DNA of 64,000 nucleotides from a virus: positions 1 through 64,000 of the IMG/VR virus record IMGVR_UViG_3300045789_000711; one strand, 5' to 3'. Of the stretch, positions 1 through 64,000 are shown one piece after another. Below the pieces are notes generated by a model, which saw only the letters and a program-made list of their open reading frames with translations, was not told the origin of the DNA and made no database searches. How positions within the stretch are numbered: the first letter of the stretch is position 1; the number at the start of each line of letters is the position of its first letter. Both the position numbers and the translations under genes were made by a program.

Positions 1-3000
1 CTTTGTTGCTAAAGAGTTTACCAGACTTACCTTGTGGATCGTGAATGGCAATTACATCGCCCACAGGGAAATAACGCGCTGGGTTAGTGCGCCATCTACC
101 GCGTGATTGGTACTTGGTTGATGGCTGGTTTATCTCAACGCTATTAAGCTTGATTGTGATGCCATCAAATATGTCTTGGCTATTGATAGCTTCGTTAGAC
201 TTGGTGGCTTCATTTTCAAGGGTAGCGCGGAACGCCTCAACGGTTGCCGTGTCTTCGGTGCTGGTTTCCACTTCCGGCTCGGGTGTTACGGGGTTCAATA
301 CTTTGCTGATGGCGTCACGGTCAGCGTAAGTCTTCATAAGCAGCTCTTTGACTTTCGAGCCGAACTGGCCATAAACCAACTCACTTACACCCGCGTTAGT
401 ATCAAGCAGCTTTTCAAGCACGGCCAATGCGGCACCTTGCCAGTAATCGGCGCTAATGCCAGTAGCAAAGCTGTCAGCCTTAAGTAGATCAAGAACGATG
501 TCAGATCCACTCTTAACGACTTCATCAAATACCCAACGCGCCCACTTGTCCTTATCATCTTCGTTAGATGCTTCGGCCTGTTTGTAAGCAGCTTGTACAC
601 CCTTGGTAATAATGGCTTCGTTCTCGGCCTTTTTCTTTTCAGCCACAAGCTTGAGCGCTTCAAACTGATTACCGCCAGCGGCTTTAAAGGCTTCCCAGTT
701 ATCAAACTCTGCAGGCATTTTGCCACCGTAGAAGCGAACCCAACTGAAATCATAAGTACGCTGGCCCTTAACCATATCGTCAAAGTCGCTGGTGCCTTTT
801 TCAGTAGCAAGATAGCTGTCCATGGTAGTTTTCGCCCACTTAGAGATTTCAGCGGCGCTGGCAGCTTTGCCGTGTTCTTCTATGTTGGCGTCCCATTTGT
901 TACCCAATATGGCTTCGTAGAATGAAATGGCCGTGCCGCTTGAGTTGGTGCGCTCTTTGCGGTCAGCTAGAATCCATACGGACAAATCACGTTTAAGTGT
1001 TTCGTTATCAGGATCAGGATAAACAAGTGTCTCGCTTAGTTCTTTCTTCACTGCTTCGTAATTGGCAGAAACAAAAGCAAATCCGGTACCGTCACGCAAC
1101 AAGAGTATTTTACTGCTGCTGTAACTGTTGCCAATGCTGGCAGCGCTGATAGTAAGCAAGCCCTTACCAATGGCCCACCTGAACTTTTCTTCTGTCATGA
1201 GCGACTTGATAGATCCTGTTTTGATGCTATCAGTAAGCGCATTCTTAAAGTCAATTTCTGACTGGGCTATCGTTGTTTCATTTCTAAGTGAGCCTAAGCT
1301 GATATCGGTTTCTTTGCCGAGTTTCGTTTGGCCATAGCTTGACGAAGAGTAAAGCAATTCACCCTTGGCAGTTTTGAAATTGAAATCGATAGAGTTGATC
1401 CGGTAGATGAGGTCAGTTCGACCGCCATGCTTTGAGAAATCAGCGGCTTCGTACTGCTTACCAACGGCTAAGGTTTTACCCTCAAACACAATGAACTTGT
1501 CGCCATGATCAAGTACAGCTAAATCGATGTCACCAATAAGGCCAGTCTCAATCGCTTTCTTCACAGTAGGGCGTAAGCGCTTAAGCTGTGCGTCAGCGTT
1601 ATCGATACGGGTCTTTAATCGCTCTAATGCAACTTGCTTGCTGCGTTGTGATGAAGCGATGGCCATAAGCCCTACTAACTCTTTGCGCGCGTCCTTTGCT
1701 TCACTTAGGTAGTAGTTGCGCATGGTGCTTTCTTTGTCTTCTGACAACGTGGTATAGCGCTCTAAATTGCCTTTGACACGTTCAATGTCGGCAAGGGCTT
1801 TGCTTAATTGACTGTTAGCACTGGCAAGGTCTTTGGCAACGACTTCTTTGTTAGCAGATCCATCGTGTGAGGCTTTGATGTAATTGTTTAAATCAATCTT
1901 AGCTCTAATCGTTTGGGCTGCTCGTACTTTATCTAATGCCTTTTGCTGATTAGCCGCTATACGTGCTTCACGTTCGCCAGCGTCTTTAGCAAGTAGCAAG
2001 CTCATTTCTTCATTGTTGCTAGCGTCGGCATTGTCCATACGATCTAGGTCAGAAGTGAATAGCTCATTCATCCATTCAGCTTTACGCTTAAGTGATGATA
2101 AGCGGAACTCATCAAATGAGCCTTTGCCGACATAGTAATGCGCTCGTACTTTCTTCTGGCTTGAGCCAACACGCGCACCACGGCCGTTACGCTGCTTGAT
2201 TGATGCAGGCGTCCAAGGCAATGTTAAGTGATGGATGTCAGTTGTTCCGTGGTGCAGGTTTACGCCTACTTCTGCCTTTTTGTTGGCAATAAGGATCTTA
2301 TGTCTGCCCTCGTTATATGCCAGTGCCACTTTTTCAAGTGAGGCTTGTTCGTTATCGGCGTCCTTACCGGATACCGTGTCAGCGTTAATGATAGCGATGT
2401 CGTTAGGCTCTAGGCCCAAGTGATTCACGATGATGCGAGCCAGTTTGTTGTGCTGGGTTTTCTCTTCGGTGAATATGATTTGTTTGCCGTCTTCTAGGCC
2501 TGCTTTGAGGTTTTCAATAAGGCGCGCGTACTTGGGTGTAATAGGGTGGCTGATCTCATTAGATTTAATGCCGAACTGTTCAACGAGTTTCATCACTTCG
2601 TTTTCAAATTCTTGATTAACAACTAACGTTACCGCGCTGTCGCTGGTGGCCACTTTGGCATTATGAGCAATGCTTAAGGCTGTTGTTTCAGCGTCTTCGT
2701 CGCCTTTGTCGTCATCTTTGACTTTCAGGTTTAGCGTTGCAGGCAAAGCCGCTACCAGCTTGTTAACTTGCTCGGTTTTATCTGCAGGGAAAACAAACGT
2801 CATTTGCTTGTTATACAAGTCGATGTCAGTTGTCACGCGATCCATTTCACGAATGATTCTAAACACGCTATCAACGGGTATACCTTGCGCCAGCATTAAT
2901 TCCTTGTCGGCTTGCGTAAGCTTACTTAACTCTTCTGCACGAACGCGCAACTCTTCATAGATAGCTTGCTGCTCATCGGTCATAGGGCATTCTTGCTCAA

Positions 3001-6000
3001 CGTCCACGATGTCGGGAATAGCAACGGTTTCAGACACGTCTTTAGCGGTCTTAAGGTTTACATGGCGGTGAAATAAGCTGCGCAAGCCGGATAGGTTTTT
3101 AAAGCCCACTAGCGCGGTTTTCATTTCTACTTCGCCCGATAGCTTCTGCACTGGCATTTCATCGGTTTCACCAAATACCCGCACAAAGTCGTCAACGTCA
3201 ACAATGCCTAACTGGCTCCACTGATCCGGTGTCATGACGTGAGATAGCATGTTAAAGATATCGGTCGGACTGTTTACGGTTGGTGTTGCTGATAGCAGCA
3301 CAACGCCACGGCCCCCGTTTTTCTCTTTAATCAATTGGCCTTTTAACGATAGGTCAACCGACACTTGAGCGCTGGCCTGTGTTGGCAGGTAAGCCAGTTT
3401 TGATGCTTCACGTCCCGCTTTGTAGCTGTTCCGGTAGTTATGGCCCTCGTCGATGATCACATTATCAAAGCCCATATCTTCAAAGTACGGCACGTCTTCG
3501 GCTTTCTTCGTTCCGGTATCGGCATATTTCTCTTTGAACTTGGCATTTTTAAGTGACTCGCGGTGCTTCTTAGCGTCAGCAACGTACTTACCGCCAAGCA
3601 TGCCAGCGTCAACCATTTTAGAAACGAACTCACCCACTGATTCAGGGCGCATAGGTATCGATGCGTACTGCTCTTTGGTCATAACAACCGTAGTGAAGTT
3701 TGAATGCGGGATCATGTTCAGTCGCGTTTTCACTTCTTTGCTTGAAAGCGCCTTAATTTTATCGCGTTGCATTGGTTGGTTAGTGTTGCGGTTTAGCTTC
3801 ACTTCGCCTTTTTCGTCAAGCACTGTTTCTTGCTCAACTTCGCCACCTTTTCCGATCACCGGTTCTACGCCAATAAATAAAATATTGCTCATGTTTTGGC
3901 GACCAAAAAACGCTTTGGACTCGTGATACCAGTTATCAATAACCGACTTAGGAACAACCAGTGCGGTACGACGTGCGCGGCCCAATTCAGTGTTATAAGC
4001 AATTAAACCTAAAGCCGTTGCTGTTTTACCTAGTCCGGTACCAAAACCGCAAATACCGCCGCCTGTTTCGCTTAAACGTCGGATTTCAGAGCATTGATAA
4101 TCAAAGTTAACGATTTCACCGGATGTGTTCTCAAGGCCAAGTGGTGCGCCTGAGTGTTCAATAGGGATAAAGCCATTAAACTTATCGTTATACAGGTTGG
4201 TGATTGGGTCGATGTCGTCGTGTTGACGGATCCAAATACCAAACTCGGCTTCTAGGTCTTTGATCCGGCTTTTGTAGGCCGATGCTGCTGCAGCGTCAGA
4301 GCTGCGCACGGGTAAGCCATTGAGGTAGTTTTCAATCTGGCGCTCAAACTGCTCATTTGTGCTGCTGCGCTTTTTGCCGTCACGTAATTGGTAGCCAGAA
4401 AATAGACCGTCATCGCCGTTGTATTCCTTATTATCAAATTGATTGCCTAATTCGTCCTCTTCAACGCGTGAGTATTCAAGCGATGAATAGCCGTTAGACT
4501 TTAAAAACTCAAGCACATAATTTCGTGGTACCCACTTTGCCGACATAGTGATGTCGATAGCGTCAACGTTCGTTCGCGTTCGTTTGCGTTCGATAGCGTC
4601 TAGCTGGGCTTGGTAGTTTTCCAAGATAGGTTTACTGGTTTCGTTGGCCATGGCAGCAAGTAAGCGCTCGCGGCCTGCAACGATGTTACCGCTAGTTGCA
4701 CGGTCAAGAGGGGCAAGCATGCCGTCAGGGGTGATAGCGATACCCTCAATGGCGGCTAGCTGTTCAAGTGTTTCAAGTGTTCCCGTGTAAACCTGCAAGA
4801 AGTCTTCAAGCGGTACGGGTACCAAGTCACGCACTGAAAACAAGTTAGCGACTGTTTGGGTTGCATCTTGTGGATCAAACGCAATGGTTTCACCTTTAAC
4901 GACTTCACCCTTTAGCAGTGCTGAGAACTCGCCATTTTTATCAAGTGATGCAGAAAAAGCATTCCAGTAATTAGCGTTGCGGCCAGTGAGTACAGTGAGT
5001 GATTTATTGTTGGCTGGGGTGCCATACTTTTGAGACTCGGCCAAGATAAGCGCACGGGCCTCGGCTAAAATCGTTTCGTCCGGCTCATCGCTATACTGCA
5101 GTGCTTGGATGCGCATACCAATGATAGAGCCACGGATCACTTGAGCCTTGTACTTATCATCAACGGTATTCGATAGCTTAATGAAATCACTGAGTAGCCC
5201 ACGGGTTAGGTAAGGGTAGTCGGTGTTGATGGCCATAAGCTGATCGTAAGACAGAGCTAAGGCACCTAGCGGGTTAGAAAGCATGCTATCAAGTGCGCCT
5301 AAGCTCGATGCACCGTAACGTTCAGCATTGATAGTGCCGTCGTCGTTTTCACGCTTAATCAGTTCCCAGTTACCGTTTACTAGTGACATCCAGCGGCCGT
5401 TAATCAGCTTTTCGTCACCCTCTGCATAAGTGATTGGTAGCGGTTCGGCTGCGTTCAGGCTGTCCCATTCGATGCGGGTTTCAAACTTGTGCGATAGCTT
5501 TTCTTTAAGTTGTAAGTTCGTTAGTGCGTTATTGTTGTTAACGACGAGCTTATTTTGAAAGCTTAAGCGTTCAGACTCGCCATGAACAAAGCGCTTGCCC
5601 TCGGCTACATCGAACCACTTACCACTAATGAACGTATCCCAAAGCACGTTAGCCGCTTTCAAATCAGCGTCTTTAAGTTTGGGTAGCTTCTGGGCCAAAT
5701 CGTCCGAGTGTTTACGCAAAAAGATAACGTCAGTCACAACGTCGGTACCGGAATCACTAAACACGCCTGATGGTAGTCGATGAGCGCCTAAGAACTCGGC
5801 TTTACGACTGATGAGGCGGCGCATTTTCTTGTTGTCTTTACCGCTTACAATGCGAGTAGGTACCACTAGGCCAATAAGGCCACCAGCTTTAACCTTATCA
5901 ATGACGCGCACGACAAAGTAATCAGCGATGTTAGTAAACTCTTTTGATGCTGGGTCAGAGTCCAATACAGCGGTTTCACCTCGGGCGGTACCAAATGGCA

Positions 6001-6658
6001 CGTTACCCACACAGCTATCAAACGTGCCGTCTTCGACTTCTGCAGCAAGCTTTTCAAAGGGCTGGTTAAGTACCATATCTTCTGGGTGAAGCAATTGGTT
6101 AACTGAGCTTGATGTCTGATCAATCTCACTGGCCGTCATGAGTACGCCTTGCGGCTTGCTCGCTTGGAATACGCCTGTGCCTGATGATGGCTCTAATCCA
6201 TTGCCACCAGTAAAGCCCATGGCTTTTAAGCCATCCCATACGCCCGATGCAATCTCGATAGGCGTGTAATACTCATGGATATGGCCACCTGTATTACTTA
6301 CTGTGTCGGTACCGCCAATGCCCGAGTAACGGCGCAATGTCTCGATGTCGCTTTCAGTAAGCAGGCTGTTGTCACCCTTAACACGTTCAATCACTTCGAT
6401 AGCAGCGGCGTTAGCCTCTTTTCTGAGTCGGTTTAATGACACGTTATCGACTTTATGCACCCCCATAATAGGCGCTTTATCTTCCGTGCTGGTGGCCGCT
6501 CCGGTGTCCGGTGCTTCGGGTTTTTCTGATGTATCCGGTGTGTCTATTGCTGGATCTGATGTGGCGGGTTCATTGAATGAGCTTTGCAGTATCGATTGGA
6601 TCTCGGCTGTCTGCTTTGCCCCCATAATTTTAGCGATAATTTCTCTGATTTCTAACAT
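1..6658 (-). CDS. darB: DarB-like anti-restriction protein (N6-adenine methyltransferase + SNF2-type helicase), >2219 aa, 3' end outside window
   Basis: Absent from ORF track because its stop lies outside the window. ATG at 6658 with GGAGG RBS. Motifs read in one frame: EYYTP, LEPSSGTG, VGNVPFG (MTase); GFGTGLGKT, IIDEGHN, LLSATP, QRNGRGAR (helicase). Divergent from portal as in P1. Confidence 0.92.
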   Translation of the reverse strand, partial: MLEIREIIAKIMGAKQTAEIQSILQSSFNEPATSDPAIDTPDTSEKPEAPDTGAATSTEDKAPIMGVHKVDNVSLNRLRKEANAAAIEVIERVKGDNSLLTESDIETLRRYSGIGGTDTVSNTGGHIHEYYTPIEIASGVWDGLKAMGFTGGNGLEPSSGTGVFQASKPQGVLMTASEIDQTSSSVNQLLHPEDMVLNQPFEKLAAEVEDGTFDSCVGNVPFGTARGETAVLDSDPASKEFTNIADYFVVRVIDKVKAGGLIGLVVPTRIVSGKDNKKMRRLISRKAEFLGAHRLPSGVFSDSGTDVVTDVIFLRKHSDDLAQKLPKLKDADLKAANVLWDTFISGKWFDVAEGKRFVHGESERLSFQNKLVVNNNNALTNLQLKEKLSHKFETRIEWDSLNAAEPLPITYAEGDEKLINGRWMSLVNGNWELIKRENDDGTINAERYGASSLGALDSMLSNPLGALALSYDQLMAINTDYPYLTRGLLSDFIKLSNTVDDKYKAQVIRGSIIGMRIQALQYSDEPDETILAEARALILAESQKYGTPANNKSLTVLTGRNANYWNAFSASLDKNGEFSALLKGEVVKGETIAFDPQDATQTVANLFSVRDLVPVPLEDFLQVYTGTLETLEQLAAIEGIAITPDGMLAPLDRATSGNIVAGRERLLAAMANETSKPILENYQAQLDAIERKRTRTNVDAIDITMSAKWVPRNYVLEFLKSNGYSSLEYSRVEEDELGNQFDNKEYNGDDGLFSGYQLRDGKKRSSTNEQFERQIENYLNGLPVRSSDAAAASAYKSRIKDLEAEFGIWIRQHDDIDPITNLYNDKFNGFIPIEHSGAPLGLENTSGEIVNFDYQCSEIRRLSETGGGICGFGTGLGKTATALGLIAYNTELGRARRTALVVPKSVIDNWYHESKAFFGRQNMSNILFIGVEPVIGKGGEVEQETVLDEKGEVKLNRNTNQPMQRDKIKALSSKEVKTRLNMIPHSNFTTVVMTKEQYASIPMRPESVGEFVSKMVDAGMLGGKYVADAKKHRESLKNAKFKEKYADTGTKKAEDVPYFEDMGFDNVIIDEGHNYRNSYKAGREASKLAYLPTQASAQVSVDLSLKGQLIKEKNGGRGVVLLSATPTVNSPTDIFNMLSHVMTPDQWSQLGIVDVDDFVRVFGETDEMPVQKLSGEVEMKTALVGFKNLSGLRSLFHRHVNLKTAKDVSETVAIPDIVDVEQECPMTDEQQAIYEELRVRAEELSKLTQADKELMLAQGIPVDSVFRIIREMDRVTTDIDLYNKQMTFVFPADKTEQVNKLVAALPATLNLKVKDDDKGDEDAETTALSIAHNAKVATSDSAVTLVVNQEFENEVMKLVEQFGIKSNEISHPITPKYARLIENLKAGLEDGKQIIFTEEKTQHNKLARIIVNHLGLEPNDIAIINADTVSGKDADNEQASLEKVALAYNEGRHKILIANKKAEVGVNLHHGTTDIHHLTLPWTPASIKQRNGRGARVGSSQKKVRAHYYVGKGSFDEFRLSSLKRKAEWMNELFTSDLDRMDNADASNNEEMSLLLAKDAGEREARIAANQQKALDKVRAAQTIRAKIDLNNYIKASHDGSANKEVVAKDLASANSQLSKALADIERVKGNLERYTTLSEDKESTMRNYYLSEAKDARKELVGLMAIASSQRSKQVALERLKTRIDNADAQLKRLRPTVKKAIETGLIGDIDLAVLDHGDKFIVFEGKTLAVGKQYEAADFSKHGGRTDLIYRINSIDFNFKTAKGELLYSSSSYGQTKLGKETDISLGSLRNETTIAQSEIDFKNALTDSIKTGSIKSLMTEEKFRWAIGKGLLTISAASIGNSYSSSKILLLRDGTGFAFVSANYEAVKKELSETLVYPDPDNETLKRDLSVWILADRKERTNSSGTAISFYEAILGNKWDANIEEHGKAASAAEISKWAKTTMDSYLATEKGTSDFDDMVKGQRTYDFSWVRFYGGKMPAEFDNWEAFKAAGGNQFEALKLVAEKKKAENEAIITKGVQAAYKQAEASNEDDKDKWARWVFDEVVKSGSDIVLDLLKADSFATGISADYWQGAALAVLEKLLDTNAGVSELVYGQFGSKVKELLMKTYADRDAISKVLNPVTPEPEVETSTEDTATVEAFRATLENEATKSNEAINSQDIFDGITIKLNSVEINQPSTKYQSRGRWRTNPARYFPVGDVIAIHDPQGKSGKLFSNK

Positions 6659-6685
6659 GTAATGCCTCCGTTTTAAGGTGGCCGA

Positions 6686-6724
6686 ATGCTACCACTGGCT
6701 AAATAGGGTCACTTAAAAACAGGG
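6686..6724 (-). promoter_or_regulatory. Putative late promoter for darB (CCCTGTTTT ... TAGCAT)
   Basis: Same motif and spacing as upstream of prt, Rz and gp23. Confidence 0.6.
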
Positions 6725-6744
6725 CATTTAAGCCCGTTTGGCGC

Positions 6745-6788
6745 TAATTCCCCTGTTTTTTCGTGGGTTAGGGTCGCGTTGGTATCAT
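6745..6788 (+). promoter_or_regulatory. Putative late promoter for prt-pro (TAATTCCCCTGTTTT ... TATCAT)
   Basis: Shared late motif 28 bp before a -10 hexamer; no canonical -35. Confidence 0.6.
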
Positions 6789-6819
6789 CCTCTGATTCTG
6801 TTAAAGAGCTGGGGTTAAT

Positions 6820-8487
6820 GTGGGCGACAAAGAAGAGACAAAAGGGCTGATATCTGTATTTAAGCAGCTCTTTTCAGGTTTTAAAGAAGAGGATAACGAC
6901 AACTACGGCATTAGTTTTGAGACGGGTAACGCTACCAGTTCTCGCTTTCCTATTGATAGCGGTGGCTTTGAGAGTGCCACCAACGGGGTAAAACTATCCG
7001 GTGCCAGTAACATACATTTAAGCGAATTTGTTTTGCCTGATGGCCGTATTGAGCGCTATTCCATTTATCAGGAAATGGCACGATCTGAGTTGGTATCGGC
7101 AAGCCTGCAGATGCACATTGCTTATGCACTGGCCCCCGATATGGAAACGGGCAATATCATCGAGATTGAATCGGATAATCCAGAGTATGCAGAATTAGCC
7201 AAAGAGGTTAACGCCGACTTAAGCAAGATGATTAACGCAAACATCACTAGCTGGGCTTGGTTGATGTGTATCTATGGCGTTCACTATATCCGGCCATTTG
7301 GTGAAGTAGGCAAGGGCATCACTGATATTGAGTCTAATTACTTCACGCTAGCCAAGCATATTAAAGAGTATATGCGGGGCGATAAGTTAAGCGGGTTCAC
7401 GTCGGAATACCTAAAAGAGAAAGATGGCCAAAACATTAGACTGGCCGAACCATGGGCCTTAGTAGCGCTTAAGGTGCCTTTTTGGTCGCCTAGTCTTGAT
7501 TGTGAACCGGATAACATGGGCGCTCATAAGTACAGCCTGTACACCGACTTACACCGCCGCTCACCCATTGAAACACAAAACTACGGGACATCATTTTTAG
7601 AGAACGCTTACACCTCTTGGGCTGAATTGTCCGAGTCAGTTAGATCGTTGCGTGGTTCCCGTTTTAATGCCAGTCGAGTAGACCGATTCATTGCCGTGAG
7701 TATGGAGGGCTTAGATCCGGCCGCGTCAGCTACCTATATGAACAAAGTCTCTTCACAAATGCGACAAGACGAAGAGGCTGAGGGCCGTATCGCCAAGCGT
7801 AAAGGCTTAATTGCTACCGTATGGAATAAGATTATTCCGGTGCATTCAGGCGGTAAGGGCGGTGTCACTATCGACACACAGCAAACATCACCTGATATCA
7901 ACGGCATTGAAGATACTTTGTTTAACCTTAAGCGCTTCTGTTCTGCCATGGGTATTGATCCATCACTCATTGGTTGGGGTGACTTGATGCAAGGTGGCTT
8001 AGGCGATGGTGGCTGGGCGAGAACAAGTATTATTGCTGCACTGCGCGCTAACTGGATACGCATTGGCATTCGAGAAATGACGCTACGCCTTATTGATATT
8101 CACTTGGCGTACAAATACCAAAAAACATTCCCGCAAAATCAATCGCCATTCGTTGTTAAGTTCCATTCAATTAACACTGCACTGGCCATAGAGAAAGCCG
8201 ACGAGCTGCAAGCAAAAGCAGATTTCACAACGTCAGTGGCCACTGTCTTGGACATGATCAACCAAGGCACCTTAAAGCATTCCAAAACATTCAAGACTAA
8301 TACGATGTCAGCACTGGGTATTAGTGACGACGATATTGAATTAATCCTGAAAGAGTTGGAAGACGCACCCAAAGAAGACGAGGGCGGCATGTTTGAGTCG
8401 GTTAGTGGGTTAAGCATTGAAGAGCGTTTAACAAGGCTCGTAAACAATAGATTATCTGAAATATTTGAGAGTAAAGACGATGAATAA
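6820..8487 (+). CDS. prt: Portal protein (P1 Prt-like)
   Basis: 555 aa, GTG start, between darB and the protease as in P1; GLGDGGW segment typical of this family. Confidence 0.85.
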   Translation: MGDKEETKGLISVFKQLFSGFKEEDNDNYGISFETGNATSSRFPIDSGGFESATNGVKLSGASNIHLSEFVLPDGRIERYSIYQEMARSELVSASLQMHIAYALAPDMETGNIIEIESDNPEYAELAKEVNADLSKMINANITSWAWLMCIYGVHYIRPFGEVGKGITDIESNYFTLAKHIKEYMRGDKLSGFTSEYLKEKDGQNIRLAEPWALVALKVPFWSPSLDCEPDNMGAHKYSLYTDLHRRSPIETQNYGTSFLENAYTSWAELSESVRSLRGSRFNASRVDRFIAVSMEGLDPAASATYMNKVSSQMRQDEEAEGRIAKRKGLIATVWNKIIPVHSGGKGGVTIDTQQTSPDINGIEDTLFNLKRFCSAMGIDPSLIGWGDLMQGGLGDGGWARTSIIAALRANWIRIGIREMTLRLIDIHLAYKYQKTFPQNQSPFVVKFHSINTALAIEKADELQAKADFTTSVATVLDMINQGTLKHSKTFKTNTMSALGISDDDIELILKELEDAPKEDEGGMFESVSGLSIEERLTRLVNNRLSEIFESKDDE

Positions 8488-9481
8488 AAAATTAGGCGTG
8501 TTAGATACAGTAACAAGTACGTTTAACCTTAAGGATCATGGCCGCTCTGATGGTAACGGCCGTGGCTACTTGGTTAACTCAGTAAGAAAGCTAATAGACT
8601 CTGTTCAATTTAAAGAGCGCTTAAAGCTGGGTGAGTTATACGGGTACTTTGGCCATAACTTAAGACAGTTAACAGGCAAGATGGATCTCGATGAGGTATC
8701 CGTTATTCAGTATAAGGGTAAGCCCGTTGTTATTGAGACGGTACCAAGTAACCGCACTATCCATTTTGATGTGAACGACGAGGGCATTGTTACTCACACT
8801 CAAGAGATTTTAGATACTCCGTCAGGCCGTGCTGTGAAAGCAATGCGGGATGCTGGCGTGGGTGGCTGGTCTTGGGCCGTTATGGGTGTGCCTACTGCAC
8901 TGGGCGCTATTGCTCGTTCATTCCATGGCTTTGACTTCGTTAAACACCCTAGCTATATCGACAATGACAAGATGCAGCAATTGTTTGAAAGCGTGGGCGT
9001 TAATGATGAAGACGCGCTATTAGAAAGCATGTTCGAGTCTGCGGGGTTTGATGCTGGCCAGTCAGCCAAGCTATTAGGGATCTTAAACAAGCGTAGCCCG
9101 TCAGTGGTTGAGTATGAAGAGATTACCCAAGACGTAATGATGCTTGAGTCTGCACTATCTAGTCGTGAGTCAGAACTAGCAGCGTTGTTAGCTGAAAGCG
9201 CTAATCGTTCTGTTCGTATGCTTGAAGCGGTAAGAGCATCACCAATCTTTACCAGTGAACGCCAGTTAGCGGCCCTATCTAATATGGCTACTGATGAAGA
9301 TAAAGAAATTGTTGCGGCATTCTTTGAATCATTATCTAAGTCTATTACTGATTTGCCTTTAGCTGGTGGCCAACGCTCAAGCTTAAGCATTAAAGAAAAT
9401 CGTCGTAATGATAGTGAAACAATGGCTCATGCCGTGTCGTTCACTGGCCTTAACAGCTCACCATTTGCACCGCGCAACTAA
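8480..9481 (+). CDS. pro: Prohead protease / head-processing protein (P1 Pro-like)
   Basis: ATG at 8480 overlaps the portal stop; YGYFGH, HTQE, GGWSWA, GFDFV..P protease-like motifs followed by a coiled-coil C-terminus. Confidence 0.85.
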   Translation: MNKKLGVLDTVTSTFNLKDHGRSDGNGRGYLVNSVRKLIDSVQFKERLKLGELYGYFGHNLRQLTGKMDLDEVSVIQYKGKPVVIETVPSNRTIHFDVNDEGIVTHTQEILDTPSGRAVKAMRDAGVGGWSWAVMGVPTALGAIARSFHGFDFVKHPSYIDNDKMQQLFESVGVNDEDALLESMFESAGFDAGQSAKLLGILNKRSPSVVEYEEITQDVMMLESALSSRESELAALLAESANRSVRMLEAVRASPIFTSERQLAALSNMATDEDKEIVAAFFESLSKSITDLPLAGGQRSSLSIKENRRNDSETMAHAVSFTGLNSSPFAPRN

Positions 9482-9494
9482 CAGGTAATTAATC

Positions 9495-9833
9495 ATGACT
9501 GAAAGTAATATTTTTTACCTCGCCATTATCGTGATCTCATGCCTGTACTTTGCTGCTAAGAAGCTACACGCCAGAAAGTTAGCGCTTGCCTATGTTGGTA
9601 ATGGTTATCAACGTTATCAAAGCAGGCCCATAGTTCGCTTGGCTTATCGTATTAAACTACGTGATGTCATCATGCCAGTGGATGAGACAACCAGCGAGAT
9701 AGCCATTGATGGTCAGATCGTCTGCTTTAAGCATTATCAAGAAGTGGTGGCGGGTGACTATGTGGTTAATAACGGTGAAAACGATATATATCATTGTCCG
9801 GCTACCGTGTTTTCTGATCGCAATATAGCGTAA
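9495..9833 (+). CDS. Hypothetical phage protein with N-terminal TM helix and PGDY-like motif
   Basis: 112 aa; VAGDYVV..G..DIYHC....F resembles PGDYG-type phage proteins. Confidence 0.55.
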   Translation: MTESNIFYLAIIVISCLYFAAKKLHARKLALAYVGNGYQRYQSRPIVRLAYRIKLRDVIMPVDETTSEIAIDGQIVCFKHYQEVVAGDYVVNNGENDIYHCPATVFSDRNIA

Positions 9834-9849
9834 TAGGTACCGACAAAAT

Positions 9850-9884
9850 AAAGCCCCCAGAGTAGTAACACTGGGGGCTTTTTT
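9850..9884. terminator. Bidirectional intrinsic terminator
   Basis: AAAGCCCCCAG-N10-CTGGGGGCTTTTTT between convergent genes. Confidence 0.85.
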
Positions 9885-10158
9885 ATTGCTCTTGTGAAGC
9901 AATATTCTTTCTAAGCTCAATCATCCGGTCATTCTGTTGCTTGATAATCAGCTTTAACGTTTCGCTGTAGGCTGCTGCTTGTATCCACTGAGTCCCTAGC
10001 GGCTTTGGTATTTCACTAATTTGAATCAGGCTTGCTGGTGGCACTATCGGTACCCGCACTGTCTTTGTGATCACTATCGGCGCTGGTGTTGGTGGTGTCG
10101 AAGAGCATGCTGATAACGTTGTCAGGCATAGGGCTAAAACTGCAATTGTCTTTAACAT
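9883..10158 (-). CDS. o-spanin lipoprotein (Rz1-like)
   Basis: Lipobox LSAC, Pro-rich segment, overlaps the 3' end of the i-spanin in another frame. Confidence 0.85.
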   Translation of the reverse strand: MLKTIAVLALCLTTLSACSSTPPTPAPIVITKTVRVPIVPPASLIQISEIPKPLGTQWIQAAAYSETLKLIIKQQNDRMIELRKNIASQEQ

Positions 10159-10474
10159 CTTTCTTTGTTTCCTGTAGCAAATTAGCGATACGCTGGCTTA
10201 GGTTCGTATTCTCTTTGTTAACCTGTTCAGCCATCGATTTAGATAGCTGCTGTTCCTGTGCGGCTTGCTTGGTAAGTCGCTTTATTTGATCTAGGTTATC
10301 CAGTGACAACGCCTTAGCGTCTTCAAGTTCACGCGTTAGCGCTTGCCTGTCGCCGTCCAGCGTTTGATTGATTGTTACCAGTTCAGCGTTTTTTTCCTGT
10401 AGGCCATCGACAAACAGATAAATCCCCAGACAAAGCGCTATCACCAGCAAGTACGGTAGTAATTTAAGGCTCAT
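10016..10474 (-). CDS. i-spanin (Rz-like)
   Basis: N-terminal TM helix, coiled coil, C-terminal C....P motif; overlapping lipoprotein gene. Confidence 0.85.
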   Translation of the reverse strand: MSLKLLPYLLVIALCLGIYLFVDGLQEKNAELVTINQTLDGDRQALTRELEDAKALSLDNLDQIKRLTKQAAQEQQLSKSMAEQVNKENTNLSQRIANLLQETKKDVKDNCSFSPMPDNVISMLFDTTNTSADSDHKDSAGTDSATSKPDSN

Positions 10475-10503
10475 GTATTCCCCCTTGGTTGTTTGAGAGG
10501 ATG

Positions 10504-10542
10504 AATATACCTAGGCCTAACCGTAATCGCTCAAAACAGGGG
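10504..10542 (-). promoter_or_regulatory. Putative late promoter for spanin operon (CCCCTGTTTT ... TATATT)
   Basis: Shared late motif 28 bp before the -10. Confidence 0.6.
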
Positions 10543-10543
10543 T

Positions 10544-11371
10544 TTATAAGGTCGCTGAGTATCGTTTGAATACTGCGTTACCCATGGTGCTTAACATCGA
10601 TTTAAACTTGCTTAGTTCGTTAAACATATCAGCGGTAAAGCCTGTCTTAGTGGCATTCCACGTCAGCAATGCGGTTTCTAGGCTGCGAACTTTGTCGTTT
10701 ACCTTGGCTGATTTCTCACGAATATGCGCTGTACGGGCTGCTAGGGCTTTTTTCATAGCGAGTGCGTCGTCAGAAAGGATTTCACCACGGTCAATGCGGT
10801 TTTTCTTAACAGCGGCTTTGTAGGCTGAATCTAATGCTAGCTTGCCAAGGTGAGTAATCTCTTCTTGAAGCGCTTTAAGACGTGTTTCTAAAAAAGCCCG
10901 TGAAGCGTTTTTCTTCACAGTGTTCTCTTTCTCTTTCTGTATTACTTTAGGAATACTGATAGTGAGATCTTTTCTCTTCGAGGCTAAGTGATCTTTTCGT
11001 GCTTTCTTTGCTGCAGCGGCGCGTAGTGTTTTCTTAGCTAAATTGAGCAGTTCGCCTAGCTTTGATTCAACGAAAGTGTAAACGCTAGATTGTCTAATCT
11101 GTTCACCATTTACGACGATGTTAGGGCGTCTTTTTGAAGTGATTACACCAAGCTCTTTAAGTTTCTTGATGTGAGTTACGATAGTGCGGCGGTCATTTGA
11201 TGTTAAGTCGGCTAGCCTATCTTGAGACGGGAATATCTCACCCTTTGGGTTCCAATGCATTGCGATAGCTTGGAGTGTCCGGCCTAATCCTTTTTTGAGG
11301 ATATTAGTTGCCATAATCTTTTCTATAGCGGCTATAAGGGGTGATGAGTGCCTGATCTTAAATTGTTTCAT
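10544..11371 (-). CDS. Replication initiator, winged-HTH (HTH_36 / P1 RepL-like)
   Basis: IFPSQDRLADLT...RRTIVTHIKKLKELGVI ... SSVYTF; 275 aa, basic; upstream tandem repeats. Confidence 0.7.
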   Translation of the reverse strand: MKQFKIRHSSPLIAAIEKIMATNILKKGLGRTLQAIAMHWNPKGEIFPSQDRLADLTSNDRRTIVTHIKKLKELGVITSKRRPNIVVNGEQIRQSSVYTFVESKLGELLNLAKKTLRAAAAKKARKDHLASKRKDLTISIPKVIQKEKENTVKKNASRAFLETRLKALQEEITHLGKLALDSAYKAAVKKNRIDRGEILSDDALAMKKALAARTAHIREKSAKVNDKVRSLETALLTWNATKTGFTADMFNELSKFKSMLSTMGNAVFKRYSATL

Positions 11372-11418
11372 TTGTTATCCAATAAGTTAAAAGTTTATGG
11401 TTAAAAACTAAACTCAAC

Positions 11419-11447
11419 TTGACGGAAACAGGCAGGGGTAATACAAT
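11419..11447 (+). promoter_or_regulatory. Sigma70 promoter firing antisense to the rep leader
   Basis: TTGACG-17bp-TACAAT. Confidence 0.65.
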
Positions 11448-11556
11448 TAGCGCGTAAATAGTTAGGGGGTGGTTCCCTTAGCCGCTCTGTCATTCTGCAA
11501 AGATTGGTCAGAAATTTGCGTTTTAATGAGGCCGTTTTATTTAGTTGCTACCCTTG

Positions 11557-11672
11557 GGTCTGTTTCTACCTAAGTTAAGTTTTTTGGTCTGTTTCTATCT
11601 AAGTTAAGTTTTATGGTCTGTTTCTATCTAAGTTAAGTTTTATGGTCTGTTTCTATCTAAGTTAAGTTTTAT
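11557..11672 (+). repeat. 4 x 29-bp tandem direct repeat (iteron-like) GGTCTGTTTCTATCTAAGTTAAGTTTTAT
   Basis: Copies start at 11557, 11586, 11615 and 11644; no spacers. Confidence 0.9.
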
Positions 11673-11690
11673 GATGAATTACGCTGTACT

Positions 11691-11768
11691 TTAGGGGGGA
11701 GGTTGTCGCCAATCCCCTAAGCATTCCCCTTATCGGGGTCAAATTGGGACTCTTTTGAGTCCTTTTTT
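11691..11768 (+). ncRNA. Putative counter-transcribed (Cop/Inc-like) antisense RNA: 3' hairpins and terminator
   Basis: Hairpin TTAGGGG..CGCCAA..CCCCTAA, second hairpin CCCC-TTATC-GGGG, terminator GGACTC-TTTT-GAGTCC-T6; antisense to the rep upstream region. Confidence 0.5.
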
Positions 11769-12013
11769 GTTGTCTTTTTTTCCAGTCTCAACCGCTTGGT
11801 ATGCGATCATAAATTGGTCAATAGAACTTAGCGCGCGCTTATGATAGATCCGCAAAGCCCCGCCTGTCATCAACTAAATCAAGTTGCGATCAAAACTGTG
11901 AGAATAACGATCCCCGCAAGCCTTATCACTTCTAGCTATGCCGGAAGTCAATACCTTTTAAAATAATTACCCTAACGTATAGAATAAACAATTTTTTAAT
12001 CAAATAGGTTCGG

Positions 12014-12024
12014 TGTTAGGATGT
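12014..12024 (-). promoter_or_regulatory. Putative C1 operator
   Basis: TGTTAGGATGT just upstream of the methylase gene. Confidence 0.75.
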
Positions 12025-12044
12025 AAACGCATCAAAACGCATAG

Positions 12045-12929
12045 GTGATTATGTCCATGGATCTAACAGATTTAGAGCTTACAGCGGAGGCCATTAAAAA
12101 GGCTTCTATGCTATCCACAAACGAGCATAAACGGTTTAAGGTGATCAGCGCCGATATACCTTGGAGCTACAAAGATAAGAAAATGAACCGAGGCGGGGCC
12201 GCTAGGTACTACGACACAATGACAATAGAGCAGATTAAATCTATTAACGTTGCTGATGTGGCCGATGATGATTGCCTGTTAATGCTTTGGGCCACTGCAC
12301 CGCTTTTGCCGGAAGCGTTGGACGTGATTAACGCTTGGGGCTTTAAGTATAAGACTGTTGGCTTTGTCTGGGTGAAACGTTCGGCTAACTACTGGACTAA
12401 CCTAGCCAAGCGCTTAAGGCGCGATTTCTCAACGTATTACAATCTATTCAAAGAGGTTGATGAGGGCAGTCCCTTTTCACCTGAGTCACTAAAAGCGTGG
12501 TTCGGTACCGACTGGATTAAATCAGTTACGACTGAAAAGGCACCCTATAACGTTGGCATGGGTTCGTATACTCGGGCCAATGCTGAATTTGTCTTGTTTG
12601 CGGTCAAAGGCAAGGGCGCTACATTGATTGAAGATCACAGCATTAGCCAGATTATCGATAGCTGCAAGATGGAACACTCAAGAAAGCCGGATGAATATCT
12701 CGAAACGGTTGAAAGCCTCACTTTTTCTTGCAGTAAGTTTGAGATGTTCGCGCGCCGTCGTCGTGAGGGTTGGGAGGTATTAGGCAATCAAGTCGATACT
12801 GACTACTTACTCGATGAACACTACAAACTAGTCAGGTTGTCAGAGCGTGTAAACGTCAATCATAAACCCACTGGCAGACCTTACGTTAGGAAGAACCCGA
12901 TCAAAATCGAAGAACTAAAAACGGCCTAA
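12045..12929 (+). CDS. MT-A70 family adenine methyltransferase
   Basis: ADIPW (DPPW-like), LMLWAT, WGFKYKT...WVK, GSYTRANAE, HSRKPD, EMFARR..GW...GNQ. Confidence 0.9.
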   Translation: MIMSMDLTDLELTAEAIKKASMLSTNEHKRFKVISADIPWSYKDKKMNRGGAARYYDTMTIEQIKSINVADVADDDCLLMLWATAPLLPEALDVINAWGFKYKTVGFVWVKRSANYWTNLAKRLRRDFSTYYNLFKEVDEGSPFSPESLKAWFGTDWIKSVTTEKAPYNVGMGSYTRANAEFVLFAVKGKGATLIEDHSISQIIDSCKMEHSRKPDEYLETVESLTFSCSKFEMFARRRREGWEVLGNQVDTDYLLDEHYKLVRLSERVNVNHKPTGRPYVRKNPIKIEELKTA

Positions 12930-12955
12930 CGCTTTTTATTTTCCTTGTTTCTTGC

Positions 12956-13000
12956 TTTGTTAGGATGTAAATTCCACGGGATTAATTACATCCTAACAAA
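12956..13000. promoter_or_regulatory. Inverted pair of putative C1 operators
   Basis: TTTGTTAGGATGTAA-N15-TTACATCCTAACAAA, a perfect 15-bp inverted repeat. Confidence 0.8.
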
Positions 13001-13015
13001 CAAGGTCACATTTTT

Positions 13016-14416
13016 ATGGAAGCCAACGAGTGGGTCGCGCGTTTTTCGCCAAAGCCAGATAGTCACAATTTCCTTGCTGCGCCTGAGATTGAAGAGCCGC
13101 AATCACCTGATGAAGTGCAAACATATCAAGTCGCTGGCCAAGTCGTTGAGGCGTGGTTTAATGGTGCTGATACTGCAGAGATTACCGCGTTTGATTTATA
13201 TGAATCGGTCATCAAAGGATTAAAAGCTAAAATTTTATCAGCTACTTTTTTATCTGATACATATAAAAAGCGTGTTGAAGTTTACAAAGAAAGTTACGAA
13301 AACCTATCAATTGAGCTAGATGCCGCTAGACAAAGCTTGGATGTGTTGTCAGGCGACATAATGCCATCGTTTCAGCCTGTTAGTTACAGCGATAATCAAG
13401 AGCTGCAATCTGTTAAGCGTGATTATGAGTCAGCCAAGCGCATGATTGCTGATCTCGAAAGCCAGTTATCTAATGTCGTCACTGTGCGCCAAAACCTAGA
13501 GTTAAAGCTAATTGCTGAGGGCCGTGCTATCTCAAGCCTTAAGTCAGAGTTAGTTGATGCTAAGGCAAAGGCTGTCACTGAGCTGTTATCTGTTCAGGTA
13601 AGCGCCGCTAAAGAGTTGGATACCTTAAGAGCTATCCATGACAACCAGCTAGCCACGGTTAACGGCCATCACAAAGATGCTATCAAGTCAGCTAACCAAG
13701 AAGCCTTATCGTTGTCAGGCAAGCTTAAGAAAGCAGAGCGTGAGCTAGAAGTGTCTACTGCAGATCTGAAAAAGCTTAAGGCCATTGTTTCAAGCAATAA
13801 AAGCGACAAAGAGAAAACGCTTGAGGTTATGCGTAAGTCTGTTGGCACTCTTAACGCTATGGAAAATGAGCTATGTGTTTTACGTAAAGATAGACGCTAC
13901 CTAACCATGATGGTTGATTGCCTTATTCATGAAGATATCTTCACTGCATACGAGGGTAGTGTAAGTATTTTCTCTTACCTAACCTTAAACGTATCGTCTG
14001 TTGAAGATGATTTTGTTGTTGATGAGGCTTTCCCTATTGCCTTGTGGATGGGTCGCAATGGTTTTAGTTGTGTACTGGGTGTGTCTGCTATCAATGCCAG
14101 TGGTGATAGAGACTTGGTTATGCCTAGCTCGCCAAAGGTATCAAAGCGCGCACTAGCAGAAGTATGTCCACCAGCTAAATATTATGCAGAGATTGTTAGA
14201 CGTATATCTGCTTTTGATGCAAGAGCCTGTGATGCTGCATTAGTTCGTTCACGCCATATCGTTTCAGAGCTTGCTATTCGTGGTGAGTTTGAAGAAAACG
14301 CCAAGCTAACCAACAAAGACCTTATAGCGACATCACGTAAGTATGTGGAGGGTCGCAATTCTTCTGTGTTGATCAACAAAACAAAAGCCAGTAGCAAGCG
14401 TAAGAAGAGAGGTTAA
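13016..14416 (+). CDS. Hypothetical coiled-coil protein
   Basis: 466-aa ORF, long heptad-rich middle, follows the operator pair. Confidence 0.75.
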   Translation: MEANEWVARFSPKPDSHNFLAAPEIEEPQSPDEVQTYQVAGQVVEAWFNGADTAEITAFDLYESVIKGLKAKILSATFLSDTYKKRVEVYKESYENLSIELDAARQSLDVLSGDIMPSFQPVSYSDNQELQSVKRDYESAKRMIADLESQLSNVVTVRQNLELKLIAEGRAISSLKSELVDAKAKAVTELLSVQVSAAKELDTLRAIHDNQLATVNGHHKDAIKSANQEALSLSGKLKKAERELEVSTADLKKLKAIVSSNKSDKEKTLEVMRKSVGTLNAMENELCVLRKDRRYLTMMVDCLIHEDIFTAYEGSVSIFSYLTLNVSSVEDDFVVDEAFPIALWMGRNGFSCVLGVSAINASGDRDLVMPSSPKVSKRALAEVCPPAKYYAEIVRRISAFDARACDAALVRSRHIVSELAIRGEFEENAKLTNKDLIATSRKYVEGRNSSVLINKTKASSKRKKRG

Positions 14417-14418
14417 TT

Positions 14419-14613
14419 ATGCCTGTCATTCTGCATTCGCTATTCCCATATTTTGCTTGCGCGGCGCTGGCTGTGTCGCTCGCAGGTTTGTTCTCTTCGG
14501 TCTACATGATGGCGGTGTGCTTTAACCCGCCAAAGATGGCCGCAAGTCTTATTTCGTTGTTCGGTGGTGCCTCAGTGCTTTTGTACTCAGTGCCAGTCAG
14601 TTGGTTTTTATAG
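14419..14613 (+). CDS. Small two-TM membrane protein
   Basis: GAGG RBS, hydrophobic 64 aa, tightly packed in the operon. Confidence 0.6.
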   Translation: MPVILHSLFPYFACAALAVSLAGLFSSVYMMAVCFNPPKMAASLISLFGGASVLLYSVPVSWFL

Positions 14614-15657
14614 GTGATTAAAATGAGTTTATTCCCGCGTTCTATCTTGTTTTACACGCTTTCTAGCGATGCTGTTGTTGATATGGCCCAGTGTGAAGAA
14701 GCATTCAATCAGTTTTTATTTGCCCCGTGCTTACCTGAAAACTCGTACAGCATTGGCTTTACTAGTTTGATGAAGACTGCGCAAATCTGTCACCCAGTCG
14801 GTGATGGTGCGTTTGTTTTTCAGGTTCATTACCAAGAAAAAATCATCCCAAGCGATGAAATTAATCGGCTGGTGGCCGGACGAATGGAAAAGATAGAGGC
14901 CGAAGAGGGCCGCTTAGTTCGTTCAAAAGAGAAAACAGAGTTAAAAATTCAGATCAATGAAGAGCTGCGCTTAACGGCCCTTAGTCGCTACAAGAGTGTT
15001 GATGTCTTGTTTATGCCGCAAAGAAAGCGTGTTGCTGTATTGAGTTCAACGCCTAAGTTTGCCGACTCGGTTAACGCCTTTATCCGTAAAGCGCTAGGTT
15101 CGTACCCTATTATCATTTCTGAGCCTAAAAAGGCTATTAACCTGAATGATGTCTTAATGGGTAAGATCCATTCGCCTGCGTTCAGGCTGTTAGATGTCGT
15201 TAAGCTTGAGAATGATGCGAGTGCCAAGGCTAACTTTGATGGTTGTGATTTAGACGGTGCCAGAAAGATGCTCGAAGATGGCTTTAACGTGGTTTCTGTT
15301 CGCATGGGCTTTGGTGAACACTTTAGCTTCAAGCTGGATAAGACGTTAATGCCGTCTGCATTAAGCTGGCCTCAAGCGATGGTTGATAGTTTTGAGATAA
15401 GCGGTGCAGGTAGTTCGTCGGCTAGTAGTGATGAGGGCGACGCCCAAGAAGAGGCTAAACAGCTTTACCGCTTAAAGGCCTCGGCTGATATGCACCTTAT
15501 TCACGATAGTATTGCTCGGTTTGATGATTCGCTGGCTGGCATCACTGGTGGCTTTAAAGAGCATATCCGCAAGGTTGAAGACTTAGACGATGAAACGGCC
15601 AGTCTTGAAGATAAAATGGTGAATGAGATTGCCAGTATCGTTGAGGGGGCATTGTGA
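14614..15657 (+). CDS. rdgC: Recombination-associated protein RdgC (P1 HrdC-like)
   Basis: F.PC....S.GF, EKIIP...I, EAEEGR.V..KEK.ELK, IRKALGS.P. Confidence 0.85.
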   Translation: MIKMSLFPRSILFYTLSSDAVVDMAQCEEAFNQFLFAPCLPENSYSIGFTSLMKTAQICHPVGDGAFVFQVHYQEKIIPSDEINRLVAGRMEKIEAEEGRLVRSKEKTELKIQINEELRLTALSRYKSVDVLFMPQRKRVAVLSSTPKFADSVNAFIRKALGSYPIIISEPKKAINLNDVLMGKIHSPAFRLLDVVKLENDASAKANFDGCDLDGARKMLEDGFNVVSVRMGFGEHFSFKLDKTLMPSALSWPQAMVDSFEISGAGSSSASSDEGDAQEEAKQLYRLKASADMHLIHDSIARFDDSLAGITGGFKEHIRKVEDLDDETASLEDKMVNEIASIVEGAL

Positions 15658-16157
15658 TGTTGCAACCAAGAACAAAAGCGGCCGTGATGAAAGGTGTTGA
15701 GCTTGCAGTTGAGCGCCTTGGTGGTGTTGCGTCAGCGGCTTTTTCGCTGGGTTTGAAGTATGAGCGTTTCAGCGGTGTGGTTGCTGGTAAGAGTGAAATC
15801 CCGCCTCAGTGGGTAGATGGCTTTATTGCTTATGGCGATGGCCGTGTTGGTGTTGATGGCTTTCTCGCTATGCGCAAGAAGTTCTTGCTTAGTCAGTCGG
15901 TTATGAGTGGCTTAAAGGCGGGTAAGGCTCGTGCTAAGGATTCAAAGACTGGCACCATTAAGCGTATGGCCGTAGAGCGCTATAAGCTTATTCAGATTGG
16001 CAGTGAATTAAGGTTGATTGAGCCAAATGCTGAGTTGCCTAAGAATGCTCGTTATCTTTATCGTTATGATAACCAGTCAGTGTATATGGAGGGCAAGCTT
16101 CGTTATCGCTTTCTTGCTACGCCATTATGCGAGCGTGAACGTATCGTTAAGTCTTAG
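15654..16157 (+). CDS. Hypothetical protein with Cro-like HTH N-terminus
   Basis: AVERLGGVASAAFSLGL....S.VV.G...IP. Confidence 0.55.
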   Translation: MMLQPRTKAAVMKGVELAVERLGGVASAAFSLGLKYERFSGVVAGKSEIPPQWVDGFIAYGDGRVGVDGFLAMRKKFLLSQSVMSGLKAGKARAKDSKTGTIKRMAVERYKLIQIGSELRLIEPNAELPKNARYLYRYDNQSVYMEGKLRYRFLATPLCERERIVKS

Positions 16158-16163
16158 GGGTAT

Positions 16164-16433
16164 ATGGTGTCAGAAAATAAAAAGTTTGTAACAGAAGCGC
16201 GGTTAGATGCTATCGCTAGAGATTTAGTATCGGATCACATGGTTGATTGCATGACGCTATCAAGAGAGGATTCACTAGAAGCGCTTAGTGTTCGTACTCG
16301 TGACTTCATGATTAATTGCAACGCCAATACCGAAGAGGAAATAGAGATAGCCAGTGCAAAGGTTCGCGCTGTTACCCTTGAGGTGATGAGCGCAATCCTA
16401 AAAGGTGTAGAAGACGGCAAGGCTAAACAATAG
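16164..16433 (+). CDS. Hypothetical protein
   Basis: 89 aa, GGGG RBS, last gene of the operon. Confidence 0.6.
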   Translation: MVSENKKFVTEARLDAIARDLVSDHMVDCMTLSREDSLEALSVRTRDFMINCNANTEEEIEIASAKVRAVTLEVMSAILKGVEDGKAKQ

Positions 16434-16527
16434 CAGCGCGTTAATTGCTGTTAAAATTGCTTTCAGCGTAGCGTTAATAGTATTTTTGCCACTCGGTCAA
16501 ATCCAGCAACCGAACTTACGAGACTAC

Positions 16528-16561
16528 AAAAGCCCCCCATAGTGATATGCGGGGCTTTTTT
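16528..16561 (+). terminator. Intrinsic terminator
   Basis: AAAAGCCCC..GGGGCTTTTT. Confidence 0.75.
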
Positions 16562-16592
16562 ATATCCAAAATTTGCCTTTGCGTGTTCTGTT

Positions 16593-16603
16593 ACATCCTA
16601 ACA
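16593..16603 (+). promoter_or_regulatory. Putative C1 operator
   Basis: ACATCCTAACA. Confidence 0.75.
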
Positions 16604-16679
16604 CTTTTTAATTGTGTTACTTTAAAAAGGGTGTCAAAATCTGTCAGTGTTATTTTTGGCAGTGTAAAGGATCGGGTAT

Positions 16680-17063
16680 ATGTCATTTAGTAAGAGTATT
16701 TTTGACCAAGAAAAAATGGTTAAGTTTGTCGATTTTAAAAAGTTCGTTGAGTACGGGGTAAAGGGCGCTGCTGGGCTTTACGGTGTTGATCTGGACTTTA
16801 ACGCTAATATCTTAATAGAACCCATAGCAGGCGATTCTGTGTCAGTTAATATCTTGAAAAAGATGCTTTCTATAGGGCTATTGGTAGAGACGACTATCAC
16901 AAGCAAGGCTAACCCTTTGTTTAAGGCGGTTGCTTATATCGTGGTCACTCATAAGGGCATAGAGATTGAGCTTGGTGGCTTTGGTACGGATAGAGCGCCA
17001 CTGAATGATGCTACGTTCTCGCTATTTATGTTTAACGCGTTACTGAGTGAGGTAGCAGCATAA
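16680..17063 (+). CDS. Hypothetical protein
   Basis: 127-aa ORF with AAGGA RBS. Confidence 0.65.
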   Translation: MSFSKSIFDQEKMVKFVDFKKFVEYGVKGAAGLYGVDLDFNANILIEPIAGDSVSVNILKKMLSIGLLVETTITSKANPLFKAVAYIVVTHKGIEIELGGFGTDRAPLNDATFSLFMFNALLSEVAA

Positions 17064-17515
17064 TGAAGTATATGGACGACGTAAGTGTGGACTCGTTTGT
17101 TATCTTGCATTACCAAGGCCGCTATCTACTGTATTCGCTAGATAATGGTAAGCCTGCAGTAAGTAGTTCATTTACCGTTAAGCGCCTTACTGAGTACCTT
17201 ATTGATATTCAAGACGTGGAAGATGATGAAGACCGTATAGCGTTGATCGATGAGTGTATTGATAAGGCTACTCGTGATGGTGTGTTTGGTACGGATAAAG
17301 ACCTTAAAGAATGCATTAGTCTTAATACTGTGGGTATTGATGATGAGCCTATGGCCTATGAGCAGTTCATAACGGTTTACTTTCAAAAGGGCGCTAAAGG
17401 TATCTATCGGTGTGAGCATTGTAACGAAGTGGTAAAGGTGTCTGATGATGTAGAGTCATTCGCTGGTAATGGGGGAACGTTAATGGCCTCTGCATTTTGT
17501 TTTAGTTGTTCTTAA
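17063..17515 (+). CDS. Hypothetical protein with C-terminal Cys4 motif
   Basis: CEHC ... CFSC; translationally coupled. Confidence 0.65.
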   Translation: MKYMDDVSVDSFVILHYQGRYLLYSLDNGKPAVSSSFTVKRLTEYLIDIQDVEDDEDRIALIDECIDKATRDGVFGTDKDLKECISLNTVGIDDEPMAYEQFITVYFQKGAKGIYRCEHCNEVVKVSDDVESFAGNGGTLMASAFCFSCS

Positions 17516-17561
17516 TTTTATTCTTTAATATCCTAACAACGTTTTAATAAGAGACTTAATC

Positions 17562-17810
17562 ATGAACCTATTTAAAAACAAAGTTACAAAGATGCCACGT
17601 TCTAAAGCTGAATTAGATGCACAGATAGAAAAGCTAGGAATAGATGTAAAGCGTAAGTTCCTAAGTGAGCTGTCTAAAGGTTCACTGGGTAGAGCTAATG
17701 TGACTGCTGGTATTAACGATATGTGGGTAGCAGCAAGGCTTAATGTTCTATTGCTTAATCCCGCTTACCTGATAGCAGTTAAAGAGTCTGAGAGCGTAGA
17801 GCATGTTTGA
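17562..17810 (+). CDS. Hypothetical protein
   Basis: 82 aa; preceded by operator variant ATATCCTAACA at 17528. Confidence 0.6.
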   Translation: MNLFKNKVTKMPRSKAELDAQIEKLGIDVKRKFLSELSKGSLGRANVTAGINDMWVAARLNVLLLNPAYLIAVKESESVEHV

Positions 17811-18510
17811 TAGCAAGTTCTTAGCAGATAGAGCGGCTAAACAAAGTGAATGGGCTAAGAAAGGGGTTAAGTCTGGTTCCGGTAGACCGTTTGCTGCTAT
17901 TGAAGTCTTCCCAAGCAAGCCAAGCCGTCCATTGTCTGTTGCTGGTGGCTTTGGTGGTAACGGTAAATTAAAAGGCTCTACTGCTGGCGGCTTTAATGTA
18001 AACACCAAGCCCGTTGGTTCGCCTCACTCTATTGCATTGGCAATATTGGCTAACAATCCTGAGTTAAGGACTGGCGGCATGTATAAGGGCCGTAAGATTA
18101 ACGCTAGTCACGAACACTGGGAACAAGTGATGGTGTTCGACTGGCTGTACCGTGTTATGGCTGAGTATTACGACGACTTTGCAGCGGTGCCTATGGGCGG
18201 CTTGCGCAACAAGAAGACGGCCAGTGACCTATTTGCTGAGGGGGCTAAGTCAGGCTATCCCGATATTACGGGGGATGTGCCAAAGGGTAAGTATCACGGC
18301 TTGTTCATCGAATTGAAGTACGGCAAGAACAAGCCAAGCGATAACCAAATAGAAGCGCTTAACCGTAAGACTGAGCGCTGCTACTTCGCTGCAGTGTGCT
18401 ATGGCCACGAAGAGGCGATTGAGGTTATTACAGAATACTTAGCCCTTACTGCTGGTGGCTCTATGGTGTGGGATAAAAACGTTGGTCTATGGGAGCGTGT
18501 TAATGATTAA
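17803..18510 (+). CDS. VRR-NUC domain nuclease
   Basis: EHWEQ, G...GYPDI, GLFIELK, PSDNQ. Confidence 0.85.
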   Translation: MFDSKFLADRAAKQSEWAKKGVKSGSGRPFAAIEVFPSKPSRPLSVAGGFGGNGKLKGSTAGGFNVNTKPVGSPHSIALAILANNPELRTGGMYKGRKINASHEHWEQVMVFDWLYRVMAEYYDDFAAVPMGGLRNKKTASDLFAEGAKSGYPDITGDVPKGKYHGLFIELKYGKNKPSDNQIEALNRKTERCYFAAVCYGHEEAIEVITEYLALTAGGSMVWDKNVGLWERVND

Positions 18511-19222
18511 GTCTGTGGGTGATTTAATTAAGCGCTTAAGGCTGGAAGCGTCCGAGCTGGAAGAGTGCGGAAGCGTAGACCTTGCGTGTGGTATCTCTGC
18601 TGCAGTGCGCGTTATATCCGACGAACTAGGCCCGTTTGACGCGATAGGCGGCGATGTGGCCAGCGATGAGCCACCAGCAATAGACCACGCGCTAATCGAT
18701 GAGTTAACCGCTCTAAAGGCTGAGAATGCCACTCTAAAGGCCCAAAGTGCCGCCGTTATGGCCCAAAGTGCCACCATTGAGGCTGAATATGCCGCCTTGG
18801 TGGTTCGCCATGGTCATTTAATGTCATGTGCCGGAGCCGTTGAAGAGGGGCGTCAGGCGATGGTTGAGGCTGCTCATACTCACATGATGAGCCTACCTGT
18901 TTATTCAGATGTTCAGAAATTGGCTACCAAGATTGAGGCTGATATACGGCTACTGCCAATGTGCAAGACGTGTCGCGGCTCTGGTGTCGTTAAGCCAATG
19001 TTTCATGAGTTTGAATGTGATAGGTGCGTTGGATCAGGTTGTGACTTGTCGGAGCCGTTGGAATTGATAGTCGGTCAGCAAAAGCTTATCGGTGAGGCAA
19101 AGGCTATACAGGCCGTGATGTTGAAGCATATCTACACGCACGGAATTTCACAGGCTGAGAAAGAGGCCATGAGTGTGACTGAGTTTTACCGTGGGTCTAA
19201 AACCAATATGAGGGGTGATTGA
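18503..19222 (+). CDS. Hypothetical protein with coiled coil and DnaJ-type zinc finger
   Basis: CKTCRGSG ... CDRCVGSG; likely start is the ATG at 18503 overlapping the upstream stop. Confidence 0.7.
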   Translation: MIKSVGDLIKRLRLEASELEECGSVDLACGISAAVRVISDELGPFDAIGGDVASDEPPAIDHALIDELTALKAENATLKAQSAAVMAQSATIEAEYAALVVRHGHLMSCAGAVEEGRQAMVEAAHTHMMSLPVYSDVQKLATKIEADIRLLPMCKTCRGSGVVKPMFHEFECDRCVGSGCDLSEPLELIVGQQKLIGEAKAIQAVMLKHIYTHGISQAEKEAMSVTEFYRGSKTNMRGD

Positions 19223-19396
19223 TGCGTAAGCGATTCATGGCGAAAAGACGGGCGTTGTGTAAGTCGCGCCGCAAAATAGGCTTTTACAGTTGATACAGGC
19301 AATAAATAAACAACTTAACAAAATTAGAGAAGAAAGTTTTGTTAGGTTGTTTTTTCCGATGTAAGATGTAGTCACATATTTAATAAAGGTGTTTCC

Positions 19397-19972
19397 GTGG
19401 CTACATTATCACACATAATCAAAAGCATTGACCTCGGTCATGGCGACCTCGTGCTAACCCGCAACTATCCAACACGCAAGATGGCAGGCGGCAACGCTTT
19501 GTTGAGCCATAAACATGTGCTTGCTAAATACTGCGATGAAGTCGATGCGTTTGTTGTTGTTTATGGGATCCAGCATAAGGCCATGGACTCGCTGCAGAGT
19601 AAGGGGCTGTTGATTAAGCGGGACTTTGATAGTTATGGCTTGCATGAGTGCTATGAGCTGGCCGAACACCCGCGCTACGATGATTTAGTTGCAAGAGGCT
19701 GTAAGTTCGAGTTGGACTATCCCGCGACATACGTTAATGTCAGCATGATTGATGGCATGGCTGGTAAGTACGGCTACAGGCTTAAGTCGCTTAGAGCTAT
19801 CAAGGCTTTCAAGCTTGAGCCGGACGGAACAAATCCAAAGGCGAAAGAGCTAAAAAACCCTTATATCCACGGCATCTATCGCATATCAGATCTTGATTAC
19901 GTTGGTTGGGTAAAGATGATTACTGAAACATTAAAACGAGAGGGTGTTATTCGTGAAAAATCCAGCAAGTGA
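19397..19972 (+). CDS. Hypothetical protein
   Basis: 191 aa, GTG start with AAGG RBS; operator variant TGTTAGGTTGT at 19340. Confidence 0.65.
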   Translation: MATLSHIIKSIDLGHGDLVLTRNYPTRKMAGGNALLSHKHVLAKYCDEVDAFVVVYGIQHKAMDSLQSKGLLIKRDFDSYGLHECYELAEHPRYDDLVARGCKFELDYPATYVNVSMIDGMAGKYGYRLKSLRAIKAFKLEPDGTNPKAKELKNPYIHGIYRISDLDYVGWVKMITETLKREGVIREKSSK

Positions 19973-20324
19973 TTCTGAGTCAGCAAGGCGTCAACGTGCG
20001 ATGCGCGTTCGTGATAAGGCTCGTGGTATTAAGGGGCTAAAACTTCGCTGTACGACTGGGGAAAGCGCGCTTATTGATAATGTAAGCTTGGCTATGTCTC
20101 TTAAGCGTTCAGAAGCTTGTATGACGTTATTCTTTAATGAAGCCGAACGTCTAGGTATTGACACGTCACAGGTAAAGCCTGCAGCGGCAACCATTAGAAC
20201 ACCTAAAAATTCACCTGCACTAACGATACTCAATGAGCTATCGGAAGAGCTAGGCTTACCCGTATCAACGGTATTGCTGAATGCATTATCTGAATACAAA
20301 TCTTTATGTCAAAAAACATCCTAA
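19944..20324 (+). CDS. Hypothetical protein, possibly RHH-type DNA binding
   Basis: Basic N-terminal helix; C-terminal LNELSEELGLPVSTVLLNALSEY resembles RHH helices. Confidence 0.5.
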   Translation: MLFVKNPASDSESARRQRAMRVRDKARGIKGLKLRCTTGESALIDNVSLAMSLKRSEACMTLFFNEAERLGIDTSQVKPAAATIRTPKNSPALTILNELSEELGLPVSTVLLNALSEYKSLCQKTS

Positions 20325-20350
20325 CATCGTACTAAAAGGAAAACTTAAAA

Positions 20351-20608
20351 ATGTCAGAACGTGACCAAAACTTAGCGCCACTATGTACTATTGATGATGC
20401 TCGCAACCTTGCTAGCTACTTCATTGGCCAATACTTGCAGATGTGCCGTGCTGTGACCAATGATGATGCATTGAAGTGTATTGAAGTCTTAGTAAGTGAG
20501 ACTGCGCGCGTTAAGAGTGGTGTTGAAGAGTTGATAGCGAAAGCTACCCAAGAAGCGGCCAGCGCTAAAGAGGCTATCCCTGAATTAATTCGCGCCCCGC
20601 AGGCGTAG
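20351..20608 (+). CDS. Hypothetical protein
   Basis: AAGGA RBS; operator ACATCCTAACA at 20316. Confidence 0.6.
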   Translation: MSERDQNLAPLCTIDDARNLASYFIGQYLQMCRAVTNDDALKCIEVLVSETARVKSGVEELIAKATQEAASAKEAIPELIRAPQA

Positions 20609-20609
20609 T

Positions 20610-20801
20610 ATGGATAGTAAGGGTAAGCGGTACAAAGAGTGTGTTAATCCTTGCTGTAATACCATTGGCGCTAACTCTGCTGAGTTGCTTATGTTCCCAG
20701 CGGTGTATTACTGCCAAGACTGCGCCAAGCTTAGGAATGACGAGAGCTTGCGGTATAACAAAAAAGCGACGTGTATCGTAAAACCTAATCAAGTGAAATA
20801 A
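20610..20801 (+). CDS. TraR/DksA-like C4 zinc-finger protein
   Basis: C...CC..I........P...YCQDC. Confidence 0.6.
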   Translation: MDSKGKRYKECVNPCCNTIGANSAELLMFPAVYYCQDCAKLRNDESLRYNKKATCIVKPNQVK

Positions 20802-20832
20802 AAAAAGGCCTGCAATTTAGCAGGCCTTTTTT
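20800..20832. terminator. Bidirectional terminator
   Basis: A-run GGCCTGC-AATTTA-GCAGGCC T-run between convergent genes. Confidence 0.85.
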
Positions 20833-20833
20833 A

Positions 20834-21208
20834 TTACTGTCCTAAAGTGGGGATAACCGCTTTAGGTTTAGCTTGTACGGGTTCCGGTGCTGGTACAGGT
20901 TCCGGTTTATCTGCCTTGGCGGCTGGTTTTCCGGTACTGGCCTGCTCGATACCTATGCTCGCGGGAGCCAGAACGGAAATCAGCTTATTGCGCTTTTCAA
21001 TGGCTGATAGGCTGTTAAAGCTAGGGTCTGCATCAAGCATTTTAATGACGTCAGTAAAGCCCGTCTCTTTCATGATGAAGCCTACCGATAGGCAGTCACC
21101 AACAAATGTGCTTTTGCCATAGGCACCTTTGGCATGAGCATCAATGAAACGCGCCTCTGCGGCCCCGTGTTCACTCTTTGCTGTGTAGCGTATTTCCTTT
21201 TCTGACAT
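20834..21208 (-). CDS. Putative ParR/StbB-like adaptor
   Basis: Small gene directly downstream of parM with a flexible Pro-rich C-terminus. Confidence 0.6.
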   Translation of the reverse strand: MSEKEIRYTAKSEHGAAEARFIDAHAKGAYGKSTFVGDCLSVGFIMKETGFTDVIKMLDADPSFNSLSAIEKRNKLISVLAPASIGIEQASTGKPAAKADKPEPVPAPEPVQAKPKAVIPTLGQ

Positions 21209-21214
21209 AACTAA

Positions 21215-22270
21215 TTAAACCTTTTGAGTATGTAGTAGTTTGCGAACGCCGCGAACGATGGCCATTTCTGGCTGTTCCGGTATGTCGATAGTGTGGAACC
21301 AAGCTTGTGCGTGTTCTTGTAGCCAGTTAGCGCCGCCGCCAACAAACACTATGCGGGTTAACGTGCTTAGGTTTGAGTCTGTTAGCTTCATCATATCGCT
21401 GTAAACAAGGTCAGCAAGGTATTGAGCGGCCTCGTTAACCAAGTCTGACACGTCTATACGCGCCTTTACGGCACTTTCTTTGTTACTGGTAGATCCAATA
21501 TAGCCTAAATCGATAATGATTCGCAGATCTGAGTTTGAGAGCGCCTTGGTTGCGCCTAGGCCCAGTCTGTCAGCATTGCGATTAAGTAGCGTCTTGAAGT
21601 GTTCAAACATCTTGTGTACGCCGTTCTCACTCGTTGCGTAGTCGATAACTTCAAAGCCGCGACCAATAATCGCTAAATCATTTGAGAACTGGCCAAGGTC
21701 AATCACCAGCGTCTTAATGTCGTGTTCGTATTCTTCGTTAAATGAGCCGTTATCATCAATGGCCACGTAGACGTAAGCGGGTATGGCTTCTGGGAATACT
21801 AATATCTTATTAAGTATCGGCGCTGCAGTGGTGCCGTTGTAGCTGGTCACTGGTGAGTTAAGTGAAGCTTTCTTCTTTTCGATAAGGTCGGTATTGATTG
21901 GTGACTGACTATCGCCTTTGTTGTAGTAGTGGCTTGTCGGTACCGTGCAACCAATAATGATTTGTTGGCCATCAAGTCCGGCGTTGGCCAGTGTGTTGTT
22001 TACCAGTACGCGGTTAGCTTCTGATACTTGGTATTCACGGTAGCAAGTATCTTCTGGGTTAGATGATGCGTGTCGAACCGTATAAGCGTTGCCGCTTTCA
22101 CATACCCAAGCTGAATCGCTGATACCTGATAAGTCCATTAGTGCGCCTTTTTCGATGATAGACGGGTTATGGCCCTCGATAAGTGTGCCGTCTGGATCCA
22201 AAAATGAGTAAGCAATGTTTCCGGATCCATCATCAATTGCGACTAAAGGTATAAAATTTTCGTTGTTCAT
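21215..22270 (-). CDS. parM: Actin-like plasmid segregation ATPase ParM/StbA
   Basis: AIDDGSGN, FPEAIPA, VIDLGQFSND, FVGGGA. Confidence 0.9.
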   Translation of the reverse strand: MNNENFIPLVAIDDGSGNIAYSFLDPDGTLIEGHNPSIIEKGALMDLSGISDSAWVCESGNAYTVRHASSNPEDTCYREYQVSEANRVLVNNTLANAGLDGQQIIIGCTVPTSHYYNKGDSQSPINTDLIEKKKASLNSPVTSYNGTTAAPILNKILVFPEAIPAYVYVAIDDNGSFNEEYEHDIKTLVIDLGQFSNDLAIIGRGFEVIDYATSENGVHKMFEHFKTLLNRNADRLGLGATKALSNSDLRIIIDLGYIGSTSNKESAVKARIDVSDLVNEAAQYLADLVYSDMMKLTDSNLSTLTRIVFVGGGANWLQEHAQAWFHTIDIPEQPEMAIVRGVRKLLHTQKV

Positions 22271-22396
22271 ATATAAATCCCCGATTATTAATAAATGCCA
22301 AAAAGCGCGTATAAGTTACCATAAACACCCTAACAATAAACCATAAATACGCTAGTTTTGTGCGTATTTGTTCTGTTTAGCTGTTATTTGATCAGT

Positions 22397-22461
22397 CGCC
22401 TGCCTTGTTAATGTCATTTATCTGCCTGTAACCTGCTTACAACTCGCTTAAAACCTGCTTA
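22397..22461. repeat. 11-bp periodic repeats (AACCTGCTTA), candidate parC
   Basis: Copies at 22430, 22441 (AACTCGCTTA) and 22452; degenerate copies at 22419 and 22397; upstream of parM. Confidence 0.5.
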
Positions 22462-22552
22462 TTAGTGCGGTGGTTAACTGGATCCACAAATCGTGTGATA
22501 ACCCATTTCCTTTATGCGTTGCGCTCGCTTCTAATGTACGATAAGCCCAATT

Positions 22553-22563
22553 TGTTAGGATGT
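22553..22563 (-). promoter_or_regulatory. Putative C1 operator before pacA
   Basis: TGTTAGGATGT, downstream of a TACGAT -10. Confidence 0.75.
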
Positions 22564-22564
22564 A

Positions 22565-23917
22565 GTGGATCGGGTAAGAGCAAACAAGATGTCTAGCAGT
22601 TCAAAAGATTCTATTGATATTGACTGGTGTACGCACCGAGAAGACTTTGTGGTTAACCATGCCCCAAGTGGTACCAGTGCAAGAAAGTATCTATCGGAAC
22701 AAGGGCTTAACATCAATACAGGCCGTAAGCAGTTTGCAGCTATCGCCAAGCTTGAGGGTGATGGCTTGTCTTATGATGCCATTCGTAAAGCGCTATTTAG
22801 CAAGGCACCAGTCAAGGTTAAAAGTGGATCCAAGAGTGGATCTAAAAGTGGATCCAAGAGTGGATCTAAAAGTGGATCCAAGAGTGGATCCATAAAAGTG
22901 GATCCACCCGCTAGTAAGAATGCTAGATCCAAAACAACAAAGAAAAAACCCATAAAAAACAAAGATGTTACCGAGGGGAAAACAGAGCGAACACCCGTCA
23001 CGGAAAAGAAAAAAACCAAAACAACGAAACGGTTAACAAGTTCGTTACAACAAGTGTTCATTGACCGTTCGAGTGATATGCAAGCTGTGAATAGTGGCCG
23101 CTTCGCTGCAGGTAACACGGCGGCGGTTAAGACGGGTGCTTATATGAACTTGGTTCACGCACAAAGTGACATCGTTGAAACGGTATTGAATTGCCGTCTA
23201 GGTGATGTATCGGGCCTCGTTAAGCTTTCGGAAATTCGTTACATCCAAATGGAACGCTTGCTTGTTGATAGGTTGGTCACTATTGAGCAACGCGCGCTTG
23301 AGGGTAACTTACCGCGTGACCACAACAACGAAGTCATTAGTAAGGAGGATTTGGTTAGAGAGGCCTATTGGGGGTCGTCTTCTGTCTTAACGGGTTTGCT
23401 TGGCACGTTGACGATGGCCCATACCCAAGCCAGTAAAGCCGAAGTTGATAATGAAATCAAAATGGGCCGCTACTTAAAGGAAAAAGCAGATCGCGAGTTC
23501 CTTATCAGTTTATCCCAAGAGCGTGAAGCCAATGAAGATATGACCGCGCTAGAAATGGCGAGGCGCATTGAGGCTTATGGCTTGTCGCCATCCCCAATAA
23601 TTACAGCCGAAGCGCTGAAAGAAATCGAATTGATGCGTCCTAAAGTCGATACGTCCGGCATTAGTGAAGAAGAGCTTGATGCCAAAGTTGAAAGCTACAT
23701 GCAAAAAGTTAAAACCGATGTTGATGCTATGTCTTCGCGTCGTGGAATATTGGAAGAGCTTATGCTGCAGAGTAAGGCTGAACTTGAGGCTGGCGGCTTA
23801 GACGAAGAGGATTTCCAAAGTACAGCGTATTCCGGTTTGGAATATGACGAGAGTGAAGATGTTGAGTTTAGCGGGATAGATAGCGACGACATCGATAACG
23901 ACGAGTGGAGTGATTAA
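22565..23917 (+). CDS. pacA: Terminase small subunit (P1 PacA-like)
   Basis: IDW..HR..F N-terminus, GRFAAGNTAAVKTGAY, acidic tail; directly upstream of pacB. Confidence 0.85.
   Translation: MDRVRANKMSSSSKDSIDIDWCTHREDFVVNHAPSGTSARKYLSEQGLNINTGRKQFAAIAKLEGDGLSYDAIRKALFSKAPVKVKSGSKSGSKSGSKSGSKSGSKSGSIKVDPPASKNARSKTTKKKPIKNKDVTEGKTERTPVTEKKKTKTTKRLTSSLQQVFIDRSSDMQAVNSGRFAAGNTAAVKTGAYMNLVHAQSDIVETVLNCRLGDVSGLVKLSEIRYIQMERLLVDRLVTIEQRALEGNLPRDHNNEVISKEDLVREAYWGSSSVLTGLLGTLTMAHTQASKAEVDNEIKMGRYLKEKADREFLISLSQEREANEDMTALEMARRIEAYGLSPSPIITAEALKEIELMRPKVDTSGISEEELDAKVESYMQKVKTDVDAMSSRRGILEELMLQSKAELEAGGLDEEDFQSTAYSGLEYDESEDVEFSGIDSDDIDNDEWSD
22820..22930 (+). repeat. Putative pac site: 12-bp periodic AGTGGATC repeats
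   Basis: GATC at 22827, 22839, 22851, 22863, 22875, 22887, 22901 and 22926 inside 5' pacA. Confidence 0.75.
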
Positions 23918-23919
23918 TC

Positions 23920-25410
23920 ATGGCTGCTGTCGTTAAGTCTATTCGTACAGATCCACGCTGGGTCGAGTTGGTTGTCAAGTTTCGCTATAACTGGGTTATG
24001 GCCCCCATTCATCTAATGGGATTCGAGCCTGTACCTCACCAGTTAGAGCTTTTATCTGCAGCACAGAAAACGGGTTGCCGTGTGTCGGTGTCTTCTGGCC
24101 ACGGTACGGGTAAGTCATCACAGATAGCGATTGTCGTATTAATCTTTATGCTCATGTTCCCTGAGTCCCGTGTAATTCTGGTCGCCAACAAATTGGATCA
24201 GGTAAAGATTGCGGTACTGAAAAACATTAAGATTTATTGGCGACAAATGATTAAGTTTCATCCGTGGATAGAAGAGTATTTCGTCTTAACGGATACGACG
24301 TTTTATGAGCGCGCCAGTAAGGGCATTTGGGAGTTATCACCCAAGGCCTACAAGATAGGTAACGAAGAAGCATTAGCGGGTGAACACGCCAAGCACATGC
24401 TTTGGATCATCGATGAAGCGTCCGGTATCTCTGATAAAGCCTTTGGTGTGATTACAGGCTCGCTAACTGAGGCGAATAACCGCTTAGTGTTACTGTCCCA
24501 GCCAACGCGGGATAACGGGTTTTTCTGGCAGACACACAACGATCCGTCGATTATGCGCGATTGGATGTCGTTAATCTTCAATTCCGAAGACTCACCGCTT
24601 GTTACCGATTCCTTTGTCATGGAAAAATTCAGGCAGTACGGCAATGACCGTAACAGTCCTGAATACATGATTAAAGTGCGCGGGTTGTTCCCCAAAGACT
24701 TCAAAGGCTATTTGCTTACCTCTGACGATATGCTTAAGGCAACAAGGGCCAAGCCTCGGTTATCTAAGCACGAGTGGGGTTGGGTGTTTACCTGTGACGT
24801 TGGTAACGGCCGAGATAGCTCTGTTATCAATATTAACCGCGTGTCCGGTCACGGGCTTGATAGGCGTTCCGTTAACGTTGAGGTGATTGAGTATTCAGGC
24901 TCGATTGATCCGGTTAACTTTGGTCGTGAGATAGTCGCACTGGTTAAGACGGGTAATTACCCTAATGTGTCGGTTTGTATCGATGCCGACGGTGTGGGTT
25001 CGTCTACGTGTCAGATAGTGGAAGAAGCGGGGATCACGGTCACTCGCATACGCTGGGGTCAACCTTGTTTCTCTGACGAGGATAAGCTTAGGTTTATCAA
25101 TAAACGCGCCATGGCGGCTGTTTATACGAAAGATGCGATACGTTCGGGCCGTATGAGAATAGACACGAACCGTAAGACGCGCTTACAGGGCGCGCGTATA
25201 CCTTACTTGATAGATGATAAGGGTCGATTTGTTATTGAGAAAAAGAGTGTGATGCGTGAAAAGCTCAATATACCGTCGCCTGATAGATTCGACACTTACT
25301 GCTTTATTCAATTGGCCGATGTGACTCCGGCAAATGCTGAGGTAGATATTCATACTATGGAAGAGCGAGAAGCGCACGGCGGTTGGGCGAAAGAAATCAC
25401 CCAAGCCTAG
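23920..25410 (+). CDS. pacB: Terminase large subunit (P1 PacB-like)
   Basis: SGHGTGKS Walker A, IIDEASG Walker B, CDVG and SPDRFD nuclease motifs; 496 aa. Confidence 0.93.
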   Translation: MAAVVKSIRTDPRWVELVVKFRYNWVMAPIHLMGFEPVPHQLELLSAAQKTGCRVSVSSGHGTGKSSQIAIVVLIFMLMFPESRVILVANKLDQVKIAVLKNIKIYWRQMIKFHPWIEEYFVLTDTTFYERASKGIWELSPKAYKIGNEEALAGEHAKHMLWIIDEASGISDKAFGVITGSLTEANNRLVLLSQPTRDNGFFWQTHNDPSIMRDWMSLIFNSEDSPLVTDSFVMEKFRQYGNDRNSPEYMIKVRGLFPKDFKGYLLTSDDMLKATRAKPRLSKHEWGWVFTCDVGNGRDSSVININRVSGHGLDRRSVNVEVIEYSGSIDPVNFGREIVALVKTGNYPNVSVCIDADGVGSSTCQIVEEAGITVTRIRWGQPCFSDEDKLRFINKRAMAAVYTKDAIRSGRMRIDTNRKTRLQGARIPYLIDDKGRFVIEKKSVMREKLNIPSPDRFDTYCFIQLADVTPANAEVDIHTMEEREAHGGWAKEITQA

Positions 25411-25439
25411 TATCATCCCTGTTAATGCTTTGCTCGTCC

Positions 25440-26534
25440 TTATTCTTTAGGCTTGGTTCGCGGGGCTTTCTTCTTTGGCTTTACTTTGGACAATGCCAGA
25501 TCTGATTGCTTTTTAAGTAGTATTTTTTGACGTTCAAGGGCGCGCTTTTCAGCTTCGAGCTTATTCGCTTCGGCCTTAAGCTTCTTGGCTACGTCTTTGG
25601 CGGCTTGTTGTTCTGCTAGCTTACGCTTGGCTTCACTGTCCTTAAACTTAATTTCACGGTCAGTAATGGCTTGCTGCATTTTGTTAGCTGCGATGATTTT
25701 TTCTTTTTGGGCTTTGGCCACGCGTTCCTCGCGCTGCTTTACCTTAAGTGCTTCGGCGTCCTTAGCCTCTTGCGCTTTTCTGTCTTTTTCCTCAATGGCC
25801 GCGCGCCTGTCCTCTGCGGTTTTGGCCCGAGCATTAATCAAATCGGTTTCACGAAACAAAAAGCCTCTTGTCTGCAGTGAACACTGGATAATAGGCACCC
25901 CCAAGTCTTCTACACGGTCTGAACGAACAAAGTCGCGGCCCGAGTCAGGCATGTGGATAGCGCATAGGTTCTTAGGGTCGTAAATGAATACACCCGCAAA
26001 AGGAACCCTAACCTTATCGAGTTCTATATCACCCTTTTGGCGATGTAATAGCACAACCTCAGTGTATCCCTCTGTACGAATGCGATAGGTATTCTCTGGG
26101 TCGTCTTTGAAACGTTGGATCTCTTCTTCAAGCGCAATCACTTTGTCGCTAACGCCGCCGGATTGCTTTGTGACGCGTCGCAAGTCTCGCAGTCGTAGAA
26201 TAATCCTATCCTTAGAGATTTTACGGGTGCTGGTGGCCTTATTCACTTTAATGAATACATCGGCCTGCTTATGTAGAATGCGTGGCTCTGGGGAGAAGAT
26301 AATCGACTTCCTGTTGTATCGAGCAGGGTCGCCCTCACAAAGTTGGTCGGCCAATGAGTGCCAAAGGGCAATCATTTTATTTACCTTCCTTAGTTGGGTG
26401 TCGTCTCGAATCACCGATAATGGCCTAACCTTTTCGCCGTCCCTATCTTCTGAATAAACAGAATTAGATACCGCGTAAGCGATCAGTTCACTTCTTAGTT
26501 CGAGGAATTTATCGTAGAGGGTAAAGAGTTCCAT
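25440..26534 (-). CDS. c1: Primary repressor C1 (P1-like) with extended K/E-rich C-terminus
   Basis: Convergent on pacB as in P1; LYDKFLELR, DGEKVRPLSV, YRIRTEGYTE and AGVFIYD align with remembered P1 C1 segments; operator at 26563. Confidence 0.85.
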   Translation of the reverse strand: MELFTLYDKFLELRSELIAYAVSNSVYSEDRDGEKVRPLSVIRDDTQLRKVNKMIALWHSLADQLCEGDPARYNRKSIIFSPEPRILHKQADVFIKVNKATSTRKISKDRIILRLRDLRRVTKQSGGVSDKVIALEEEIQRFKDDPENTYRIRTEGYTEVVLLHRQKGDIELDKVRVPFAGVFIYDPKNLCAIHMPDSGRDFVRSDRVEDLGVPIIQCSLQTRGFLFRETDLINARAKTAEDRRAAIEEKDRKAQEAKDAEALKVKQREERVAKAQKEKIIAANKMQQAITDREIKFKDSEAKRKLAEQQAAKDVAKKLKAEANKLEAEKRALERQKILLKKQSDLALSKVKPKKKAPRTKPKE

Positions 26535-26562
26535 AAGTCCTCAATTGTAGTTAATTGTCGTT

Positions 26563-26573
26563 ACATCCTAACG
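26563..26573 (+). promoter_or_regulatory. Putative C1 operator upstream of c1 (autoregulation)
   Basis: ACATCCTAACG 29 bp from the c1 start. Confidence 0.75.
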
Positions 26574-26700
26574 AAATGTGCAACAAGCTACAAGGGGGAG
26601 GGAGGGCTATGTGAGCGCTCACTTGATAAACCTATAATAAAATCGCTGTAAATTTAGCGGTTTCCATAAAAGCCTATCAAGCGAGATAACTTTTTAAAGA

Positions 26701-27045
26701 TTAGTAAAGTTTTGTAAATCGTTTGATTAGCGCATCACAAGCTATAAGGGCCACCAGCATTCCTATGGTGTAAATGGTTATTTGATAGCTTTTGTCGGCA
26801 ACGTGCGCCGAGTAAGTCGTGGATAATGTTATCGTAAAGCAGGTTAGCATTAGCAATAACTCCAATCTTTTCACTTTTAGCACGGCTGCAAACTGCAGCA
26901 AAAATCCTACAATTAGAATGGCGAATGTCTCACACACGCCGTCAGGCATTTTTATCGTGAGAATGTTCATTGTTGCAATTCCAATCAAGGTGCCAGCTAT
27001 CATGCTGCTGATAAGCGCTGATGCTATTGGCTTGGCTTTGTTCAT
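26701..27045 (-). CDS. Small 4-TM membrane protein
   Basis: Four hydrophobic segments; AT-rich DNA. Confidence 0.65.
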   Translation of the reverse strand: MNKAKPIASALISSMIAGTLIGIATMNILTIKMPDGVCETFAILIVGFLLQFAAVLKVKRLELLLMLTCFTITLSTTYSAHVADKSYQITIYTIGMLVALIACDALIKRFTKLY

Positions 27046-27284
27046 GAATAGACGATCTCATATTCTATCAAGGTTAAATACTCTGCGATCATGTGTGAGA
27101 TTGTTGCAATCTCAATCCTAAGTGTTGATGCATCGATTGTTGGGTTAAGGCCAATGATAAATGCTTGTAACATTTGGTTAAATGTCTGCTGGGGGTTCTC
27201 GTTTTTTTCTATAGCAATTTCAAAAAGGCTTTCAATATCGCACTCGCTAGCAGTGGTACAAAGCCCATTGTTGTGTTTTTCCAT
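27042..27284 (-). CDS. Hypothetical protein
   Basis: 80 aa, ATGA overlap with the downstream membrane gene. Confidence 0.55.
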   Translation of the reverse strand: MEKHNNGLCTTASECDIESLFEIAIEKNENPQQTFNQMLQAFIIGLNPTIDASTLRIEIATISHMIAEYLTLIEYEIVYS

Positions 27285-27688
27285 TATCGTAATTGATCCG
27301 GTTAAGTTGATGATTCGCGCCTAAGCGCCCTCTAGCATTTGTTCCCCTAAAAAGGTGGTAATTGAAATTTGCGCTGACATCCTAACAGTATTTATTTTAA
27401 ATAAAAGCGCCAAAAAACCATCTACCAATAAATAATTATTCCTTGGTGAATATAGTTTTACCTCTTAATAGTCAGGTAAACCAACTCTATGCGCTTGTAA
27501 CCCGCTATTCGTCTGGACTAATACTAAATGATGTCTTTTTTTTGACGCGCCAATTAACTGATTAAGTATCGTTTTCGTTACTTTGTTAGGATAAATAAAT
27601 CTTGCTTACTTACCGTTTCGAGAGTATTTTTCCTTTTCCAGCATGAGGCTGGCACTTTTGGCAGAGTGAAATTAGGAGTAATCGGGTA

Positions 27689-28312
27689 ATGAATGAGTTA
27701 GAAATGAGGGTATATCGTGATGGTGACGATATGCGTTATGTGTATGGTCAGTTAGTCGCAAAGGCTCGGCATAGAGAGGCTAGGATCGTGCAATTGGGTT
27801 GCAACGTGTCACTAAAGCCCAAAGAGTTAATATCGCTTAAATTTAGTCAGTTTGTTGTTAATTCCAGTGGAATGCGTTTTATTCGTGATGAATCGGCATT
27901 GCATCATATCGAAGTGGTTAATCGTGCCGCTTTGGAAGCCTACGACATTCGTCGTCGGACTCACCCCCGCAGTGAGTACCTATTTGAGAACGAGCGCATT
28001 TCATCGCGTGGTAACGTGCCAGTGAGCCGTCAGGTTGTCTCTTATGTATTCCGCTCAACTAATTGTAAGATTTTGTCAGGTGAAATGATGTCACTCGAAT
28101 TGCTTCGTAAAGTGTGGGCGCGTCGCTACCTTGTTAACGGTGGCAATATCCCTTTTCTACGGGAACGCTTCAATCAAGCGTCAAATGCGGCTACTGTTGA
28201 GTATTTAGGTCTGGTAGGGGTTGAGGGTGTCGATATGAAGCGCCACCAGCCAGAAGACGAACAACGTGTTTTATTATCAGTATCACCGCTTTACTTGAAC
28301 GAGGAATTTTAA
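27689..28312 (+). CDS. Tyrosine-recombinase-fold protein with degenerate active site
   Basis: LKPKELISLK (R->K), EYLF, VSRQVV, ELLRKVWA (HxxR->ExxR), FNQAS...T.EYL; operators at 27377 and 27584. Confidence 0.7.
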   Translation: MNELEMRVYRDGDDMRYVYGQLVAKARHREARIVQLGCNVSLKPKELISLKFSQFVVNSSGMRFIRDESALHHIEVVNRAALEAYDIRRRTHPRSEYLFENERISSRGNVPVSRQVVSYVFRSTNCKILSGEMMSLELLRKVWARRYLVNGGNIPFLRERFNQASNAATVEYLGLVGVEGVDMKRHQPEDEQRVLLSVSPLYLNEEF

Positions 28313-28313
28313 C

Positions 28314-28553
28314 GTGATGGATTATATTAAGTTAGACAGTGTGAGTGAGTATGAAATGGATTTTGTGCGTCGTCTTCGTTTCAGTAAGTGTCTTGATACA
28401 TTAGACCGCCAGTGTGAGCTATTAGAAGCCAGCCATAAGGGCCAGTTTAAAGCGCTTGCTGCTATTAACGTGGCTTGGTGTATTCGTGAGCAAGAGTTAT
28501 TGCGCGTTGGTGCGCCAGTCTTTAAAACAGGTAAAGTGAGGATGTCAGTATGA
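28314..28553 (+). CDS. Hha/YmoA-like nucleoid modulator
   Basis: FVRRLRFSKCLDTLDR ... AW..REQEL parallels Hha YLMRLRRCQTIDTLER ... AADHRLAEL. Confidence 0.65.
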   Translation: MMDYIKLDSVSEYEMDFVRRLRFSKCLDTLDRQCELLEASHKGQFKALAAINVAWCIREQELLRVGAPVFKTGKVRMSV

Positions 28554-29038
28554 TGAACGTACAAGAACGTATAGCGGCCCTTATGGAAGAGTTTAAAGTC
28601 GAAATTGATAAGCATGGTTTTACTGCCGTTGCTACTCAGGGGTTTGCTTATACCGTTGGTATGGCCAAGTACGGTTTACCTGAAATCATTGTTTCATCGC
28701 CTAACCCTAAAATGTCTCATACTTTAATCGCCATAGTTGCTAAGGTATTTATCTATGAGGGTAAATGCACTGAGGGGTTGATCGTTGATGCTGTGCCGCT
28801 AAGGGGGGATAAGTTCTTATCGCTTAATGTGGAACCTACCCAAAGTGATGGCGTGGTCATTGATCAGTATATCGTTCAGGCGGGTAACTTTTATCGTTCA
28901 TATCCCGAGTATCAAGTTAAACCTATGTCTGTCTGTCAGGTAGTGTGGCCTGATTCAAAAGGCTTGTTCCCGCGTGATGCTGGTTACGACTTTGATAAAT
29001 GCCCTCAGTACATCTTTAAGGATGTAGACCATGACTAA
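28550..29038 (+). CDS. DUF4262 domain protein
   Basis: FAYTVG....GLPEII, QVVWPD..G.FP. Confidence 0.85.
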   Translation: MMNVQERIAALMEEFKVEIDKHGFTAVATQGFAYTVGMAKYGLPEIIVSSPNPKMSHTLIAIVAKVFIYEGKCTEGLIVDAVPLRGDKFLSLNVEPTQSDGVVIDQYIVQAGNFYRSYPEYQVKPMSVCQVVWPDSKGLFPRDAGYDFDKCPQYIFKDVDHD

Positions 29039-29411
29039 GGAAATTACTCATTACTTTGGCACACTACGGGATATGCCAGTGGCAACGCGGTTTTATGGTG
29101 TTAAGACAATCCGCAATCATGTATTGCATTATCTTTGTGAGCTGGTGGACGTGACCGAAAAAGGCTATGTGGTTGCATTGGTGATCAAAGAGGTGTCCCG
29201 CTCGGTGACTGGGCGAGTCAGGCCAAGCATGCTGCTGGTTAATGATGGCGTGTTACACCTTAGAGCGTCCAAGTGCTATCTCTATGCTGCACAAGTGGAT
29301 CTCCGCGCTACCGTTCAGGCGAGGCCGTCGGCCCATTGGTTTGAAAGTTTGGATAAGCCAGCGATATACAAAACGATGTTAGAGCCGCAACCGTTGTTAC
29401 GCGCTGGATAG
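29031..29411 (+). CDS. Hypothetical protein
   Basis: 126 aa, overlaps the upstream gene. Confidence 0.6.
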   Translation: MTKEITHYFGTLRDMPVATRFYGVKTIRNHVLHYLCELVDVTEKGYVVALVIKEVSRSVTGRVRPSMLLVNDGVLHLRASKCYLYAAQVDLRATVQARPSAHWFESLDKPAIYKTMLEPQPLLRAG

Positions 29412-29459
29412 TTAACCCTTTTGTTTTAGCGCCTACGGGCGCTTTATTGGACGAATACC

Positions 29460-29927
29460 GTGAAAGAATTAATAACAGATAACCCAAGCTGCTCAATAGC
29501 CGATTACTTGGCTATGGGCGATATAGCCGTTAATTGCATGGCAGAAGAGACAAAGCATTCAGGGCTGGTGGCCAGTGATATAGAGCGCGTTTTTTATGAT
29601 GAAGACACGGGCCTTATTATCCATGTGTGTGAGTATTACCTTGATAAGCACAAGCCACACGCTCAAACGAGATTTGATGGCGTCATTACTAATCCCGTTC
29701 AGCGTTATTACTTTAATCTGACTGAGTATGAGTGCAGGCCTCAAGAAGAGATCAATGATTGGTTTGGCATTCACTACGTTGCGGTGAACTTTGGGACTAA
29801 ATGCTATGAGGTGTTGTGCTTAGATGGCCGCAATCATGATCGTGCTTCTGTCATTGCCAGCTACCCGAGTGCGTTTGATGCTATTGGTTATGCGGAAAAT
29901 ATAGATGGTGACGGCTATGTCTCTTGA
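29460..29927 (+). CDS. Hypothetical protein
   Basis: 155-aa ORF in the operon. Confidence 0.6.
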   Translation: MKELITDNPSCSIADYLAMGDIAVNCMAEETKHSGLVASDIERVFYDEDTGLIIHVCEYYLDKHKPHAQTRFDGVITNPVQRYYFNLTEYECRPQEEINDWFGIHYVAVNFGTKCYEVLCLDGRNHDRASVIASYPSAFDAIGYAENIDGDGYVS

Positions 29928-30357
29928 TATGCCAGCAATTAAGCACGAGCTTTCAATAAACGCTAATCTCGACTTAGAGGCCACCATTAACGGTGAGGGT
30001 GATACTCGCTATAAGGTGCTTGCTGTTGATTTCTATTGGAACACGATCAAGATAGAGCGCAATGGCCATGAGTTGTTTCCTGTGGATATGGTGACGATTA
30101 TTGAAAAGCCCAAGCCCGAGGGGTTCTTTCGTGGTTGGTTGTGCAATGTTAGAAATTGCGGGGCTGATTATGGTTGCGTTCATGTGTGGACGGGCCTCTA
30201 TTGCCCTCATTGCCACTATGAAATGATTCGAGTCACAACGAGCGAGTATGCATTTTGCAGTAACCCAATGCCGGATAATTGCGATTACTCCGGCAAGGTG
30301 TCAGATAAGCTGTTTTTGTTTTCGCTTATCAAAATGAATGATGTTAATCAGCGATAA
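29905..30357 (+). CDS. Hypothetical protein with Cys-rich C-terminus
   Basis: CPHC...CSNP...CDY zinc-ribbon-like. Confidence 0.6.
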   Translation: MVTAMSLDMPAIKHELSINANLDLEATINGEGDTRYKVLAVDFYWNTIKIERNGHELFPVDMVTIIEKPKPEGFFRGWLCNVRNCGADYGCVHVWTGLYCPHCHYEMIRVTTSEYAFCSNPMPDNCDYSGKVSDKLFLFSLIKMNDVNQR

Positions 30358-30366
30358 GGAAATAAC

Positions 30367-30627
30367 ATGAAGCTATTAAAGCTATCGGTAGAGTTAAATA
30401 GCGGTACGTTTAGCACGTCAGTATTAGAAACGTTCGGGATAATCCCAATGGACGAAATGATTAATGCCGACGATCATGTATCTGGTGTATTGCCAACGCT
30501 GGACTATGGCGATGAGGATTACATGGAGTGCGAGGGTTATTCGGAAATTACTTTTAAAATCGAATGGGTTGAGGGTTCGGGCTATAACTGGACGATGATT
30601 GATTCATTTTATCACGCATTAATGTAA
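30367..30627 (+). CDS. Hypothetical acidic protein
   Basis: AAGGA RBS, 86 aa. Confidence 0.6.
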   Translation: MKLLKLSVELNSGTFSTSVLETFGIIPMDEMINADDHVSGVLPTLDYGDEDYMECEGYSEITFKIEWVEGSGYNWTMIDSFYHALM

Positions 30628-30636
30628 GGCTGTTGA

Positions 30637-30972
30637 GTGACAACTAAAACGCTTAAGGCCGCACCGGAACCCAAGTACAAAAAGCTCTATTCTGAGGCCA
30701 AGCGAACCATTGCCAGTCTTGAGCTTGAGATTGAGGTGTTAAAGGATAAGGTTTATCACATAAGCAATATGGTATTAAGCGGTACCGTTGGCGATGTGGC
30801 CATTCAAAGCGGTCAGCTTGAAATCTCTGTTCCCAAGCATGTGGCCCAGTGGATGATTGAATATCAGTTACCATGGCAAGTGTTCAGGTGTGAAGAGCAT
30901 GGCCTGTGGATAGATGAGCTGGATAGCAGCTTTCCCTATCACATGGAATGTAGCAAATGCCCCAAGTGTTAA
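30637..30972 (+). CDS. Hypothetical protein with C/H zinc motif
   Basis: CEEH ... CPKC. Confidence 0.6.
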   Translation: MTTKTLKAAPEPKYKKLYSEAKRTIASLELEIEVLKDKVYHISNMVLSGTVGDVAIQSGQLEISVPKHVAQWMIEYQLPWQVFRCEEHGLWIDELDSSFPYHMECSKCPKC

Positions 30973-30981
30973 ACCCATCAT

Positions 30982-31014
30982 AAAAAAGGGCGTTCCAATC
31001 GGAGCGCCCTTTTT
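30982..31014. terminator. Bidirectional terminator
   Basis: AAAAAAGGGCGTTCC-AATC-GGAGCGCCCTTTTT. Confidence 0.85.
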
Positions 31015-31023
31015 GTATCTGCC

Positions 31024-31332
31024 TTATTCGGCTTGTTCGTCCTGTTCGGCTCGCTTGGCGGTGATCTCGATACCCATTGCGCGGCCTTGCTCGGTCATCC
31101 GGTAAGAAAGCTTAAGCGATTTCATATCTCGTGAGCGCGCGATTAAGCCATGTTCTGCCAGTTTGTGCATAGATGCCCTAAACGATGAAGCAAACACGCT
31201 AGGGCTTCTAGCTTTGTTGATAAGGGCCAGTAATGCCACTGAGTCTATCGGCTTGGTAATGTCTCGGGCTTCAAGGGCCGTTAACAGGTAAAGCGTGTCA
31301 CTCTGCAGTGCTGATAATCTCATGTTAATCAT
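31024..31332 (-). CDS. Winged-helix DNA-binding protein
   Basis: RLSALQ..TL, FRASMHKLAEHGLI.R, YRMTEQGR. Confidence 0.75.
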   Translation of the reverse strand: MINMRLSALQSDTLYLLTALEARDITKPIDSVALLALINKARSPSVFASSFRASMHKLAEHGLIARSRDMKSLKLSYRMTEQGRAMGIEITAKRAEQDEQAE

Positions 31333-34324
31333 TGTTACCTGCCTTGATAGGTAGTGGCACGTTAAGCTCTGTATTGAGCAGCTTAATAAACGCTTTCTTG
31401 GTTTTTAATGTATCACTTTCACGTCTAAACATGGGTTCTGTACTCAACGGTGAATGACTTAGCGCCCGTTTTTGGCTGTAGATAAGGTGGTTTATGCTTT
31501 GCTTGGTTAAGCTGTCTGAATGCTCACCAAGGTATTGAGTGGCATCACCACGAGGATCAATGTCTTTAAAGTCCTTTAAGAATCTATCCCATCCAAGCAA
31601 TTCAAGCATGCTGTCGTTGATGTCATGCTCATAGGTTTTCTGGCTTATCTTGCTTAGGTTTGCAAACAGGAATGAGATTGCCCTTGGTAGGTTTATGCCA
31701 AAGCCTGAATACGATAGGTTGTCTTTGTGATCTGCACTGACTAGGTAAGCCGTGACACTTATGCCATAACCTACTTTGCTATTGGTTTGCTTGGTGTACT
31801 CATCCATTTCTTCTAGAGCATGGATCATTTCATTGATCGTTGTCATGATGGCTTCGTCTTTGTCTTCGTCGTCATCCATGGCGGTAACATGGCTTATCTG
31901 GTTAAGCATAAAGATAAGCTGCTGCTTGTTCTTACTGGCCATATTCCTTAGTGTCCGGTACTCGTTGCCGTTCAGTCTCTTTTCGCTAAGGTTAAAGCGC
32001 GCTAGTTCATCATGCAGCGCTTGGCTTACTGGGTAGGTTTGCACTTCTGAGCCGACAATCTCAGTGTTAGCTATGCTGCCATCAATGCCTAGCTGGTGGC
32101 ATGCAAAGAAAGGGGTAATGCTGTTATACATCTTAACGCCATAGCCGTTAATTAGGCGGCTAGAAGCAGCAATGATAAACACTTGAGCGCCTACCTTGCT
32201 CGCATACAGTGGGACATCACCCATTTCAACGATTAGCGCTGTAGCACGTTCGGTAGACGTCTTGTTAAAAGCCATCACCTTGTTATGGTTGTTCACTATG
32301 CTGGTGGCTGCAGCTTTAGCCTTAATTGGGCTAGTGCCGTCGTAATCTCGGTACCAGTCCATGATCATCATGTGCAAGTCGTCATCACTCATCATTGGGT
32401 AGTGTTCAACCAATATCGCTTTAATGTCAGCGGTTTGTGCCTGAATGGCCTTTATTGCCTGCCTAGCCTTAACTAAGAAGATCATAAGGTCATTACCAAA
32501 CAGTCTAGAGCGGTGAAGCTTTGAGTTGATAGCAGACTCAACGAACGACGGCTTAAGCGTCATAAGGTTAATGGCGCTTCGACTTCTGCAGGGGAACGCG
32601 CGAAAGTTCTTAGTGGTTGGTTTGGGCCAGTTCTTTTTAAGCTCAATCATGAGGATCGGTTCACCACTAAACAAAGTGATCCGGCCTAGGTTCAATGAGT
32701 CCACGCCAACAATGTAGCCTTGGCCTGCGGGTCTGCTTATTTCGTTGTCCGGCATATCCCAGTCAGAGCGGTAGTTCTCATCGTAATCAACTTTGAATGC
32801 GCTCGGTATGCATGACTGAGTAAAGAAATCTTTAGGTGAGTAAATCGCTATGTCACCTTTACTGAATAGCGGAAGCTCTGCAGCCTCTATAATCTCGATA
32901 GCAGGGCTTTTCTTGCCATCCCCTAGTAGATTGTCCTCGATATCAACAAAGGTGCAATTTTGCTTGATATAGGCCTCTTCTAACAACGACTTGCCTTGTG
33001 CTTCACGGGGGAAGTCACCAAACACAATCGCGCCGCCTGATAGTTGCCTATCTTTGACGCCTTGGAGTATGGCCACCAGCTTATGATAAGTGTCGCTCAT
33101 GGTCTTAAATTCGCGTTGCTTGTCTACTAGCTTGGTCGATCGTGAATAGACGTTATCAAAGAAATCATTCATTTCACTTTGAATAGGGAACAAACGGGCG
33201 TTATGTTCGACGGGTGAGTAAATGGCACTGATACGTTGGCCATCACGAACCATTAAGAAAGCGGCCTTGTTCATGCTGTTGCGTGTGGCCCATTGTGCAG
33301 CCGACATATCAGCGTAGTGCTTTTCTCTGCGAGTAGGTCTTATTGTGATAATGGCGCGTTCACTTGGAAATATGCGCTCTATCAATGATGGTGTTGCCTT
33401 AAGGTACTCAATGAAGAAATCAGCGTTAGAATAATCAAAGTCTTGGCTGTCTGTGTAAACCTCATTCACGGCTATCTCTTCATCCATGTAGACCATAGAT
33501 GAATACAAGCTAATCGGTTCGTTGCTGGTGGACACGTCGCCATCAATCAATGTCACTATCTCAACGTCTTCACCTAAGTAGTGCTTCATGATGTCGATTT
33601 TAATCATCACATTGCCTACTTTGCGTAGCATATCGTTAGACTTGCCCGTCATGGCCTTAGCGGTTTCCATCATAAGGCTGGTGGCCTTTTCAAGCGTGTT
33701 AGCCAGTTCTTTAGATTTAGATGCAGCCAGTTTGTTGGCCATGCGCCCTAACGTGGCTTGGTTCTCAAATCGTTTCTTGTGGTCTTGAACCACGCCCATG
33801 GTGCCTGCTTCCGGTATCAGCTCTTTGCTGCGTGAGCTGATTTGGTCGGGTGACGGTAGCCCAATAGCGCTATGTAGGTTTGCTTTCTCATCGGTCACAC
33901 TGCTGTCTTTGCTTTGTTCAAGCAATCTAAGCAGGGCGTTTGGATCGGTTAGTGCTAACTGGATGTCGGCTTGTATTGCTTCTGCGTCATGCTGCAGTGC
34001 GAGTAATTGCTGCTTTCTAATGGCCTCGGCTTCGCTCTTAGGTACTGGGGTGAAGTCACGGGTGAAACGTTCAAAGTCCAGTCTGATGCTTGAGCCTTGT
34101 GATATACGCTTGTTGGCATAGATCTCAACGGTCTGAATATCATTTGTAATTAGGTTTTCTAAAAGGTCAGTAATGATGTAGATTTCATTGCTAACTAATA
34201 GCGTTGTTCTTTCCTCGCTATCTTCGTTTACAGGGGTGTAGCGCCAATACTCACCGAACTCAAGCGATAGCAGGCGGTCTACGCGCTCACACTCGCTTTT
34301 AACGTCTTTACTGATGTTGCTCAT
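31325..34324 (-). CDS. Large hypothetical protein (999 aa)
   Basis: Long ORF with GGTAGG RBS, N-terminal coiled coil, YMDEE segment; coupled to the wHTH gene. Confidence 0.85.
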   Translation of the reverse strand: MSNISKDVKSECERVDRLLSLEFGEYWRYTPVNEDSEERTTLLVSNEIYIITDLLENLITNDIQTVEIYANKRISQGSSIRLDFERFTRDFTPVPKSEAEAIRKQQLLALQHDAEAIQADIQLALTDPNALLRLLEQSKDSSVTDEKANLHSAIGLPSPDQISSRSKELIPEAGTMGVVQDHKKRFENQATLGRMANKLAASKSKELANTLEKATSLMMETAKAMTGKSNDMLRKVGNVMIKIDIMKHYLGEDVEIVTLIDGDVSTSNEPISLYSSMVYMDEEIAVNEVYTDSQDFDYSNADFFIEYLKATPSLIERIFPSERAIITIRPTRREKHYADMSAAQWATRNSMNKAAFLMVRDGQRISAIYSPVEHNARLFPIQSEMNDFFDNVYSRSTKLVDKQREFKTMSDTYHKLVAILQGVKDRQLSGGAIVFGDFPREAQGKSLLEEAYIKQNCTFVDIEDNLLGDGKKSPAIEIIEAAELPLFSKGDIAIYSPKDFFTQSCIPSAFKVDYDENYRSDWDMPDNEISRPAGQGYIVGVDSLNLGRITLFSGEPILMIELKKNWPKPTTKNFRAFPCRSRSAINLMTLKPSFVESAINSKLHRSRLFGNDLMIFLVKARQAIKAIQAQTADIKAILVEHYPMMSDDDLHMMIMDWYRDYDGTSPIKAKAAATSIVNNHNKVMAFNKTSTERATALIVEMGDVPLYASKVGAQVFIIAASSRLINGYGVKMYNSITPFFACHQLGIDGSIANTEIVGSEVQTYPVSQALHDELARFNLSEKRLNGNEYRTLRNMASKNKQQLIFMLNQISHVTAMDDDEDKDEAIMTTINEMIHALEEMDEYTKQTNSKVGYGISVTAYLVSADHKDNLSYSGFGINLPRAISFLFANLSKISQKTYEHDINDSMLELLGWDRFLKDFKDIDPRGDATQYLGEHSDSLTKQSINHLIYSQKRALSHSPLSTEPMFRRESDTLKTKKAFIKLLNTELNVPLPIKAGNND

Positions 34325-34359
34325 TGATTACCTACCCGATTAAATGACTGCTGTTAATG

Positions 34360-34403
34360 TTGCCACGCAATGATAACGAATATCTGTAATTATTGCCACG
34401 CAA
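34360..34403 (-). promoter_or_regulatory. Promoter (TGGCAA-17-TATCAT) bracketed by two TTGCCACGCAA operators
   Basis: Identical 11-mers at 34360 and 34393, each TTGC-N3-GCAA. Confidence 0.7.
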
Positions 34404-34415
34404 GAATAAGGATGC

Positions 34416-34439
34416 AAAAAAGCCGCACGATGGCGGCTT
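34416..34439 (-). terminator. Intrinsic terminator of the dndB-like operon
   Basis: AAGCCGC-CATCGT-GCGGCTTTTTT on the minus strand. Confidence 0.8.
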
Positions 34440-34458
34440 GATTTAGTGGCTAATTGGG

Positions 34459-34818
34459 CTACTGCGCGGCTTCGTAGTCGTCTAACATTTCATAGAAGTC
34501 TTGGTATAAGTCCATTTTGTCGCAGTTATCAAATAGCGTCTTAACATCTACCTTGTTCTGGGCCACCAGCAAGCGCGCATTGATGTTATCCGGCCCTACC
34601 ATACCCATGTAACCCGCACACGCAAACGGCTGGCCCTCTTTGCTCTTATGACACGCCATTATCGTAAAGTAGCCGTTCTGGTCGCTGCCTCTTGGCGGTA
34701 CCGTGTTGGCTAGGTTGCGCATTAGCTCAATGCTAAAGTTGGGTATGTCTTCGCCTGTGGTCGGGTTTGCTTTGATCCACGGGCATGACGCGCAAGGCTT
34801 GGTATCACACATTTTCAT
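34459..34818 (-). CDS. DUF6283-like Cys-rich protein
   Basis: PCASCPW ... MACH ... CAG. Confidence 0.7.
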   Translation of the reverse strand: MKMCDTKPCASCPWIKANPTTGEDIPNFSIELMRNLANTVPPRGSDQNGYFTIMACHKSKEGQPFACAGYMGMVGPDNINARLLVAQNKVDVKTLFDNCDKMDLYQDFYEMLDDYEAAQ

Positions 34819-34829
34819 GATGGCTATTC

Positions 34830-35219
34830 CTAAAACTTAATTTGTTCAACGTCGCACTGGTAAAGGTTGGCAAAGCTTAATAGCGCCTTGGCTCGCTTTG
34901 CGCCGTTCTTTTCAAAGATGGCTACTGATGATTGCTTGATGTCCAGCGCCTTGGCTGCTGCAGCCTGTGTCATGCCTCGGTGAATGCGCCAAGCGGCCAG
35001 TGGTGTAACGCCTTGCGCGCGAATGATGTCTATCACTTCTTGCGGCTGCTCAATGACTGGCGTGTTATCCGGCAAGCGGTCTATCTCAGCCATGGCACCG
35101 CGTAATTTATTCGCTAAGTGAGCAATCCCCAGTGACGTACAGTAGGCGTTAAAGGCCTCTACTTTGCTTATTTTGCCACTGGCTAGGTCGCCAGTGATGT
35201 GCGTGGGTAAGTGCTGCAT
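34830..35219 (-). CDS. XRE-family HTH protein (HigA-like)
   Basis: TPLAAWRIHRGMTQAAAAKALDIKQSSVA.FEK. Confidence 0.8.
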   Translation of the reverse strand: MQHLPTHITGDLASGKISKVEAFNAYCTSLGIAHLANKLRGAMAEIDRLPDNTPVIEQPQEVIDIIRAQGVTPLAAWRIHRGMTQAAAAKALDIKQSSVAIFEKNGAKRAKALLSFANLYQCDVEQIKF

Positions 35220-35229
35220 GAATAAACCT

Positions 35230-35418
35230 CTATGGTTCTGGGTAGTATTGATTATTGTAATAAGCGCCGTCCGGTACGTCGTAATGCGGCACTATCTCAC
35301 ACGGGCAGTCCCAGACATTCACAAAGTCAGCCTTTGCCGCCTCGGCGGCTTCTAGCGTGGCGAATGGCTTTGAATAGGTACTACAACCGCTTACCGTGAT
35401 TTGAAGCTTGTGTTTCAT
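35230..35418 (-). CDS. Hypothetical small protein
   Basis: 62 aa packed within the operon. Confidence 0.55.
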   Translation of the reverse strand: MKHKLQITVSGCSTYSKPFATLEAAEAAKADFVNVWDCPCEIVPHYDVPDGAYYNNQYYPEP

Positions 35419-35426
35419 AGTGGCCC

Positions 35427-36458
35427 TTATGCGCGGCTTCTAACAGCGCGAGTGATAACGGTTGCTGTCGCTTGGATAGAGGCCGGATTGTTGATCATCT
35501 TACCCGTCTCGCTCACACAAAAGTTAACCCACTTGTCACGACGCCAAAATGTGTCATTGCGTAGCTTATCAAACAATTCAGGCTTGATGTCGCGTGTGAT
35601 TGCAAAGTGGGCCAGTTCGGCCAGTGCCATAAGCGTGACATTGTGGCCCAGAACAAGCTCGGTTCTAAAGTCTTTGCCTGAGCCTGTAACGGTATAAGAG
35701 CGCATTAGGTAGCTGATGTTGATAGAAGAGAATAGCGTGTTGGTGTAGTTCTCAAGCACGGCTAACGCTTCGCCTTTGTCCTCAACAAAAGACATCACTT
35801 TAAGGGCGAACGCCTTAAGGGCTTTGATTGAGTAAATCTTGTCTGACTTACCGGACACGGCATTTTTCTCATACTCGATAGCATTACCAATCACTGAGCG
35901 CTTCATGATGTTAACGATTTCTTGGTCGCGTTCACTGCGGTCATTGTACGTCATACAGATAGCGGCCGATGGCTTGGCCTGAGTAAAGTTGATGTCATGG
36001 AACGCTTGTTGGCGCTGCTTAAGCGTGAGGTTATCAAATAGCATGATGCTTACCATTTGAGACGCAAAGTTAGCATCAACGTCGGCGCGCGCTAACAACT
36101 CTTTAATACCAGTTGCACGATGTTGGCCATCAAACAGCTTAACCAAAGCAGCCATAGGAATAGATAGCGTTCCGGTGTTTTCCATACCCGTAATAGGTGA
36201 GGCTGTGAACGTACACTCACTGCTAACGTGTCCAATCACCGGAGGGATGATGTAGAAGCCGTCTTTATTATCTTGGATGTAGTTAGCCACCTTTTTAGCG
36301 CGGATCTTGTTAACGATGCGCTGTGAACGCTCGTTAACGTCTTCGGCGTCGTCCAGTTTGAATAAGGCGGCAAGTGTTGAGAATGGGGCAATCGCTTGAT
36401 AGAAAACTCGACCGTTTTGCATGCCGCGTAAGGCTGGGATATTAAAACAATAGTTCAT
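35427..36458 (-). CDS. DndB-like DGQHR domain protein
   Basis: IPALRGMQ, RSQR.VN..RA, LFDGQHRATGI, QQAFHDIN. Confidence 0.85.
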   Translation of the reverse strand: MNYCFNIPALRGMQNGRVFYQAIAPFSTLAALFKLDDAEDVNERSQRIVNKIRAKKVANYIQDNKDGFYIIPPVIGHVSSECTFTASPITGMENTGTLSIPMAALVKLFDGQHRATGIKELLARADVDANFASQMVSIMLFDNLTLKQRQQAFHDINFTQAKPSAAICMTYNDRSERDQEIVNIMKRSVIGNAIEYEKNAVSGKSDKIYSIKALKAFALKVMSFVEDKGEALAVLENYTNTLFSSINISYLMRSYTVTGSGKDFRTELVLGHNVTLMALAELAHFAITRDIKPELFDKLRNDTFWRRDKWVNFCVSETGKMINNPASIQATATVITRAVRSRA

Positions 36459-36653
36459 GGTGATACCTCAAAAGCAATAAAAAATAGGGATAGGCGTTGC
36501 CTGTTGAGTCGAATGCTAAGCGTTTCCCTGAATTATCGCAATAGGTAAATATAGGTTTATATAGTTATTTATAGTCTTTTTAGGGAAAAGCCTAATAAAT
36601 ATAATTGATTGCTCGTTAGGGCGTTTTAAATTACTCTTTGGTTATCTTGGCGC

Positions 36654-36701
36654 GTAACCGATTAACGAACCGTTATCGTAACCGTTACCCGCCTATTCTC
36701 G
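36654..36701. promoter_or_regulatory. par operon operator matching the centromere repeat
   Basis: GTAACCGATTAACG (36654-36667) is the exact reverse complement of the core of the 24-bp repeats. Confidence 0.75.
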
Positions 36702-36702
36702 T

Positions 36703-37356
36703 ATGGAAATAATGAGGTTCAAAATGGCAATAGTCGTTGTAGCAAGTGGTAAGGGAGGTGTCGGTAAAACGGCGCTGGTTACTAACATATTTGAGAAGCT
36801 TGGCGCTTCTGCAATTATCGATACCGACGTTCACGGCGGCTCAACGACAATGGACGGACTGCGGGAAGATAAGATCCCGTTCTTAGTCAGGGCCAAGACT
36901 GTTGCGGAGCTGGTACCGCTTTTAGAAATGGACTCAACGGACAGAATAACGCTAATTGATTGCGGCGGCTTCGACGATGATTTAACCCGTGTCGCGTTAG
37001 CCAATGCCGATATGATCATCGCCCCAACGAACGAGTCACCTATTGAGCGCGCGGCAATCAATAAGCTTAGTGGCATCATTGCAATGATTAGTGAAGAAGT
37101 AGGTCGAGAGGTTCGCGGCCATGTGCTGTATTGCCGATTCAATCAGAACAAGCGCAAGTTCGATAAGCTCGATGCAATGATAGAGTCGCTTGATAACATG
37201 ACAACGCTAGATGTCACCATACCTAGCCACCAGTCTGTTATTGCTGCGTCAGAGTTCGGTGAAAGAGTTAAATCAGGTGTTATGCCTGTAAAGTATGACC
37301 GTCTAGTGTCAATCATTCACAACTATTTAATTGAAACAGGGGCGTATAAGCCATGA
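36703..37356 (+). CDS. parA: Short Walker-type ParA (type Ib)
   Basis: SGKGGVGKT, IDTD, LIDCGG, ADMIIAP. Confidence 0.9.
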   Translation: MEIMRFKMAIVVVASGKGGVGKTALVTNIFEKLGASAIIDTDVHGGSTTMDGLREDKIPFLVRAKTVAELVPLLEMDSTDRITLIDCGGFDDDLTRVALANADMIIAPTNESPIERAAINKLSGIIAMISEEVGREVRGHVLYCRFNQNKRKFDKLDAMIESLDNMTTLDVTIPSHQSVIAASEFGERVKSGVMPVKYDRLVSIIHNYLIETGAYKP

Positions 37357-37673
37357 ACGAGCCAAAGAAAAGCATACTAACCCGTGTTGGCACCCCATCG
37401 GTAATAACGACAAGCCCACAAGTGAAGCGTGATGTTGTGCTAACTGTTGGCAAGTCGTCACTAACCAGCCGCAAGCCAAGACCAAGAGATAAGGTTAAAG
37501 ACGGCTGTGCTAACTACACGCTACGCAATTTACCAAAGGCCAGCAAAGTACGTTATGACGATATTATCGCTGCAGGGCTGTTTCGAGAGAGCTATACCCA
37601 ATTCATGCTTGATGCTATTGAGGAAAAGCTTAAGAAAATGGAACGCAAAATACAAAAAGAGGCGACTAAGTGA
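37353..37673 (+). CDS. Small centromere-binding protein (ParG/RHH-like)
   Basis: ATGA-coupled to parA; disordered N-terminus; C-terminal strand-helix-helix SYTQFMLDAIEEKL. Confidence 0.7.
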   Translation: MNEPKKSILTRVGTPSVITTSPQVKRDVVLTVGKSSLTSRKPRPRDKVKDGCANYTLRNLPKASKVRYDDIIAAGLFRESYTQFMLDAIEEKLKKMERKIQKEATK

Positions 37674-37952
37674 TATCTATTTTTAAGAGTGCGCTTAGGC
37701 GTTCTCTTGTGATGCAGATGAGTAAATATATTAATAAGCTTATCGTTGTTGTAATAGGTTTTTTAATAATATACGCCTCAAGTATTTATAATTATTTTAG
37801 TTCAACTTTTTGATTATAATTATTTTAAAACAAACCCGTTAACTCGGGTTTTTTATTGCCTTAATTTTAGTAACTAAAATCGCTGTAAGCTTATGTTTGT
37901 TAATGGTTAATACGCCTTTACTTGTTGCCTTTGTGTTTGTTTTTATGGCTTA

Positions 37953-38120
37953 TGTTTCGGCCCGTTAATCGGTTACGGTTTCGGCCCGTTAATCGGTTAC
38001 TATTTCGGGCCGTTAATCGGTTACTATTCCGGCCCGTTAATCGGTTACTATTCCGGCCCGTTAATCGGTTACTGTTTCGGCCCGTTAATCGGTTACTGTT
38101 TCGGCCCGTTAATCGGTTAC
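37953..38120 (+). repeat. 7 x 24-bp tandem repeat (NNTTYCGGCCCGTTAATCGGTTAC), candidate centromere parS
   Basis: Copies at 37953, 37977, 38001, 38025, 38049, 38073 and 38097. Confidence 0.85.
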
Positions 38121-38626
38121 GTCACTTGTTGGTAATAACGCCCAATACCCGCCAGTAACCCGCCATAAACCCGCGTGTGTTTATTTCACAATTAATAGGT
38201 ATATCGGGGGGGATATATCTATTTAATTAACGGCAATTATGGCCGGACATCCTAAAAGTGAACGTGGTGAAACACCGCGCGCGTGAAACACAATGGCAAA
38301 ATTGTCAATGGTGTAATTGGTGATCTGGTGATAATTAATAAAATGCGCCATTCCCTGTTTTATTGTTGCCTAGGTCAATAATTCATGAATGATATTTAGC
38401 GCGTCGCTACGTGAATACTTTAGATTCTGCTTGGCCATTGCACCCAAACATTTAAGCAGCGCATACATTAGGTTCAAGAATACCTATTCTAGAACCTAGG
38501 CGGTTCAAGCTTATAAAATAGGATACCTATTAAAAACAACGGCTTACGTCATAAAACACCCGCTTAACTGTCCTACTGAGCTTGACGCAAAACCCGCTAT
38601 TGGGCCTTGTTTTTGGCCCTAACAGG

Positions 38627-38689
38627 TGAACCCACTTGAACCAACACGTTTACACGCGCATAATGGTCGAGTTAGTTCAATTGGGTTCA
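38627..38689 (+). promoter_or_regulatory. TA promoter TTGAAC-17-CATAAT flanked by an inverted repeat
   Basis: TGAACCCACTTGAACC ... AGTTCAATTGGGTTCA. Confidence 0.65.
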
Positions 38690-38706
38690 ATTAGAGAGGT
38701 GTCAAA

Positions 38707-38940
38707 ATGCAAATCAACTTACATGAAGCAAAAGCAAAATTGTCGGCGCTGGTCGAAATGAGTGTCGAGGGTGAAGAGGTGATCATCGCCAAGGCGGGAA
38801 AGCCACTTGCTCGATTGGTTCGTTATGAGAAAGTGCAGCAACCAAGAACGCTTGGCATATTGGCAGGCAAGATAATCATTCCTGACAACTTCAATGATGA
38901 AGACCAAGACATTAACGATATGTTCTACGGGGCCAAATAA
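38707..38940 (+). CDS. Phd/YefM family antitoxin
   Basis: INLHEAKAKLSALVE...GEEVIIAKAGKPLARLV. Confidence 0.92.
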   Translation: MQINLHEAKAKLSALVEMSVEGEEVIIAKAGKPLARLVRYEKVQQPRTLGILAGKIIIPDNFNDEDQDINDMFYGAK

Positions 38941-39326
38941 TGAGACGTATTTTACTCGATACCCATGCATTTTTATGGGCGCTTTCTGATGATGAGAGCC
39001 TAGGTGATGTTGCGGCAAGTATCATTATTAACCCTGATAATCAGGTGTTTGTCAGTGCCGTTAGTATCTGGGAAGCTGGAATAAAAGTTAAACTAAACAA
39101 GCTGGTAGCGCCTGACAACCTTGATGAAGCTATCCAGCTATTAGGCTGCAAAGAGCTACCTATAAGTGCGTTCCATGGCAAGCAAGCTGCCAAGTTGCCA
39201 ATGCACCACGCGGATCCGTTTGACCGCCTGTTGATTGCTCAAGCTCAAGCTGAGGGGTTGGAGTTAATGACGTGTGATAGCGTGTTTCCCCTGTACGGGA
39301 TACAGCTCATTGATGCCAAGCGATAG
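38940..39326 (+). CDS. vapC: VapC PIN-domain toxin
   Basis: LLDTHAFLW, SIWE, HHADPFDRLLIAQA. Confidence 0.92.
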   Translation: MRRILLDTHAFLWALSDDESLGDVAASIIINPDNQVFVSAVSIWEAGIKVKLNKLVAPDNLDEAIQLLGCKELPISAFHGKQAAKLPMHHADPFDRLLIAQAQAEGLELMTCDSVFPLYGIQLIDAKR

Positions 39327-39448
39327 GGCCGTATTAAGTTCCGCTTGTGAGCTATCCTATTAAGGTGTAGTATTATTTCACAGTATCATAAAATGATACG
39401 GTGAAATGTGGCAGTTTTCGTATTATCTCGGGTGAGATTTAACATTAG

Positions 39449-40339
39449 ATGGAGTTTGCAATGGTTGATAAACGTATTCAGTTCAGGGGTGTGTGTTGTG
39501 CTTGTGGCCGTGTTCATGCACTTAAGGGCGATATGATGGTGCAGCACGGTTATACCGTTGACTACGGGATGTTTAACGGCAGTTGCCAAGGCGTTGGCCA
39601 TCCCCATTATGGCCATGTTGACGCGCCTAAATACCTTAAGCAATTGATTGAAGAGAGCCATGATTTATTGGCTAGATTGCCTGCAATGATAGCGTGTTGC
39701 CGTGATGATTTGGCTCGCGCCGAAGCTGCCTATGAAAAAGCCAAGGCGATAAGCCGCACTGAGGGCCGTCAAGCGCTAGAGGCTCGCAATAATCTTAAAA
39801 ATCAACTTAAGGCGTGTATGTATGCCCTTAATGGTGGCGTAAAAGCTTCTATTGATATGTATGAAAAAATGCATAAAGAATGGGTTCAGGTTGAGCCGAT
39901 GGAAGTTGATTTAGTGGTTGAAGCTGCAGAGCAACGCGCCGCGCGTAAAGCGCTTGCCGATGCTAAGAAGCAGGCCAAAGCCGACGAGCAAGCCGCCAAG
40001 AAACGAGTTGCGGAAGAGCGTGAAGCCAAGGCTAATGAAAAGTTGGCCGCGCGCATGGCTGAGTTAGCGGCAGGGGCTTATTGTCGCCTGTATTATCGCG
40101 GTAAGTTGGTCAAAGAGTTTAAGCAATCTTTCGAGGATGAGCGCTCATTACTCAATGCTTATCACAGTACCCGCCAAGAGCATTACCTGACTATTTTCCC
40201 TGACACTAGCGAGCTGAATTGGAACTTAGGTAGTTACTTTTTTGAAGCTAGAGATAAGCCTGATGGTAAGGGTAAGCGCCTAGAGCATTATCTTCTTGGC
40301 GGCACCCCAAAGAGTTATTTCGAGGTTGATTGGGATTAA
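39449..40339 (+). CDS. Hypothetical protein with N-terminal C/H zinc motif and coiled coil
   Basis: RGVCCACGR.H......HGY......GSC.G; promoter TTGTGA-17-TAGTAT at 39345. Confidence 0.75.
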   Translation: MEFAMVDKRIQFRGVCCACGRVHALKGDMMVQHGYTVDYGMFNGSCQGVGHPHYGHVDAPKYLKQLIEESHDLLARLPAMIACCRDDLARAEAAYEKAKAISRTEGRQALEARNNLKNQLKACMYALNGGVKASIDMYEKMHKEWVQVEPMEVDLVVEAAEQRAARKALADAKKQAKADEQAAKKRVAEEREAKANEKLAARMAELAAGAYCRLYYRGKLVKEFKQSFEDERSLLNAYHSTRQEHYLTIFPDTSELNWNLGSYFFEARDKPDGKGKRLEHYLLGGTPKSYFEVDWD

Positions 40340-40408
40340 GTTAGGCCAGCTAGTTTAAGTCATTCCCGCCGCCAGCAAGTGCTGGTGGCTTCATTTTTTG
40401 GAGGTTTT

Positions 40409-40693
40409 ATGTCAGTTCAAGTTAATGTAAACGGTAGAGTAAAGCAGTTCGACTATCTTACCTATGAGGCTAGTGGCCGTGGTGATTTCAATGTGCATGG
40501 CTGGGGTACCTATGATCGTAACTCAGTGTTAGCGGGACAGCCTAAAAAGCAGTTTATCGACACGCTCGATACAATCGAAGAGATCGAAGCGAACTATCCT
40601 GATGCCACGGGTAGCAACAAGTTTATGCAGCCTCAAAACAGCTACAATCATTTGCCTGATACCCAAGATGGCTATGATTGGGATGGTATCTAA
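40409..40693 (+). CDS. Hypothetical protein
   Basis: GGAGG RBS before the ATG at 40409. Confidence 0.7.
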   Translation: MSVQVNVNGRVKQFDYLTYEASGRGDFNVHGWGTYDRNSVLAGQPKKQFIDTLDTIEEIEANYPDATGSNKFMQPQNSYNHLPDTQDGYDWDGI

Positions 40694-40758
40694 CCTCGTT
40701 AATTAACCAATCTACCCGCCACCAGCAAGCGCTGGTGGCTTCTTTGTGAGATATAGCC

Positions 40759-40977
40759 ATGACGTCAGACCTAAGAACACCAATCGAATTAAGACCGCTA
40801 CGCCCTAACGAATGTCGTGTGTGTGGCATAGAGCATAAGCCGGAAGCGCCGCACGTACTTGACTCACTCTATTATGAGACTGAGTTTTACCACGAGCATG
40901 GCCGTCAAGTGACGATGCAAGATGCCGTTGCGCATTGTTCTGATAGCGTAAAAGCTAAGTACCTTAAGGGGGAATAG
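40759..40977 (+). CDS. Small zinc-binding protein
   Basis: CRVC...H....PH ... HC. Confidence 0.65.
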   Translation: MTSDLRTPIELRPLRPNECRVCGIEHKPEAPHVLDSLYYETEFYHEHGRQVTMQDAVAHCSDSVKAKYLKGE

Positions 40978-41523
40978 ATGATCTCATTAGACCGCTTTAA
41001 CCCTGACTTATTACCCGTCATTAAGCCGTTCACGGGTGCCGATGTCGTCGCGCTACGTGAGGCTATTGGTGTTAGCCAGTCAGTGCTGGCCCTTATCTTT
41101 AATGTGTCAGTATCAACGGTGAGAAAGTGGGAATATAGCGCCGAGAGTAATGCGCTCAAAGGTGGTGATCTGCTTATTGCTAACCAGTTGGCCAGCCAAG
41201 GCCTATCAGGCTATTTGCATGGCACGGTTAACGAGGGTGTTAGCTTTGACATTAAAGAGGCTATCTATTCAGTGCTAGCTAATTGTTCCGGCCAGTCTGG
41301 TGATCGTGTTGTTGTGAAGATGGACGCTATTAATGAGCTTAAGGCGAGTATGGGGCTGCGTTCCGTTGCCGATAGTCCGTCTATGATGATTAGACAAGAA
41401 AGGGCCAAGGCGCTGGGCGTGTTCGCTGCACAAGTGGGTGAGCTGATAGCCGCCTCTTCTACGGTTGAAGAGATTAAAGCCGGATTCAACGATTTATTAA
41501 TTAACAAAAGCACAGAGATTTAG
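40978..41523 (+). CDS. XRE-family HTH protein with C-terminal extension
   Basis: DVVALREAIGVSQSVLALIFNVSVSTVRKWE. Confidence 0.8.
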   Translation: MISLDRFNPDLLPVIKPFTGADVVALREAIGVSQSVLALIFNVSVSTVRKWEYSAESNALKGGDLLIANQLASQGLSGYLHGTVNEGVSFDIKEAIYSVLANCSGQSGDRVVVKMDAINELKASMGLRSVADSPSMMIRQERAKALGVFAAQVGELIAASSTVEEIKAGFNDLLINKSTEI

Positions 41524-41534
41524 GGGCGTTAAAA

Positions 41535-42053
41535 ATGGATTTAAACCTTATTACAATAGCTAACGATGGCCAGATGCTAGTTGATACGAACTACTTTGAT
41601 TCTGAGCCTGCAAAACATGGTTATACCTATCTTAGCTGGAACGTGGGCGCAATGCGTTTGCTGGTACCGGATCATTGCCATCACTTCTTGGAAGAAATGA
41701 AAACAGGTAAGCACATCACGGTATGTTATGGCCCGTTTGATGATTTTGAATCGCCTGATATGGCTAAGTTTGCTGCTGAGTTGGATGCACTGGCCACGGG
41801 TGAGGCTGATGAGGATATGACGCGCGGCTTTAATGGCAACGGTTTTGACATCGTGTTTGATGATGATACAGAAGCGCCGTTTTCAATCATTACGCATTCA
41901 GCGTTGAGTGATCGCATTATGCCAGCCAGCGATGGTCATTTTATGATGCCCGTACACATCTACACGCGCTTAGGCTTAATGATGACAATGCAAGGCTACT
42001 ACATTCCGGTAGATAAAATCCCTGCAGGCATTCCCCAGATAGACGTTGCTTAA
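41535..42053 (+). CDS. Hypothetical protein
   Basis: 172 aa; TNYFDSE...G..YLSWN.GA.RLLVP. Confidence 0.7.
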   Translation: MDLNLITIANDGQMLVDTNYFDSEPAKHGYTYLSWNVGAMRLLVPDHCHHFLEEMKTGKHITVCYGPFDDFESPDMAKFAAELDALATGEADEDMTRGFNGNGFDIVFDDDTEAPFSIITHSALSDRIMPASDGHFMMPVHIYTRLGLMMTMQGYYIPVDKIPAGIPQIDVA

Positions 42054-42093
42054 CCAAAACAACTATTGGCAGTAGTTTGATTAACCGGAGGGC

Positions 42094-42717
42094 TTGATGG
42101 CCTGTGTTAGAAGTATGCCGCCTCAGACGAAAGAGGCCTGCAGAAAGATACTTTCAGAAGTAGATAAGATTAATCCTGTTATCGCGCTCATGCTTGAGTT
42201 CTCGGCGTTAACAGGGCTTAGGTATAGCGACGTATCCCGTTTGAAGTTTACGGACTTGATGGTCAATGGTGTGATCCGCGACTCGATAGTTGTTATCCAA
42301 GTAAAGGCGTTCAATAAGCGTATAGCTGCAGGCATTAAAGCTGCAGTGGCCAAAGACCGCTCTAAGGTGACAATCTTTATTAACGAGCAGTGTAAGGCCG
42401 TGATAGAGGATGCATTGAGACTGGCCAATGATGATGCCAAGAAGCTAGCATTTGAGTCGTCCATTCGTGCTGGTATGCCGTACTCGGCCCAGTACGTTAA
42501 CCGGATACTTAAGGTTGTGGCTGTGAAGCTAAAACTTAACTTTGCATTGTCTACACATAGCTTTAGAAAGGCGTTCGCGCTCTTCTTGATCAACAACAAT
42601 GCTCGCATACATCAAGTGCGTGATGCGCTTGGTCAATCGTCGCTTTCATCTACTGATGCCTACCTACAAACCTTTATGTCAGATCATGAAGCGTTAGTGT
42701 CAAAAGTTGGCTTTTAG
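42094..42717 (+). CDS. Tyrosine recombinase (catalytic-domain only)
   Basis: TGLRYSD, STHSFRK, LGQSS..ST..Y. Confidence 0.88.
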   Translation: MMACVRSMPPQTKEACRKILSEVDKINPVIALMLEFSALTGLRYSDVSRLKFTDLMVNGVIRDSIVVIQVKAFNKRIAAGIKAAVAKDRSKVTIFINEQCKAVIEDALRLANDDAKKLAFESSIRAGMPYSAQYVNRILKVVAVKLKLNFALSTHSFRKAFALFLINNNARIHQVRDALGQSSLSSTDAYLQTFMSDHEALVSKVGF

Positions 42718-42727
42718 TCAAACTCAA

Positions 42728-42755
42728 TAGCGCTGCAGCCTGTAGCGCTATTTTC
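42728..42755 (+). terminator. Intrinsic terminator
   Basis: TAGCGCTGCAG-C-CTGTAGCGCTATTTT. Confidence 0.7.
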
Positions 42756-42811
42756 AATCAAATCGTTAAAAAAACAGCACTAGCCCTAAAATTTGACAAG
42801 TGCTATAACTT

Positions 42812-42822
42812 ACATCCTAACA
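42812..42822 (+). promoter_or_regulatory. Putative C1 operator
   Basis: ACATCCTAACA. Confidence 0.75.
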
Positions 42823-42870
42823 AGGTTGCGTTATTATTGTTTGCAGTAACGAAAGGTTATATCTGGAGAT

Positions 42871-43563
42871 TTGACATTGAATAAAGAGCTAAAGCCAGTG
42901 TATGAGAATGGGTTGTGGCGCATTGATAACGAGTTTATAAAAGCTGATAGGCTTGAATCGCTTAAAGAGCTTAATGAAGCTATCAGGCACATAGAAGCTA
43001 AAACGCTTGCAGCCAATAACGCTATCGCTGGTGGCCTTTATGCTGCAGATATAATGCTTAGGTTGCCTGAGTATCGATTACCCCGCTTAAATTTGTATTC
43101 CCGTAACGGCCTAATTACCCCAGAACGCGCGTGGAAGATAGCCCGTGATACATGGATTAATCTTGATAAGGTTTACCCGTATCGTGACGGCTGGTTAGCT
43201 TTCTTTGCTGCCATGATGCCGACTCGTGATCTCTTCATGACGCCAAAAGAGTTAGAACACTTGGCCATGCTTCCTGATGAAATCAAAATATACCGTGGCT
43301 ATGACCGTGCGCTAAGTCGTGCAGGCATTAGCTGGTCAATGAGTAAGATGATTGCGTCACAGTATGCAAAGCGTTTTAAGTCTAAGAAGCTGGCCCAAGG
43401 CTTAGTTAAGAAAGCTGATGTCGTGGGTTACATTACGGCCCGTGGCCATCATGAGATAGTGTTGCGTTCGGAATTGGCAGTATTAAATCAACGGGCAGTG
43501 AATACCGTTCGCGGTGATGAGGCTATGCGCTGGTTAATGCTTGGTGATGGTCAGTTCTTATAG
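42871..43563 (+). CDS. Hypothetical protein with ADP-ribosyltransferase-like C-terminal domain
   Basis: IYRG ... GISWS...IA..YA ... HHEIVL. Confidence 0.55.
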   Translation: MTLNKELKPVYENGLWRIDNEFIKADRLESLKELNEAIRHIEAKTLAANNAIAGGLYAADIMLRLPEYRLPRLNLYSRNGLITPERAWKIARDTWINLDKVYPYRDGWLAFFAAMMPTRDLFMTPKELEHLAMLPDEIKIYRGYDRALSRAGISWSMSKMIASQYAKRFKSKKLAQGLVKKADVVGYITARGHHEIVLRSELAVLNQRAVNTVRGDEAMRWLMLGDGQFL

Positions 43564-43587
43564 TTCGACGCCCTACCCCAGAAAGAA

Positions 43588-43659
43588 CAAAAGCCCTCTA
43601 CGAATAGAGGGCTTTTGCATTTTTGGCAGTAGTCGCGGATCGGGTAATCCTTGATTACG
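43588..43659 (-). ncRNA. Putative ~75-nt small RNA
   Basis: Promoter TGGACA-17-TAATCT (43694-43666), 5' hairpin GTAATC-AAG-GATTAC, single-stranded linker, terminator 43588-43617; no ORF. Confidence 0.5.
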
Positions 43660-43703
43660 GGAAGAAGATTAAACAAAAGCGTGGTTGCTGTCCAGTTCAG
43701 GAC

Positions 43704-43740
43704 AAAAAAAAGCCCAAACCAAAATAAAGCGGTCTGGGCT
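43704..43740 (-). terminator. Minus-strand terminator
   Basis: AGCCCAGACC..GGTTTGGGCT-T7. Confidence 0.65.
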
Positions 43741-43876
43741 ACCTGTAGTCAGTTTCTAAGGGACAGAGAAGAAACAGGGCTACCTAATACAACACAACTA
43801 ATCGACGTTAATATCCTAACAATTTGATCTTAAGAAAGCTAGATAGCTACCATTTAGTTTTTTTAAGGGCTTCGTT

Positions 43877-44488
43877 ATGAGTGATACGCGCATTATCGCG
43901 GTGAGCCTTGCTGTTAAGGCTACGCCGCTTGTTGCTATGGCAACGGCCACCAGCAACGCTTTACATATTATTTCAATTGAAAAGCTACCTCGCAACGTCG
44001 CAAAAATTAAAGAGCGATTAGCAGAGCTTAAGGCTAAAGCTTCCGAGGTCGGTGCTGAGTTGGTGATTGAGGATCAATCGGGCCTGCTTTCCGGTTTTGG
44101 TCGGCCGCTTCGATTAGATGGTAAGGGTATCAACGGGCAACCTGTTTTAGTTGAAGCAATGGAGCGCTACAACGCATTAACCAATGTTGGTGCCATAACG
44201 TACCCAGAGCAAAACAAATCCAGCATGACGCTATCTAGAAGCCTTTATAACATCAAGCATTCTGATGGTGGCTCGGTGTCATACGTTATCGACTGGGAAC
44301 AACTGCGCGACGAGCAACGAGTGATGCTTATCTGCTTGCATGCCGCCTTATGCCAGAGCGTATTCAATACCGGATTTATTGACCAGATGTTTGCTCATGC
44401 TGCCCCAGTGCGCCTGCTTGAGTCGGACGATAGCAAGCCTAACCCAAGAGTTAATCTTGGTAATGGCGGCAAGGTGGTACTGCTATGA
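43877..44488 (+). CDS. mat: Maturation control protein (P1 Mat-like)
   Basis: MERYNAL and YVIDWEQLRDEQ resemble remembered P1 Mat segments; operator ATATCCTAACA at 43811. Confidence 0.7.
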   Translation: MSDTRIIAVSLAVKATPLVAMATATSNALHIISIEKLPRNVAKIKERLAELKAKASEVGAELVIEDQSGLLSGFGRPLRLDGKGINGQPVLVEAMERYNALTNVGAITYPEQNKSSMTLSRSLYNIKHSDGGSVSYVIDWEQLRDEQRVMLICLHAALCQSVFNTGFIDQMFAHAAPVRLLESDDSKPNPRVNLGNGGKVVLL

Positions 44489-44814
44489 CGGATTCTGCTG
44501 TGACATCCCGCCTATCGGATGAAAAGATTGAAGATGTGATCATTCGTTCATACCTGTATCGAGACATCCTTAAGTCCATTCGTGAAAACTCGGTAACAAC
44601 GACTGCTTATGAGCTTAAGCACGATGAAAAGTACCGTCCTGACTTGGTTGCGTTCCGCGTCTATGGCAATACGGCCGCTCGCTGGTTGGTTAAGTTGCTA
44701 TGCGATACCGAAGACGAAGAACGTGCGCTACCCGTCGGTACCACAATCCGGTTCCCTGACATTGCCTACGTTCGTGAGCGCATTCGCCACTTTGAAAATG
44801 GCGGTGGTATCTAA
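44485..44814 (+). CDS. Baseplate protein, LysM-like (P1 gp26-like)
   Basis: DEKYRPDLVAFRVYG....WLV, LPVG..I.FP. Confidence 0.8.
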   Translation: MTDSAVTSRLSDEKIEDVIIRSYLYRDILKSIRENSVTTTAYELKHDEKYRPDLVAFRVYGNTAARWLVKLLCDTEDEERALPVGTTIRFPDIAYVRERIRHFENGGGI

Positions 44815-46031
44815 TGCCAGTCAGAAAAGCCAAGAAAAACGAGCAGGGGATATATGACACAAAAGGGCTTAATGAAGCTCAATTCATCATGGCCTTTAAT
44901 CGGATCAAGGTTGAGCAGAATGAAAAGCGTCGAGAGGGTAAACGAACGCTTAAGCCTAGAGCATTAACAAGGCGAACAACACAAGACATAGCCCGTCTTG
45001 GTAATAAGGCCGATGGCACCCCCTTTACCGTTGACGACCTTAAACGCTTTGAAAAGATGTCTAAACGCTTTTCTAAGCGTCGTGGTACCTCGCAAGGCAT
45101 TACTTACCTAGAGGTTATTTCTCGTGGCCGTGCTATCGACGTTAAGCGCGCAAACAATAACGTCTCTGATGGCTCGGGGATTTCAAAAGCTTCATTGATT
45201 GCGCTTAGGGGCGGCAATGTGGCCCATGTACGCGTTAAAGCATCGTCTAAGTCTAAACACCAAGAACACATGGTAAGAGTGCGCTTTGAAGAGTGGGACG
45301 ACTCTATGCGCAATGCTGGTGGCCATGGCAAAGATAATGACGATGGCTTTATGGCGGCGGTTAAGGCTTCGTGTCGTGGCCGTATGTCCTTTGATTGTGA
45401 TTGCGGCCGTTACCAGTATTGGTATCGATACTTGGCCACGCTTGGCAATTACCAGTTATCACCCCCTAAAGAGTTCGCTTACACCAAGATACGTAACCCT
45501 AATTTGGTCGGTGTTGCCTGTAAGCACGTCACCAAAGCGCTAACCATGCTGCAAAGTCCGACTTGGCATAAACCCTTGTCGCTACAAATGCGCTTACAAG
45601 CGACACGTAACGGCTATGGCGATGATTACCGCAAGAACACCTATTTCAGCAAAGAAGAGCAAAAGGCCGCGAATAAAAACCGCAAGCTGACCGTCAATCA
45701 AGACAAAGCCCGTGAAGACTATAAGCGCTATATCTCACGACTTGGTGCTATTCAGCGAAAGCTAAAAGAAAACCCAGAGGCTAACAAGGCGATCCGTGAG
45801 CAGCTTAAACAGGTCAAGTCTGACCGTTCCAAATTGGCTAAAGAAAACACCCAGCTCAAGAAGCGTAACGCCCAGTTAGAGCAGATGGCCCGTGACGCTA
45901 TGCGAGTAAAGCTGAGTTCATTTATTGATGGTGCCAAGGTGGCAGGCTTAAGCGAGAGCAAGGCCGTTGACGCCTTTGCCAAGGCTAACAAGCTTACCCC
46001 CGAAGCGATTAAAAATCTAAGAGGTAAGTAA
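44814..46031 (+). CDS. P1 gp25-like protein with SWIM-type zinc finger
   Basis: FDCDCGRYQYWYRY ... ACKH; size and synteny. Confidence 0.75.
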   Translation: MPVRKAKKNEQGIYDTKGLNEAQFIMAFNRIKVEQNEKRREGKRTLKPRALTRRTTQDIARLGNKADGTPFTVDDLKRFEKMSKRFSKRRGTSQGITYLEVISRGRAIDVKRANNNVSDGSGISKASLIALRGGNVAHVRVKASSKSKHQEHMVRVRFEEWDDSMRNAGGHGKDNDDGFMAAVKASCRGRMSFDCDCGRYQYWYRYLATLGNYQLSPPKEFAYTKIRNPNLVGVACKHVTKALTMLQSPTWHKPLSLQMRLQATRNGYGDDYRKNTYFSKEEQKAANKNRKLTVNQDKAREDYKRYISRLGAIQRKLKENPEANKAIREQLKQVKSDRSKLAKENTQLKKRNAQLEQMARDAMRVKLSSFIDGAKVAGLSESKAVDAFAKANKLTPEAIKNLRGK

Positions 46032-46663
46032 TGCCAGAGTTAACGCCAATGAAGCCTAAAGGGGCTGGCCATGATGCGTATACAAACAGAGTGCGCCAAG
46101 ACTGGGCCGCAGTGATTAAAGCTCATCCTGAGCGCTTTGATGCGCTATTACACAAGACCATAACGCATGAGGTAGCCGAAGCAGACGATCCCGCACTGTT
46201 TGGTAACGTCAACGAGCAGGTATCAGACATTGCTTATCAGGATCCCGTGTTGGTGTCGGCTGTTGAATCAAGCGGTGATGATGATGCCTTTATCAGTTCC
46301 TTTGATGGTGATGAGTCCATGGGGTACGGGGAAACGGCCATGATGATTATGCGCCTATCTGAATTTGATGTGCCGGAGGGGTCTATTGTCGAGTTTTTAG
46401 TGTCGCTATCTGATGGTGAGGTGCAACGCCAGTATTGGTATGTGCATCACTCGACCTCGCTTGGAAGTCCCGCCATTGGTTCAATTCACTATTGCATCCC
46501 GTGTGGTGATATCGAGCAGATAACGCTACCGGATATCAGCGAACCCGCACCGATTACCGAACCGATTACCGAACCTATTACCGAACCGGAACCCGCACCG
46601 ATTACCGAACCGGAACCCGAGGCCACCAGCACAGAGCCAAACGGCGCGCTATTTTCAGTTTAG
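46031..46663 (+). CDS. P1 gp7-like neck/tail protein with PITE repeat tail
   Basis: Synteny 26-25-7-24; VPEGSIVE, YWYV, YCIP. Confidence 0.7.
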   Translation: MPELTPMKPKGAGHDAYTNRVRQDWAAVIKAHPERFDALLHKTITHEVAEADDPALFGNVNEQVSDIAYQDPVLVSAVESSGDDDAFISSFDGDESMGYGETAMMIMRLSEFDVPEGSIVEFLVSLSDGEVQRQYWYVHHSTSLGSPAIGSIHYCIPCGDIEQITLPDISEPAPITEPITEPITEPEPAPITEPEPEATSTEPNGALFSV

Positions 46664-46668
46664 AGGTT

Positions 46669-47451
46669 GTGATGAGTACAGAATTAGAGATCCCCATTGT
46701 TGATATAGTTGTTAATACTGAGTCCGGTGAGCGTTACATATCCGATATTGGGGATATTGACGTTGGCTTTGGTAACTTTTTGTATCGGTTGCTCGACGGG
46801 CTTCGAGATATGAAGCCTGTGAAGTCGGCACCGTTTTATCAGTACACCCAGCGAGAGGGTAAGAAAAAGCTTTATGTGGCCACTGAAACAGATCCTAAGC
46901 GATTCGTTCGCATTGTTCGCAATCGCTTCTTTCCTAAGACGGATAGCAAGCAGATCCAAAGTGATCGCTCAACCTTGCCATTGGTTTACTTTCATCGCGT
47001 TCTGGGCTTCGACCAGTCAGTGACAGGTGAAGAAATCATAGAGAAAGACGTCGGGGCCATTTACGCAGAAGACGGCACTAAGGCCGCTATTGTTGATTCA
47101 TTGCCTGCAACGCTCAATTACATGGTTTATGTGCTTGCTTGGGATATGCCAACACTAGACAAGCTGGTGGCGGGGCTAACCTCTTCACTGGTCACAAGTA
47201 GTCGTGAGTTTCATTATCCAACGGATGTTATGGGCCATAGTGATGATGTTCAGGCCGCTATAACACCCGCTAATTCACTGTCATGGACGGACTTAAGCCC
47301 AGCCAATACAGAAGACCGTTTATTGGTTTATCAGGGGATGGTTGAAGTTAAGGCTCGTTACTTTCAAGCCAGATGCATTACCCAGTCAACGCTACGTTTC
47401 AAGCTTACGAGTCCAGTACCTATGTATGGAGTGAATAATCATGGCTTCTGA
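46669..47451 (+). CDS. P1 gp24-like tail completion protein
   Basis: 260 aa, synteny. Confidence 0.65.
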   Translation: MMSTELEIPIVDIVVNTESGERYISDIGDIDVGFGNFLYRLLDGLRDMKPVKSAPFYQYTQREGKKKLYVATETDPKRFVRIVRNRFFPKTDSKQIQSDRSTLPLVYFHRVLGFDQSVTGEEIIEKDVGAIYAEDGTKAAIVDSLPATLNYMVYVLAWDMPTLDKLVAGLTSSLVTSSREFHYPTDVMGHSDDVQAAITPANSLSWTDLSPANTEDRLLVYQGMVEVKARYFQARCITQSTLRFKLTSPVPMYGVNNHGF

Positions 47452-48424
47452 TGTCTTTTTGCAAAAGCTCATCATTGATGGTGAGGACGTGGGCGCTCAT
47501 TCCGTGCTGAGTATCACTTACATTGAACGGCTTAATTTAACTTGCCCTAAGTTGATGCTGAAAATCGTTGATCGTCAAAAGGTATTCCAAGATAACGCCA
47601 AGCTACAAGACGGCGCGCGTTTGGAGCTGGTGCTTGGTGATGCTACCGGACGAGGTGAAGAGCTATTCAAAGAGGCGTTTATTATTGGCGCTAACTGGGA
47701 AGTTGAGAATGACGCGCTAATGGTTGAGGCCATGCAAGAGGACATCTACCGGATTAAACAGCCTGTAGCTGTCCCTATGTTCTTTGTGAATAAGACGGTT
47801 AAGCAGATCTTAGGTGCCATATTCCCAAACCATGACATTGTGATGAGCGGCTATGAGTTTAAGTACACGTACCACGTACTGACTGGGGCCACTATTTCAA
47901 TGATGCTAGAACGCCTTAAATGGGATGCTGGGGCTGAAATCTATTTAATGCGTGGCAAGGTCTACTTTACGTTGCTTAAGTCGTTCAGCGACAAGGCAGA
48001 TTCGTTTCAGTTCGATTATCAGCGCAACTCTTCGAGTAACCCGACCATTATTGAGTACAAACGCAATAACCCGCGTGGTGCAGTGCTTAGGCGTGAGGCT
48101 CGGGATTATATGTGTTGGGACAGAACGCGGGGCATGATCAAGTTGGTCACGGGCAAGCCTCGGGAGTTCTTACCGTTCACTCATGAGTCTCATATCAAAA
48201 ACCATAACCTGAGTATTATCCCCATGATGGAATGCACCTTAGCGGGTGACGGCCGTTTCACGCCTGCCATGATGATTAAATTTGAGTTAAACAGAGCGCT
48301 AAAAGATTCAATCATTGATGAGTCGGTACCGTCACGCCAGCTTATGAGTGGCGTTCGTCACTTCCAAGAGGGCATGAAATACGTGTGTGCGTGTGAATTT
48401 AGTGAGGTTGTAGATGCAAACTAA
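47441..48424 (+). CDS. P1 gp6-like baseplate hub protein
   Basis: 327 aa; TYIERL.L..PKL.L; synteny. Confidence 0.7.
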   Translation: MASDVFLQKLIIDGEDVGAHSVLSITYIERLNLTCPKLMLKIVDRQKVFQDNAKLQDGARLELVLGDATGRGEELFKEAFIIGANWEVENDALMVEAMQEDIYRIKQPVAVPMFFVNKTVKQILGAIFPNHDIVMSGYEFKYTYHVLTGATISMMLERLKWDAGAEIYLMRGKVYFTLLKSFSDKADSFQFDYQRNSSSNPTIIEYKRNNPRGAVLRREARDYMCWDRTRGMIKLVTGKPREFLPFTHESHIKNHNLSIIPMMECTLAGDGRFTPAMMIKFELNRALKDSIIDESVPSRQLMSGVRHFQEGMKYVCACEFSEVVDAN

Positions 48425-49187
48425 TATCAGTAATTCTTTATTGTTCGGTGCATACCGTTGTGTTGTTGAAGATATCGCGCACCCAGACGGGTTAATGCTG
48501 GCCCGTGTTCGTATCTTAGGTGAGTGGGATAACGTGAACTTGGTTAACTTGCCATGGGCTGAATACATGCTACCTGTTGGCGCTCGACCTAATGACGGTG
48601 AGTTTAGGCCTGCACAAAAGGGCGATTATGTCTGGTGTGAGTTTGACCGTGGCGATAGTCGTTACCCGATCATCAAAGGCTCATGTTTTTATGCGCCTAA
48701 TGGTGTGCCAAATCTACCGCACGAATCATTTGCTGGTGGCCAGTCATTCACACACAAGCGCACAGCGGCCCAGCCAGTGCCGGACAGTGCCAAGTATCAC
48801 CGCGATATGGTATCGACTCAGTTCAACTTTATGATTGAACGTACCGCCACCGGAGCGCTAAGGGCTACGCATAAACCAACGGGTACCGCTATCGAGATAA
48901 CCAAAGATGGCCAGATGGTGCTGCATTCAGAAAATGATTCGTTTGAGTCAACAACACATAACAAATTGCTTGAAGCTGATCTGCAGATCACCGTCATAGG
49001 TAAGAAGCAGATTTCAATCACGTCAGTAGAGGCCAATGTAAAAGTTAATGCAGCCACCGAATGCACTATTGACGCCCCAAAGATTAAGTTTAATGGCGGC
49101 AGTCCAATCGTGACCACAGCGCATATCTGTCATTTTACAGGTACACCCCACGGTGATGGCTCAAGCACATGTACGGCAGGTAAGTAA
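48414..49187 (+). CDS. Baseplate spike (P1 gp5 / gpV-like)
   Basis: OB-fold LPWAE ... GDYVWCEF..GD.RYP, beta-helix, C-terminal C/H metal motif. Confidence 0.8.
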   Translation: MQTNISNSLLFGAYRCVVEDIAHPDGLMLARVRILGEWDNVNLVNLPWAEYMLPVGARPNDGEFRPAQKGDYVWCEFDRGDSRYPIIKGSCFYAPNGVPNLPHESFAGGQSFTHKRTAAQPVPDSAKYHRDMVSTQFNFMIERTATGALRATHKPTGTAIEITKDGQMVLHSENDSFESTTHNKLLEADLQITVIGKKQISITSVEANVKVNAATECTIDAPKIKFNGGSPIVTTAHICHFTGTPHGDGSSTCTAGK

Positions 49188-49750
49188 TGCCGTTAAGTAT
49201 TGGCACGATGGAATGGCGCATCAATGACCGCCTAAAGAGCAGAGGCCTTAATCTTGATGGTGAGCATGCTCGCGTTGGTGTTTTGTCATTGGCGGTGGCC
49301 ACAGGCGTTGTTAATGAGATTTTATCGACGGCTAAAGTTATTGTTCCTACGCATGCTGGTGGCACTTATCCGGTTACAGGGCTTTCTGCTAGCGGTATGA
49401 GCGCCAAGATAAAAGCCTCGCTAGTATCACAGGGATTTGTTTATGGGGGCTTTTCTCGGGCGAACGTGATCAACGAGGCCATATCAAGCGCTGTAACAAG
49501 TGAGATTTTAGGCAAATGTACCGTCACTATTCCTTATGACGGTTCGGGTCAATTCTCGATAGTTGGCATGGATATGACAGCCTTAACGCTTGCTATCGAG
49601 GCTGAACTATCATCGCACGGCTTTAACCTTGGATCGGCAGATAGCGGCTTAATGGCTTCTTCTGTCAGTTATGGAGTGACGACAACCATGAACGTTGATG
49701 GCGTTGTTAATGGTGGCTTTGCTGGTGGCGGTGTGTTCCCAGTGCTTTAG
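49187..49750 (+). CDS. Hypothetical virion-associated protein with threefold internal repeat
   Basis: Three units of the type M..I...L.S.G..L.....G....VA.GV. Confidence 0.65.
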   Translation: MPLSIGTMEWRINDRLKSRGLNLDGEHARVGVLSLAVATGVVNEILSTAKVIVPTHAGGTYPVTGLSASGMSAKIKASLVSQGFVYGGFSRANVINEAISSAVTSEILGKCTVTIPYDGSGQFSIVGMDMTALTLAIEAELSSHGFNLGSADSGLMASSVSYGVTTTMNVDGVVNGGFAGGGVFPVL

Positions 49751-49811
49751 TCAAATCACGAACAAACTTACGAACAACCTTAAAAAGTTACGAACAAGCA
49801 TTACGGATACA

Positions 49812-49843
49812 CAAAACCCACAGGCCAACGCTTGTGGGTTTTT
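49812..49843. terminator. Bidirectional terminator
   Basis: AAAACCCACAGGC-CAAC-GCTTGTGGGTTTTT. Confidence 0.8.
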
Positions 49844-49853
49844 TATTGAGGTT

Positions 49854-50111
49854 TTATGCATGAGCCGCTTTGTATATTAGTTCCGACACTTCACAAAAGC
49901 GGTTGTCAAAGTCGCTGATAGTAGAGGCGTTATTGGCTGCTAGCTCACATTTTATTGCTGCGGTTCTTACTGGGCCTTTGTGTTCGTATTCTGGCAGGGC
50001 TTGAAGTGCCGCCATTAATTCCCCTGCTGCCGTTCTTCTGCGCGACACTCTTTCGCTATCGTTAGCAAAAATACTGTAAGCGTTGCTGTTTCTGATTACT
50101 GAAAGGTTCAT
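49854..50111 (-). CDS. Hypothetical protein (moron)
   Basis: AGGA RBS, 85 aa, opposite to the structural operons. Confidence 0.6.
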   Translation of the reverse strand: MNLSVIRNSNAYSIFANDSERVSRRRTAAGELMAALQALPEYEHKGPVRTAAIKCELAANNASTISDFDNRFCEVSELIYKAAHA

Positions 50112-50131
50112 ATTTAGTTTTCCTATTAGGT

Positions 50132-50302
50132 TTATTTTTTATCGGGCATTCCGTTGATGGCGTCTATGTCACGCTGTTTCCCTGCACTGGCTACCCGAGA
50201 CATTTGTCGCTCTGAGATCCCCCAGCGTTTCGCTATATCTTCAAACTTCCAGCCTTTGCCATTGGCTATTTCTTGGATCTTGGTAATTCTCTTTCCCGTC
50301 AT
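50132..50302 (-). CDS. 56-aa Cro-like HTH protein (not in ORF track)
   Basis: MTGKRITKIQEIANGKGWKFEDIAKRWGISERQMSRVASAGKQRDIDAINGMPDKK; upstream TTGACG-16-TAAGGT. Confidence 0.65.
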   Translation of the reverse strand: MTGKRITKIQEIANGKGWKFEDIAKRWGISERQMSRVASAGKQRDIDAINGMPDKK

Positions 50303-50581
50303 TTATGGCTACCTTATCACATTCGCTTTACCCGTCAAATATGTCTAGTATATATTTTATTGCTGATATTGAAAGTTGAATATTAATAATTCTCTAGCGG
50401 ATACTAAAACGGTTACGTTACGTGTTACGAATACAGTTACGCAAAACCCACAAACCCATGCTTGTGGTTTTTTTTTGCCTCGCAGAAAGTCCACCAGCGT
50501 TAGCGCCTAACACTTCATTAAAAACGACAATCGTTAGCGCGTTAAAAATCAAATAAGTATCAGATAAAAAAGAATTTTTCT

Positions 50582-50626
50582 TAATTCCCCGTTTTTTTGA
50601 TTTAGCCCTATTGCCGCTCATAGACT
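50582..50626 (+). promoter_or_regulatory. Putative late promoter for the capsid operon
   Basis: TAATTCCCCGTTTTTT ... TAGACT; upstream element nearly identical to the prt promoter. Confidence 0.6.
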
Positions 50627-50735
50627 CGCGCATGTTAGGGGGCTGTCCCCTGAAAAAATCGTTAGGGGATAGCCGCGACAAAAGCGCGCGCCATTCACAA
50701 CAAACCTAACCAAACTTGAATCAAGGAAAAAAAAG

Positions 50736-52424
50736 ATGTCAGAAAAATATTTCGCTCGTAAATCCCAGATTGACCAAGTATCGGGCTTGGTTACTGCGGC
50801 GCTTGTTAATTCTCAAATCGACGGCAAAGGCTTTATTGCTAATGCTAATGATCGTGTTGAAGCGATTACTGATGCAGCAATGGCTAGCCCACTATTCGAG
50901 GGTATCGCTGATAACCGCGAAGCTGTGACTTTCATTGCTTCTGCTTGGGGTTCGTCTTTACAAGATTTCTGTAATACCTACGGTCACATGCCACGCGCTG
51001 ATCTATTAGCGTCTACTGGTGAGTCGTTAATGGCATTAACCAACGCACCGGAAGGTGTAAGCAAGTCAATGTTTGAAAGTGTTGGCGGTAAAGCTAACTT
51101 TTCAACTTCTGAGGGTATCGACATTCGCGCTAAGACTGCAGCGTTAATCATGCCTGTTGCTTTAGCTGCTACTACTAACGATGCTGCGACATTCGTTCAA
51201 GGTGGCCGTGATGAAGTTGAATGTTTTGAATTGTTCCGTGTAAGTAACACCTCTTTCGGTGACATCGCTAAAGGCGAAGTATTAGACGAGTTTTTCTATC
51301 AGCAATTCAGTGGTATGAAACAGTCTTATGCTTTACCAACTAAGCCTGATGCAACTAAAGAGCGTTACGTTGTTTACATCTACAACGAAGCCGCGCCTGC
51401 AGAAGACACTACCGCGTTAATCAGTGTATTGGCTAACCAAAACCCAAAGGGTTGCTCATTCGTTCCTAAATCGCTTGTTTTACGCGTTAACGGTAAGGCT
51501 GTTGCTTCTTCATTAGATAATGGCGATTTGTTCGGTCAGTTCGATTTAGGTGCTGAGTCTTATAGCGTTATGCCTGATAAGGCTACACATGATGCAACTA
51601 AGGGCCGTATTGGTTTCAAAGTAAGCCCAGCGTTACCTGCTAATGCATCAATGATCATCCAGTATGACGTGGACGTTGAGACTGGTAATGCTAATGGTGC
51701 ATTCCCTGAAATTAACCACACAATGGGTTCATTCAAGCTTAAACCGCACCAATCAATCCTATCTGCACAGCACACTATCCAGTCTTACTGGGGCATGAGC
51801 CGTGAATACGGTTTAGATCTTCGTTCTATGCAAACTGCCACTATGCGTAACGTGATGGCTTACGAGAAAGACATTCGTAACCTACGCGATATGATCGTTG
51901 CTTCTTCTGCTAACCCAACGTTGACTATCCCGTTAAAAGTGGCTGATGGCGCTTACTTCAAAGAGAAGTACGAAGAGCTACACGAACACCTATTACAGCT
52001 TTCAAACATTATGATGGTGTTAACCAAAGTGTCAGGCCTAGTCGGTCTTTACGCTGGTATTAACGCGTCTACCGTGTTCAAAGCATTAGGCGCGCCGTTC
52101 TTCGTACCTGCACCTAACTACCGTCAAGTTCCACGCGTTCACTTCTGCGGCATGTTATTTGGCAAGTGGAAAGTGTTTGAATGTCCGGTTGATCTTGACT
52201 ATGCAGGCCAAAAGCTTGGCGCTAACGATGCTATCGGTTATGCGCGCGGCGATGACTTTGCTCAAGCTGGCTTAATCGTTGGTGATGCTGTTTCTCCGAC
52301 TATGTACAAGCACAGCACTGACTCACGCATGTTTAACCGTGACACGTTATGGGAATTGTCATACGGCGATATCTCACCTCGCGGCGGTGAAAACTTCTTC
52401 CACAAGATCACTATCACCAAGTAA
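50736..52424 (+). CDS. Major capsid protein (P1 gp23-like)
   Basis: 562 aa, strong codon bias, REYGLD, RQVPRVHFCG, AGLIVGDAV, RDTLW. Confidence 0.88.
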   Translation: MSEKYFARKSQIDQVSGLVTAALVNSQIDGKGFIANANDRVEAITDAAMASPLFEGIADNREAVTFIASAWGSSLQDFCNTYGHMPRADLLASTGESLMALTNAPEGVSKSMFESVGGKANFSTSEGIDIRAKTAALIMPVALAATTNDAATFVQGGRDEVECFELFRVSNTSFGDIAKGEVLDEFFYQQFSGMKQSYALPTKPDATKERYVVYIYNEAAPAEDTTALISVLANQNPKGCSFVPKSLVLRVNGKAVASSLDNGDLFGQFDLGAESYSVMPDKATHDATKGRIGFKVSPALPANASMIIQYDVDVETGNANGAFPEINHTMGSFKLKPHQSILSAQHTIQSYWGMSREYGLDLRSMQTATMRNVMAYEKDIRNLRDMIVASSANPTLTIPLKVADGAYFKEKYEELHEHLLQLSNIMMVLTKVSGLVGLYAGINASTVFKALGAPFFVPAPNYRQVPRVHFCGMLFGKWKVFECPVDLDYAGQKLGANDAIGYARGDDFAQAGLIVGDAVSPTMYKHSTDSRMFNRDTLWELSYGDISPRGGENFFHKITITK

Positions 52425-52471
52425 TCACTCACGCGCTAGTCCACACGGGCTAGCGCCTTTTTGGAGGTCTT

Positions 52472-52969
52472 ATGACTGATAAAAAAATCAAAATCAAAGT
52501 AGTTAATAGCTCGGGTTCAGAAGCCTTTAAAGCTGCTGGTATCGAGATCCCTCGAAGCTTTAACGATGTGTTAGAGCTGCCTTTTTACAAAGCTAACGAG
52601 CTGGTGGCCGCGTTATCAGGTATTGCTGCAGTAGAGACTTCGTTCGTTACTGATAGCTTGCAAAACGATGTGCAACAAAGCGTTGTAGATGTCGCTTTAC
52701 AAGATTTGGAAGTCGAAGTAGCAACGTTAAACCTTGCTATTGATGCAGAGCGTCAAATCAATGTTGAGCTAACAGCCAAGCTGGCAGAGCAGCAATTGTT
52801 AACCGACGGTCTAAAGGCCCAGATCGCAACACTAGAAGCGGTCAAGCCAGTAGAAGAAGAAACAACTAAGACTGCAGAAGTAGAAGCGGTTAAACCTGCA
52901 GAAGTAGAAGCGGTTAAACCTGCAGAAGTTACAGCGGCTAAAGCTTCAACTAAAAAGGACGTTAAATAA
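52472..52969 (+). CDS. Hypothetical protein, coiled coil with AEVEAVKP repeats
   Basis: GGAGG RBS after a hairpin; 24-bp repeats at 52872-52928. Confidence 0.75.
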   Translation: MTDKKIKIKVVNSSGSEAFKAAGIEIPRSFNDVLELPFYKANELVAALSGIAAVETSFVTDSLQNDVQQSVVDVALQDLEVEVATLNLAIDAERQINVELTAKLAEQQLLTDGLKAQIATLEAVKPVEEETTKTAEVEAVKPAEVEAVKPAEVTAAKASTKKDVK

Positions 52970-54537
52970 TGAATATTCCAACGGGCTTAGGTCAAGCTGC
53001 TGGCGTTAGTGCTTCACCAGTCAATGCAAGCGCTACGGTTGCTGCTGGTGGTTCTGGTGGTCTATCTGTGTTTGCAGGTATGGTCATTGCCGATAAAGGC
53101 GAACCGTTCAAGTTACTACGCGTAACTAAAACCAACTGGCAATCAGTCTTAGGCCGTCCATTACGTCCAAGCGAGGGCGCTCATGCAGGCTCTTTACGTT
53201 GCGTCGAAGAAGCGTTAAATGGTGGCGACGGTTACGTTGTTCGTGTTGTGCCTAAGTCAGCTAAATACCCAGTTATTACCGTTCGCGCGGTAGACGGTGA
53301 AAGCGGCAAGAACACCACTACATCGACGGCCCTATCATTTGGTACTGCACCTATTCTAGCGGTTGATGACCTATTGGCCATTTACCCTAACGATGGTTCA
53401 GCGTCTTTACGCTCAATCTCATTAGTGGCTGTTGTAGGTAAAGCTGGCACGTTTACACTGTCAATTTTCGGCACTGATAGCGTGGGTACTGAATACTTAG
53501 AAAAGAGCTACCAAGTGTCATTCAGTCGTTCTGCGGTTGATGATGATGGTAAGCCACTATTCATCACCGACGTTCTATCTCGCGTTAGCGCAACCGTTAC
53601 TTGTATTACTACTGCTGATTTAGCACTAAGTTCAAGTATTGCAGGCGTTGATAAAACACCATTCGTGGGTGCCACCAGCGGTGTAGCAACTGAGATTGAT
53701 GCGTCAGACTGGGCTAAGGGTATTGCTGTATTAAGTAACGCCATGGTTGGTTTTACTGCGGTTGTTGGTCTTGGTATCACTGATGCGGCCGTTATCGAGC
53801 AACTTGCAGGCGTCGCGGCGGCTCGCCGTATCGATGCGTTTGCTGATGTTGCAGCGAATAACTATGCGGGTGCCGTGACTGCGGTTAAAGCGATGTCGCT
53901 TAACTATGACAACTTATGTCTTTACTTTTTCCCGTACAAGTCAAAAGACGCTCATTACAGCGTCCATGCTCATTGGGGCATTTCAGGTATTGCGTTTGCT
54001 GCTAAAGCGGCTGGCGTGGCTAAAGTCGATGGCGCTACTGGTGGTTGGCATTATTCGCCTGCAGGCGTTGAGCGCGGCATTATCGGCCGTAAAGAGCCTT
54101 TACCGTTTGATGGCTTGGATGCCCCAGACGAAGAGCTAATGTACAAGGCTCGTTTAAATAAACTGGGCTTGTCTGCTGGTGGCTTGTTGATGATCGATGA
54201 CGCTATCACTACCCGTCAAAAAGAAGATTACCTACGCTTCCAACACGTCTCTTCTGTAATGGGCGCTATCACTCGTGACTTCTATTCGCTTTCTAAGAAT
54301 ATGCAGCATGAGCCTGATGGTGTAACAGAGCGTGGCCTATTCACAGGCATGGCAAGTATTCTTGATGGCTATGTTGCTTCTGGTGCGCTTGTCGTGCCTC
54401 GTGATCCTGATGATGGCGATCAGCCTTACGTTGTAACAGTAACCCAAACAGAGTTCGACTTATGGACTGTGACTTGGGCGTGTTGCATTACTGGTACTAG
54501 TCGCCGTATTCAGGGTATCCCTGCAATTATTGGCTAA
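52969..54537 (+). CDS. Tail sheath protein (P1 gp22-like)
   Basis: 522 aa; WHYSPAG.ERG, YLRFQHV, HEPDG, G.SRRI.G.P. Confidence 0.88.
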   Translation: MNIPTGLGQAAGVSASPVNASATVAAGGSGGLSVFAGMVIADKGEPFKLLRVTKTNWQSVLGRPLRPSEGAHAGSLRCVEEALNGGDGYVVRVVPKSAKYPVITVRAVDGESGKNTTTSTALSFGTAPILAVDDLLAIYPNDGSASLRSISLVAVVGKAGTFTLSIFGTDSVGTEYLEKSYQVSFSRSAVDDDGKPLFITDVLSRVSATVTCITTADLALSSSIAGVDKTPFVGATSGVATEIDASDWAKGIAVLSNAMVGFTAVVGLGITDAAVIEQLAGVAAARRIDAFADVAANNYAGAVTAVKAMSLNYDNLCLYFFPYKSKDAHYSVHAHWGISGIAFAAKAAGVAKVDGATGGWHYSPAGVERGIIGRKEPLPFDGLDAPDEELMYKARLNKLGLSAGGLLMIDDAITTRQKEDYLRFQHVSSVMGAITRDFYSLSKNMQHEPDGVTERGLFTGMASILDGYVASGALVVPRDPDDGDQPYVVTVTQTEFDLWTVTWACCITGTSRRIQGIPAIIG

Positions 54538-54584
54538 TCGCTGGCCCCAGATTATGTCTGGGGCCACTTTCAAGTGGGTGAATT

Positions 54585-55271
54585 ATGAACTTTGAAGAGT
54601 TAGCAAAATCAGGCATGGACACGATGGCCATGTATGAAGCGGTAGGGAAAGTCGGCGCGCCAAAAGTGGCACCGAAGCCTGAACCCGTTATCCCAGCGGT
54701 AGACCAAGAGCTAGCAATGTATGAGGCAATCGAGCAGAACGCCCTTACTAACACTCGCGCCTTGGGTATGTCTGCAGTTATCGCATGGGCCACCTATGGC
54801 GAGCCAACGGCTGAGGATTTCGACGCTACCGCTCAAGGTATGTCTGATATCGACGAAGACGGCGAAGTGTCAGAGTTTGAAGAAGAGCAGTACAACGAAG
54901 TGCTTTTCTCTATGGCTCAAGCATTAATGTCTATGAACGTGAGTTCTGATGATGTTGCAGCGTTGCTAGATGGCGATGATCGTGCGGCTTCTGTTGCTTA
55001 TGTTGCGATTGCTGAAAAGGTTGAAAACAGCGACTTGTCGGAAGATGAGATTGTGGCTGAGTTTTCGGTTCAAGAAACAGTCATGACCGAAGCAAAAGTA
55101 AAGGTGATCCGTGACGGTCAGACTAAGTGGGTTAAAAAGCCACTTAAGAAGCGTCGCATGAGTGCAGCACAACGCGCAGCACTTAAGAAAGCCCGTATGA
55201 GATCAAACACTGCTGGTGCCAGAGCGAAGCGCAAGAAGTCTATGCGTAAGCGTCAAAGCGCTGGTTTATAA
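54585..55271 (+). CDS. P1 gp21-like protein; acidic body with basic tail (prohead core-like)
   Basis: Synteny; C-terminal AQRAALKKAR...RKKSMRKRQSAGL. Confidence 0.75.
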   Translation: MNFEELAKSGMDTMAMYEAVGKVGAPKVAPKPEPVIPAVDQELAMYEAIEQNALTNTRALGMSAVIAWATYGEPTAEDFDATAQGMSDIDEDGEVSEFEEEQYNEVLFSMAQALMSMNVSSDDVAALLDGDDRAASVAYVAIAEKVENSDLSEDEIVAEFSVQETVMTEAKVKVIRDGQTKWVKKPLKKRRMSAAQRAALKKARMRSNTAGARAKRKKSMRKRQSAGL

Positions 55272-55289
55272 CAAGGGGTAGCTAATACC

Positions 55290-55874
55290 GTGATTAATGT
55301 TGGCATGACTCGGGACGACGGGATCAGTGGATTCCTTAAAGTATCAATCAACCAAGGCGGCGTTACGGTCATTGGCTACATCGGTGAGGGTGCGAGTAAG
55401 CAGCTTTCAAACTTTTGGCAAAACCCGTTTGAGGGCGACACGATAGGTCAAGCGGGTGGCGCTGGCTCTAAAGTGGCTGATTTGGCACAGGTACAAACGA
55501 GCGTAACAAGTAAAACCGTGATGAACACTGCAATCGTGTGGGAGGGGATTAGCCCACACGAACTAGTGCTACCCGTGTACTTCAAAGCTTACAAGAATGC
55601 TAAGTCAGAAGTGAACGACGCCATCATGTACTTGGAAAAGTTCTCTTCACCAGAGTTGAGTGAAAGCCTTGCAGGTGCAGGCGCAATCCCTCAATTGTGC
55701 GCTATTAACGTGGGCCGTCGCTTGATGATGCCGCGTTGCCAGATCAAGGACGTATCTAGCGAATTGGACGCACCGAAAACCAGTGATGGCTATATGACGC
55801 GTAACACTGTCCAGCTCAGTATCACGATGGACAGAATGACTAACCGTTCACAGATACAAAATCTTTATCAATAA
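55290..55874 (+). CDS. pmgG: P1 PmgG-like baseplate/tube-fold protein
   Basis: GYIGEGA, WQNPFE, SPEL, ELDAP; synteny. Confidence 0.7.
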   Translation: MINVGMTRDDGISGFLKVSINQGGVTVIGYIGEGASKQLSNFWQNPFEGDTIGQAGGAGSKVADLAQVQTSVTSKTVMNTAIVWEGISPHELVLPVYFKAYKNAKSEVNDAIMYLEKFSSPELSESLAGAGAIPQLCAINVGRRLMMPRCQIKDVSSELDAPKTSDGYMTRNTVQLSITMDRMTNRSQIQNLYQ

Positions 55875-55904
55875 CCAATTAAGCAACCTAGTAAGGGGTT
55901 TTAT

Positions 55905-56405
55905 ATGTCAGGACACAGCAACACGAAAGGCGATACCGGCTTTTTGAAAAAACAGTACACACAGAACAAAAGCTTAGGCGAAAAGGCGATGGCTTTTGAG
56001 TTCAAGCTAACTGTTAAAGGGTACCCAAATTGGAGCGTACTTTGTCGTTCAACACAGTGGCCAGCAATGGGCCGTTCTGATGTTGAAGACTTTGGTGCTA
56101 GCGGTCTTAAGTTCGTTCAGCACGGCGCGTTAGAGAACTCAGGCGAAGTCTCTATTATGTGTGTTGAAACAATCAAAGGCGACATCATCAAAGATATGCG
56201 TGAAATCATTCGTACCAAAAAGTACGTTGATCTTGTGTTGGAATTAACGCCAGAGTCCACCAGCGGTAAAGCGGGTGAGGGTCAAACTATAGACTTGCTA
56301 GATTGTAAGTTACGTTCTGATGTTATTGAGTTTTCTACCGAAGATCAGGCCGCGTTAGTTAAACCAACTATCACTGCAATTTTCAACTACATCGATAACA
56401 TTTAA
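55905..56405 (+). CDS. bplB: P1 BplB-like tail tube-fold protein
   Basis: GHSNTKG, R.DVEDFG..G.KF.QHG...NSGE, CVETI.G. Confidence 0.75.
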   Translation: MSGHSNTKGDTGFLKKQYTQNKSLGEKAMAFEFKLTVKGYPNWSVLCRSTQWPAMGRSDVEDFGASGLKFVQHGALENSGEVSIMCVETIKGDIIKDMREIIRTKKYVDLVLELTPESTSGKAGEGQTIDLLDCKLRSDVIEFSTEDQAALVKPTITAIFNYIDNI

Positions 56406-56423
56406 TAAGTAACAGGGGCAACA

Positions 56424-56990
56424 ATGAAGCTTTCAACAATCGTACAAACCGCAAAGGCCCGTTTTTCAGTCTTGCTTACTGATGATACACAAATAAGTGC
56501 TTACTTGGTGCAAGCGTTAACGACCTATCAAGACTTGGCGGGATGTTTGAGAACGACTGTGATTGATGCCCCAACGGTTGAGGCACTAACACTGCCTCAG
56601 TCGTTTTTAGCGCACTCTATGTGTTCTGATGTCTATGGCGACTTTGTGCCAGTGGAAGTATTGGAATTAGAGGACGGCACAACCACAATTTATATGCCTG
56701 CAGGCACTATCTATCCGGTTAAGTATGAGTTTTTAGTCAACCTTGCTTACTACGCTGCAGACTTAGAAAATCACATCCCCAATCGCATAGCAGGCATGGT
56801 CACTGATTATCTTGAATGCCTTATTGCAACGGACAATGACGACCGTATAGCCCGTATTGAGGCTGGTGGCAAAATGGATGCTTCACGCATGCCAACACGT
56901 CTTGACCGTATGGCACAAAAGACATCATTAGAAGAACAATTCAGGGCTAACCGCGCAATCGTATCAATGGCCAGTATTCACCCAATTTAG
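56424..56990 (+). CDS. pmgC: P1 PmgC-like head-tail adaptor
   Basis: AKARF..L, AL.TYQD.AG, DYLE.LI; synteny. Confidence 0.65.
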   Translation: MKLSTIVQTAKARFSVLLTDDTQISAYLVQALTTYQDLAGCLRTTVIDAPTVEALTLPQSFLAHSMCSDVYGDFVPVEVLELEDGTTTIYMPAGTIYPVKYEFLVNLAYYAADLENHIPNRIAGMVTDYLECLIATDNDDRIARIEAGGKMDASRMPTRLDRMAQKTSLEEQFRANRAIVSMASIHPI

Positions 56991-57003
56991 GCAGTATCTA
57001 GCG

Positions 57004-57519
57004 ATGAAATTTAACGGTAAACCTTTAAAAAATCTCGCGCACAAAATGGTTACTACCCATTACCAGTTAGGCTGGCAGTGGGTTGTTGAGTTTACGGGGG
57101 CTGGTATTAGTCCCCCGTCAGACTTCGAGATTTTCGCTAAGTCAATCGAGCATGGCGGCGACACGATTGAATACGAAGAGAAGCAAATCGGCGCGAACAC
57201 AATCAACTCACCAGTACACAAGACGGCAGGCACTATCACGCTGATCATTCGTGATCATGAAGATGGCCGTTGTGAGAAGTTTTTCAAGACGCTCACTAAG
57301 CGCGTGGTTAACTCCGATGGAACGGTAAACCTACCTGCTGATTATCTCTTTCAGCTCAAGCTATATCGAGTGATGGATGATGATAGCAAGGTGTTAGATC
57401 GTGACTGGACAGTCTCAATGGCAGAGTACGGCAGCATGACTCGCTCACAAGAGCAAATCGGTGAGTTCGTTTCGTATCCGGCAGTGTTTAAAAAGTATCA
57501 AGCGTTTGAAAAGGAATAA
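57004..57519 (+). CDS. tub: P1 Tub-like tail tube/initiator protein
   Basis: GWQW.VE, DGTVNLP..Y; synteny. Confidence 0.7.
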   Translation: MKFNGKPLKNLAHKMVTTHYQLGWQWVVEFTGAGISPPSDFEIFAKSIEHGGDTIEYEEKQIGANTINSPVHKTAGTITLIIRDHEDGRCEKFFKTLTKRVVNSDGTVNLPADYLFQLKLYRVMDDDSKVLDRDWTVSMAEYGSMTRSQEQIGEFVSYPAVFKKYQAFEKE

Positions 57520-57525
57520 TCATCA

Positions 57526-58335
57526 ATGTCTAACGTTCCCATTATTAAGTTACCTAGTTCTGGTAAGGCCGTTAAATTCCGTGAAGCCACGGTAGAAGAT
57601 TGCATAGCTTACTGTGATCTAAATGAAGCCTTTGATGAAGCTATGGCGACGGAATACTTAAACTCAGTGCAAGTAGGTGAGCTAAGTGATTCAAGCCTAT
57701 GGACGGCCCAAGATAGACGCCTAGCGCTATGGTGGATCTTCATTACAACTAGCACAGACACAACGATTGCTTATGAGTACCCGTGTGGCCATTGCGGTGA
57801 GCATCACACGCAGTTAGTTGACCTTGTTGATTTGGATGAAGAGGCCACCAGCTTACGTGTGAAGCCTTACATTGATGATGAAATCCAGTTTAATGATGTC
57901 ACCCGCAGAATAAGACTTCACCCGTACAACGGCTTGGCCATGATGCACATGGAGCAGCACAGTATTGACCATAGTGATCTCGAACCGGATACAACGGAAT
58001 ACCGCAAAGCTGCAGCAAGGTTAAAGCTGTTAGAAGTGGCCCATGCGTTCACCTTTACCGACGAAAAGGAAAAGGACTTCGACAAGGCGCTTGCTAAGAA
58101 GCTAGAGGCTATTTCAGTGATGAGCCGTACCAAAGAGTTCCCGTTACTTGTTGCTGCTGTGATATCAGCATTAGAGAAGCTTGAACACGGTCTTAATTGC
58201 CGTTTTGTCGATGGCCGTATCTCGATTGTGTCACCAGCAATGCCGTGTGAAACGGTAAAAGATGATAAGGGGGAAGCAATGTATTCACGATTGCTTATTC
58301 CATTTCAGTGTTCGGCTTTTATTCCGACGATATAA
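57526..58335 (+). CDS. pmgB: P1 PmgB-like tail/baseplate assembly protein
   Basis: LPS......FRE.T..D, WTAQDRR.ALWWIF, Y.C.HCG..H. Confidence 0.75.
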   Translation: MSNVPIIKLPSSGKAVKFREATVEDCIAYCDLNEAFDEAMATEYLNSVQVGELSDSSLWTAQDRRLALWWIFITTSTDTTIAYEYPCGHCGEHHTQLVDLVDLDEEATSLRVKPYIDDEIQFNDVTRRIRLHPYNGLAMMHMEQHSIDHSDLEPDTTEYRKAAARLKLLEVAHAFTFTDEKEKDFDKALAKKLEAISVMSRTKEFPLLVAAVISALEKLEHGLNCRFVDGRISIVSPAMPCETVKDDKGEAMYSRLLIPFQCSAFIPTI

Positions 58336-58477
58336 CTATCAATCGCTGATGACCATTATTAAAAACTTAACGGTTTATGGTGGTCAGCCATTAGATAGCG
58401 TTGTTAAAGGCAGCATGAATATGATCGAGTTAATTAACGACGGTCTTATTGATAAGTTTAAGAAGAAAGGGCGGTAA
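58336..58477 (+). CDS. Short ORF after pmgB (possible frameshift extension or small chaperone)
   Basis: NLTVYGGQP... open in the +1 frame from 58262; fills the gap before the tape measure gene. Confidence 0.5.
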
Positions 58478-58480
58478 ATT

Positions 58481-61400
58481 GTGGACAAGACGATAGTTGA
58501 TCAGGTTGAGGTAAAAGAGGCAAGTATTGATGCTATCTCTTTGGACTCACTTACCGACCAAGAGACACTTGAGCTAGCTGATGTTGTGACCGCGATTAGA
58601 CGCGCGTCAGACAATGAGATCTCAACAATCAACCAAGGCTTTGACCAATTAAAGTCAGCCTTGGTTAATTCGTTCAAGAATATAGGCAAGCAAAAACCCG
58701 CCAATAACACGGCAAAAACCAGCGTAAAAGAAGCAACAAACACGGCAATACATAGCGAAGCCATCAACAACACAGATAGTCACGCCGCCACAACTGGCAC
58801 TAACCCGCGTAAAAATAGCGGCTTTACGGATAAAGTAAGCGGTAAAGATGCGGATACATCGCAATCTATCGCGCTTGCTGGTGGTCGGCCTATTCAGGGG
58901 GTTAATCCTCAGCACAACACTATTGCGGCCCCAGCGGCACGTAAAAGACGCCAATTAGACCTTGTTGAAGTCGCGCCGGAGTTGGCCAGTGTTAGCCCTC
59001 AAAACGCTAATCAAGACGTACAAAGCATTTCGCAGATAACCAATGTTGCGGGTGATGAAAGCAATGCGTCAAATGTCACGAACAAAACGAGTTCAGGTAA
59101 TCGCAACAAGATAATCAATAGCAGGGCCGAGTCGCGTCTATCTAAACGTTCAGCCATTATTGATAGCAGTGTGACAGAGCAATACAAAGTTGATGCTAAG
59201 GGCCGTTTACGTAATGAGCGTGGGGCTTATGCGTCAAAGGTAGAGCAGAAGCAATACAAAAAAGCTACCAAGGCAAAAGCTGATGAAGCCACCGATAGCG
59301 GCGATCAACCTCAAGAGTCAGTCAAGCAAACCTCACTACTAAAACAATTACTCTTTTCTAGTGCAAAGATAGCTACCCTTGGCGCTGGGTATGGCGTGGG
59401 CCGTAATGGGCTTGGGGATAAAGACGGCACTATTAAGAATACGGCAGGCATGGCCGTTGGCGGGTCTTACTTCTTAGCAGCGCAAGAAGTCGCAACCATG
59501 ATGAATGACATTAAGGATTCGTTTAAGGATTCTGGCATTGAGTCATTTGGTGATGCAGTTAATAAGGTAAAGGAAAAGGCCAAGGCAGCTAAGGACAGTT
59601 TAACGGGCTTTGGTGGTAAAACGGTCAAGATGGCCAAGGCCGTGCAGATGCGTGTCACTGGTAAAGATGACGTACCGCCAGTGCATAAGCCAGTAAAGCG
59701 CAATCCTATATCAATGTTAATGGCCAAGCTGGGTCTATCTAAAACGTCAAACGATAACGATACGGTACGTGAAAGTAATAACGTAGTACGTGAAAACGAT
59801 AACGTTAGCAGTGAAAAAACTAACGTTAAAAGTGCATCAAATGACGTAATCGTTACCAATAACGCCAATATTGGTGCATCAAACGCCCAAAACAGTGAAT
59901 TAAGCGGGGATAAGGGCGTACAGGCTCAGTTGTTCAATGGCAGTGATAGCCAGTCTCAAGGTGAGCAGATAAGCGCTATTGATGAGAGTTCGCAAAAGGC
60001 CGTAGTCAGTAACAAAGAAAAACCAGTTAATGCCGCCGCGATCAGTGGGCCTAATGCGTCAGTGGATGGCAAGGTAGCGCCTAAGTGGATCAAGGCTAAC
60101 ACTAACCCGTTGTTCCGCTTCTTTGCTCGCCTACAGCCTAAAGCCACTAAAACCGACGAGGCCATGTTAACGGCCTATAAGTCAGAGGCTAAAGCGGAAG
60201 AGCAGCGCCACCAAGAATCACTTATTGCCTTGGGTGACATTAAAGATGGCATTAAAGGCATTGAGGGCGGTGAGGGTGGTAGCGGCTTGCTTGGTGATGC
60301 GCTTGATTTCATGGGTGACAGGAAGAAGCGCAAAAAAGGCCGTAACGCTAAAGGTTCTCAACGTTCAGGTCGCTTAAGTGGCTCTAATGGATCATCAAGA
60401 CGTACAGGCAGCTTTGAGTTGCCGGAAAAGTCCGAGCGAGTTAATAACCGGACGCGTCGCGGATCTGCTTATGGCTCTGCAGGCCGTTCGGCTGCTTCGG
60501 TTGGTACCACTGGCCGTGCTATTGGTGGTTCGGTTGCTGGTGGCGCAGTTAAAGCGGGTGGTTCAATGGCTGGTGGCGCGCTTAAAGCGGGTGGCGCTGT
60601 ACTGTCTAAGCTTGCATTGCCATTAACCATTGCTATGGCTGCTTATGATGGTTTCCAAGGCTATAACGATACCGAGGGCCAAAAGGATGCGTTCAAGCTT
60701 AAAGAGGGCCAAGAGGCTAGCGTGGGTCAAAAGGCGTCTTCTGCTGCAGGCTCGGTGTTATCGCTTGGCGGCTTAACTGATTTCATTGGCATATCGAGCG
60801 CGGATATTAGCAAGGCTGTTTATAAATCATTTGGTGGCAGCATTGAGGGTGAAGAAAGCCCTATGCTAAATCTGATGACGCCTATAACGCTACTAACAAG
60901 TGCTATCTCATCGTTTTCAGCTATCACCGATACCGACAAAATCAAAAGCACATTTGGTGTAGATAAAGATACGGATGTCAGTACAGGTCAACGCGCGGCC
61001 AGTCTTGCGGGTTCCGCTTTATCCATGGGTGGTTTATCCAATTTGTTTTTTGATACAAATTCAGAGGACATATCTAAATCAATTTATTCTTTCTTTGGCG
61101 GCAAGGCTGCAGACAGCGCCAGCAATGAAGCCAAAGCAAAAGAGCAGACAGCAAAGACGGTTACGGATACGGTTACATTACCAGTCACGGACACGGTTAC
61201 AAATACAGTTACGCCACCAGCCAGTAAATCGGCTAGTGATTCGAGTGATAAGCCCGTCAGTGTCATAGTGAAAGATCCGACTACGCAACCAGCCACGAAC
61301 ACGGTTACTAAACCAGTTACGAATACAGTTACAAATACAGTTACGGACAAGTTAGTTAATAACGCAGCCACAACGCAGCCTGCAGCGATAACACAAGCTT

Positions 61401-61738
61401 ACCCTTTGGTGTCAGGACAAGCGCCAGCTCGCATAATTTCCAATAACAAACAAACTGAGGACATCGAGCAGATTGAATCAGTTAATAAGCTAAAAGAAAG
61501 CATAGGCAATAAAGAGCGAGACGCCAAAACAACAAACGTCACTAATTCCCAGCTAATTGGAAAGGGGGATCCAGAGATAGTTAAACTTCTTAAATCAATT
61601 GATAAGAAATTGGATTCAAAGAAAGATCCAGCGCCATTTAGATTTGGCGGCGGTAATACCAAGCCATCGAGTGCAACGGCTATACCAAAGGACTTTACGA
61701 ATGCCGATCAACGTCAACAAGCCAACAACCTAGGTTAG
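58481..61738 (+). CDS. Tape measure protein (P1 Sit position)
   Basis: 1085 aa, Gly/Ala-rich amphipathic segments, between pmgB and pmgA. Confidence 0.8.
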   Translation: MDKTIVDQVEVKEASIDAISLDSLTDQETLELADVVTAIRRASDNEISTINQGFDQLKSALVNSFKNIGKQKPANNTAKTSVKEATNTAIHSEAINNTDSHAATTGTNPRKNSGFTDKVSGKDADTSQSIALAGGRPIQGVNPQHNTIAAPAARKRRQLDLVEVAPELASVSPQNANQDVQSISQITNVAGDESNASNVTNKTSSGNRNKIINSRAESRLSKRSAIIDSSVTEQYKVDAKGRLRNERGAYASKVEQKQYKKATKAKADEATDSGDQPQESVKQTSLLKQLLFSSAKIATLGAGYGVGRNGLGDKDGTIKNTAGMAVGGSYFLAAQEVATMMNDIKDSFKDSGIESFGDAVNKVKEKAKAAKDSLTGFGGKTVKMAKAVQMRVTGKDDVPPVHKPVKRNPISMLMAKLGLSKTSNDNDTVRESNNVVRENDNVSSEKTNVKSASNDVIVTNNANIGASNAQNSELSGDKGVQAQLFNGSDSQSQGEQISAIDESSQKAVVSNKEKPVNAAAISGPNASVDGKVAPKWIKANTNPLFRFFARLQPKATKTDEAMLTAYKSEAKAEEQRHQESLIALGDIKDGIKGIEGGEGGSGLLGDALDFMGDRKKRKKGRNAKGSQRSGRLSGSNGSSRRTGSFELPEKSERVNNRTRRGSAYGSAGRSAASVGTTGRAIGGSVAGGAVKAGGSMAGGALKAGGAVLSKLALPLTIAMAAYDGFQGYNDTEGQKDAFKLKEGQEASVGQKASSAAGSVLSLGGLTDFIGISSADISKAVYKSFGGSIEGEESPMLNLMTPITLLTSAISSFSAITDTDKIKSTFGVDKDTDVSTGQRAASLAGSALSMGGLSNLFFDTNSEDISKSIYSFFGGKAADSASNEAKAKEQTAKTVTDTVTLPVTDTVTNTVTPPASKSASDSSDKPVSVIVKDPTTQPATNTVTKPVTNTVTNTVTDKLVNNAATTQPAAITQAYPLVSGQAPARIISNNKQTEDIEQIESVNKLKESIGNKERDAKTTNVTNSQLIGKGDPEIVKLLKSIDKKLDSKKDPAPFRFGGGNTKPSSATAIPKDFTNADQRQQANNLG

Positions 61739-61741
61739 ATA

Positions 61742-62092
61742 ATGGAAATAAGAGAGATTGACTATTTAATGGATCTAAACGAGTCCGGTGTAATTACTTA
61801 TGCCGACTCGGATGCGACTGTTAACAACGTGCTTGAGTGGTTAGACACGCCAATGGGTACAGTCTATGGCCGTCCTGAGTGGGGGCATGACTTGATTAAG
61901 TTTAAGCATGAACCCACAGGATCCGCTATCACGGCCCAGAACATCGAATTTAGCATTGTCGATAAGATTGTTCAGGATATGCCAGATATTCAACTTCACA
62001 GTATTTACTGTGAGCCAAGCGCAGAGTTCCCAGACCTATACATCATTAGGATTGGGTTGTTAAACGGTGCCGTAGAAACAACTTTAAACTAG
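61742..62092 (+). CDS. pmgA: P1 PmgA-like (gp25-type) baseplate wedge / sheath initiator
   Basis: EWL.TP.G.VYG.P.WG......KHEP. Confidence 0.8.
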   Translation: MEIREIDYLMDLNESGVITYADSDATVNNVLEWLDTPMGTVYGRPEWGHDLIKFKHEPTGSAITAQNIEFSIVDKIVQDMPDIQLHSIYCEPSAEFPDLYIIRIGLLNGAVETTLN

Positions 62093-62105
62093 CAGGTAGC
62101 AAAGC

Positions 62106-63509
62106 ATGAGCGACAATACAGAATACAAAAACATCTTTGAAACAATCCTCACTCGCTATAGCTGGTGGTCACGATTACAGGGTTCACAGTTCGTTGAAAT
62201 GATAGCGACGTTTGTTGGCCAAATGGTCTACAAAGCCAATGCGGTATCAGTACGAAGCTTGCAAGAGGCCTTTTTGAGTACAGCCACCAAGCGCTCATCT
62301 ATTCTCGCTTCTGCAGAAGATAAGGGCTATATAGGCCGAAAAATCATGCCATCTACGGGTACAAGTGAGGTCGAAAACTTAACTAACGCTGTGATGTCAT
62401 TACCACGCAGTACACCGCTTATCTCTAATGCGGCTATTGAATACGTCACCATGGCTGCAGTTGAGATACCGCCATTTGGCAAGATTGAGATCCCCGTATC
62501 ACAGCTTGTGCTGAAAGTGCTTAAGACAACCGTCGATCAAGAAGACAAATTCTTAGAAGTCATTTTACCCAAGGCCATCACAACCAAGGCGCACAAAGTT
62601 GACGTTCTGGTATCAACGGCTTCTGGTGGTTATGACTTATGGCAAAAGAGCTATATGTTTAGACGAACTGGCGCGCGTGACAAGGCGTACACCGAGTTTT
62701 ACAAACCTACTGACCAGTTAGGCATTCGCTTTGGTAACGGCATTAACGGCAAAATCCCAAGTGCTAACTCTGAAATTACACTGAACGTGTGGACGACTGA
62801 GGGTGATACCACGCTAATTGATGACCAGCCACTTGAAATAACAGGTTCATTAGCTTACCTGAACGACTCAGTTAAGATTAAAACAGTAACGCCTATCGTT
62901 GGTGGTGCCTCTGCTGAAAGTGACGAAGAGACGCGCGCTGGTGCGTTGTACGTTACGCCATTTGATAATCAAATTGTGTGGGATGACGACTACAGCCATT
63001 ACATCAAGCAAAACATCGCTAACATCATTTGGGTGAATGCTTGGGGTGAGCAAGAACAAGAGAAGCAAGACGGTGTAAAAAACTTTTCCAATATCAATAC
63101 GATATTCATTAGTGCTTATTCAACAAAACTTGACCAAGAATCGTTAGGCGAAATCGTCAATGATTTACTTTCTGGTACTGACTACTTGAACAAGGTTTAT
63201 GTTTACAAGCCTGCAGTAGAGCGCCCGTTTACTATCACAATCAAAGGCAAGGCGTCAGGTGAAAAGGATCTTGTTCAGGTGGTAAAGGTTATTCGTGAAA
63301 CGATTGATTCAATTTACGGCAGCAAGCCTACTGGCGAACGCCCAGATAAGATATTAGAGAAAGACGTTAACGCCCTCGTTCGAGATCTTAATCTACTGCA
63401 CGATTTCTCGCTTGATTGGAGTGCATACCCGCAGAATATCATGCTAGAAGAGTACGTATTTATTGATGCGCTTACGTCTAACATCACTGTTAATTATGTT
63501 GAGGTGTAG
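62106..63509 (+). CDS. bplA: Baseplate J-like protein (P1 BplA-like)
   Basis: WWSRLQGSQFV, FLSTA..RSSILA, GIRFGNG..GKIP, WGE.EQE. Confidence 0.85.
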   Translation: MSDNTEYKNIFETILTRYSWWSRLQGSQFVEMIATFVGQMVYKANAVSVRSLQEAFLSTATKRSSILASAEDKGYIGRKIMPSTGTSEVENLTNAVMSLPRSTPLISNAAIEYVTMAAVEIPPFGKIEIPVSQLVLKVLKTTVDQEDKFLEVILPKAITTKAHKVDVLVSTASGGYDLWQKSYMFRRTGARDKAYTEFYKPTDQLGIRFGNGINGKIPSANSEITLNVWTTEGDTTLIDDQPLEITGSLAYLNDSVKIKTVTPIVGGASAESDEETRAGALYVTPFDNQIVWDDDYSHYIKQNIANIIWVNAWGEQEQEKQDGVKNFSNINTIFISAYSTKLDQESLGEIVNDLLSGTDYLNKVYVYKPAVERPFTITIKGKASGEKDLVQVVKVIRETIDSIYGSKPTGERPDKILEKDVNALVRDLNLLHDFSLDWSAYPQNIMLEEYVFIDALTSNITVNYVEV

Positions 63510-63511
63510 CC

Positions 63512-64000
63512 GTGGCTAATAACTGGCTAAAAGACCAACTGACAACCTCAAAAAAGCTGAGTCCAATGTGGGCCGGATTTGCTGATGCGCTGCAGGCTAT
63601 TTTCGATGAGCAAGTCAAACCACTAACAGAGCGAGTGGCATCACTTAACTCATACTTTACGATGCACAAAGATGACTTACAAAAGCGCCTAGATGAGCTT
63701 GGCACGTTCTTCTACTTTGCGGGTAACGTTGCTCAAGAAGATATGCCGCTTGCGCTCATGCAGAAGCTTGACGAGGTGCATTTCAAACGAACCGACTTAC
63801 CTATCCAAAACGCGATTAGTCGTGAATTTCAGGGCTTACAGGTTGTCTGGGCACCACTTTATGCGCCCAAGATAATAACGCCGACAGATAGCACTGATTA
63901 CACTAAAAAGATGTTCCAAGGTCAGTTGGTTAACGCCTTGCGCACCAAGGTTGAGATAGAAGACGGTAAAGAGGATGTAGGCAATTACTTTCTAACGTCG
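63512..64000 (+). CDS. P1 gp16-like baseplate protein, truncated by the window edge
   Basis: GTG at 63512 after GAGG; MANNWLKDQLT... DEVHFKRT..PI....REF....W.P.YAP. Confidence 0.75.
   Translation, partial: MANNWLKDQLTTSKKLSPMWAGFADALQAIFDEQVKPLTERVASLNSYFTMHKDDLQKRLDELGTFFYFAGNVAQEDMPLALMQKLDEVHFKRTDLPIQNAISREFQGLQVVWAPLYAPKIITPTDSTDYTKKMFQGQLVNALRTKVEIEDGKEDVGNYFLTS

What the first reader, a model, noticed from the sequence alone, without database searches (positions are those of the whole stretch)
31024..34403. Self-contained two-gene module: 999-aa unknown protein plus wHTH with its own operators
Seen: the unit is insulated by terminators (30982 and 34416). It has a TGGCAA-17-TATCAT promoter bracketed by two identical TTGCCACGCAA sites and no C1 operator, and the wHTH gene overlaps the stop of the large gene. 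The large protein has an N-terminal coiled coil and a globular core (YMDEE, ERIFP, LMVRDG) with no motif I can name. Inference: an autoregulated accessory system that would burst on entry into a naive host (zygotic induction), as anti-defence or establishment functions do. A defence role is equally possible. It has no counterpart I recall in P1.
Basis: partly seen in the sequence, partly recalled or inferred. Interest (0 to 1): 0.7.

Follow-up and report, generated by a model that had tools for sequence, protein, structure and literature searches.

The report
Self-repressed operon carrying unknown giant protein
A phage that lives as a plasmid carries a two-gene unit in which a small DNA-binding protein most likely switches off its own promoter, and that promoter also drives a 999-residue protein from a very large, never-characterised family of plasmid and phage proteins whose predicted core matches no known fold.

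Summary
On the minus strand, a sigma-70-type promoter carrying two exact TTGCGTGGCAA cores drives a 999-aa gene and a coupled ~100-aa winged-helix gene. Terminators lie on both sides.

The 11-mers are the centres of 25-29-bp operator units. All 7 promoters of wHTH homologues that I examined carry palindromes of the same design. One of them matches the window's distal operator at 20 of 25 bases. Autorepression is therefore well supported by comparison.

The 999-aa protein belongs to a huge unnamed family: 1,334 clusters, and 1,238 of 72,556 plasmid records, including IncHI1 R27 and IncHI2. It also occurs in a few large phages. It has no Pfam, PHROG, NCBIfam, PADLOC or PDB-sequence match. The AlphaFold models are confident (pLDDT 86-89), yet the conserved core has no structural neighbour above Z 3.4.

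The two families are not co-conserved beyond near relatives, so the wHTH is a portable regulator, not an obligate partner. The biochemical function remains unknown. An entry or establishment role is my best guess, and the evidence for it is weak.

This scan met the same family before on IncHI plasmid DNA (e1-114850, e1-114902, e1-1955405) and reached the same "unknown family" verdict. New here are the phage-plasmid member and its regulatory cassette.

The parts
34420..34439 (-). Intrinsic terminator of the upstream DUF6283 gene. It insulates the module's promoter from read-through.
   Evidence: 7-pair stem followed by a U-run; -11 kcal/mol, z -2.6.
34384..34412 (-). Distal operator unit O1. 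Its core TTGCGTGGCAA lies at 34393-34403, and the last 6 nt of that core are the -35 hexamer TGGCAA (34393-34398).
   Evidence: The 25 bases 34410-34386 match the own-promoter operator of the Shewanella pSBAL11701 wHTH homologue at 20 of 25 positions.
34351..34379 (-). Proximal operator unit O2. Its core lies at 34360-34370, abuts the -10 hexamer TATCAT (34370-34375) and covers the expected transcription start.
   Evidence: The start site is inferred, not mapped.
31325..34324 (-). 999-aa protein of a large uncharacterised family of mobile elements. Predicted layout: SH3-like barrel 26-94, helical hairpin 96-250, conserved alpha/beta core about 255-480, small SH3/Tudor-like barrel about 484-589, and a fast-diverging C-terminal third.
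31024..31332 (-). wHTH repressor gene: 102 aa from the first ATG, or 99 aa from the ATG at 31323 that matches the start of its homologues.
   Evidence: phrog_19460, E 9.1e-16. Weak PaaX and HxlR matches. Profile search against the PDB gives a best E of 0.053, to MarR-type regulators. Alignment.
30983..31014 (.). Bidirectional intrinsic terminator shared with the convergent + strand gene 30637..30972.
   Evidence: -19.1 kcal/mol on the minus strand and -23.4 kcal/mol on the plus strand, each followed by a U-run.

Best explanation
The locus is a self-repressed cargo operon of a P1-style phage-plasmid.

Regulation. Dimers of the ~100-aa winged-helix protein bind two roughly 25-bp imperfect palindromes. 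O1 covers the -35 hexamer. O2 abuts the -10 hexamer and covers the transcription start. Together they would keep RNA polymerase off the promoter. The repressor is the last gene of the transcript and is translationally coupled to the first, so both proteins are made in a fixed ratio. The operon should fire in a repressor-free cell, that is on entry, and then settle to a low set-point that does not depend on copy number or on the phage's master repressor.

Cargo. The cargo is a 999-aa member of a very large, unnamed family found on big conjugative plasmids (IncHI1 and IncHI2 among them), on other megaplasmids and in a few large phages. The N-terminal two thirds are conserved and carry invariant acidic, Arg and Asn residues (D281-E282-E283, D297, R323, N352, R360, R605). 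That pattern suggests an enzyme or a phosphate/nucleic-acid-binding site. The predicted fold of this part has no solved relative. The C-terminal third evolves fast.

Role. I propose that the protein works alone and serves the incoming replicon early after entry, either in establishment or in countering a host barrier.

What is shown: the gene structure, the sites, the family sizes, the absence of known domains or folds, and the comparative operator footprint. What is inferred: that the wHTH binds the sites, the pulse kinetics, and the role of the large protein.

My confidence is about 0.8 for the regulatory part and about 0.3-0.35 for the establishment role. The figure given is for the whole statement.
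For: Architecture.

Operator footprint. All 7 of 7 promoters of wHTH homologues carry 23-25-bp palindromes of one design, with outer arms CTTAWT...AWTAAG. At arm 8 with at most 1 mismatch, 4 of 7 have two copies and 3 of 7 have one. Shuffled controls give 0.3-1.05 palindrome calls, against 1-14 observed. The pSBAL11701 operator matches window O1 at 20 of 25 bases.

Near relative. In a 99.2%-identical contig, none of the 28 listed differences (of 29) falls in 34344-34412.

Other promoters of the large family. In 2 of 3 metagenome loci with a 43%-identical homologue, a different 16-bp perfect palindrome sits between the -35-like and -10-like hexamers. The control logic recurs with another operator.

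wHTH fold class. phrog_19460. 8 of the 10 PDB rows are MarR-type regulators, all below significance.

Cargo family.
- 1,334 cluster representatives at E<=1e-3.
- 1,238 plasmid records, 1,083 of them conjugative.
- The profile matches the R27 protein over positions 9-971 of 986.
- Invariant residues.

Selection. 19 synonymous against 6 non-synonymous changes versus the near relative. All 9 changes in residues 13-721 are synonymous.

Contexts compatible with entry or establishment regions.
- An orphan DNA methyltransferase lies directly upstream in a K. pneumoniae MOBH plasmid.
- umuDC lies two genes upstream in R27 and IncHI2.
- Long one-directional arrays of small ORFs surround the gene in Xanthomonas and Klebsiella plasmids.
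- Passages of PMC11541004 describe leading-region islands rich in orphan methyltransferases and often bounded by umuCD.

No master-repressor-type motif lies at the promoter.
Against: - No binding experiment exists. Operator assignment rests on comparison alone.
- No tool gives the large protein any function.
- In R27 the gene lies beyond umuDC as seen from the presumed oriT region near mobI. According to the passages read, umuDC marks the far boundary of leading-region islands. trhH and a traG-like gene lie in between. The 'leading region' context is therefore not established.
- The family also occurs in phages of 150-309 kb and in a non-mobilizable plasmid. That fits a general DNA-handling role as well as it fits establishment.
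- The second core, O2, has poorer outer symmetry than O1 (my reading).
Confidence: 0.4

Rival explanations
1. Defence or exclusion. In the plasmid-prophage state, the large protein senses and blocks competing phages or plasmids. The conserved N-terminal part would be the effector and the variable C-terminal third the sensor. The wHTH keeps its dose low.
For: - It is expressed from a sigma-70-type promoter that carries none of the window's over-represented ACATCCTAAC motif, so it is probably active in the lysogen.
- The C-terminal third diverges fast while the core is conserved.
- It sits in an accessory region next to a DndB-like operon.
- Large plasmids often carry defence genes (general knowledge).
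Against: - No PADLOC match for the large protein at E<=0.1.
- No nuclease, NTPase, TIR, Sir2 or similar domain in the window protein or in 41 diverse members.
- The family also occurs in large phages among replication-type genes.
- It is a backbone gene of IncHI plasmids and is not seen in islands of known defence genes in the 9 contexts read.
Confidence: 0.25
2. Replicon maintenance or DNA handling. The large protein would act in segregation, nucleoid tethering, replication or repair of large extrachromosomal DNA. The wHTH would double as a site-specific DNA adaptor.
For: - All 11 replicons read that carry the family are at least about 80 kb: the window's own record plus 10 others.
- Helicase genes are neighbours in Flavobacterium phage MaF61 and in the Rhodoferax plasmid. 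umuDC is a neighbour in IncHI plasmids.
- The predicted structure has a long helical hairpin and two small SH3/Tudor-like barrels.
- The annotation pipeline labels wHTH homologues 'chromosome segregation protein ParM'. One paper treats an IncA/IncC gene called stbA as a maintenance gene (passages of PMC9709138). I did not verify that this stbA is the same gene.
Against: - The window already has ParM-type and ParA-type partition genes.
- There is no NTPase motif or fold.
- Only two operator copies sit at a promoter. There is no centromere-like array.
- The 'ParM' label cannot describe a 97-aa protein.
- The wHTH is absent from 8 of 9 other records that carry the large family.
Confidence: 0.2
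3. A toxin-antitoxin-like addiction pair. The large protein is toxic and the coupled wHTH both neutralises it and represses the operon.
For: - The genes are coupled or overlapping and share an autoregulated promoter.
- In Aeromonas plasmid pBY3 a wHTH homologue overlaps a RhuM/Fic/DOC gene. In Aeromonas phage 59.1 a homologue overlaps a 277-aa unknown gene.
Against: - The large family stands without any wHTH-family gene in 8 of 9 other records, so it is not generally toxic.
- The wHTH family is stand-alone on IncC plasmids.
- The gene order, large protein first, and the size are unusual for type II pairs.
Confidence: 0.1
4. A very divergent Argonaute-like (pPIWI-RE) nucleic-acid-guided protein.
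For: In the protein-language-model search the nearest named clusters are pPIWI_RE. The score is 0.89 with 181 shared features for the whole protein, and 0.85 with 143 for residues 245-612. Ago MID/PAZ clusters appear lower in the list. The tool itself rates scores under 0.9 as leads only.
Against: - No Pfam match to PF13032, PF13111 or PF18157 in the window protein at E<=0.1.
- None among the 25 of 34 families listed for 41 members at E<=10.
- No Argonaute or PIWI chain among the rows listed by Foldseek or VIA for either model.
- There are no invariant acidic residues in the C-terminal half, where a PIWI domain would lie.
Confidence: 0.03

Closest known systems
1111-aa hypothetical protein of IncHI1 plasmid R27 (WP_181406559.1) and its IncHI2 counterpart (AVE23893.1)
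   Same: Same protein family over the full length: the profile built from the window protein's relatives matches R27 over positions 9-971 of 986, E 1.6e-287. It shares the invariant residues and, like the window protein, has no Pfam domain.
   Different: About 25% identity, detectable pairwise only in the N-terminal half. No wHTH gene adjacent or elsewhere on the plasmid. It sits after umuDC and two small ORFs. Its function is equally unknown.
97-100-aa plasmid and phage proteins labelled 'chromosome segregation protein ParM' (e.g. WP_071681628.1 on IncC plasmids); phrog_19460
   Same: Homologues of the window's wHTH at 39-49% identity over nearly the full length. Each stands behind palindromic operators of the same design.
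   Different: They are stand-alone on IncC plasmids. Elsewhere they precede other cargo: a RhuM/Fic/DOC gene on pBY3 and a 277-aa unknown gene in Aeromonas phage 59.1. In the window the cargo lies between the promoter and the wHTH gene. The 'ParM' label does not fit a protein of about 100 aa. The window's real actin-like ParM is at 21215..22270.
StbA of plasmid R388, a small HTH protein that represses several promoters and serves segregation
   Same: Works alike in outline. It is a small plasmid HTH protein that represses its own promoter and other promoters through repeated sites, including leading-region genes such as ardC (passages of bioRxiv 10.1101/2022.04.29.490116).
   Different: StbA sites are 9-bp direct repeats with an 11-bp period, arranged in arrays. 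The window has two palindromes 33 bp apart. No StbA chain appeared among the 10 PDB rows for the wHTH profile at E<=10. The paper reports that StbA lacks the wing.
MarR-type winged-helix repressors
   Same: They give the best, though sub-threshold, profile matches over the recognition helix and wing: E 0.053-0.97 in 8 of the 10 rows. They act as dimers on palindromes that overlap promoters (general knowledge).
   Different: The wHTH has about 100 aa, against about 145 for MarR proteins. The matches are not significant. No ligand-binding or dimerisation domain is evident.
pPIWI-RE / prokaryotic Argonaute-like proteins; KwaB (DUF4868) of Kiwa
   Same: Similar size. pPIWI-RE is the nearest named cluster in the language-model search.
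   Different: I found no sequence, profile or fold support for either.

Membership tests
Unnamed large family of mobile-element proteins (R27 WP_181406559 type) | Full-length homology to family members | tested here: met
   phmmer found 1,334 representatives at E<=1e-3 and 32 at E<=1e-30. The profile with the window protein as first row matches R27 over 9-971 of 986 positions and the Aliivibrio protein over 1-944.
Unnamed large family of mobile-element proteins (R27 WP_181406559 type) | Invariant core residues R103, E220, E283, D297, R323, N352, G362, P380, G422, G436 and R605 | tested here: met
   All are present in the window protein. They are invariant in 75 sequences, and the core subset is invariant in 102 sequences. 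They recur in 41 other members.
wHTH family phrog_19460 (labelled 'ParM' on plasmids) | Profile match over the full length | tested here: met
   E 9.1e-16, residues 16-101 against profile positions 2-86 of 88. 330 of 337 plasmid hits cover at least 80% of the query.
wHTH family phrog_19460 (labelled 'ParM' on plasmids) | Palindromic operators of the CTTAWT...AWTAAG design at the promoter that drives the gene | tested here: met
   Found in 7 of 7 homologue promoters. Window O1 matches the pSBAL11701 operator at 20 of 25 bases. Binding itself was not tested.
Actin-like ParM (the label given to homologues of the wHTH) | Actin/ParM ATPase fold of roughly 320 aa | tested here: not met
   The protein has 99-102 aa and only weak wHTH matches. 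A true ParM-type protein lies elsewhere in the window at 21215..22270 (phrog_691, E 3.2e-32).
MarR-family winged-helix regulators | Significant sequence or profile match to the MarR wHTH | tested here: inconclusive
   Best E is 0.053. 8 of the 10 rows are MarR-type, but all are below significance.
pPIWI-RE (PF13111, PF18157, PF13032) | Match to the family's Pfam models | tested here: not met
   No match in the window protein at E<=0.1. None among the 25 of 34 families listed for 41 members at E<=10.
pPIWI-RE (PF13111, PF18157, PF13032) | MID (Rossmann-like) and PIWI (RNase H-like) folds | tested here: inconclusive
   No Argonaute chain appears in the listed rows. The C-terminal 390 residues were never searched as a separate model.
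KwaB / DUF4868 (Kiwa) | Sequence or fold match to KwaB | tested here: inconclusive
   No Pfam match at E<=0.1. The family profile against PDB sequences gives only a designed protein, at E 0.12. No KwaB chain appears among the listed fold rows.
Type II toxin-antitoxin pair | Toxicity of one partner, neutralised by direct binding of the other | not testable with these tools
   Only gene coupling and autoregulation are visible. The large family usually stands without the wHTH.
Leading-region anti-defence genes of conjugative plasmids | Position between oriT and the umuCD boundary on the first-transferred side | tested here: inconclusive
   In R27 the homologue lies just beyond umuDC, as seen from the mobI/relaxase region. 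The direction of transfer was not determined. The window's element is not conjugative.

The most novel reading that the evidence does not exclude
The 999-aa protein is the founding example of a new enzyme class with a fold not yet seen in solved structures. Large mobile elements (IncHI resistance plasmids, megaplasmids, phage-plasmids and some phages of 150-309 kb) would use it in the first minutes after entering a cell to disarm or bypass a host barrier. The fast-evolving C-terminal third would track the host target. The wHTH-controlled pulse in this phage-plasmid would be the first visible regulatory signature of that role.
Probability: 0.2. Interest if true: 0.8.

Novelty: categorically new. 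Interest (0 to 1): 0.55.

Why it matters
The large protein's family sits on about 1.7% of all sequenced plasmids in PLSDB (1,238 of 72,556). These include the IncHI1 and IncHI2 backbones that spread multidrug resistance. Every record I read calls it 'hypothetical protein', and no domain library or solved structure explains it.

A confident structure prediction with no structural neighbour suggests unexplored biochemistry. The phage-plasmid copy adds something the plasmid copies lack: a compact, self-contained regulatory cassette with a promoter, two operators and a repressor. That cassette makes expression experimentally controllable. It also suggests when the protein is needed: on entry, then at a low constant level.

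The operator grammar of the wHTH family is widespread and mislabelled. It occurs on 337 plasmid records, IncC among them, and can now be read directly from sequence.

Tried and rejected
Domain and sequence libraries gave nothing for the large protein:
- Pfam, PHROGs, PADLOC, NCBIfam and PDB sequences with the single protein.
- PDB sequences with the 75-sequence profile.
- Pfam on 41 diverse members: one PAS_5 hit at E 6e-4 in a single member, which I take as chance.

Fold searches:
- Whole model with Foldseek against the PDB: best E 0.26.
- Whole model with VIA wide: only coiled-coil-type rows (Z up to 6.0) and FeoA-like SH3 rows (Z 5.5).
- Core model (residues 245-612) with Foldseek against the PDB: best E 0.069.
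- Core model with VIA wide: best Z 3.4, and 0 of 48,161 chains at Z>=5. The rows cover only the small barrel.
- BFVD: one uncharacterised phage protein.
- The C-terminal 390 residues were never folded or searched alone, so I claim nothing about their fold.

Fused forms: the search for longer proteins found none, but the tool calls that weak evidence. The word-indexed homologue searches found only 5 and 7 relatives, against 1,334 by full phmmer.

Neighbourhood surveys that failed:
- The search for related loci in genome contigs found nothing.
- The search for related loci in viral contigs found nothing.
- Metagenome contigs gave only three N-terminal fragments with no downstream DNA.
- Nucleotide searches of 18 kb around the module found no related phage. 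In plasmids they found only a 58-nt dndB match.

I therefore could not see what follows the gene in the 47-50% identical homologues.

Other points:
- The language-model lead to pPIWI-RE was followed and not corroborated.
- The P1 C1-operator consensus gave 0 matches in the window, which is uninformative.
- Literature: five answered searches turned up no paper on the large family. None of them was aimed at that family. I therefore do not claim it is absent from print, only that every record read labels it hypothetical.
The supplementary tables of PMC11541004, which list leading-region gene families, might include this family.
- X2 and X12 cover the stretch only in pieces. I make no claim about their gaps.

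Full report
WHAT IS THERE. The window belongs to an 80,932-bp virus record with direct terminal repeats, rated 100% complete. It encodes a tail sheath, tail proteins and a terminase together with ParM-type and ParA-type partition proteins. It is therefore a phage-plasmid of the P1 lifestyle, although no phage record is close to the module or to the 18 kb around it at the nucleotide level.

The finding lies on the minus strand. A 999-aa ORF occupies 31325..34324 and a 102-aa ORF occupies 31024..31332, overlapping it by 8 nt. All seven aligned homologues of the small protein start M-R-(L/I/V)-S. That corresponds to the window's second ATG at 31323 and would give stop-C-start instead of an overlap. 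Either way the two reading frames are coupled.

Upstream lies the terminator of the preceding DUF6283 gene at 34420-34439. Downstream lies a hairpin at about 30983-31014 that terminates both strands. The pattern scan had missed it.

PROMOTER AND OPERATORS. On the minus strand the promoter is TGGCAA-17-TATCAT. The scan lists the same site as 9 of 12. TTGCGTGGCAA occurs exactly twice in the 64 kb, at 34393-34403 and 34360-34370. Relaxed to 2 mismatches the motif is no more frequent than chance, with 25 matches against 26 expected. The signal is therefore the exact adjacent pair.

The first copy contains the -35 hexamer. The second abuts the -10 hexamer and covers the expected start site. The copies are the centres of two 29-nt direct-repeat units, 79% alike and 33 nt apart. 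Each 11-mer is itself a TTGC-N3-GCAA palindrome, with further imperfect symmetry outside it (my reading; one search detects O1 as a 19-nt palindrome with one mismatch).

The window's over-represented ACATCCTAAC motif has 16 matches against 3.0 expected. It is probably the element's master-repressor site, and it is absent from this promoter. A P1 operator consensus that I recalled matches nowhere in the window and so tests nothing.

WHO BINDS THE SITES. The small protein matches phrog_19460 (unknown function, E 9.1e-16). It matches PaaX and HxlR winged-helix models only weakly. A profile of eight family members finds MarR-type regulators in 8 of the 10 PDB rows, all below significance, with best E 0.053.

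tblastn finds homologues on 337 of 72,556 plasmid records, 308 of them conjugative, and in 4 Aeromonas phages. NCBI's pipeline labels many of them 'chromosome segregation protein ParM'. A protein of about 97 aa cannot be that.

I read the 160 nt in front of seven homologues:
- two IncC plasmids
- Shewanella pSBAL11701
- an IncX6 plasmid
- a Serratia plasmid
- Aeromonas plasmid pBY3
- Aeromonas phage 59.1

All 7 of 7 carry 23-25-bp palindromes of one design, with outer arms CTTAWT...AWTAAG. By a strict script, 4 of 7 have two copies and 3 of 7 have one, with a visibly degenerate second copy. Shuffled controls give 0.3-1.05 calls. The distal operator of pSBAL11701, whose protein is 48.5% identical to the window's, matches the window's O1 at 20 of 25 bases, including TTGCGTG. 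This is comparative evidence, not a binding test, but it makes autorepression by the wHTH the clear reading.

THE PAIR IS NOT A CONSERVED PAIR.
- In IncC plasmids the wHTH gene stands alone behind its operators.
- In pBY3 it overlaps a downstream RhuM/Fic/DOC gene. In phage 59.1 it overlaps a 277-aa unknown gene.
- None of 3 wHTH-bearing plasmids has a relative of the large protein.
- Of 9 records with a relative of the large protein, only 1 has any wHTH-family match, at 27% identity and about 130 kb away.
- The nearest plasmid homologue of the large protein (Aliivibrio wodanis pAWOD_2, 29% identity) is followed directly by a wHTH of a different family (HTH_43, PF09904, E 1.1e-12) with no BLASTP similarity to the window's.
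- In 2 of 3 marine metagenome fragments with a 43%-identical homologue, the promoter holds a different 16-bp perfect palindrome between the hexamers.

Tight repression of this gene therefore recurs in its closer clade, with interchangeable regulators. The wHTH plus its operators is a portable cassette.

THE LARGE PROTEIN. No Pfam, PHROG, PADLOC, NCBIfam or PDB-sequence match was found. A full phmmer scan of 1.84 billion cluster representatives finds 1,334 relatives at E<=1e-3, 612 at E<=1e-10 and 32 at E<=1e-30. Most of the 150 listed are 950-1,175 aa long.

tblastn finds the family on 1,238 plasmid records, 1,083 of them conjugative, mostly Klebsiella, Enterobacter, Escherichia, Citrobacter and Salmonella. 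Among them are IncHI1 R27 and an IncHI2 plasmid. It also finds 3 phages of 150-309 kb. 41 diverse members have no real Pfam domain.

Pairwise similarity is mostly confined to residues 1-540. The family profile nevertheless aligns R27 over nearly its whole length. Conservation peaks at residues 200-500 and falls steadily toward the C-terminus. The invariant residues are R103, E220, E283, D297, R323, N352, G362, P380, G422, G436 and R605.

AlphaFold2 with these alignments gives confident models: whole protein pLDDT 85.8 and pTM 0.75; residues 245-612 pLDDT 88.8 and pTM 0.84. The predicted layout is:
- an SH3-like barrel at 26-94, FeoA-like at Z 5.5
- a long helical hairpin at 96-250
- an alpha/beta core
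- a second small SH3/Tudor-like barrel (Z about 3)
- mixed helical and beta domains after that

Foldseek finds nothing significant in the PDB for either model. An exhaustive alignment of the core model to 48,161 representative chains gives a best Z of 3.4 and no chain at Z>=5. The tool's own benchmark says models without a clear Foldseek match typically reach Z 7-8. BFVD returns one uncharacterised phage protein.

The language-model search points to pPIWI-RE and Argonaute-type clusters at lead-level scores. Neither HMMs nor fold lists back this. The C-terminal 390 residues were not searched alone.

SELECTION AND OCCURRENCE. The stretch, or parts of it, is held by 20 listed public runs. Four hold half or more of its sampled words, and one of those may be the source sample. 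The labels are ice metagenomes, food metagenomes and coded isolates.

An 8,444-nt contig of a food metagenome (X4) spans all 3,601 bases with 29 differences. Of the 28 listed, 19 are synonymous, 6 are non-synonymous and 3 are intergenic. All 9 changes in residues 13-721 are synonymous. Five of the six amino-acid changes lie in residues 722-915. None of the listed differences touches 34344-34412.

An isolate (X5, 'organism A') carries both genes at roughly 92-98% identity. It has a compensated +1/-1 indel pair in the large gene and 1,021 extra bases at the 3' end of the wHTH gene. Both genes are thus under purifying selection, and the module is mosaic.

CONTEXTS OF RELATIVES.
- R27 and IncHI2: umuDC, two small ORFs, then the large gene.
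- A K. pneumoniae MOBH plasmid: an orphan DNA methyltransferase directly upstream and RepB nearby.
- Rhodoferax plasmid: VRR-NUC and a DEAD/DEAH helicase upstream, a Gp37/Gp68-family gene downstream.
- Xanthomonas and Klebsiella plasmids: long one-directional arrays of small ORFs.
- Phage MaF61: between a helicase gene and the tail sheath gene. Phage Tunturi_5: among small ORFs, with an RNA ligase gene a few genes away.

No neighbour is constant, so the protein most likely acts alone. Passages of PMC11541004 say that leading-region anti-defence islands are rich in orphan methyltransferases and are often bounded by umuCD. In R27 the gene lies just outside that boundary. The hint is suggestive, not firm.

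HOW IT MOST LIKELY WORKS. Shown: an insulated operon, and a promoter overlapped by two operators of the wHTH family's own design. Inferred: the wHTH represses the promoter. The repressor is distal and coupled, so expression bursts in a repressor-free cell and then holds a low set-point, independent of the phage's main immunity.

For the cargo I commit, at about 0.3-0.35, to an early establishment or counter-barrier role carried out by an enzyme-like conserved core. The rivals are defence or exclusion (0.25), DNA maintenance or handling (0.2), a toxin-antitoxin-like pair (0.1) and an Argonaute-like protein (0.03).

COMPARISON, NOVELTY, VERDICT. The regulatory cassette is an ordinary kind of thing, a self-repressed promoter, although its family and operator grammar appear undescribed. 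The large protein is a member of a family that is abundant but uncharacterised, and it passes no membership test for any characterised family. On that basis I rate the family as lying outside known kinds, and I stress that its function is unknown.

This scan met the IncHI members before (e1-114850, e1-114902, e1-1955405) and reached the same verdict. My searches reproduce that independently. They add the phage-plasmid member, the regulator and the operators. Interest: 0.55.

Noticed in passing
window, 16 sites, e.g. 12015-12024, 12959-12968, 12988-12997, 16593-16602, 20316-20325, 22554-22563, 26563-26572, 27377-27386, 42812-42821: ACATCCTAAC occurs 16 times with at most 1 mismatch (10 exact) against 3.0 expected. 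It is probably the operator set of the element's master repressor. None lies at the module's promoter.
   Followed up: partly
window 34459-36458 (-): The neighbouring operon encodes a DndB-like protein (PF14072, E 8.7e-55), a 62-aa ORF, an XRE-type HTH protein and a DUF6283 protein (E 6.1e-13). No other dnd genes were seen in the calls I made.
   Followed up: no
L019 (Aeromonas salmonicida pBY3) 1501-2782; L020 (Aeromonas phage 59.1) 3007-4132: Homologues of the wHTH overlap a downstream RhuM/Fic/DOC gene (pBY3) or a 277-aa unknown gene (phage 59.1). The regulator cassette seems to carry varied cargo.
   Followed up: partly
L004 and L017 (IncC plasmids), about 90 nt upstream of the wHTH homologue: The two operator palindromes flank a perfect terminator-like hairpin (TAAGGCTCC...GGAGCCTTA) that follows the HU-like gene. 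The 97-aa product is labelled 'chromosome segregation protein ParM', which looks like a misnomer.
   Followed up: no
window 31030-31035, as seen in coded run X5: An isolate's version of the module has 1,021 extra bases at the 3' end of the wHTH gene and a diverged 73-nt patch at 31882-31956. The inserted sequence itself was not available.
   Followed up: no
L009 660-720; L010 700-740: Two marine metagenome homologues of the large gene (43% identity) share the 16-bp perfect palindrome AATCGGACGTCCGATT between their -35-like and -10-like hexamers. L009 has a second 16-bp palindrome just upstream.
   Followed up: partly
window 2-6658 (-): A 2,219-aa ORF runs off the start of the window. It was not analysed.
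   Followed up: no

Follow-up and report, generated by a model that had tools for sequence, protein, structure and literature searches.

The locus and the candidate transcription unit

The present analysis concerns a 313-bp gap between two genes of a virus record of 80,932 bp (G000), whose initial 64,000 nucleotides are referred to below as the window. On one side of the gap lies a plus-strand gene of 230 aa (42871-43563) that matches phrog_4776, a family of unknown function, and no Pfam family; on the other lies a homologue of P1 Mat (43877-44488; 21–30% identity, 22 phage records), with baseplate and tail genes downstream of it. A further set of Mat homologues (P0002-P0006) is 50–58% identical. 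Nucleotide searches of the locus against phage and plasmid collections returned no relatives, and the tail protein at 44814-46031 was found in 860 plasmid records at less than 60% identity (best 46.6%). Judged from its proteins, G000 appears to be a distant P1-type plasmid prophage. The sequencing runs that hold the locus derive from ice and food metagenomes, and none of the 17 is listed on its record as RNA. Four public DNA runs contained near-identical copies of the locus, with 43662 A>C as the sole difference inside the candidate unit, in a comparison for which X6, X8, and X11 had no cover over parts of the stretch; because these copies are so nearly identical they provide no covariation signal.

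A sequence-only reading had proposed that the gap holds a minus-strand unit consisting of a promoter, a 5′ hairpin, an unstructured linker, and a terminator, with no open reading frame, and the layout of hexamers, linker, and terminator is present as described. The promoter-like hexamers TGGACA-17-TAATCT lie on the minus strand at 43694-43689 and 43671-43666, but they match 8 of 12 positions of the sigma-70 consensus, which may not be that of the host, and they were not called by a promoter scan with a threshold of 9 of 12. In an operator scan of G000, which found the ACATCCTAAC box 10 times exactly and 18 times when one mismatch was allowed, no box overlapped the promoter of the candidate RNA. 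The 5′ domain (43619-43658, minus strand) does form a small hairpin beside single-stranded UGCCAAAAAU, but in the minimum-energy fold (−7.4 kcal/mol, z −2.55, with 1 of 200 shuffles as good) this hairpin is GGAUU-ACCC-GAUCC and not the GUAAUC/GAUUAC pairing originally drawn. The linker ACTACTGCCAAAAAT occupies 43633-43619 of the minus strand, and both the minimum-energy and the centroid fold leave UGCCAAAAAU unpaired, in agreement with the claim of an unstructured linker. The terminator (43580-43618, minus strand), a hairpin at 43618-43587 with a 14-pair stem followed by TCTTTCTGGG, is likewise real, but it is bidirectional and is fully explained by the plus-strand gene 42871-43563, which it also ends. 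For the whole 79-nt unit the predicted folding energy is −29.2 kcal/mol (z −5.87).

A second intrinsic terminator lies upstream of the candidate unit at 43704-43740, with 11 pairs (hairpin 43740-43711) and T8, and acts on the minus strand only. Among the stronger minus-strand hairpins between 40 and 60 kb (those with at least 8 pairs and at least 4 G-C pairs, namely 43618-43587, 43740-43711, and 50467-50448), 43740-43711 is the only one without a plus-strand terminator at the same hairpin, and the list of open reading frames contains no minus-strand gene upstream of it that it could serve. It thus appears to insulate the candidate unit. Two short open reading frames overlap the region, one of 58 aa on the plus strand and one of 41 aa on the minus strand; neither has a PHROG match or a record in the protein collection, and the 58-aa frame starts with TTG and crosses a terminator hairpin. 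The earlier statement that the unit contains no open reading frame holds in so far as neither frame is supported. The position of the putative seed directly 5′ of a strong terminator, together with the separate minus-only terminator, fits a small RNA gene.

A two-block motif in gene leaders

The sequence-only reading had described a short seed complementary to the leaders of four genes, and all four matches are exact: 16652-16663 (12 nt), 42066-42076 (11 nt), 27656-27664 (9 nt), and, on the minus strand, 22304-22296 (9 nt). The seed appears, however, to be only half of a larger element with two blocks, which on the sense strand reads (T)TTTGGCAG(T), then 2 to 17 nt, then (GG)ATCGGGTA(A). One version, here called the master copy, is the plus strand of 43619-43658, where block A (ATTTTTGGCAGTAGT, 43619-43633) is followed by CGC and block B (GGATCGGGTAATCC, 43637-43650). 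The T-run of its block A doubles as the U-tract of the plus-strand terminator, and a plus-strand copy that starts within this U-tract, behind the upstream gene, could not serve there as an ordinary 5′ leader. The 58-aa open reading frame begins directly after it.

The copies at genes are all sense-oriented and lie within about 40 nt of the start codon. The best target is the leader of gene 16680-17063 (16652-16678, plus strand), in which ATTTTTGGCAGT, 5 nt, and GGATCGGGTA stand 1 nt before the ATG, with 22 positions identical to the master copy over the two blocks; the gene belongs to no Pfam or PHROG family, an Atlas search gave no usable lead, and it is the first gene of an operator-controlled operon. 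In the leader of 27689-28312 (27652-27690, plus strand), GCAcTTTTGGCAG contains block A as TTTTGGCAG and is followed by ATCGGGTAAT, which runs into the ATG; this gene has a weak integrase-family match (Pfam PF00589, E 1.4e-4, under the family cut-off). In the leader of the small tyrosine recombinase gene 42094-42717 (PF00589, E 1.9e-15) stands TTGGCAGTAGT, and CTTGAT overlies the start codon (42066-42099, plus strand). A newly recognised target is the leader of the terminase-like gene with an ATG at 22589 (phrog_1711 terminase, E 1.3e-10), where GTAGT is joined directly to GGATCGGGTAA (22562-22577, plus strand). These two leaders match the master copy beyond the common core, in TAGT (42094) and in GTAGT joined to block B (22589), and in 16680, 27689, 22589, and 42094 the motif covers the Shine-Dalgarno and start region. 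Three weaker members were also found. One is the leader of the ParM-type partition gene 21215-22270 (phrog_691), with TTTTTGGCA, 10 nt, and ATCGGG (22280-22304, minus strand), a weak match that is nevertheless kept in a related phage; another is the leader of 39449-40339 (39409-39435, plus strand), with TGGCAGT, 12 nt, and TCGGGTGA and a predicted duplex of −28.1 kcal/mol; and the last is a sense copy, TTGGCAG-GT-ATCGGG, before a start codon at genome position 79366.

Whether such matches exceed chance depends on the measure. Exact 9-mers of the master copy occurred in 4 of 112 start-region windows, against a shuffle mean of 0.83; at least four windows were reached by 4 of 500 shuffles and by 17 of 498 natural 42-mers, so that the excess of exact 9-mers is modest. 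Genome-wide there were 19 exact matches of at least 9 nt, 6 of them in start-region windows (7 if the ATG at 22589 is the true start), which make up 4.0% of both strands. Counts of short words, in which the doubtful 58-aa frame's window on the master copy itself was included, placed ATCGGG in 7 start-region windows for 27 genomic copies and TTGGCAG in 5 for 16. TTGGCA (61 sites) was followed by ATCGGG (18 sites) within 25 nt at five places in the window, where about 0.2 would be expected by arithmetic from the site counts; at four of these five places the pair belongs to a leader or to the master copy itself.

Gapped similarity to the master copy gave a clearer result, with scores of 35 for 16680, 30.5 for 27689, 29 for 22589, and 28 for 42094. 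Scores at these four ranks were reached by none of 300 shuffles and none of 299 natural 42-mers, and the maxima for reversed, complemented, and reverse-complemented controls were 24, 24, and 21.5; complementarity to start regions is therefore above chance for these four genes. The same does not hold for partition, since parM, named earlier as a target, gave the weakest of the originally reported matches (score 20) and, like 79366 (19.5), is not individually above background. Predicted duplex energies over the 112 start regions were −39.3, −34.9, −30.5, −28.1, and −27.2 kcal/mol for the five best. Among 250 shuffles none equalled the third or the fifth of these values, and two equalled the first. 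The reversed control, however, gave −30.6, −29.9, and −29.5 kcal/mol, and by this measure the top two targets alone (−39.3 and −34.9) clear it. Such energies are inflated by the general affinity of the C-rich block for ribosome-binding sites rich in G, and for that reason gapped similarity, which is free of the bias, was relied on. The 16680 leader, with a duplex of −37.8 to −39.3 kcal/mol, is the best non-self match genome-wide, and in all four top targets the predicted duplex spans the Shine-Dalgarno sequence and the start codon. A neighbouring putative minus-strand RNA (43780-43741), taken as a negative control, had no such complementarity, with 92 of 100 shuffles equal to it.

No fold common to the leaders was found. 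It had been suggested that UUGGC is displayed in a hairpin loop at 27656 and 42066, and this is so at 27656, where the minimum-energy fold has the loop UGGC, but not at 42066; none of six leader folds surpassed its shuffles in stability (z −1.3 to +1.2), and a conserved target hairpin was discarded. Two promoter explanations of the motif were also tried and rejected: a sigma-54 promoter, for which the spacing from TGGCA to the −12 element is wrong, and a promoter with block A at the transcription start, for which the distance from the operator and the −10 element varies from about 20 to 53 nt.

Searches for relatives used an alignment of Mat and the tail protein against collections of viruses, genomes, and metagenomes, and the sole one recovered was G001, an IMG/VR contig of 63,728 bp estimated to be 64% complete, whose unassembled segment is bounded by inverted repeats of 119 bp. 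It is syntenic with G000 at about 70% nucleotide identity (66–74% in long gene stretches, 65–84% over all aligned sequence), and the ACATCCTAAC box is common to both phages, with 5 exact occurrences in G001, or 13 when one mismatch is allowed, where a control gave 0 and 2. In three of four orthologous leaders (parM, the 16680 type, and the 27689 type) G001 keeps the motif as conserved islands that stand, alongside operator and −35/−10 elements, in otherwise diverged sequence. Such retention indicates that selection acts on the leader motif. Block B in two of the three G001 motif leaders is TCGGGTGAA, not ATCGGGTAA, and block A with its TTGGCA is absent from the leader of the active recombinase of G001. 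Comparison with a related phage, which had been proposed as a check, thus upheld the leader motif but did not extend to the RNA: the place of the 313 bp of G000 is taken in G001 by about 2 kb carrying at least five small open reading frames, and the 63.7 kb of G001, an estimated 64% of the genome, contain no counterpart RNA locus complementary to its three motif leaders. The 10 best-ranked complementary loci in G001 were the leaders' own antisense strands; the next best lies inside a 747-aa open reading frame, and another is in what synteny indicates to be the tape-measure gene. A search of viral contigs with a loose form of the motif gave more than 115 single chance matches and was uninformative, and a strict two-block pattern gave none.

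A possible antisense RNA and alternative explanations

The two-block leader motif is real and conserved, and its antisense master copy is placed suggestively. Both leading explanations take the motif to act on mRNA; its orientation is always that of the sense strand, and it overlies the ribosome-binding site. The first, which we favour tentatively and hold to be possible, if somewhat short of probable, is that a minus-strand RNA of about 79 nt with single-stranded UGCCAAAAAU pairs with the leaders and blocks translation. The 313-bp gap would encode this RNA from about 43658 to 43580, and its block A′ (UGCCAAA), which is single-stranded, and block B′ (ACCCGAU), which comprises the hairpin loop ACCC and its 3′ side, would pair with the leaders of 16680, of both integrase-family genes, and of the terminase-like gene, and more weakly with those of parM, 39449, and 79366. 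Pairing would cover the Shine-Dalgarno sequence and the start codon, prevent ribosome binding, and thereby repress translation in trans. As the candidate promoter has no ACATCCTAAC operator, the RNA would be on in the plasmid state, where it might form a second silencing layer atop a C1-like repressor, as C4 does for icd/ant in P1, mopping up leaky expression of genes that are operator-controlled or otherwise hazardous. The production of the RNA, its pairing with leaders, and the direction of its effect are what we infer from the sequence.

Several observations favour the RNA. First is that the master copy lies directly 5′ of a terminator in this orientation only, and that the minus-only terminator upstream (43740-43704) has no minus-strand gene to end. 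Secondly, an RNA duplex containing an internal loop readily accommodates two unlike blocks whose spacing varies from 2 to 17 nt, and the matches of 42094 and 22589 extend outside the common cores. Thirdly, the C4 RNA of P1 is a precedent, and no known RNA family was found in the phage. Weighing against the RNA are the weak promoter, the 63.7 kb of G001 without a counterpart, and the finding that the targets are as alike mutually as they are to the master copy; summed pairwise scores were 199.5 for the master copy compared with 195 and 190 for two of the targets, so that a test for the master copy as a hub is not decisive. The earlier proposal of a multi-target riboregulator may therefore be retained in part: complementarity and anatomy speak for it, but the poor promoter and the lack of an RNA locus in the 63.7 kb of G001 do not, and the locus is best described as a well-founded but unproven candidate phage riboregulator.

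An alternative explanation, plausible in its own right but on balance doubtful, is that the motif is a cis-acting start-associated sequence (SAS) on the mRNA, read by a phage or host protein or by the ribosome, and that the copy at 43619-43650 is a stray or a decoy. As an asymmetric, sense-oriented motif beside the start codons of a subset of genes, it falls within an SAS-like definition. Each genic copy is in the sense orientation at about 40 nt or less from its start codon, and both blocks are conserved in G001 leaders even though there is no master copy in the 63.7 kb of that contig. The equality of target-target and target-master similarity speaks for this explanation, and so does the overlap of block B, in three of five leaders, with a ribosome-binding site rich in G (parM GGGGA, 79366 GGGGGTG, G001 GGGTGA). 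There is also published precedent in the SAS and extended SAS (ESAS) of Cluster K mycobacteriophages (PMC3203893). Such a reading would not readily account for two targets that match the master copy outside the shared cores, and unlike blocks at spacings of 2 to 17 nt would be awkward for one rigid binding protein. Moreover, a stray plus-strand copy would be transcribed solely by read-through of the terminator.

A further possibility, which we regard as improbable, is that recombination at gene boundaries has distributed one homologous leader cassette to all these places, with the master copy as the least decayed of them, left behind by a gene lost between the 230-aa gene and mat, and with no dedicated trans factor at all. 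It would explain why the copies keep different sub-segments of one sequence of about 32 nt, why the distance from the 230-aa gene to mat varies (313 bp here, about 2 kb in G001), and why a TTG-start frame of 58 aa follows the master copy directly. That frame, however, has neither a family match nor a protein-collection record and runs across a terminator hairpin. Similarity to the master copy reaches into neither flank for any of the seven targets, the flanks on both sides being within shuffled nulls, and on the same ground a relic of a duplicated gene start was rejected. Neutral relics, in addition, would not be expected to persist as islands in a phage with 66–74% gene identity.

Very improbable, finally, is that the TTGGCAG elements are DNA sites, either core sites of the two integrase-family recombinases or operators of a regulator. 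Both integrase-family genes do have TTGGCAG(T/A)(A/G)(G/T) about 25–30 nt before the start codon, the 7-nt core at 42066 is surrounded by an imperfect inverted repeat when the sequence is read by eye, and in P1 loxP adjoins cre; but the flanking arms are short and specific to each site, so that there is no common recombinase-binding arm and core sites in this sense were rejected. Deletions would result from five to seven dispersed sites in the same orientation, which here is always sense and near the ribosome-binding site. The leader of the active recombinase in G001 lacks TTGGCA, and a Blast comparison of the two recombinase regions revealed no repeat shared by them.

Relation to known systems and meaning for the phage

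If the antisense RNA is taken as the working explanation, its nearest relative in function would be C4 of P1 and P7, likewise a small phage RNA of a P1-type plasmid prophage that acts in trans on a leader. C4 pairs through two short complementary blocks, one of them over the icd ribosome-binding site. The candidate is not a member of the C4 family by sequence: the Rfam C4 model has no match at gathering score in G000 or G001, and C4 is absent among the 18 sub-threshold Rfam matches (E up to 10) in 43450-43950, where a sub-threshold 'Atu_C4' match at the locus belongs to an unrelated Rhizobiales family. In the Rfam search that the sequence-only reading had recommended, no family reached its gathering score in the window, in the rest of G000, or in G001; by the same result, a C4-type role in these phages is left unfilled by any known RNA. 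C4 also differs in being cut from the transcript of its target's own operon, whereas the candidate unit stands alone and would have several targets. C4 acts by base pairing in trans to a leader as an extra layer of repression on the C1 repressor (PMC8198154). Its place is within the immI operon (operon content: PMC8198154), with icd/ant, the genes it represses, downstream. No immI-type position is found here, the unit lying between the 230-aa gene and the mat homologue and 27 kb from 16680.

As a trans-encoded base-pairing RNA in the broader sense, the candidate has the terminator, the non-coding character, and the accessible seed of the class. DicF is a prophage-encoded base-pairing sRNA with multiple targets. 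The candidate resembles DicF and IsrK as a short prophage RNA with its own terminator that would pair with several start regions (IsrK: PMC4825925). Those RNAs, however, act mainly on host mRNAs or on one phage gene and have a single seed, whereas the predicted targets of the candidate all belong to the phage itself and share a two-block leader.

The comparison with Cluster K is close in some respects and not in others. According to PMC3203893, the SAS of these phages is 13 bp long, lies 3–7 bp before start codons, is accompanied by an upstream ESAS at variable spacing, and has no known function. The same source describes, for four Cluster K phages, a single copy of the SAS in the opposite orientation away from gene starts, and its authors leave the partner open as 'RNA or protein' (PMC3203893). 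Like the SAS so described, the present motif is asymmetric, has one orientation, stands a few nucleotides before the starts of a subset of non-structural genes, is kept across related phages on different gene families, and has one odd copy (compare PMC3203893). It differs in sequence (GGGATAGGAGCCC in Cluster K, TTTGGCAG...ATCGGGTA here) and in the phylum of the host, and the SAS has AGGAG as its canonical core and can reach 19 or more copies in a genome, against 5–8 copies here, while the ESAS is an inverted repeat and blocks A and B are not (features of Cluster K from PMC3203893). On the opposite strand the odd copy here leads straight into a terminator, which suggests an RNA partner.

It is conceivable, though we consider it rather unlikely, that these observations belong together in a wider scheme, in which a master antisense RNA recognises a leader tag on a regulon of the phage's own genes (recombinases, terminase, early operon, and partition), this regulon is layered on the C1 operator regulon, and phage start-associated sequences are explained as RNA docking sites. 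P1-type phage-plasmids are widespread carriers of accessory genes. To our knowledge, and in agreement with a literature search, no trans-acting RNA regulator other than C4 has been established in them. Even if there were no RNA, the two-block leader motif would be a new and testable cis-regulatory element of this phage lineage. If the RNA is real, one small molecule would tag and silence dangerous genes of the phage (terminase, recombinases, and early operon) in the plasmid state. Antisense immunity RNAs would then be linked with the unexplained conserved sequences at phage gene starts, and the purpose of start-associated sequences in phages would for the first time have a mechanistic explanation.

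Variation and possible read-through in the candidate RNA unit

Among near-identical copies of the candidate unit in public sequencing runs, the sole difference within the unit, which would encode a minus-strand RNA from about 43658 to 43580, was a plus-strand A>C change at window position 43662, present in three of the four runs compared (X3, X6 and X11) and lying downstream of the -10-like hexamer, 4 nt away from it. The terminator hairpin of this candidate RNA can be extended into imperfect 28-nt arms that are 75% complementary (window 43573-43632). If minus-strand transcription were to continue beyond the U-tract, the seed CUACUGCC, i.e. the part complementary to the leader motif, would pair with a downstream GGGGUAG, and it could thereby be masked in read-through transcripts.

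A second minus-strand terminator and the start of mat

A strong terminator of 11 pairs followed by T8, operating on the minus strand only, lies at 43704-43740 with no minus-strand gene upstream of it. In the same direction, a promoter-like TTGCGA-17-AATAAT with a TG element occurs inside the start of mat (43967-43995), and this site together with the terminator could delimit an RNA of approximately 250 nt, antisense to both the mat start region and the mat operator. A weaker promoter-like TTAACG-16-TATTAG on that strand (43811-43784), read by eye from the sequence, would yield an RNA of about 74 nt. The 40 nt preceding the terminator showed no excess of complementarity to start regions.

A shared asymmetric box and motif-bearing genes

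An asymmetric box, ACATCCTAAC, is common to this genome (window 12014-43821 and genome position 79316) and the related contig G001, where it occurs throughout. It is found upstream of most genes that bear the leader motif: at 16593 before gene 16680, at genome position 79316 before gene 79366, and, in the interval separating parM from the terminase-like gene, at 22563 and 22325, with a variant, GTTAGGATAA, before gene 27689. At several sites the box overlaps a TTGTTA -35-like hexamer. Directly upstream of gene 39449, which bears a weak motif, is a gene for a PIN-domain (VapC-like) protein (38940-39326; PF01850, E 5.4e-18), and tandem TTGGCA pairs occur at 38852-38866 on the plus strand and at 39207-39187 on the minus strand.

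Inverted repeats in the relative

In the relative, the place where the candidate RNA lies here, between the homologue of the 230-aa gene and mat, is occupied by a 46-nt inverted repeat (96%; L001 2359-2404 and 3412-3457) flanking 1007 bp with two small ORFs, an arrangement resembling a cassette that is mobile or invertible. At its two ends the G001 contig carries the arms of an inverted repeat of 119 bp (99% identity; positions 13-131 and the final 119 bases), which has no counterpart in the present genome. One arm is directly upstream of the gene for G001's small tyrosine recombinase, the other directly past the 27689-type leader motif, and the part of the present genome absent from G001 (approximately 27.7-42.1 kb) falls between the two arms. 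The repeat arms and their positions suggest that the intervening segment in G001 is invertible, or at least unresolved by assembly.
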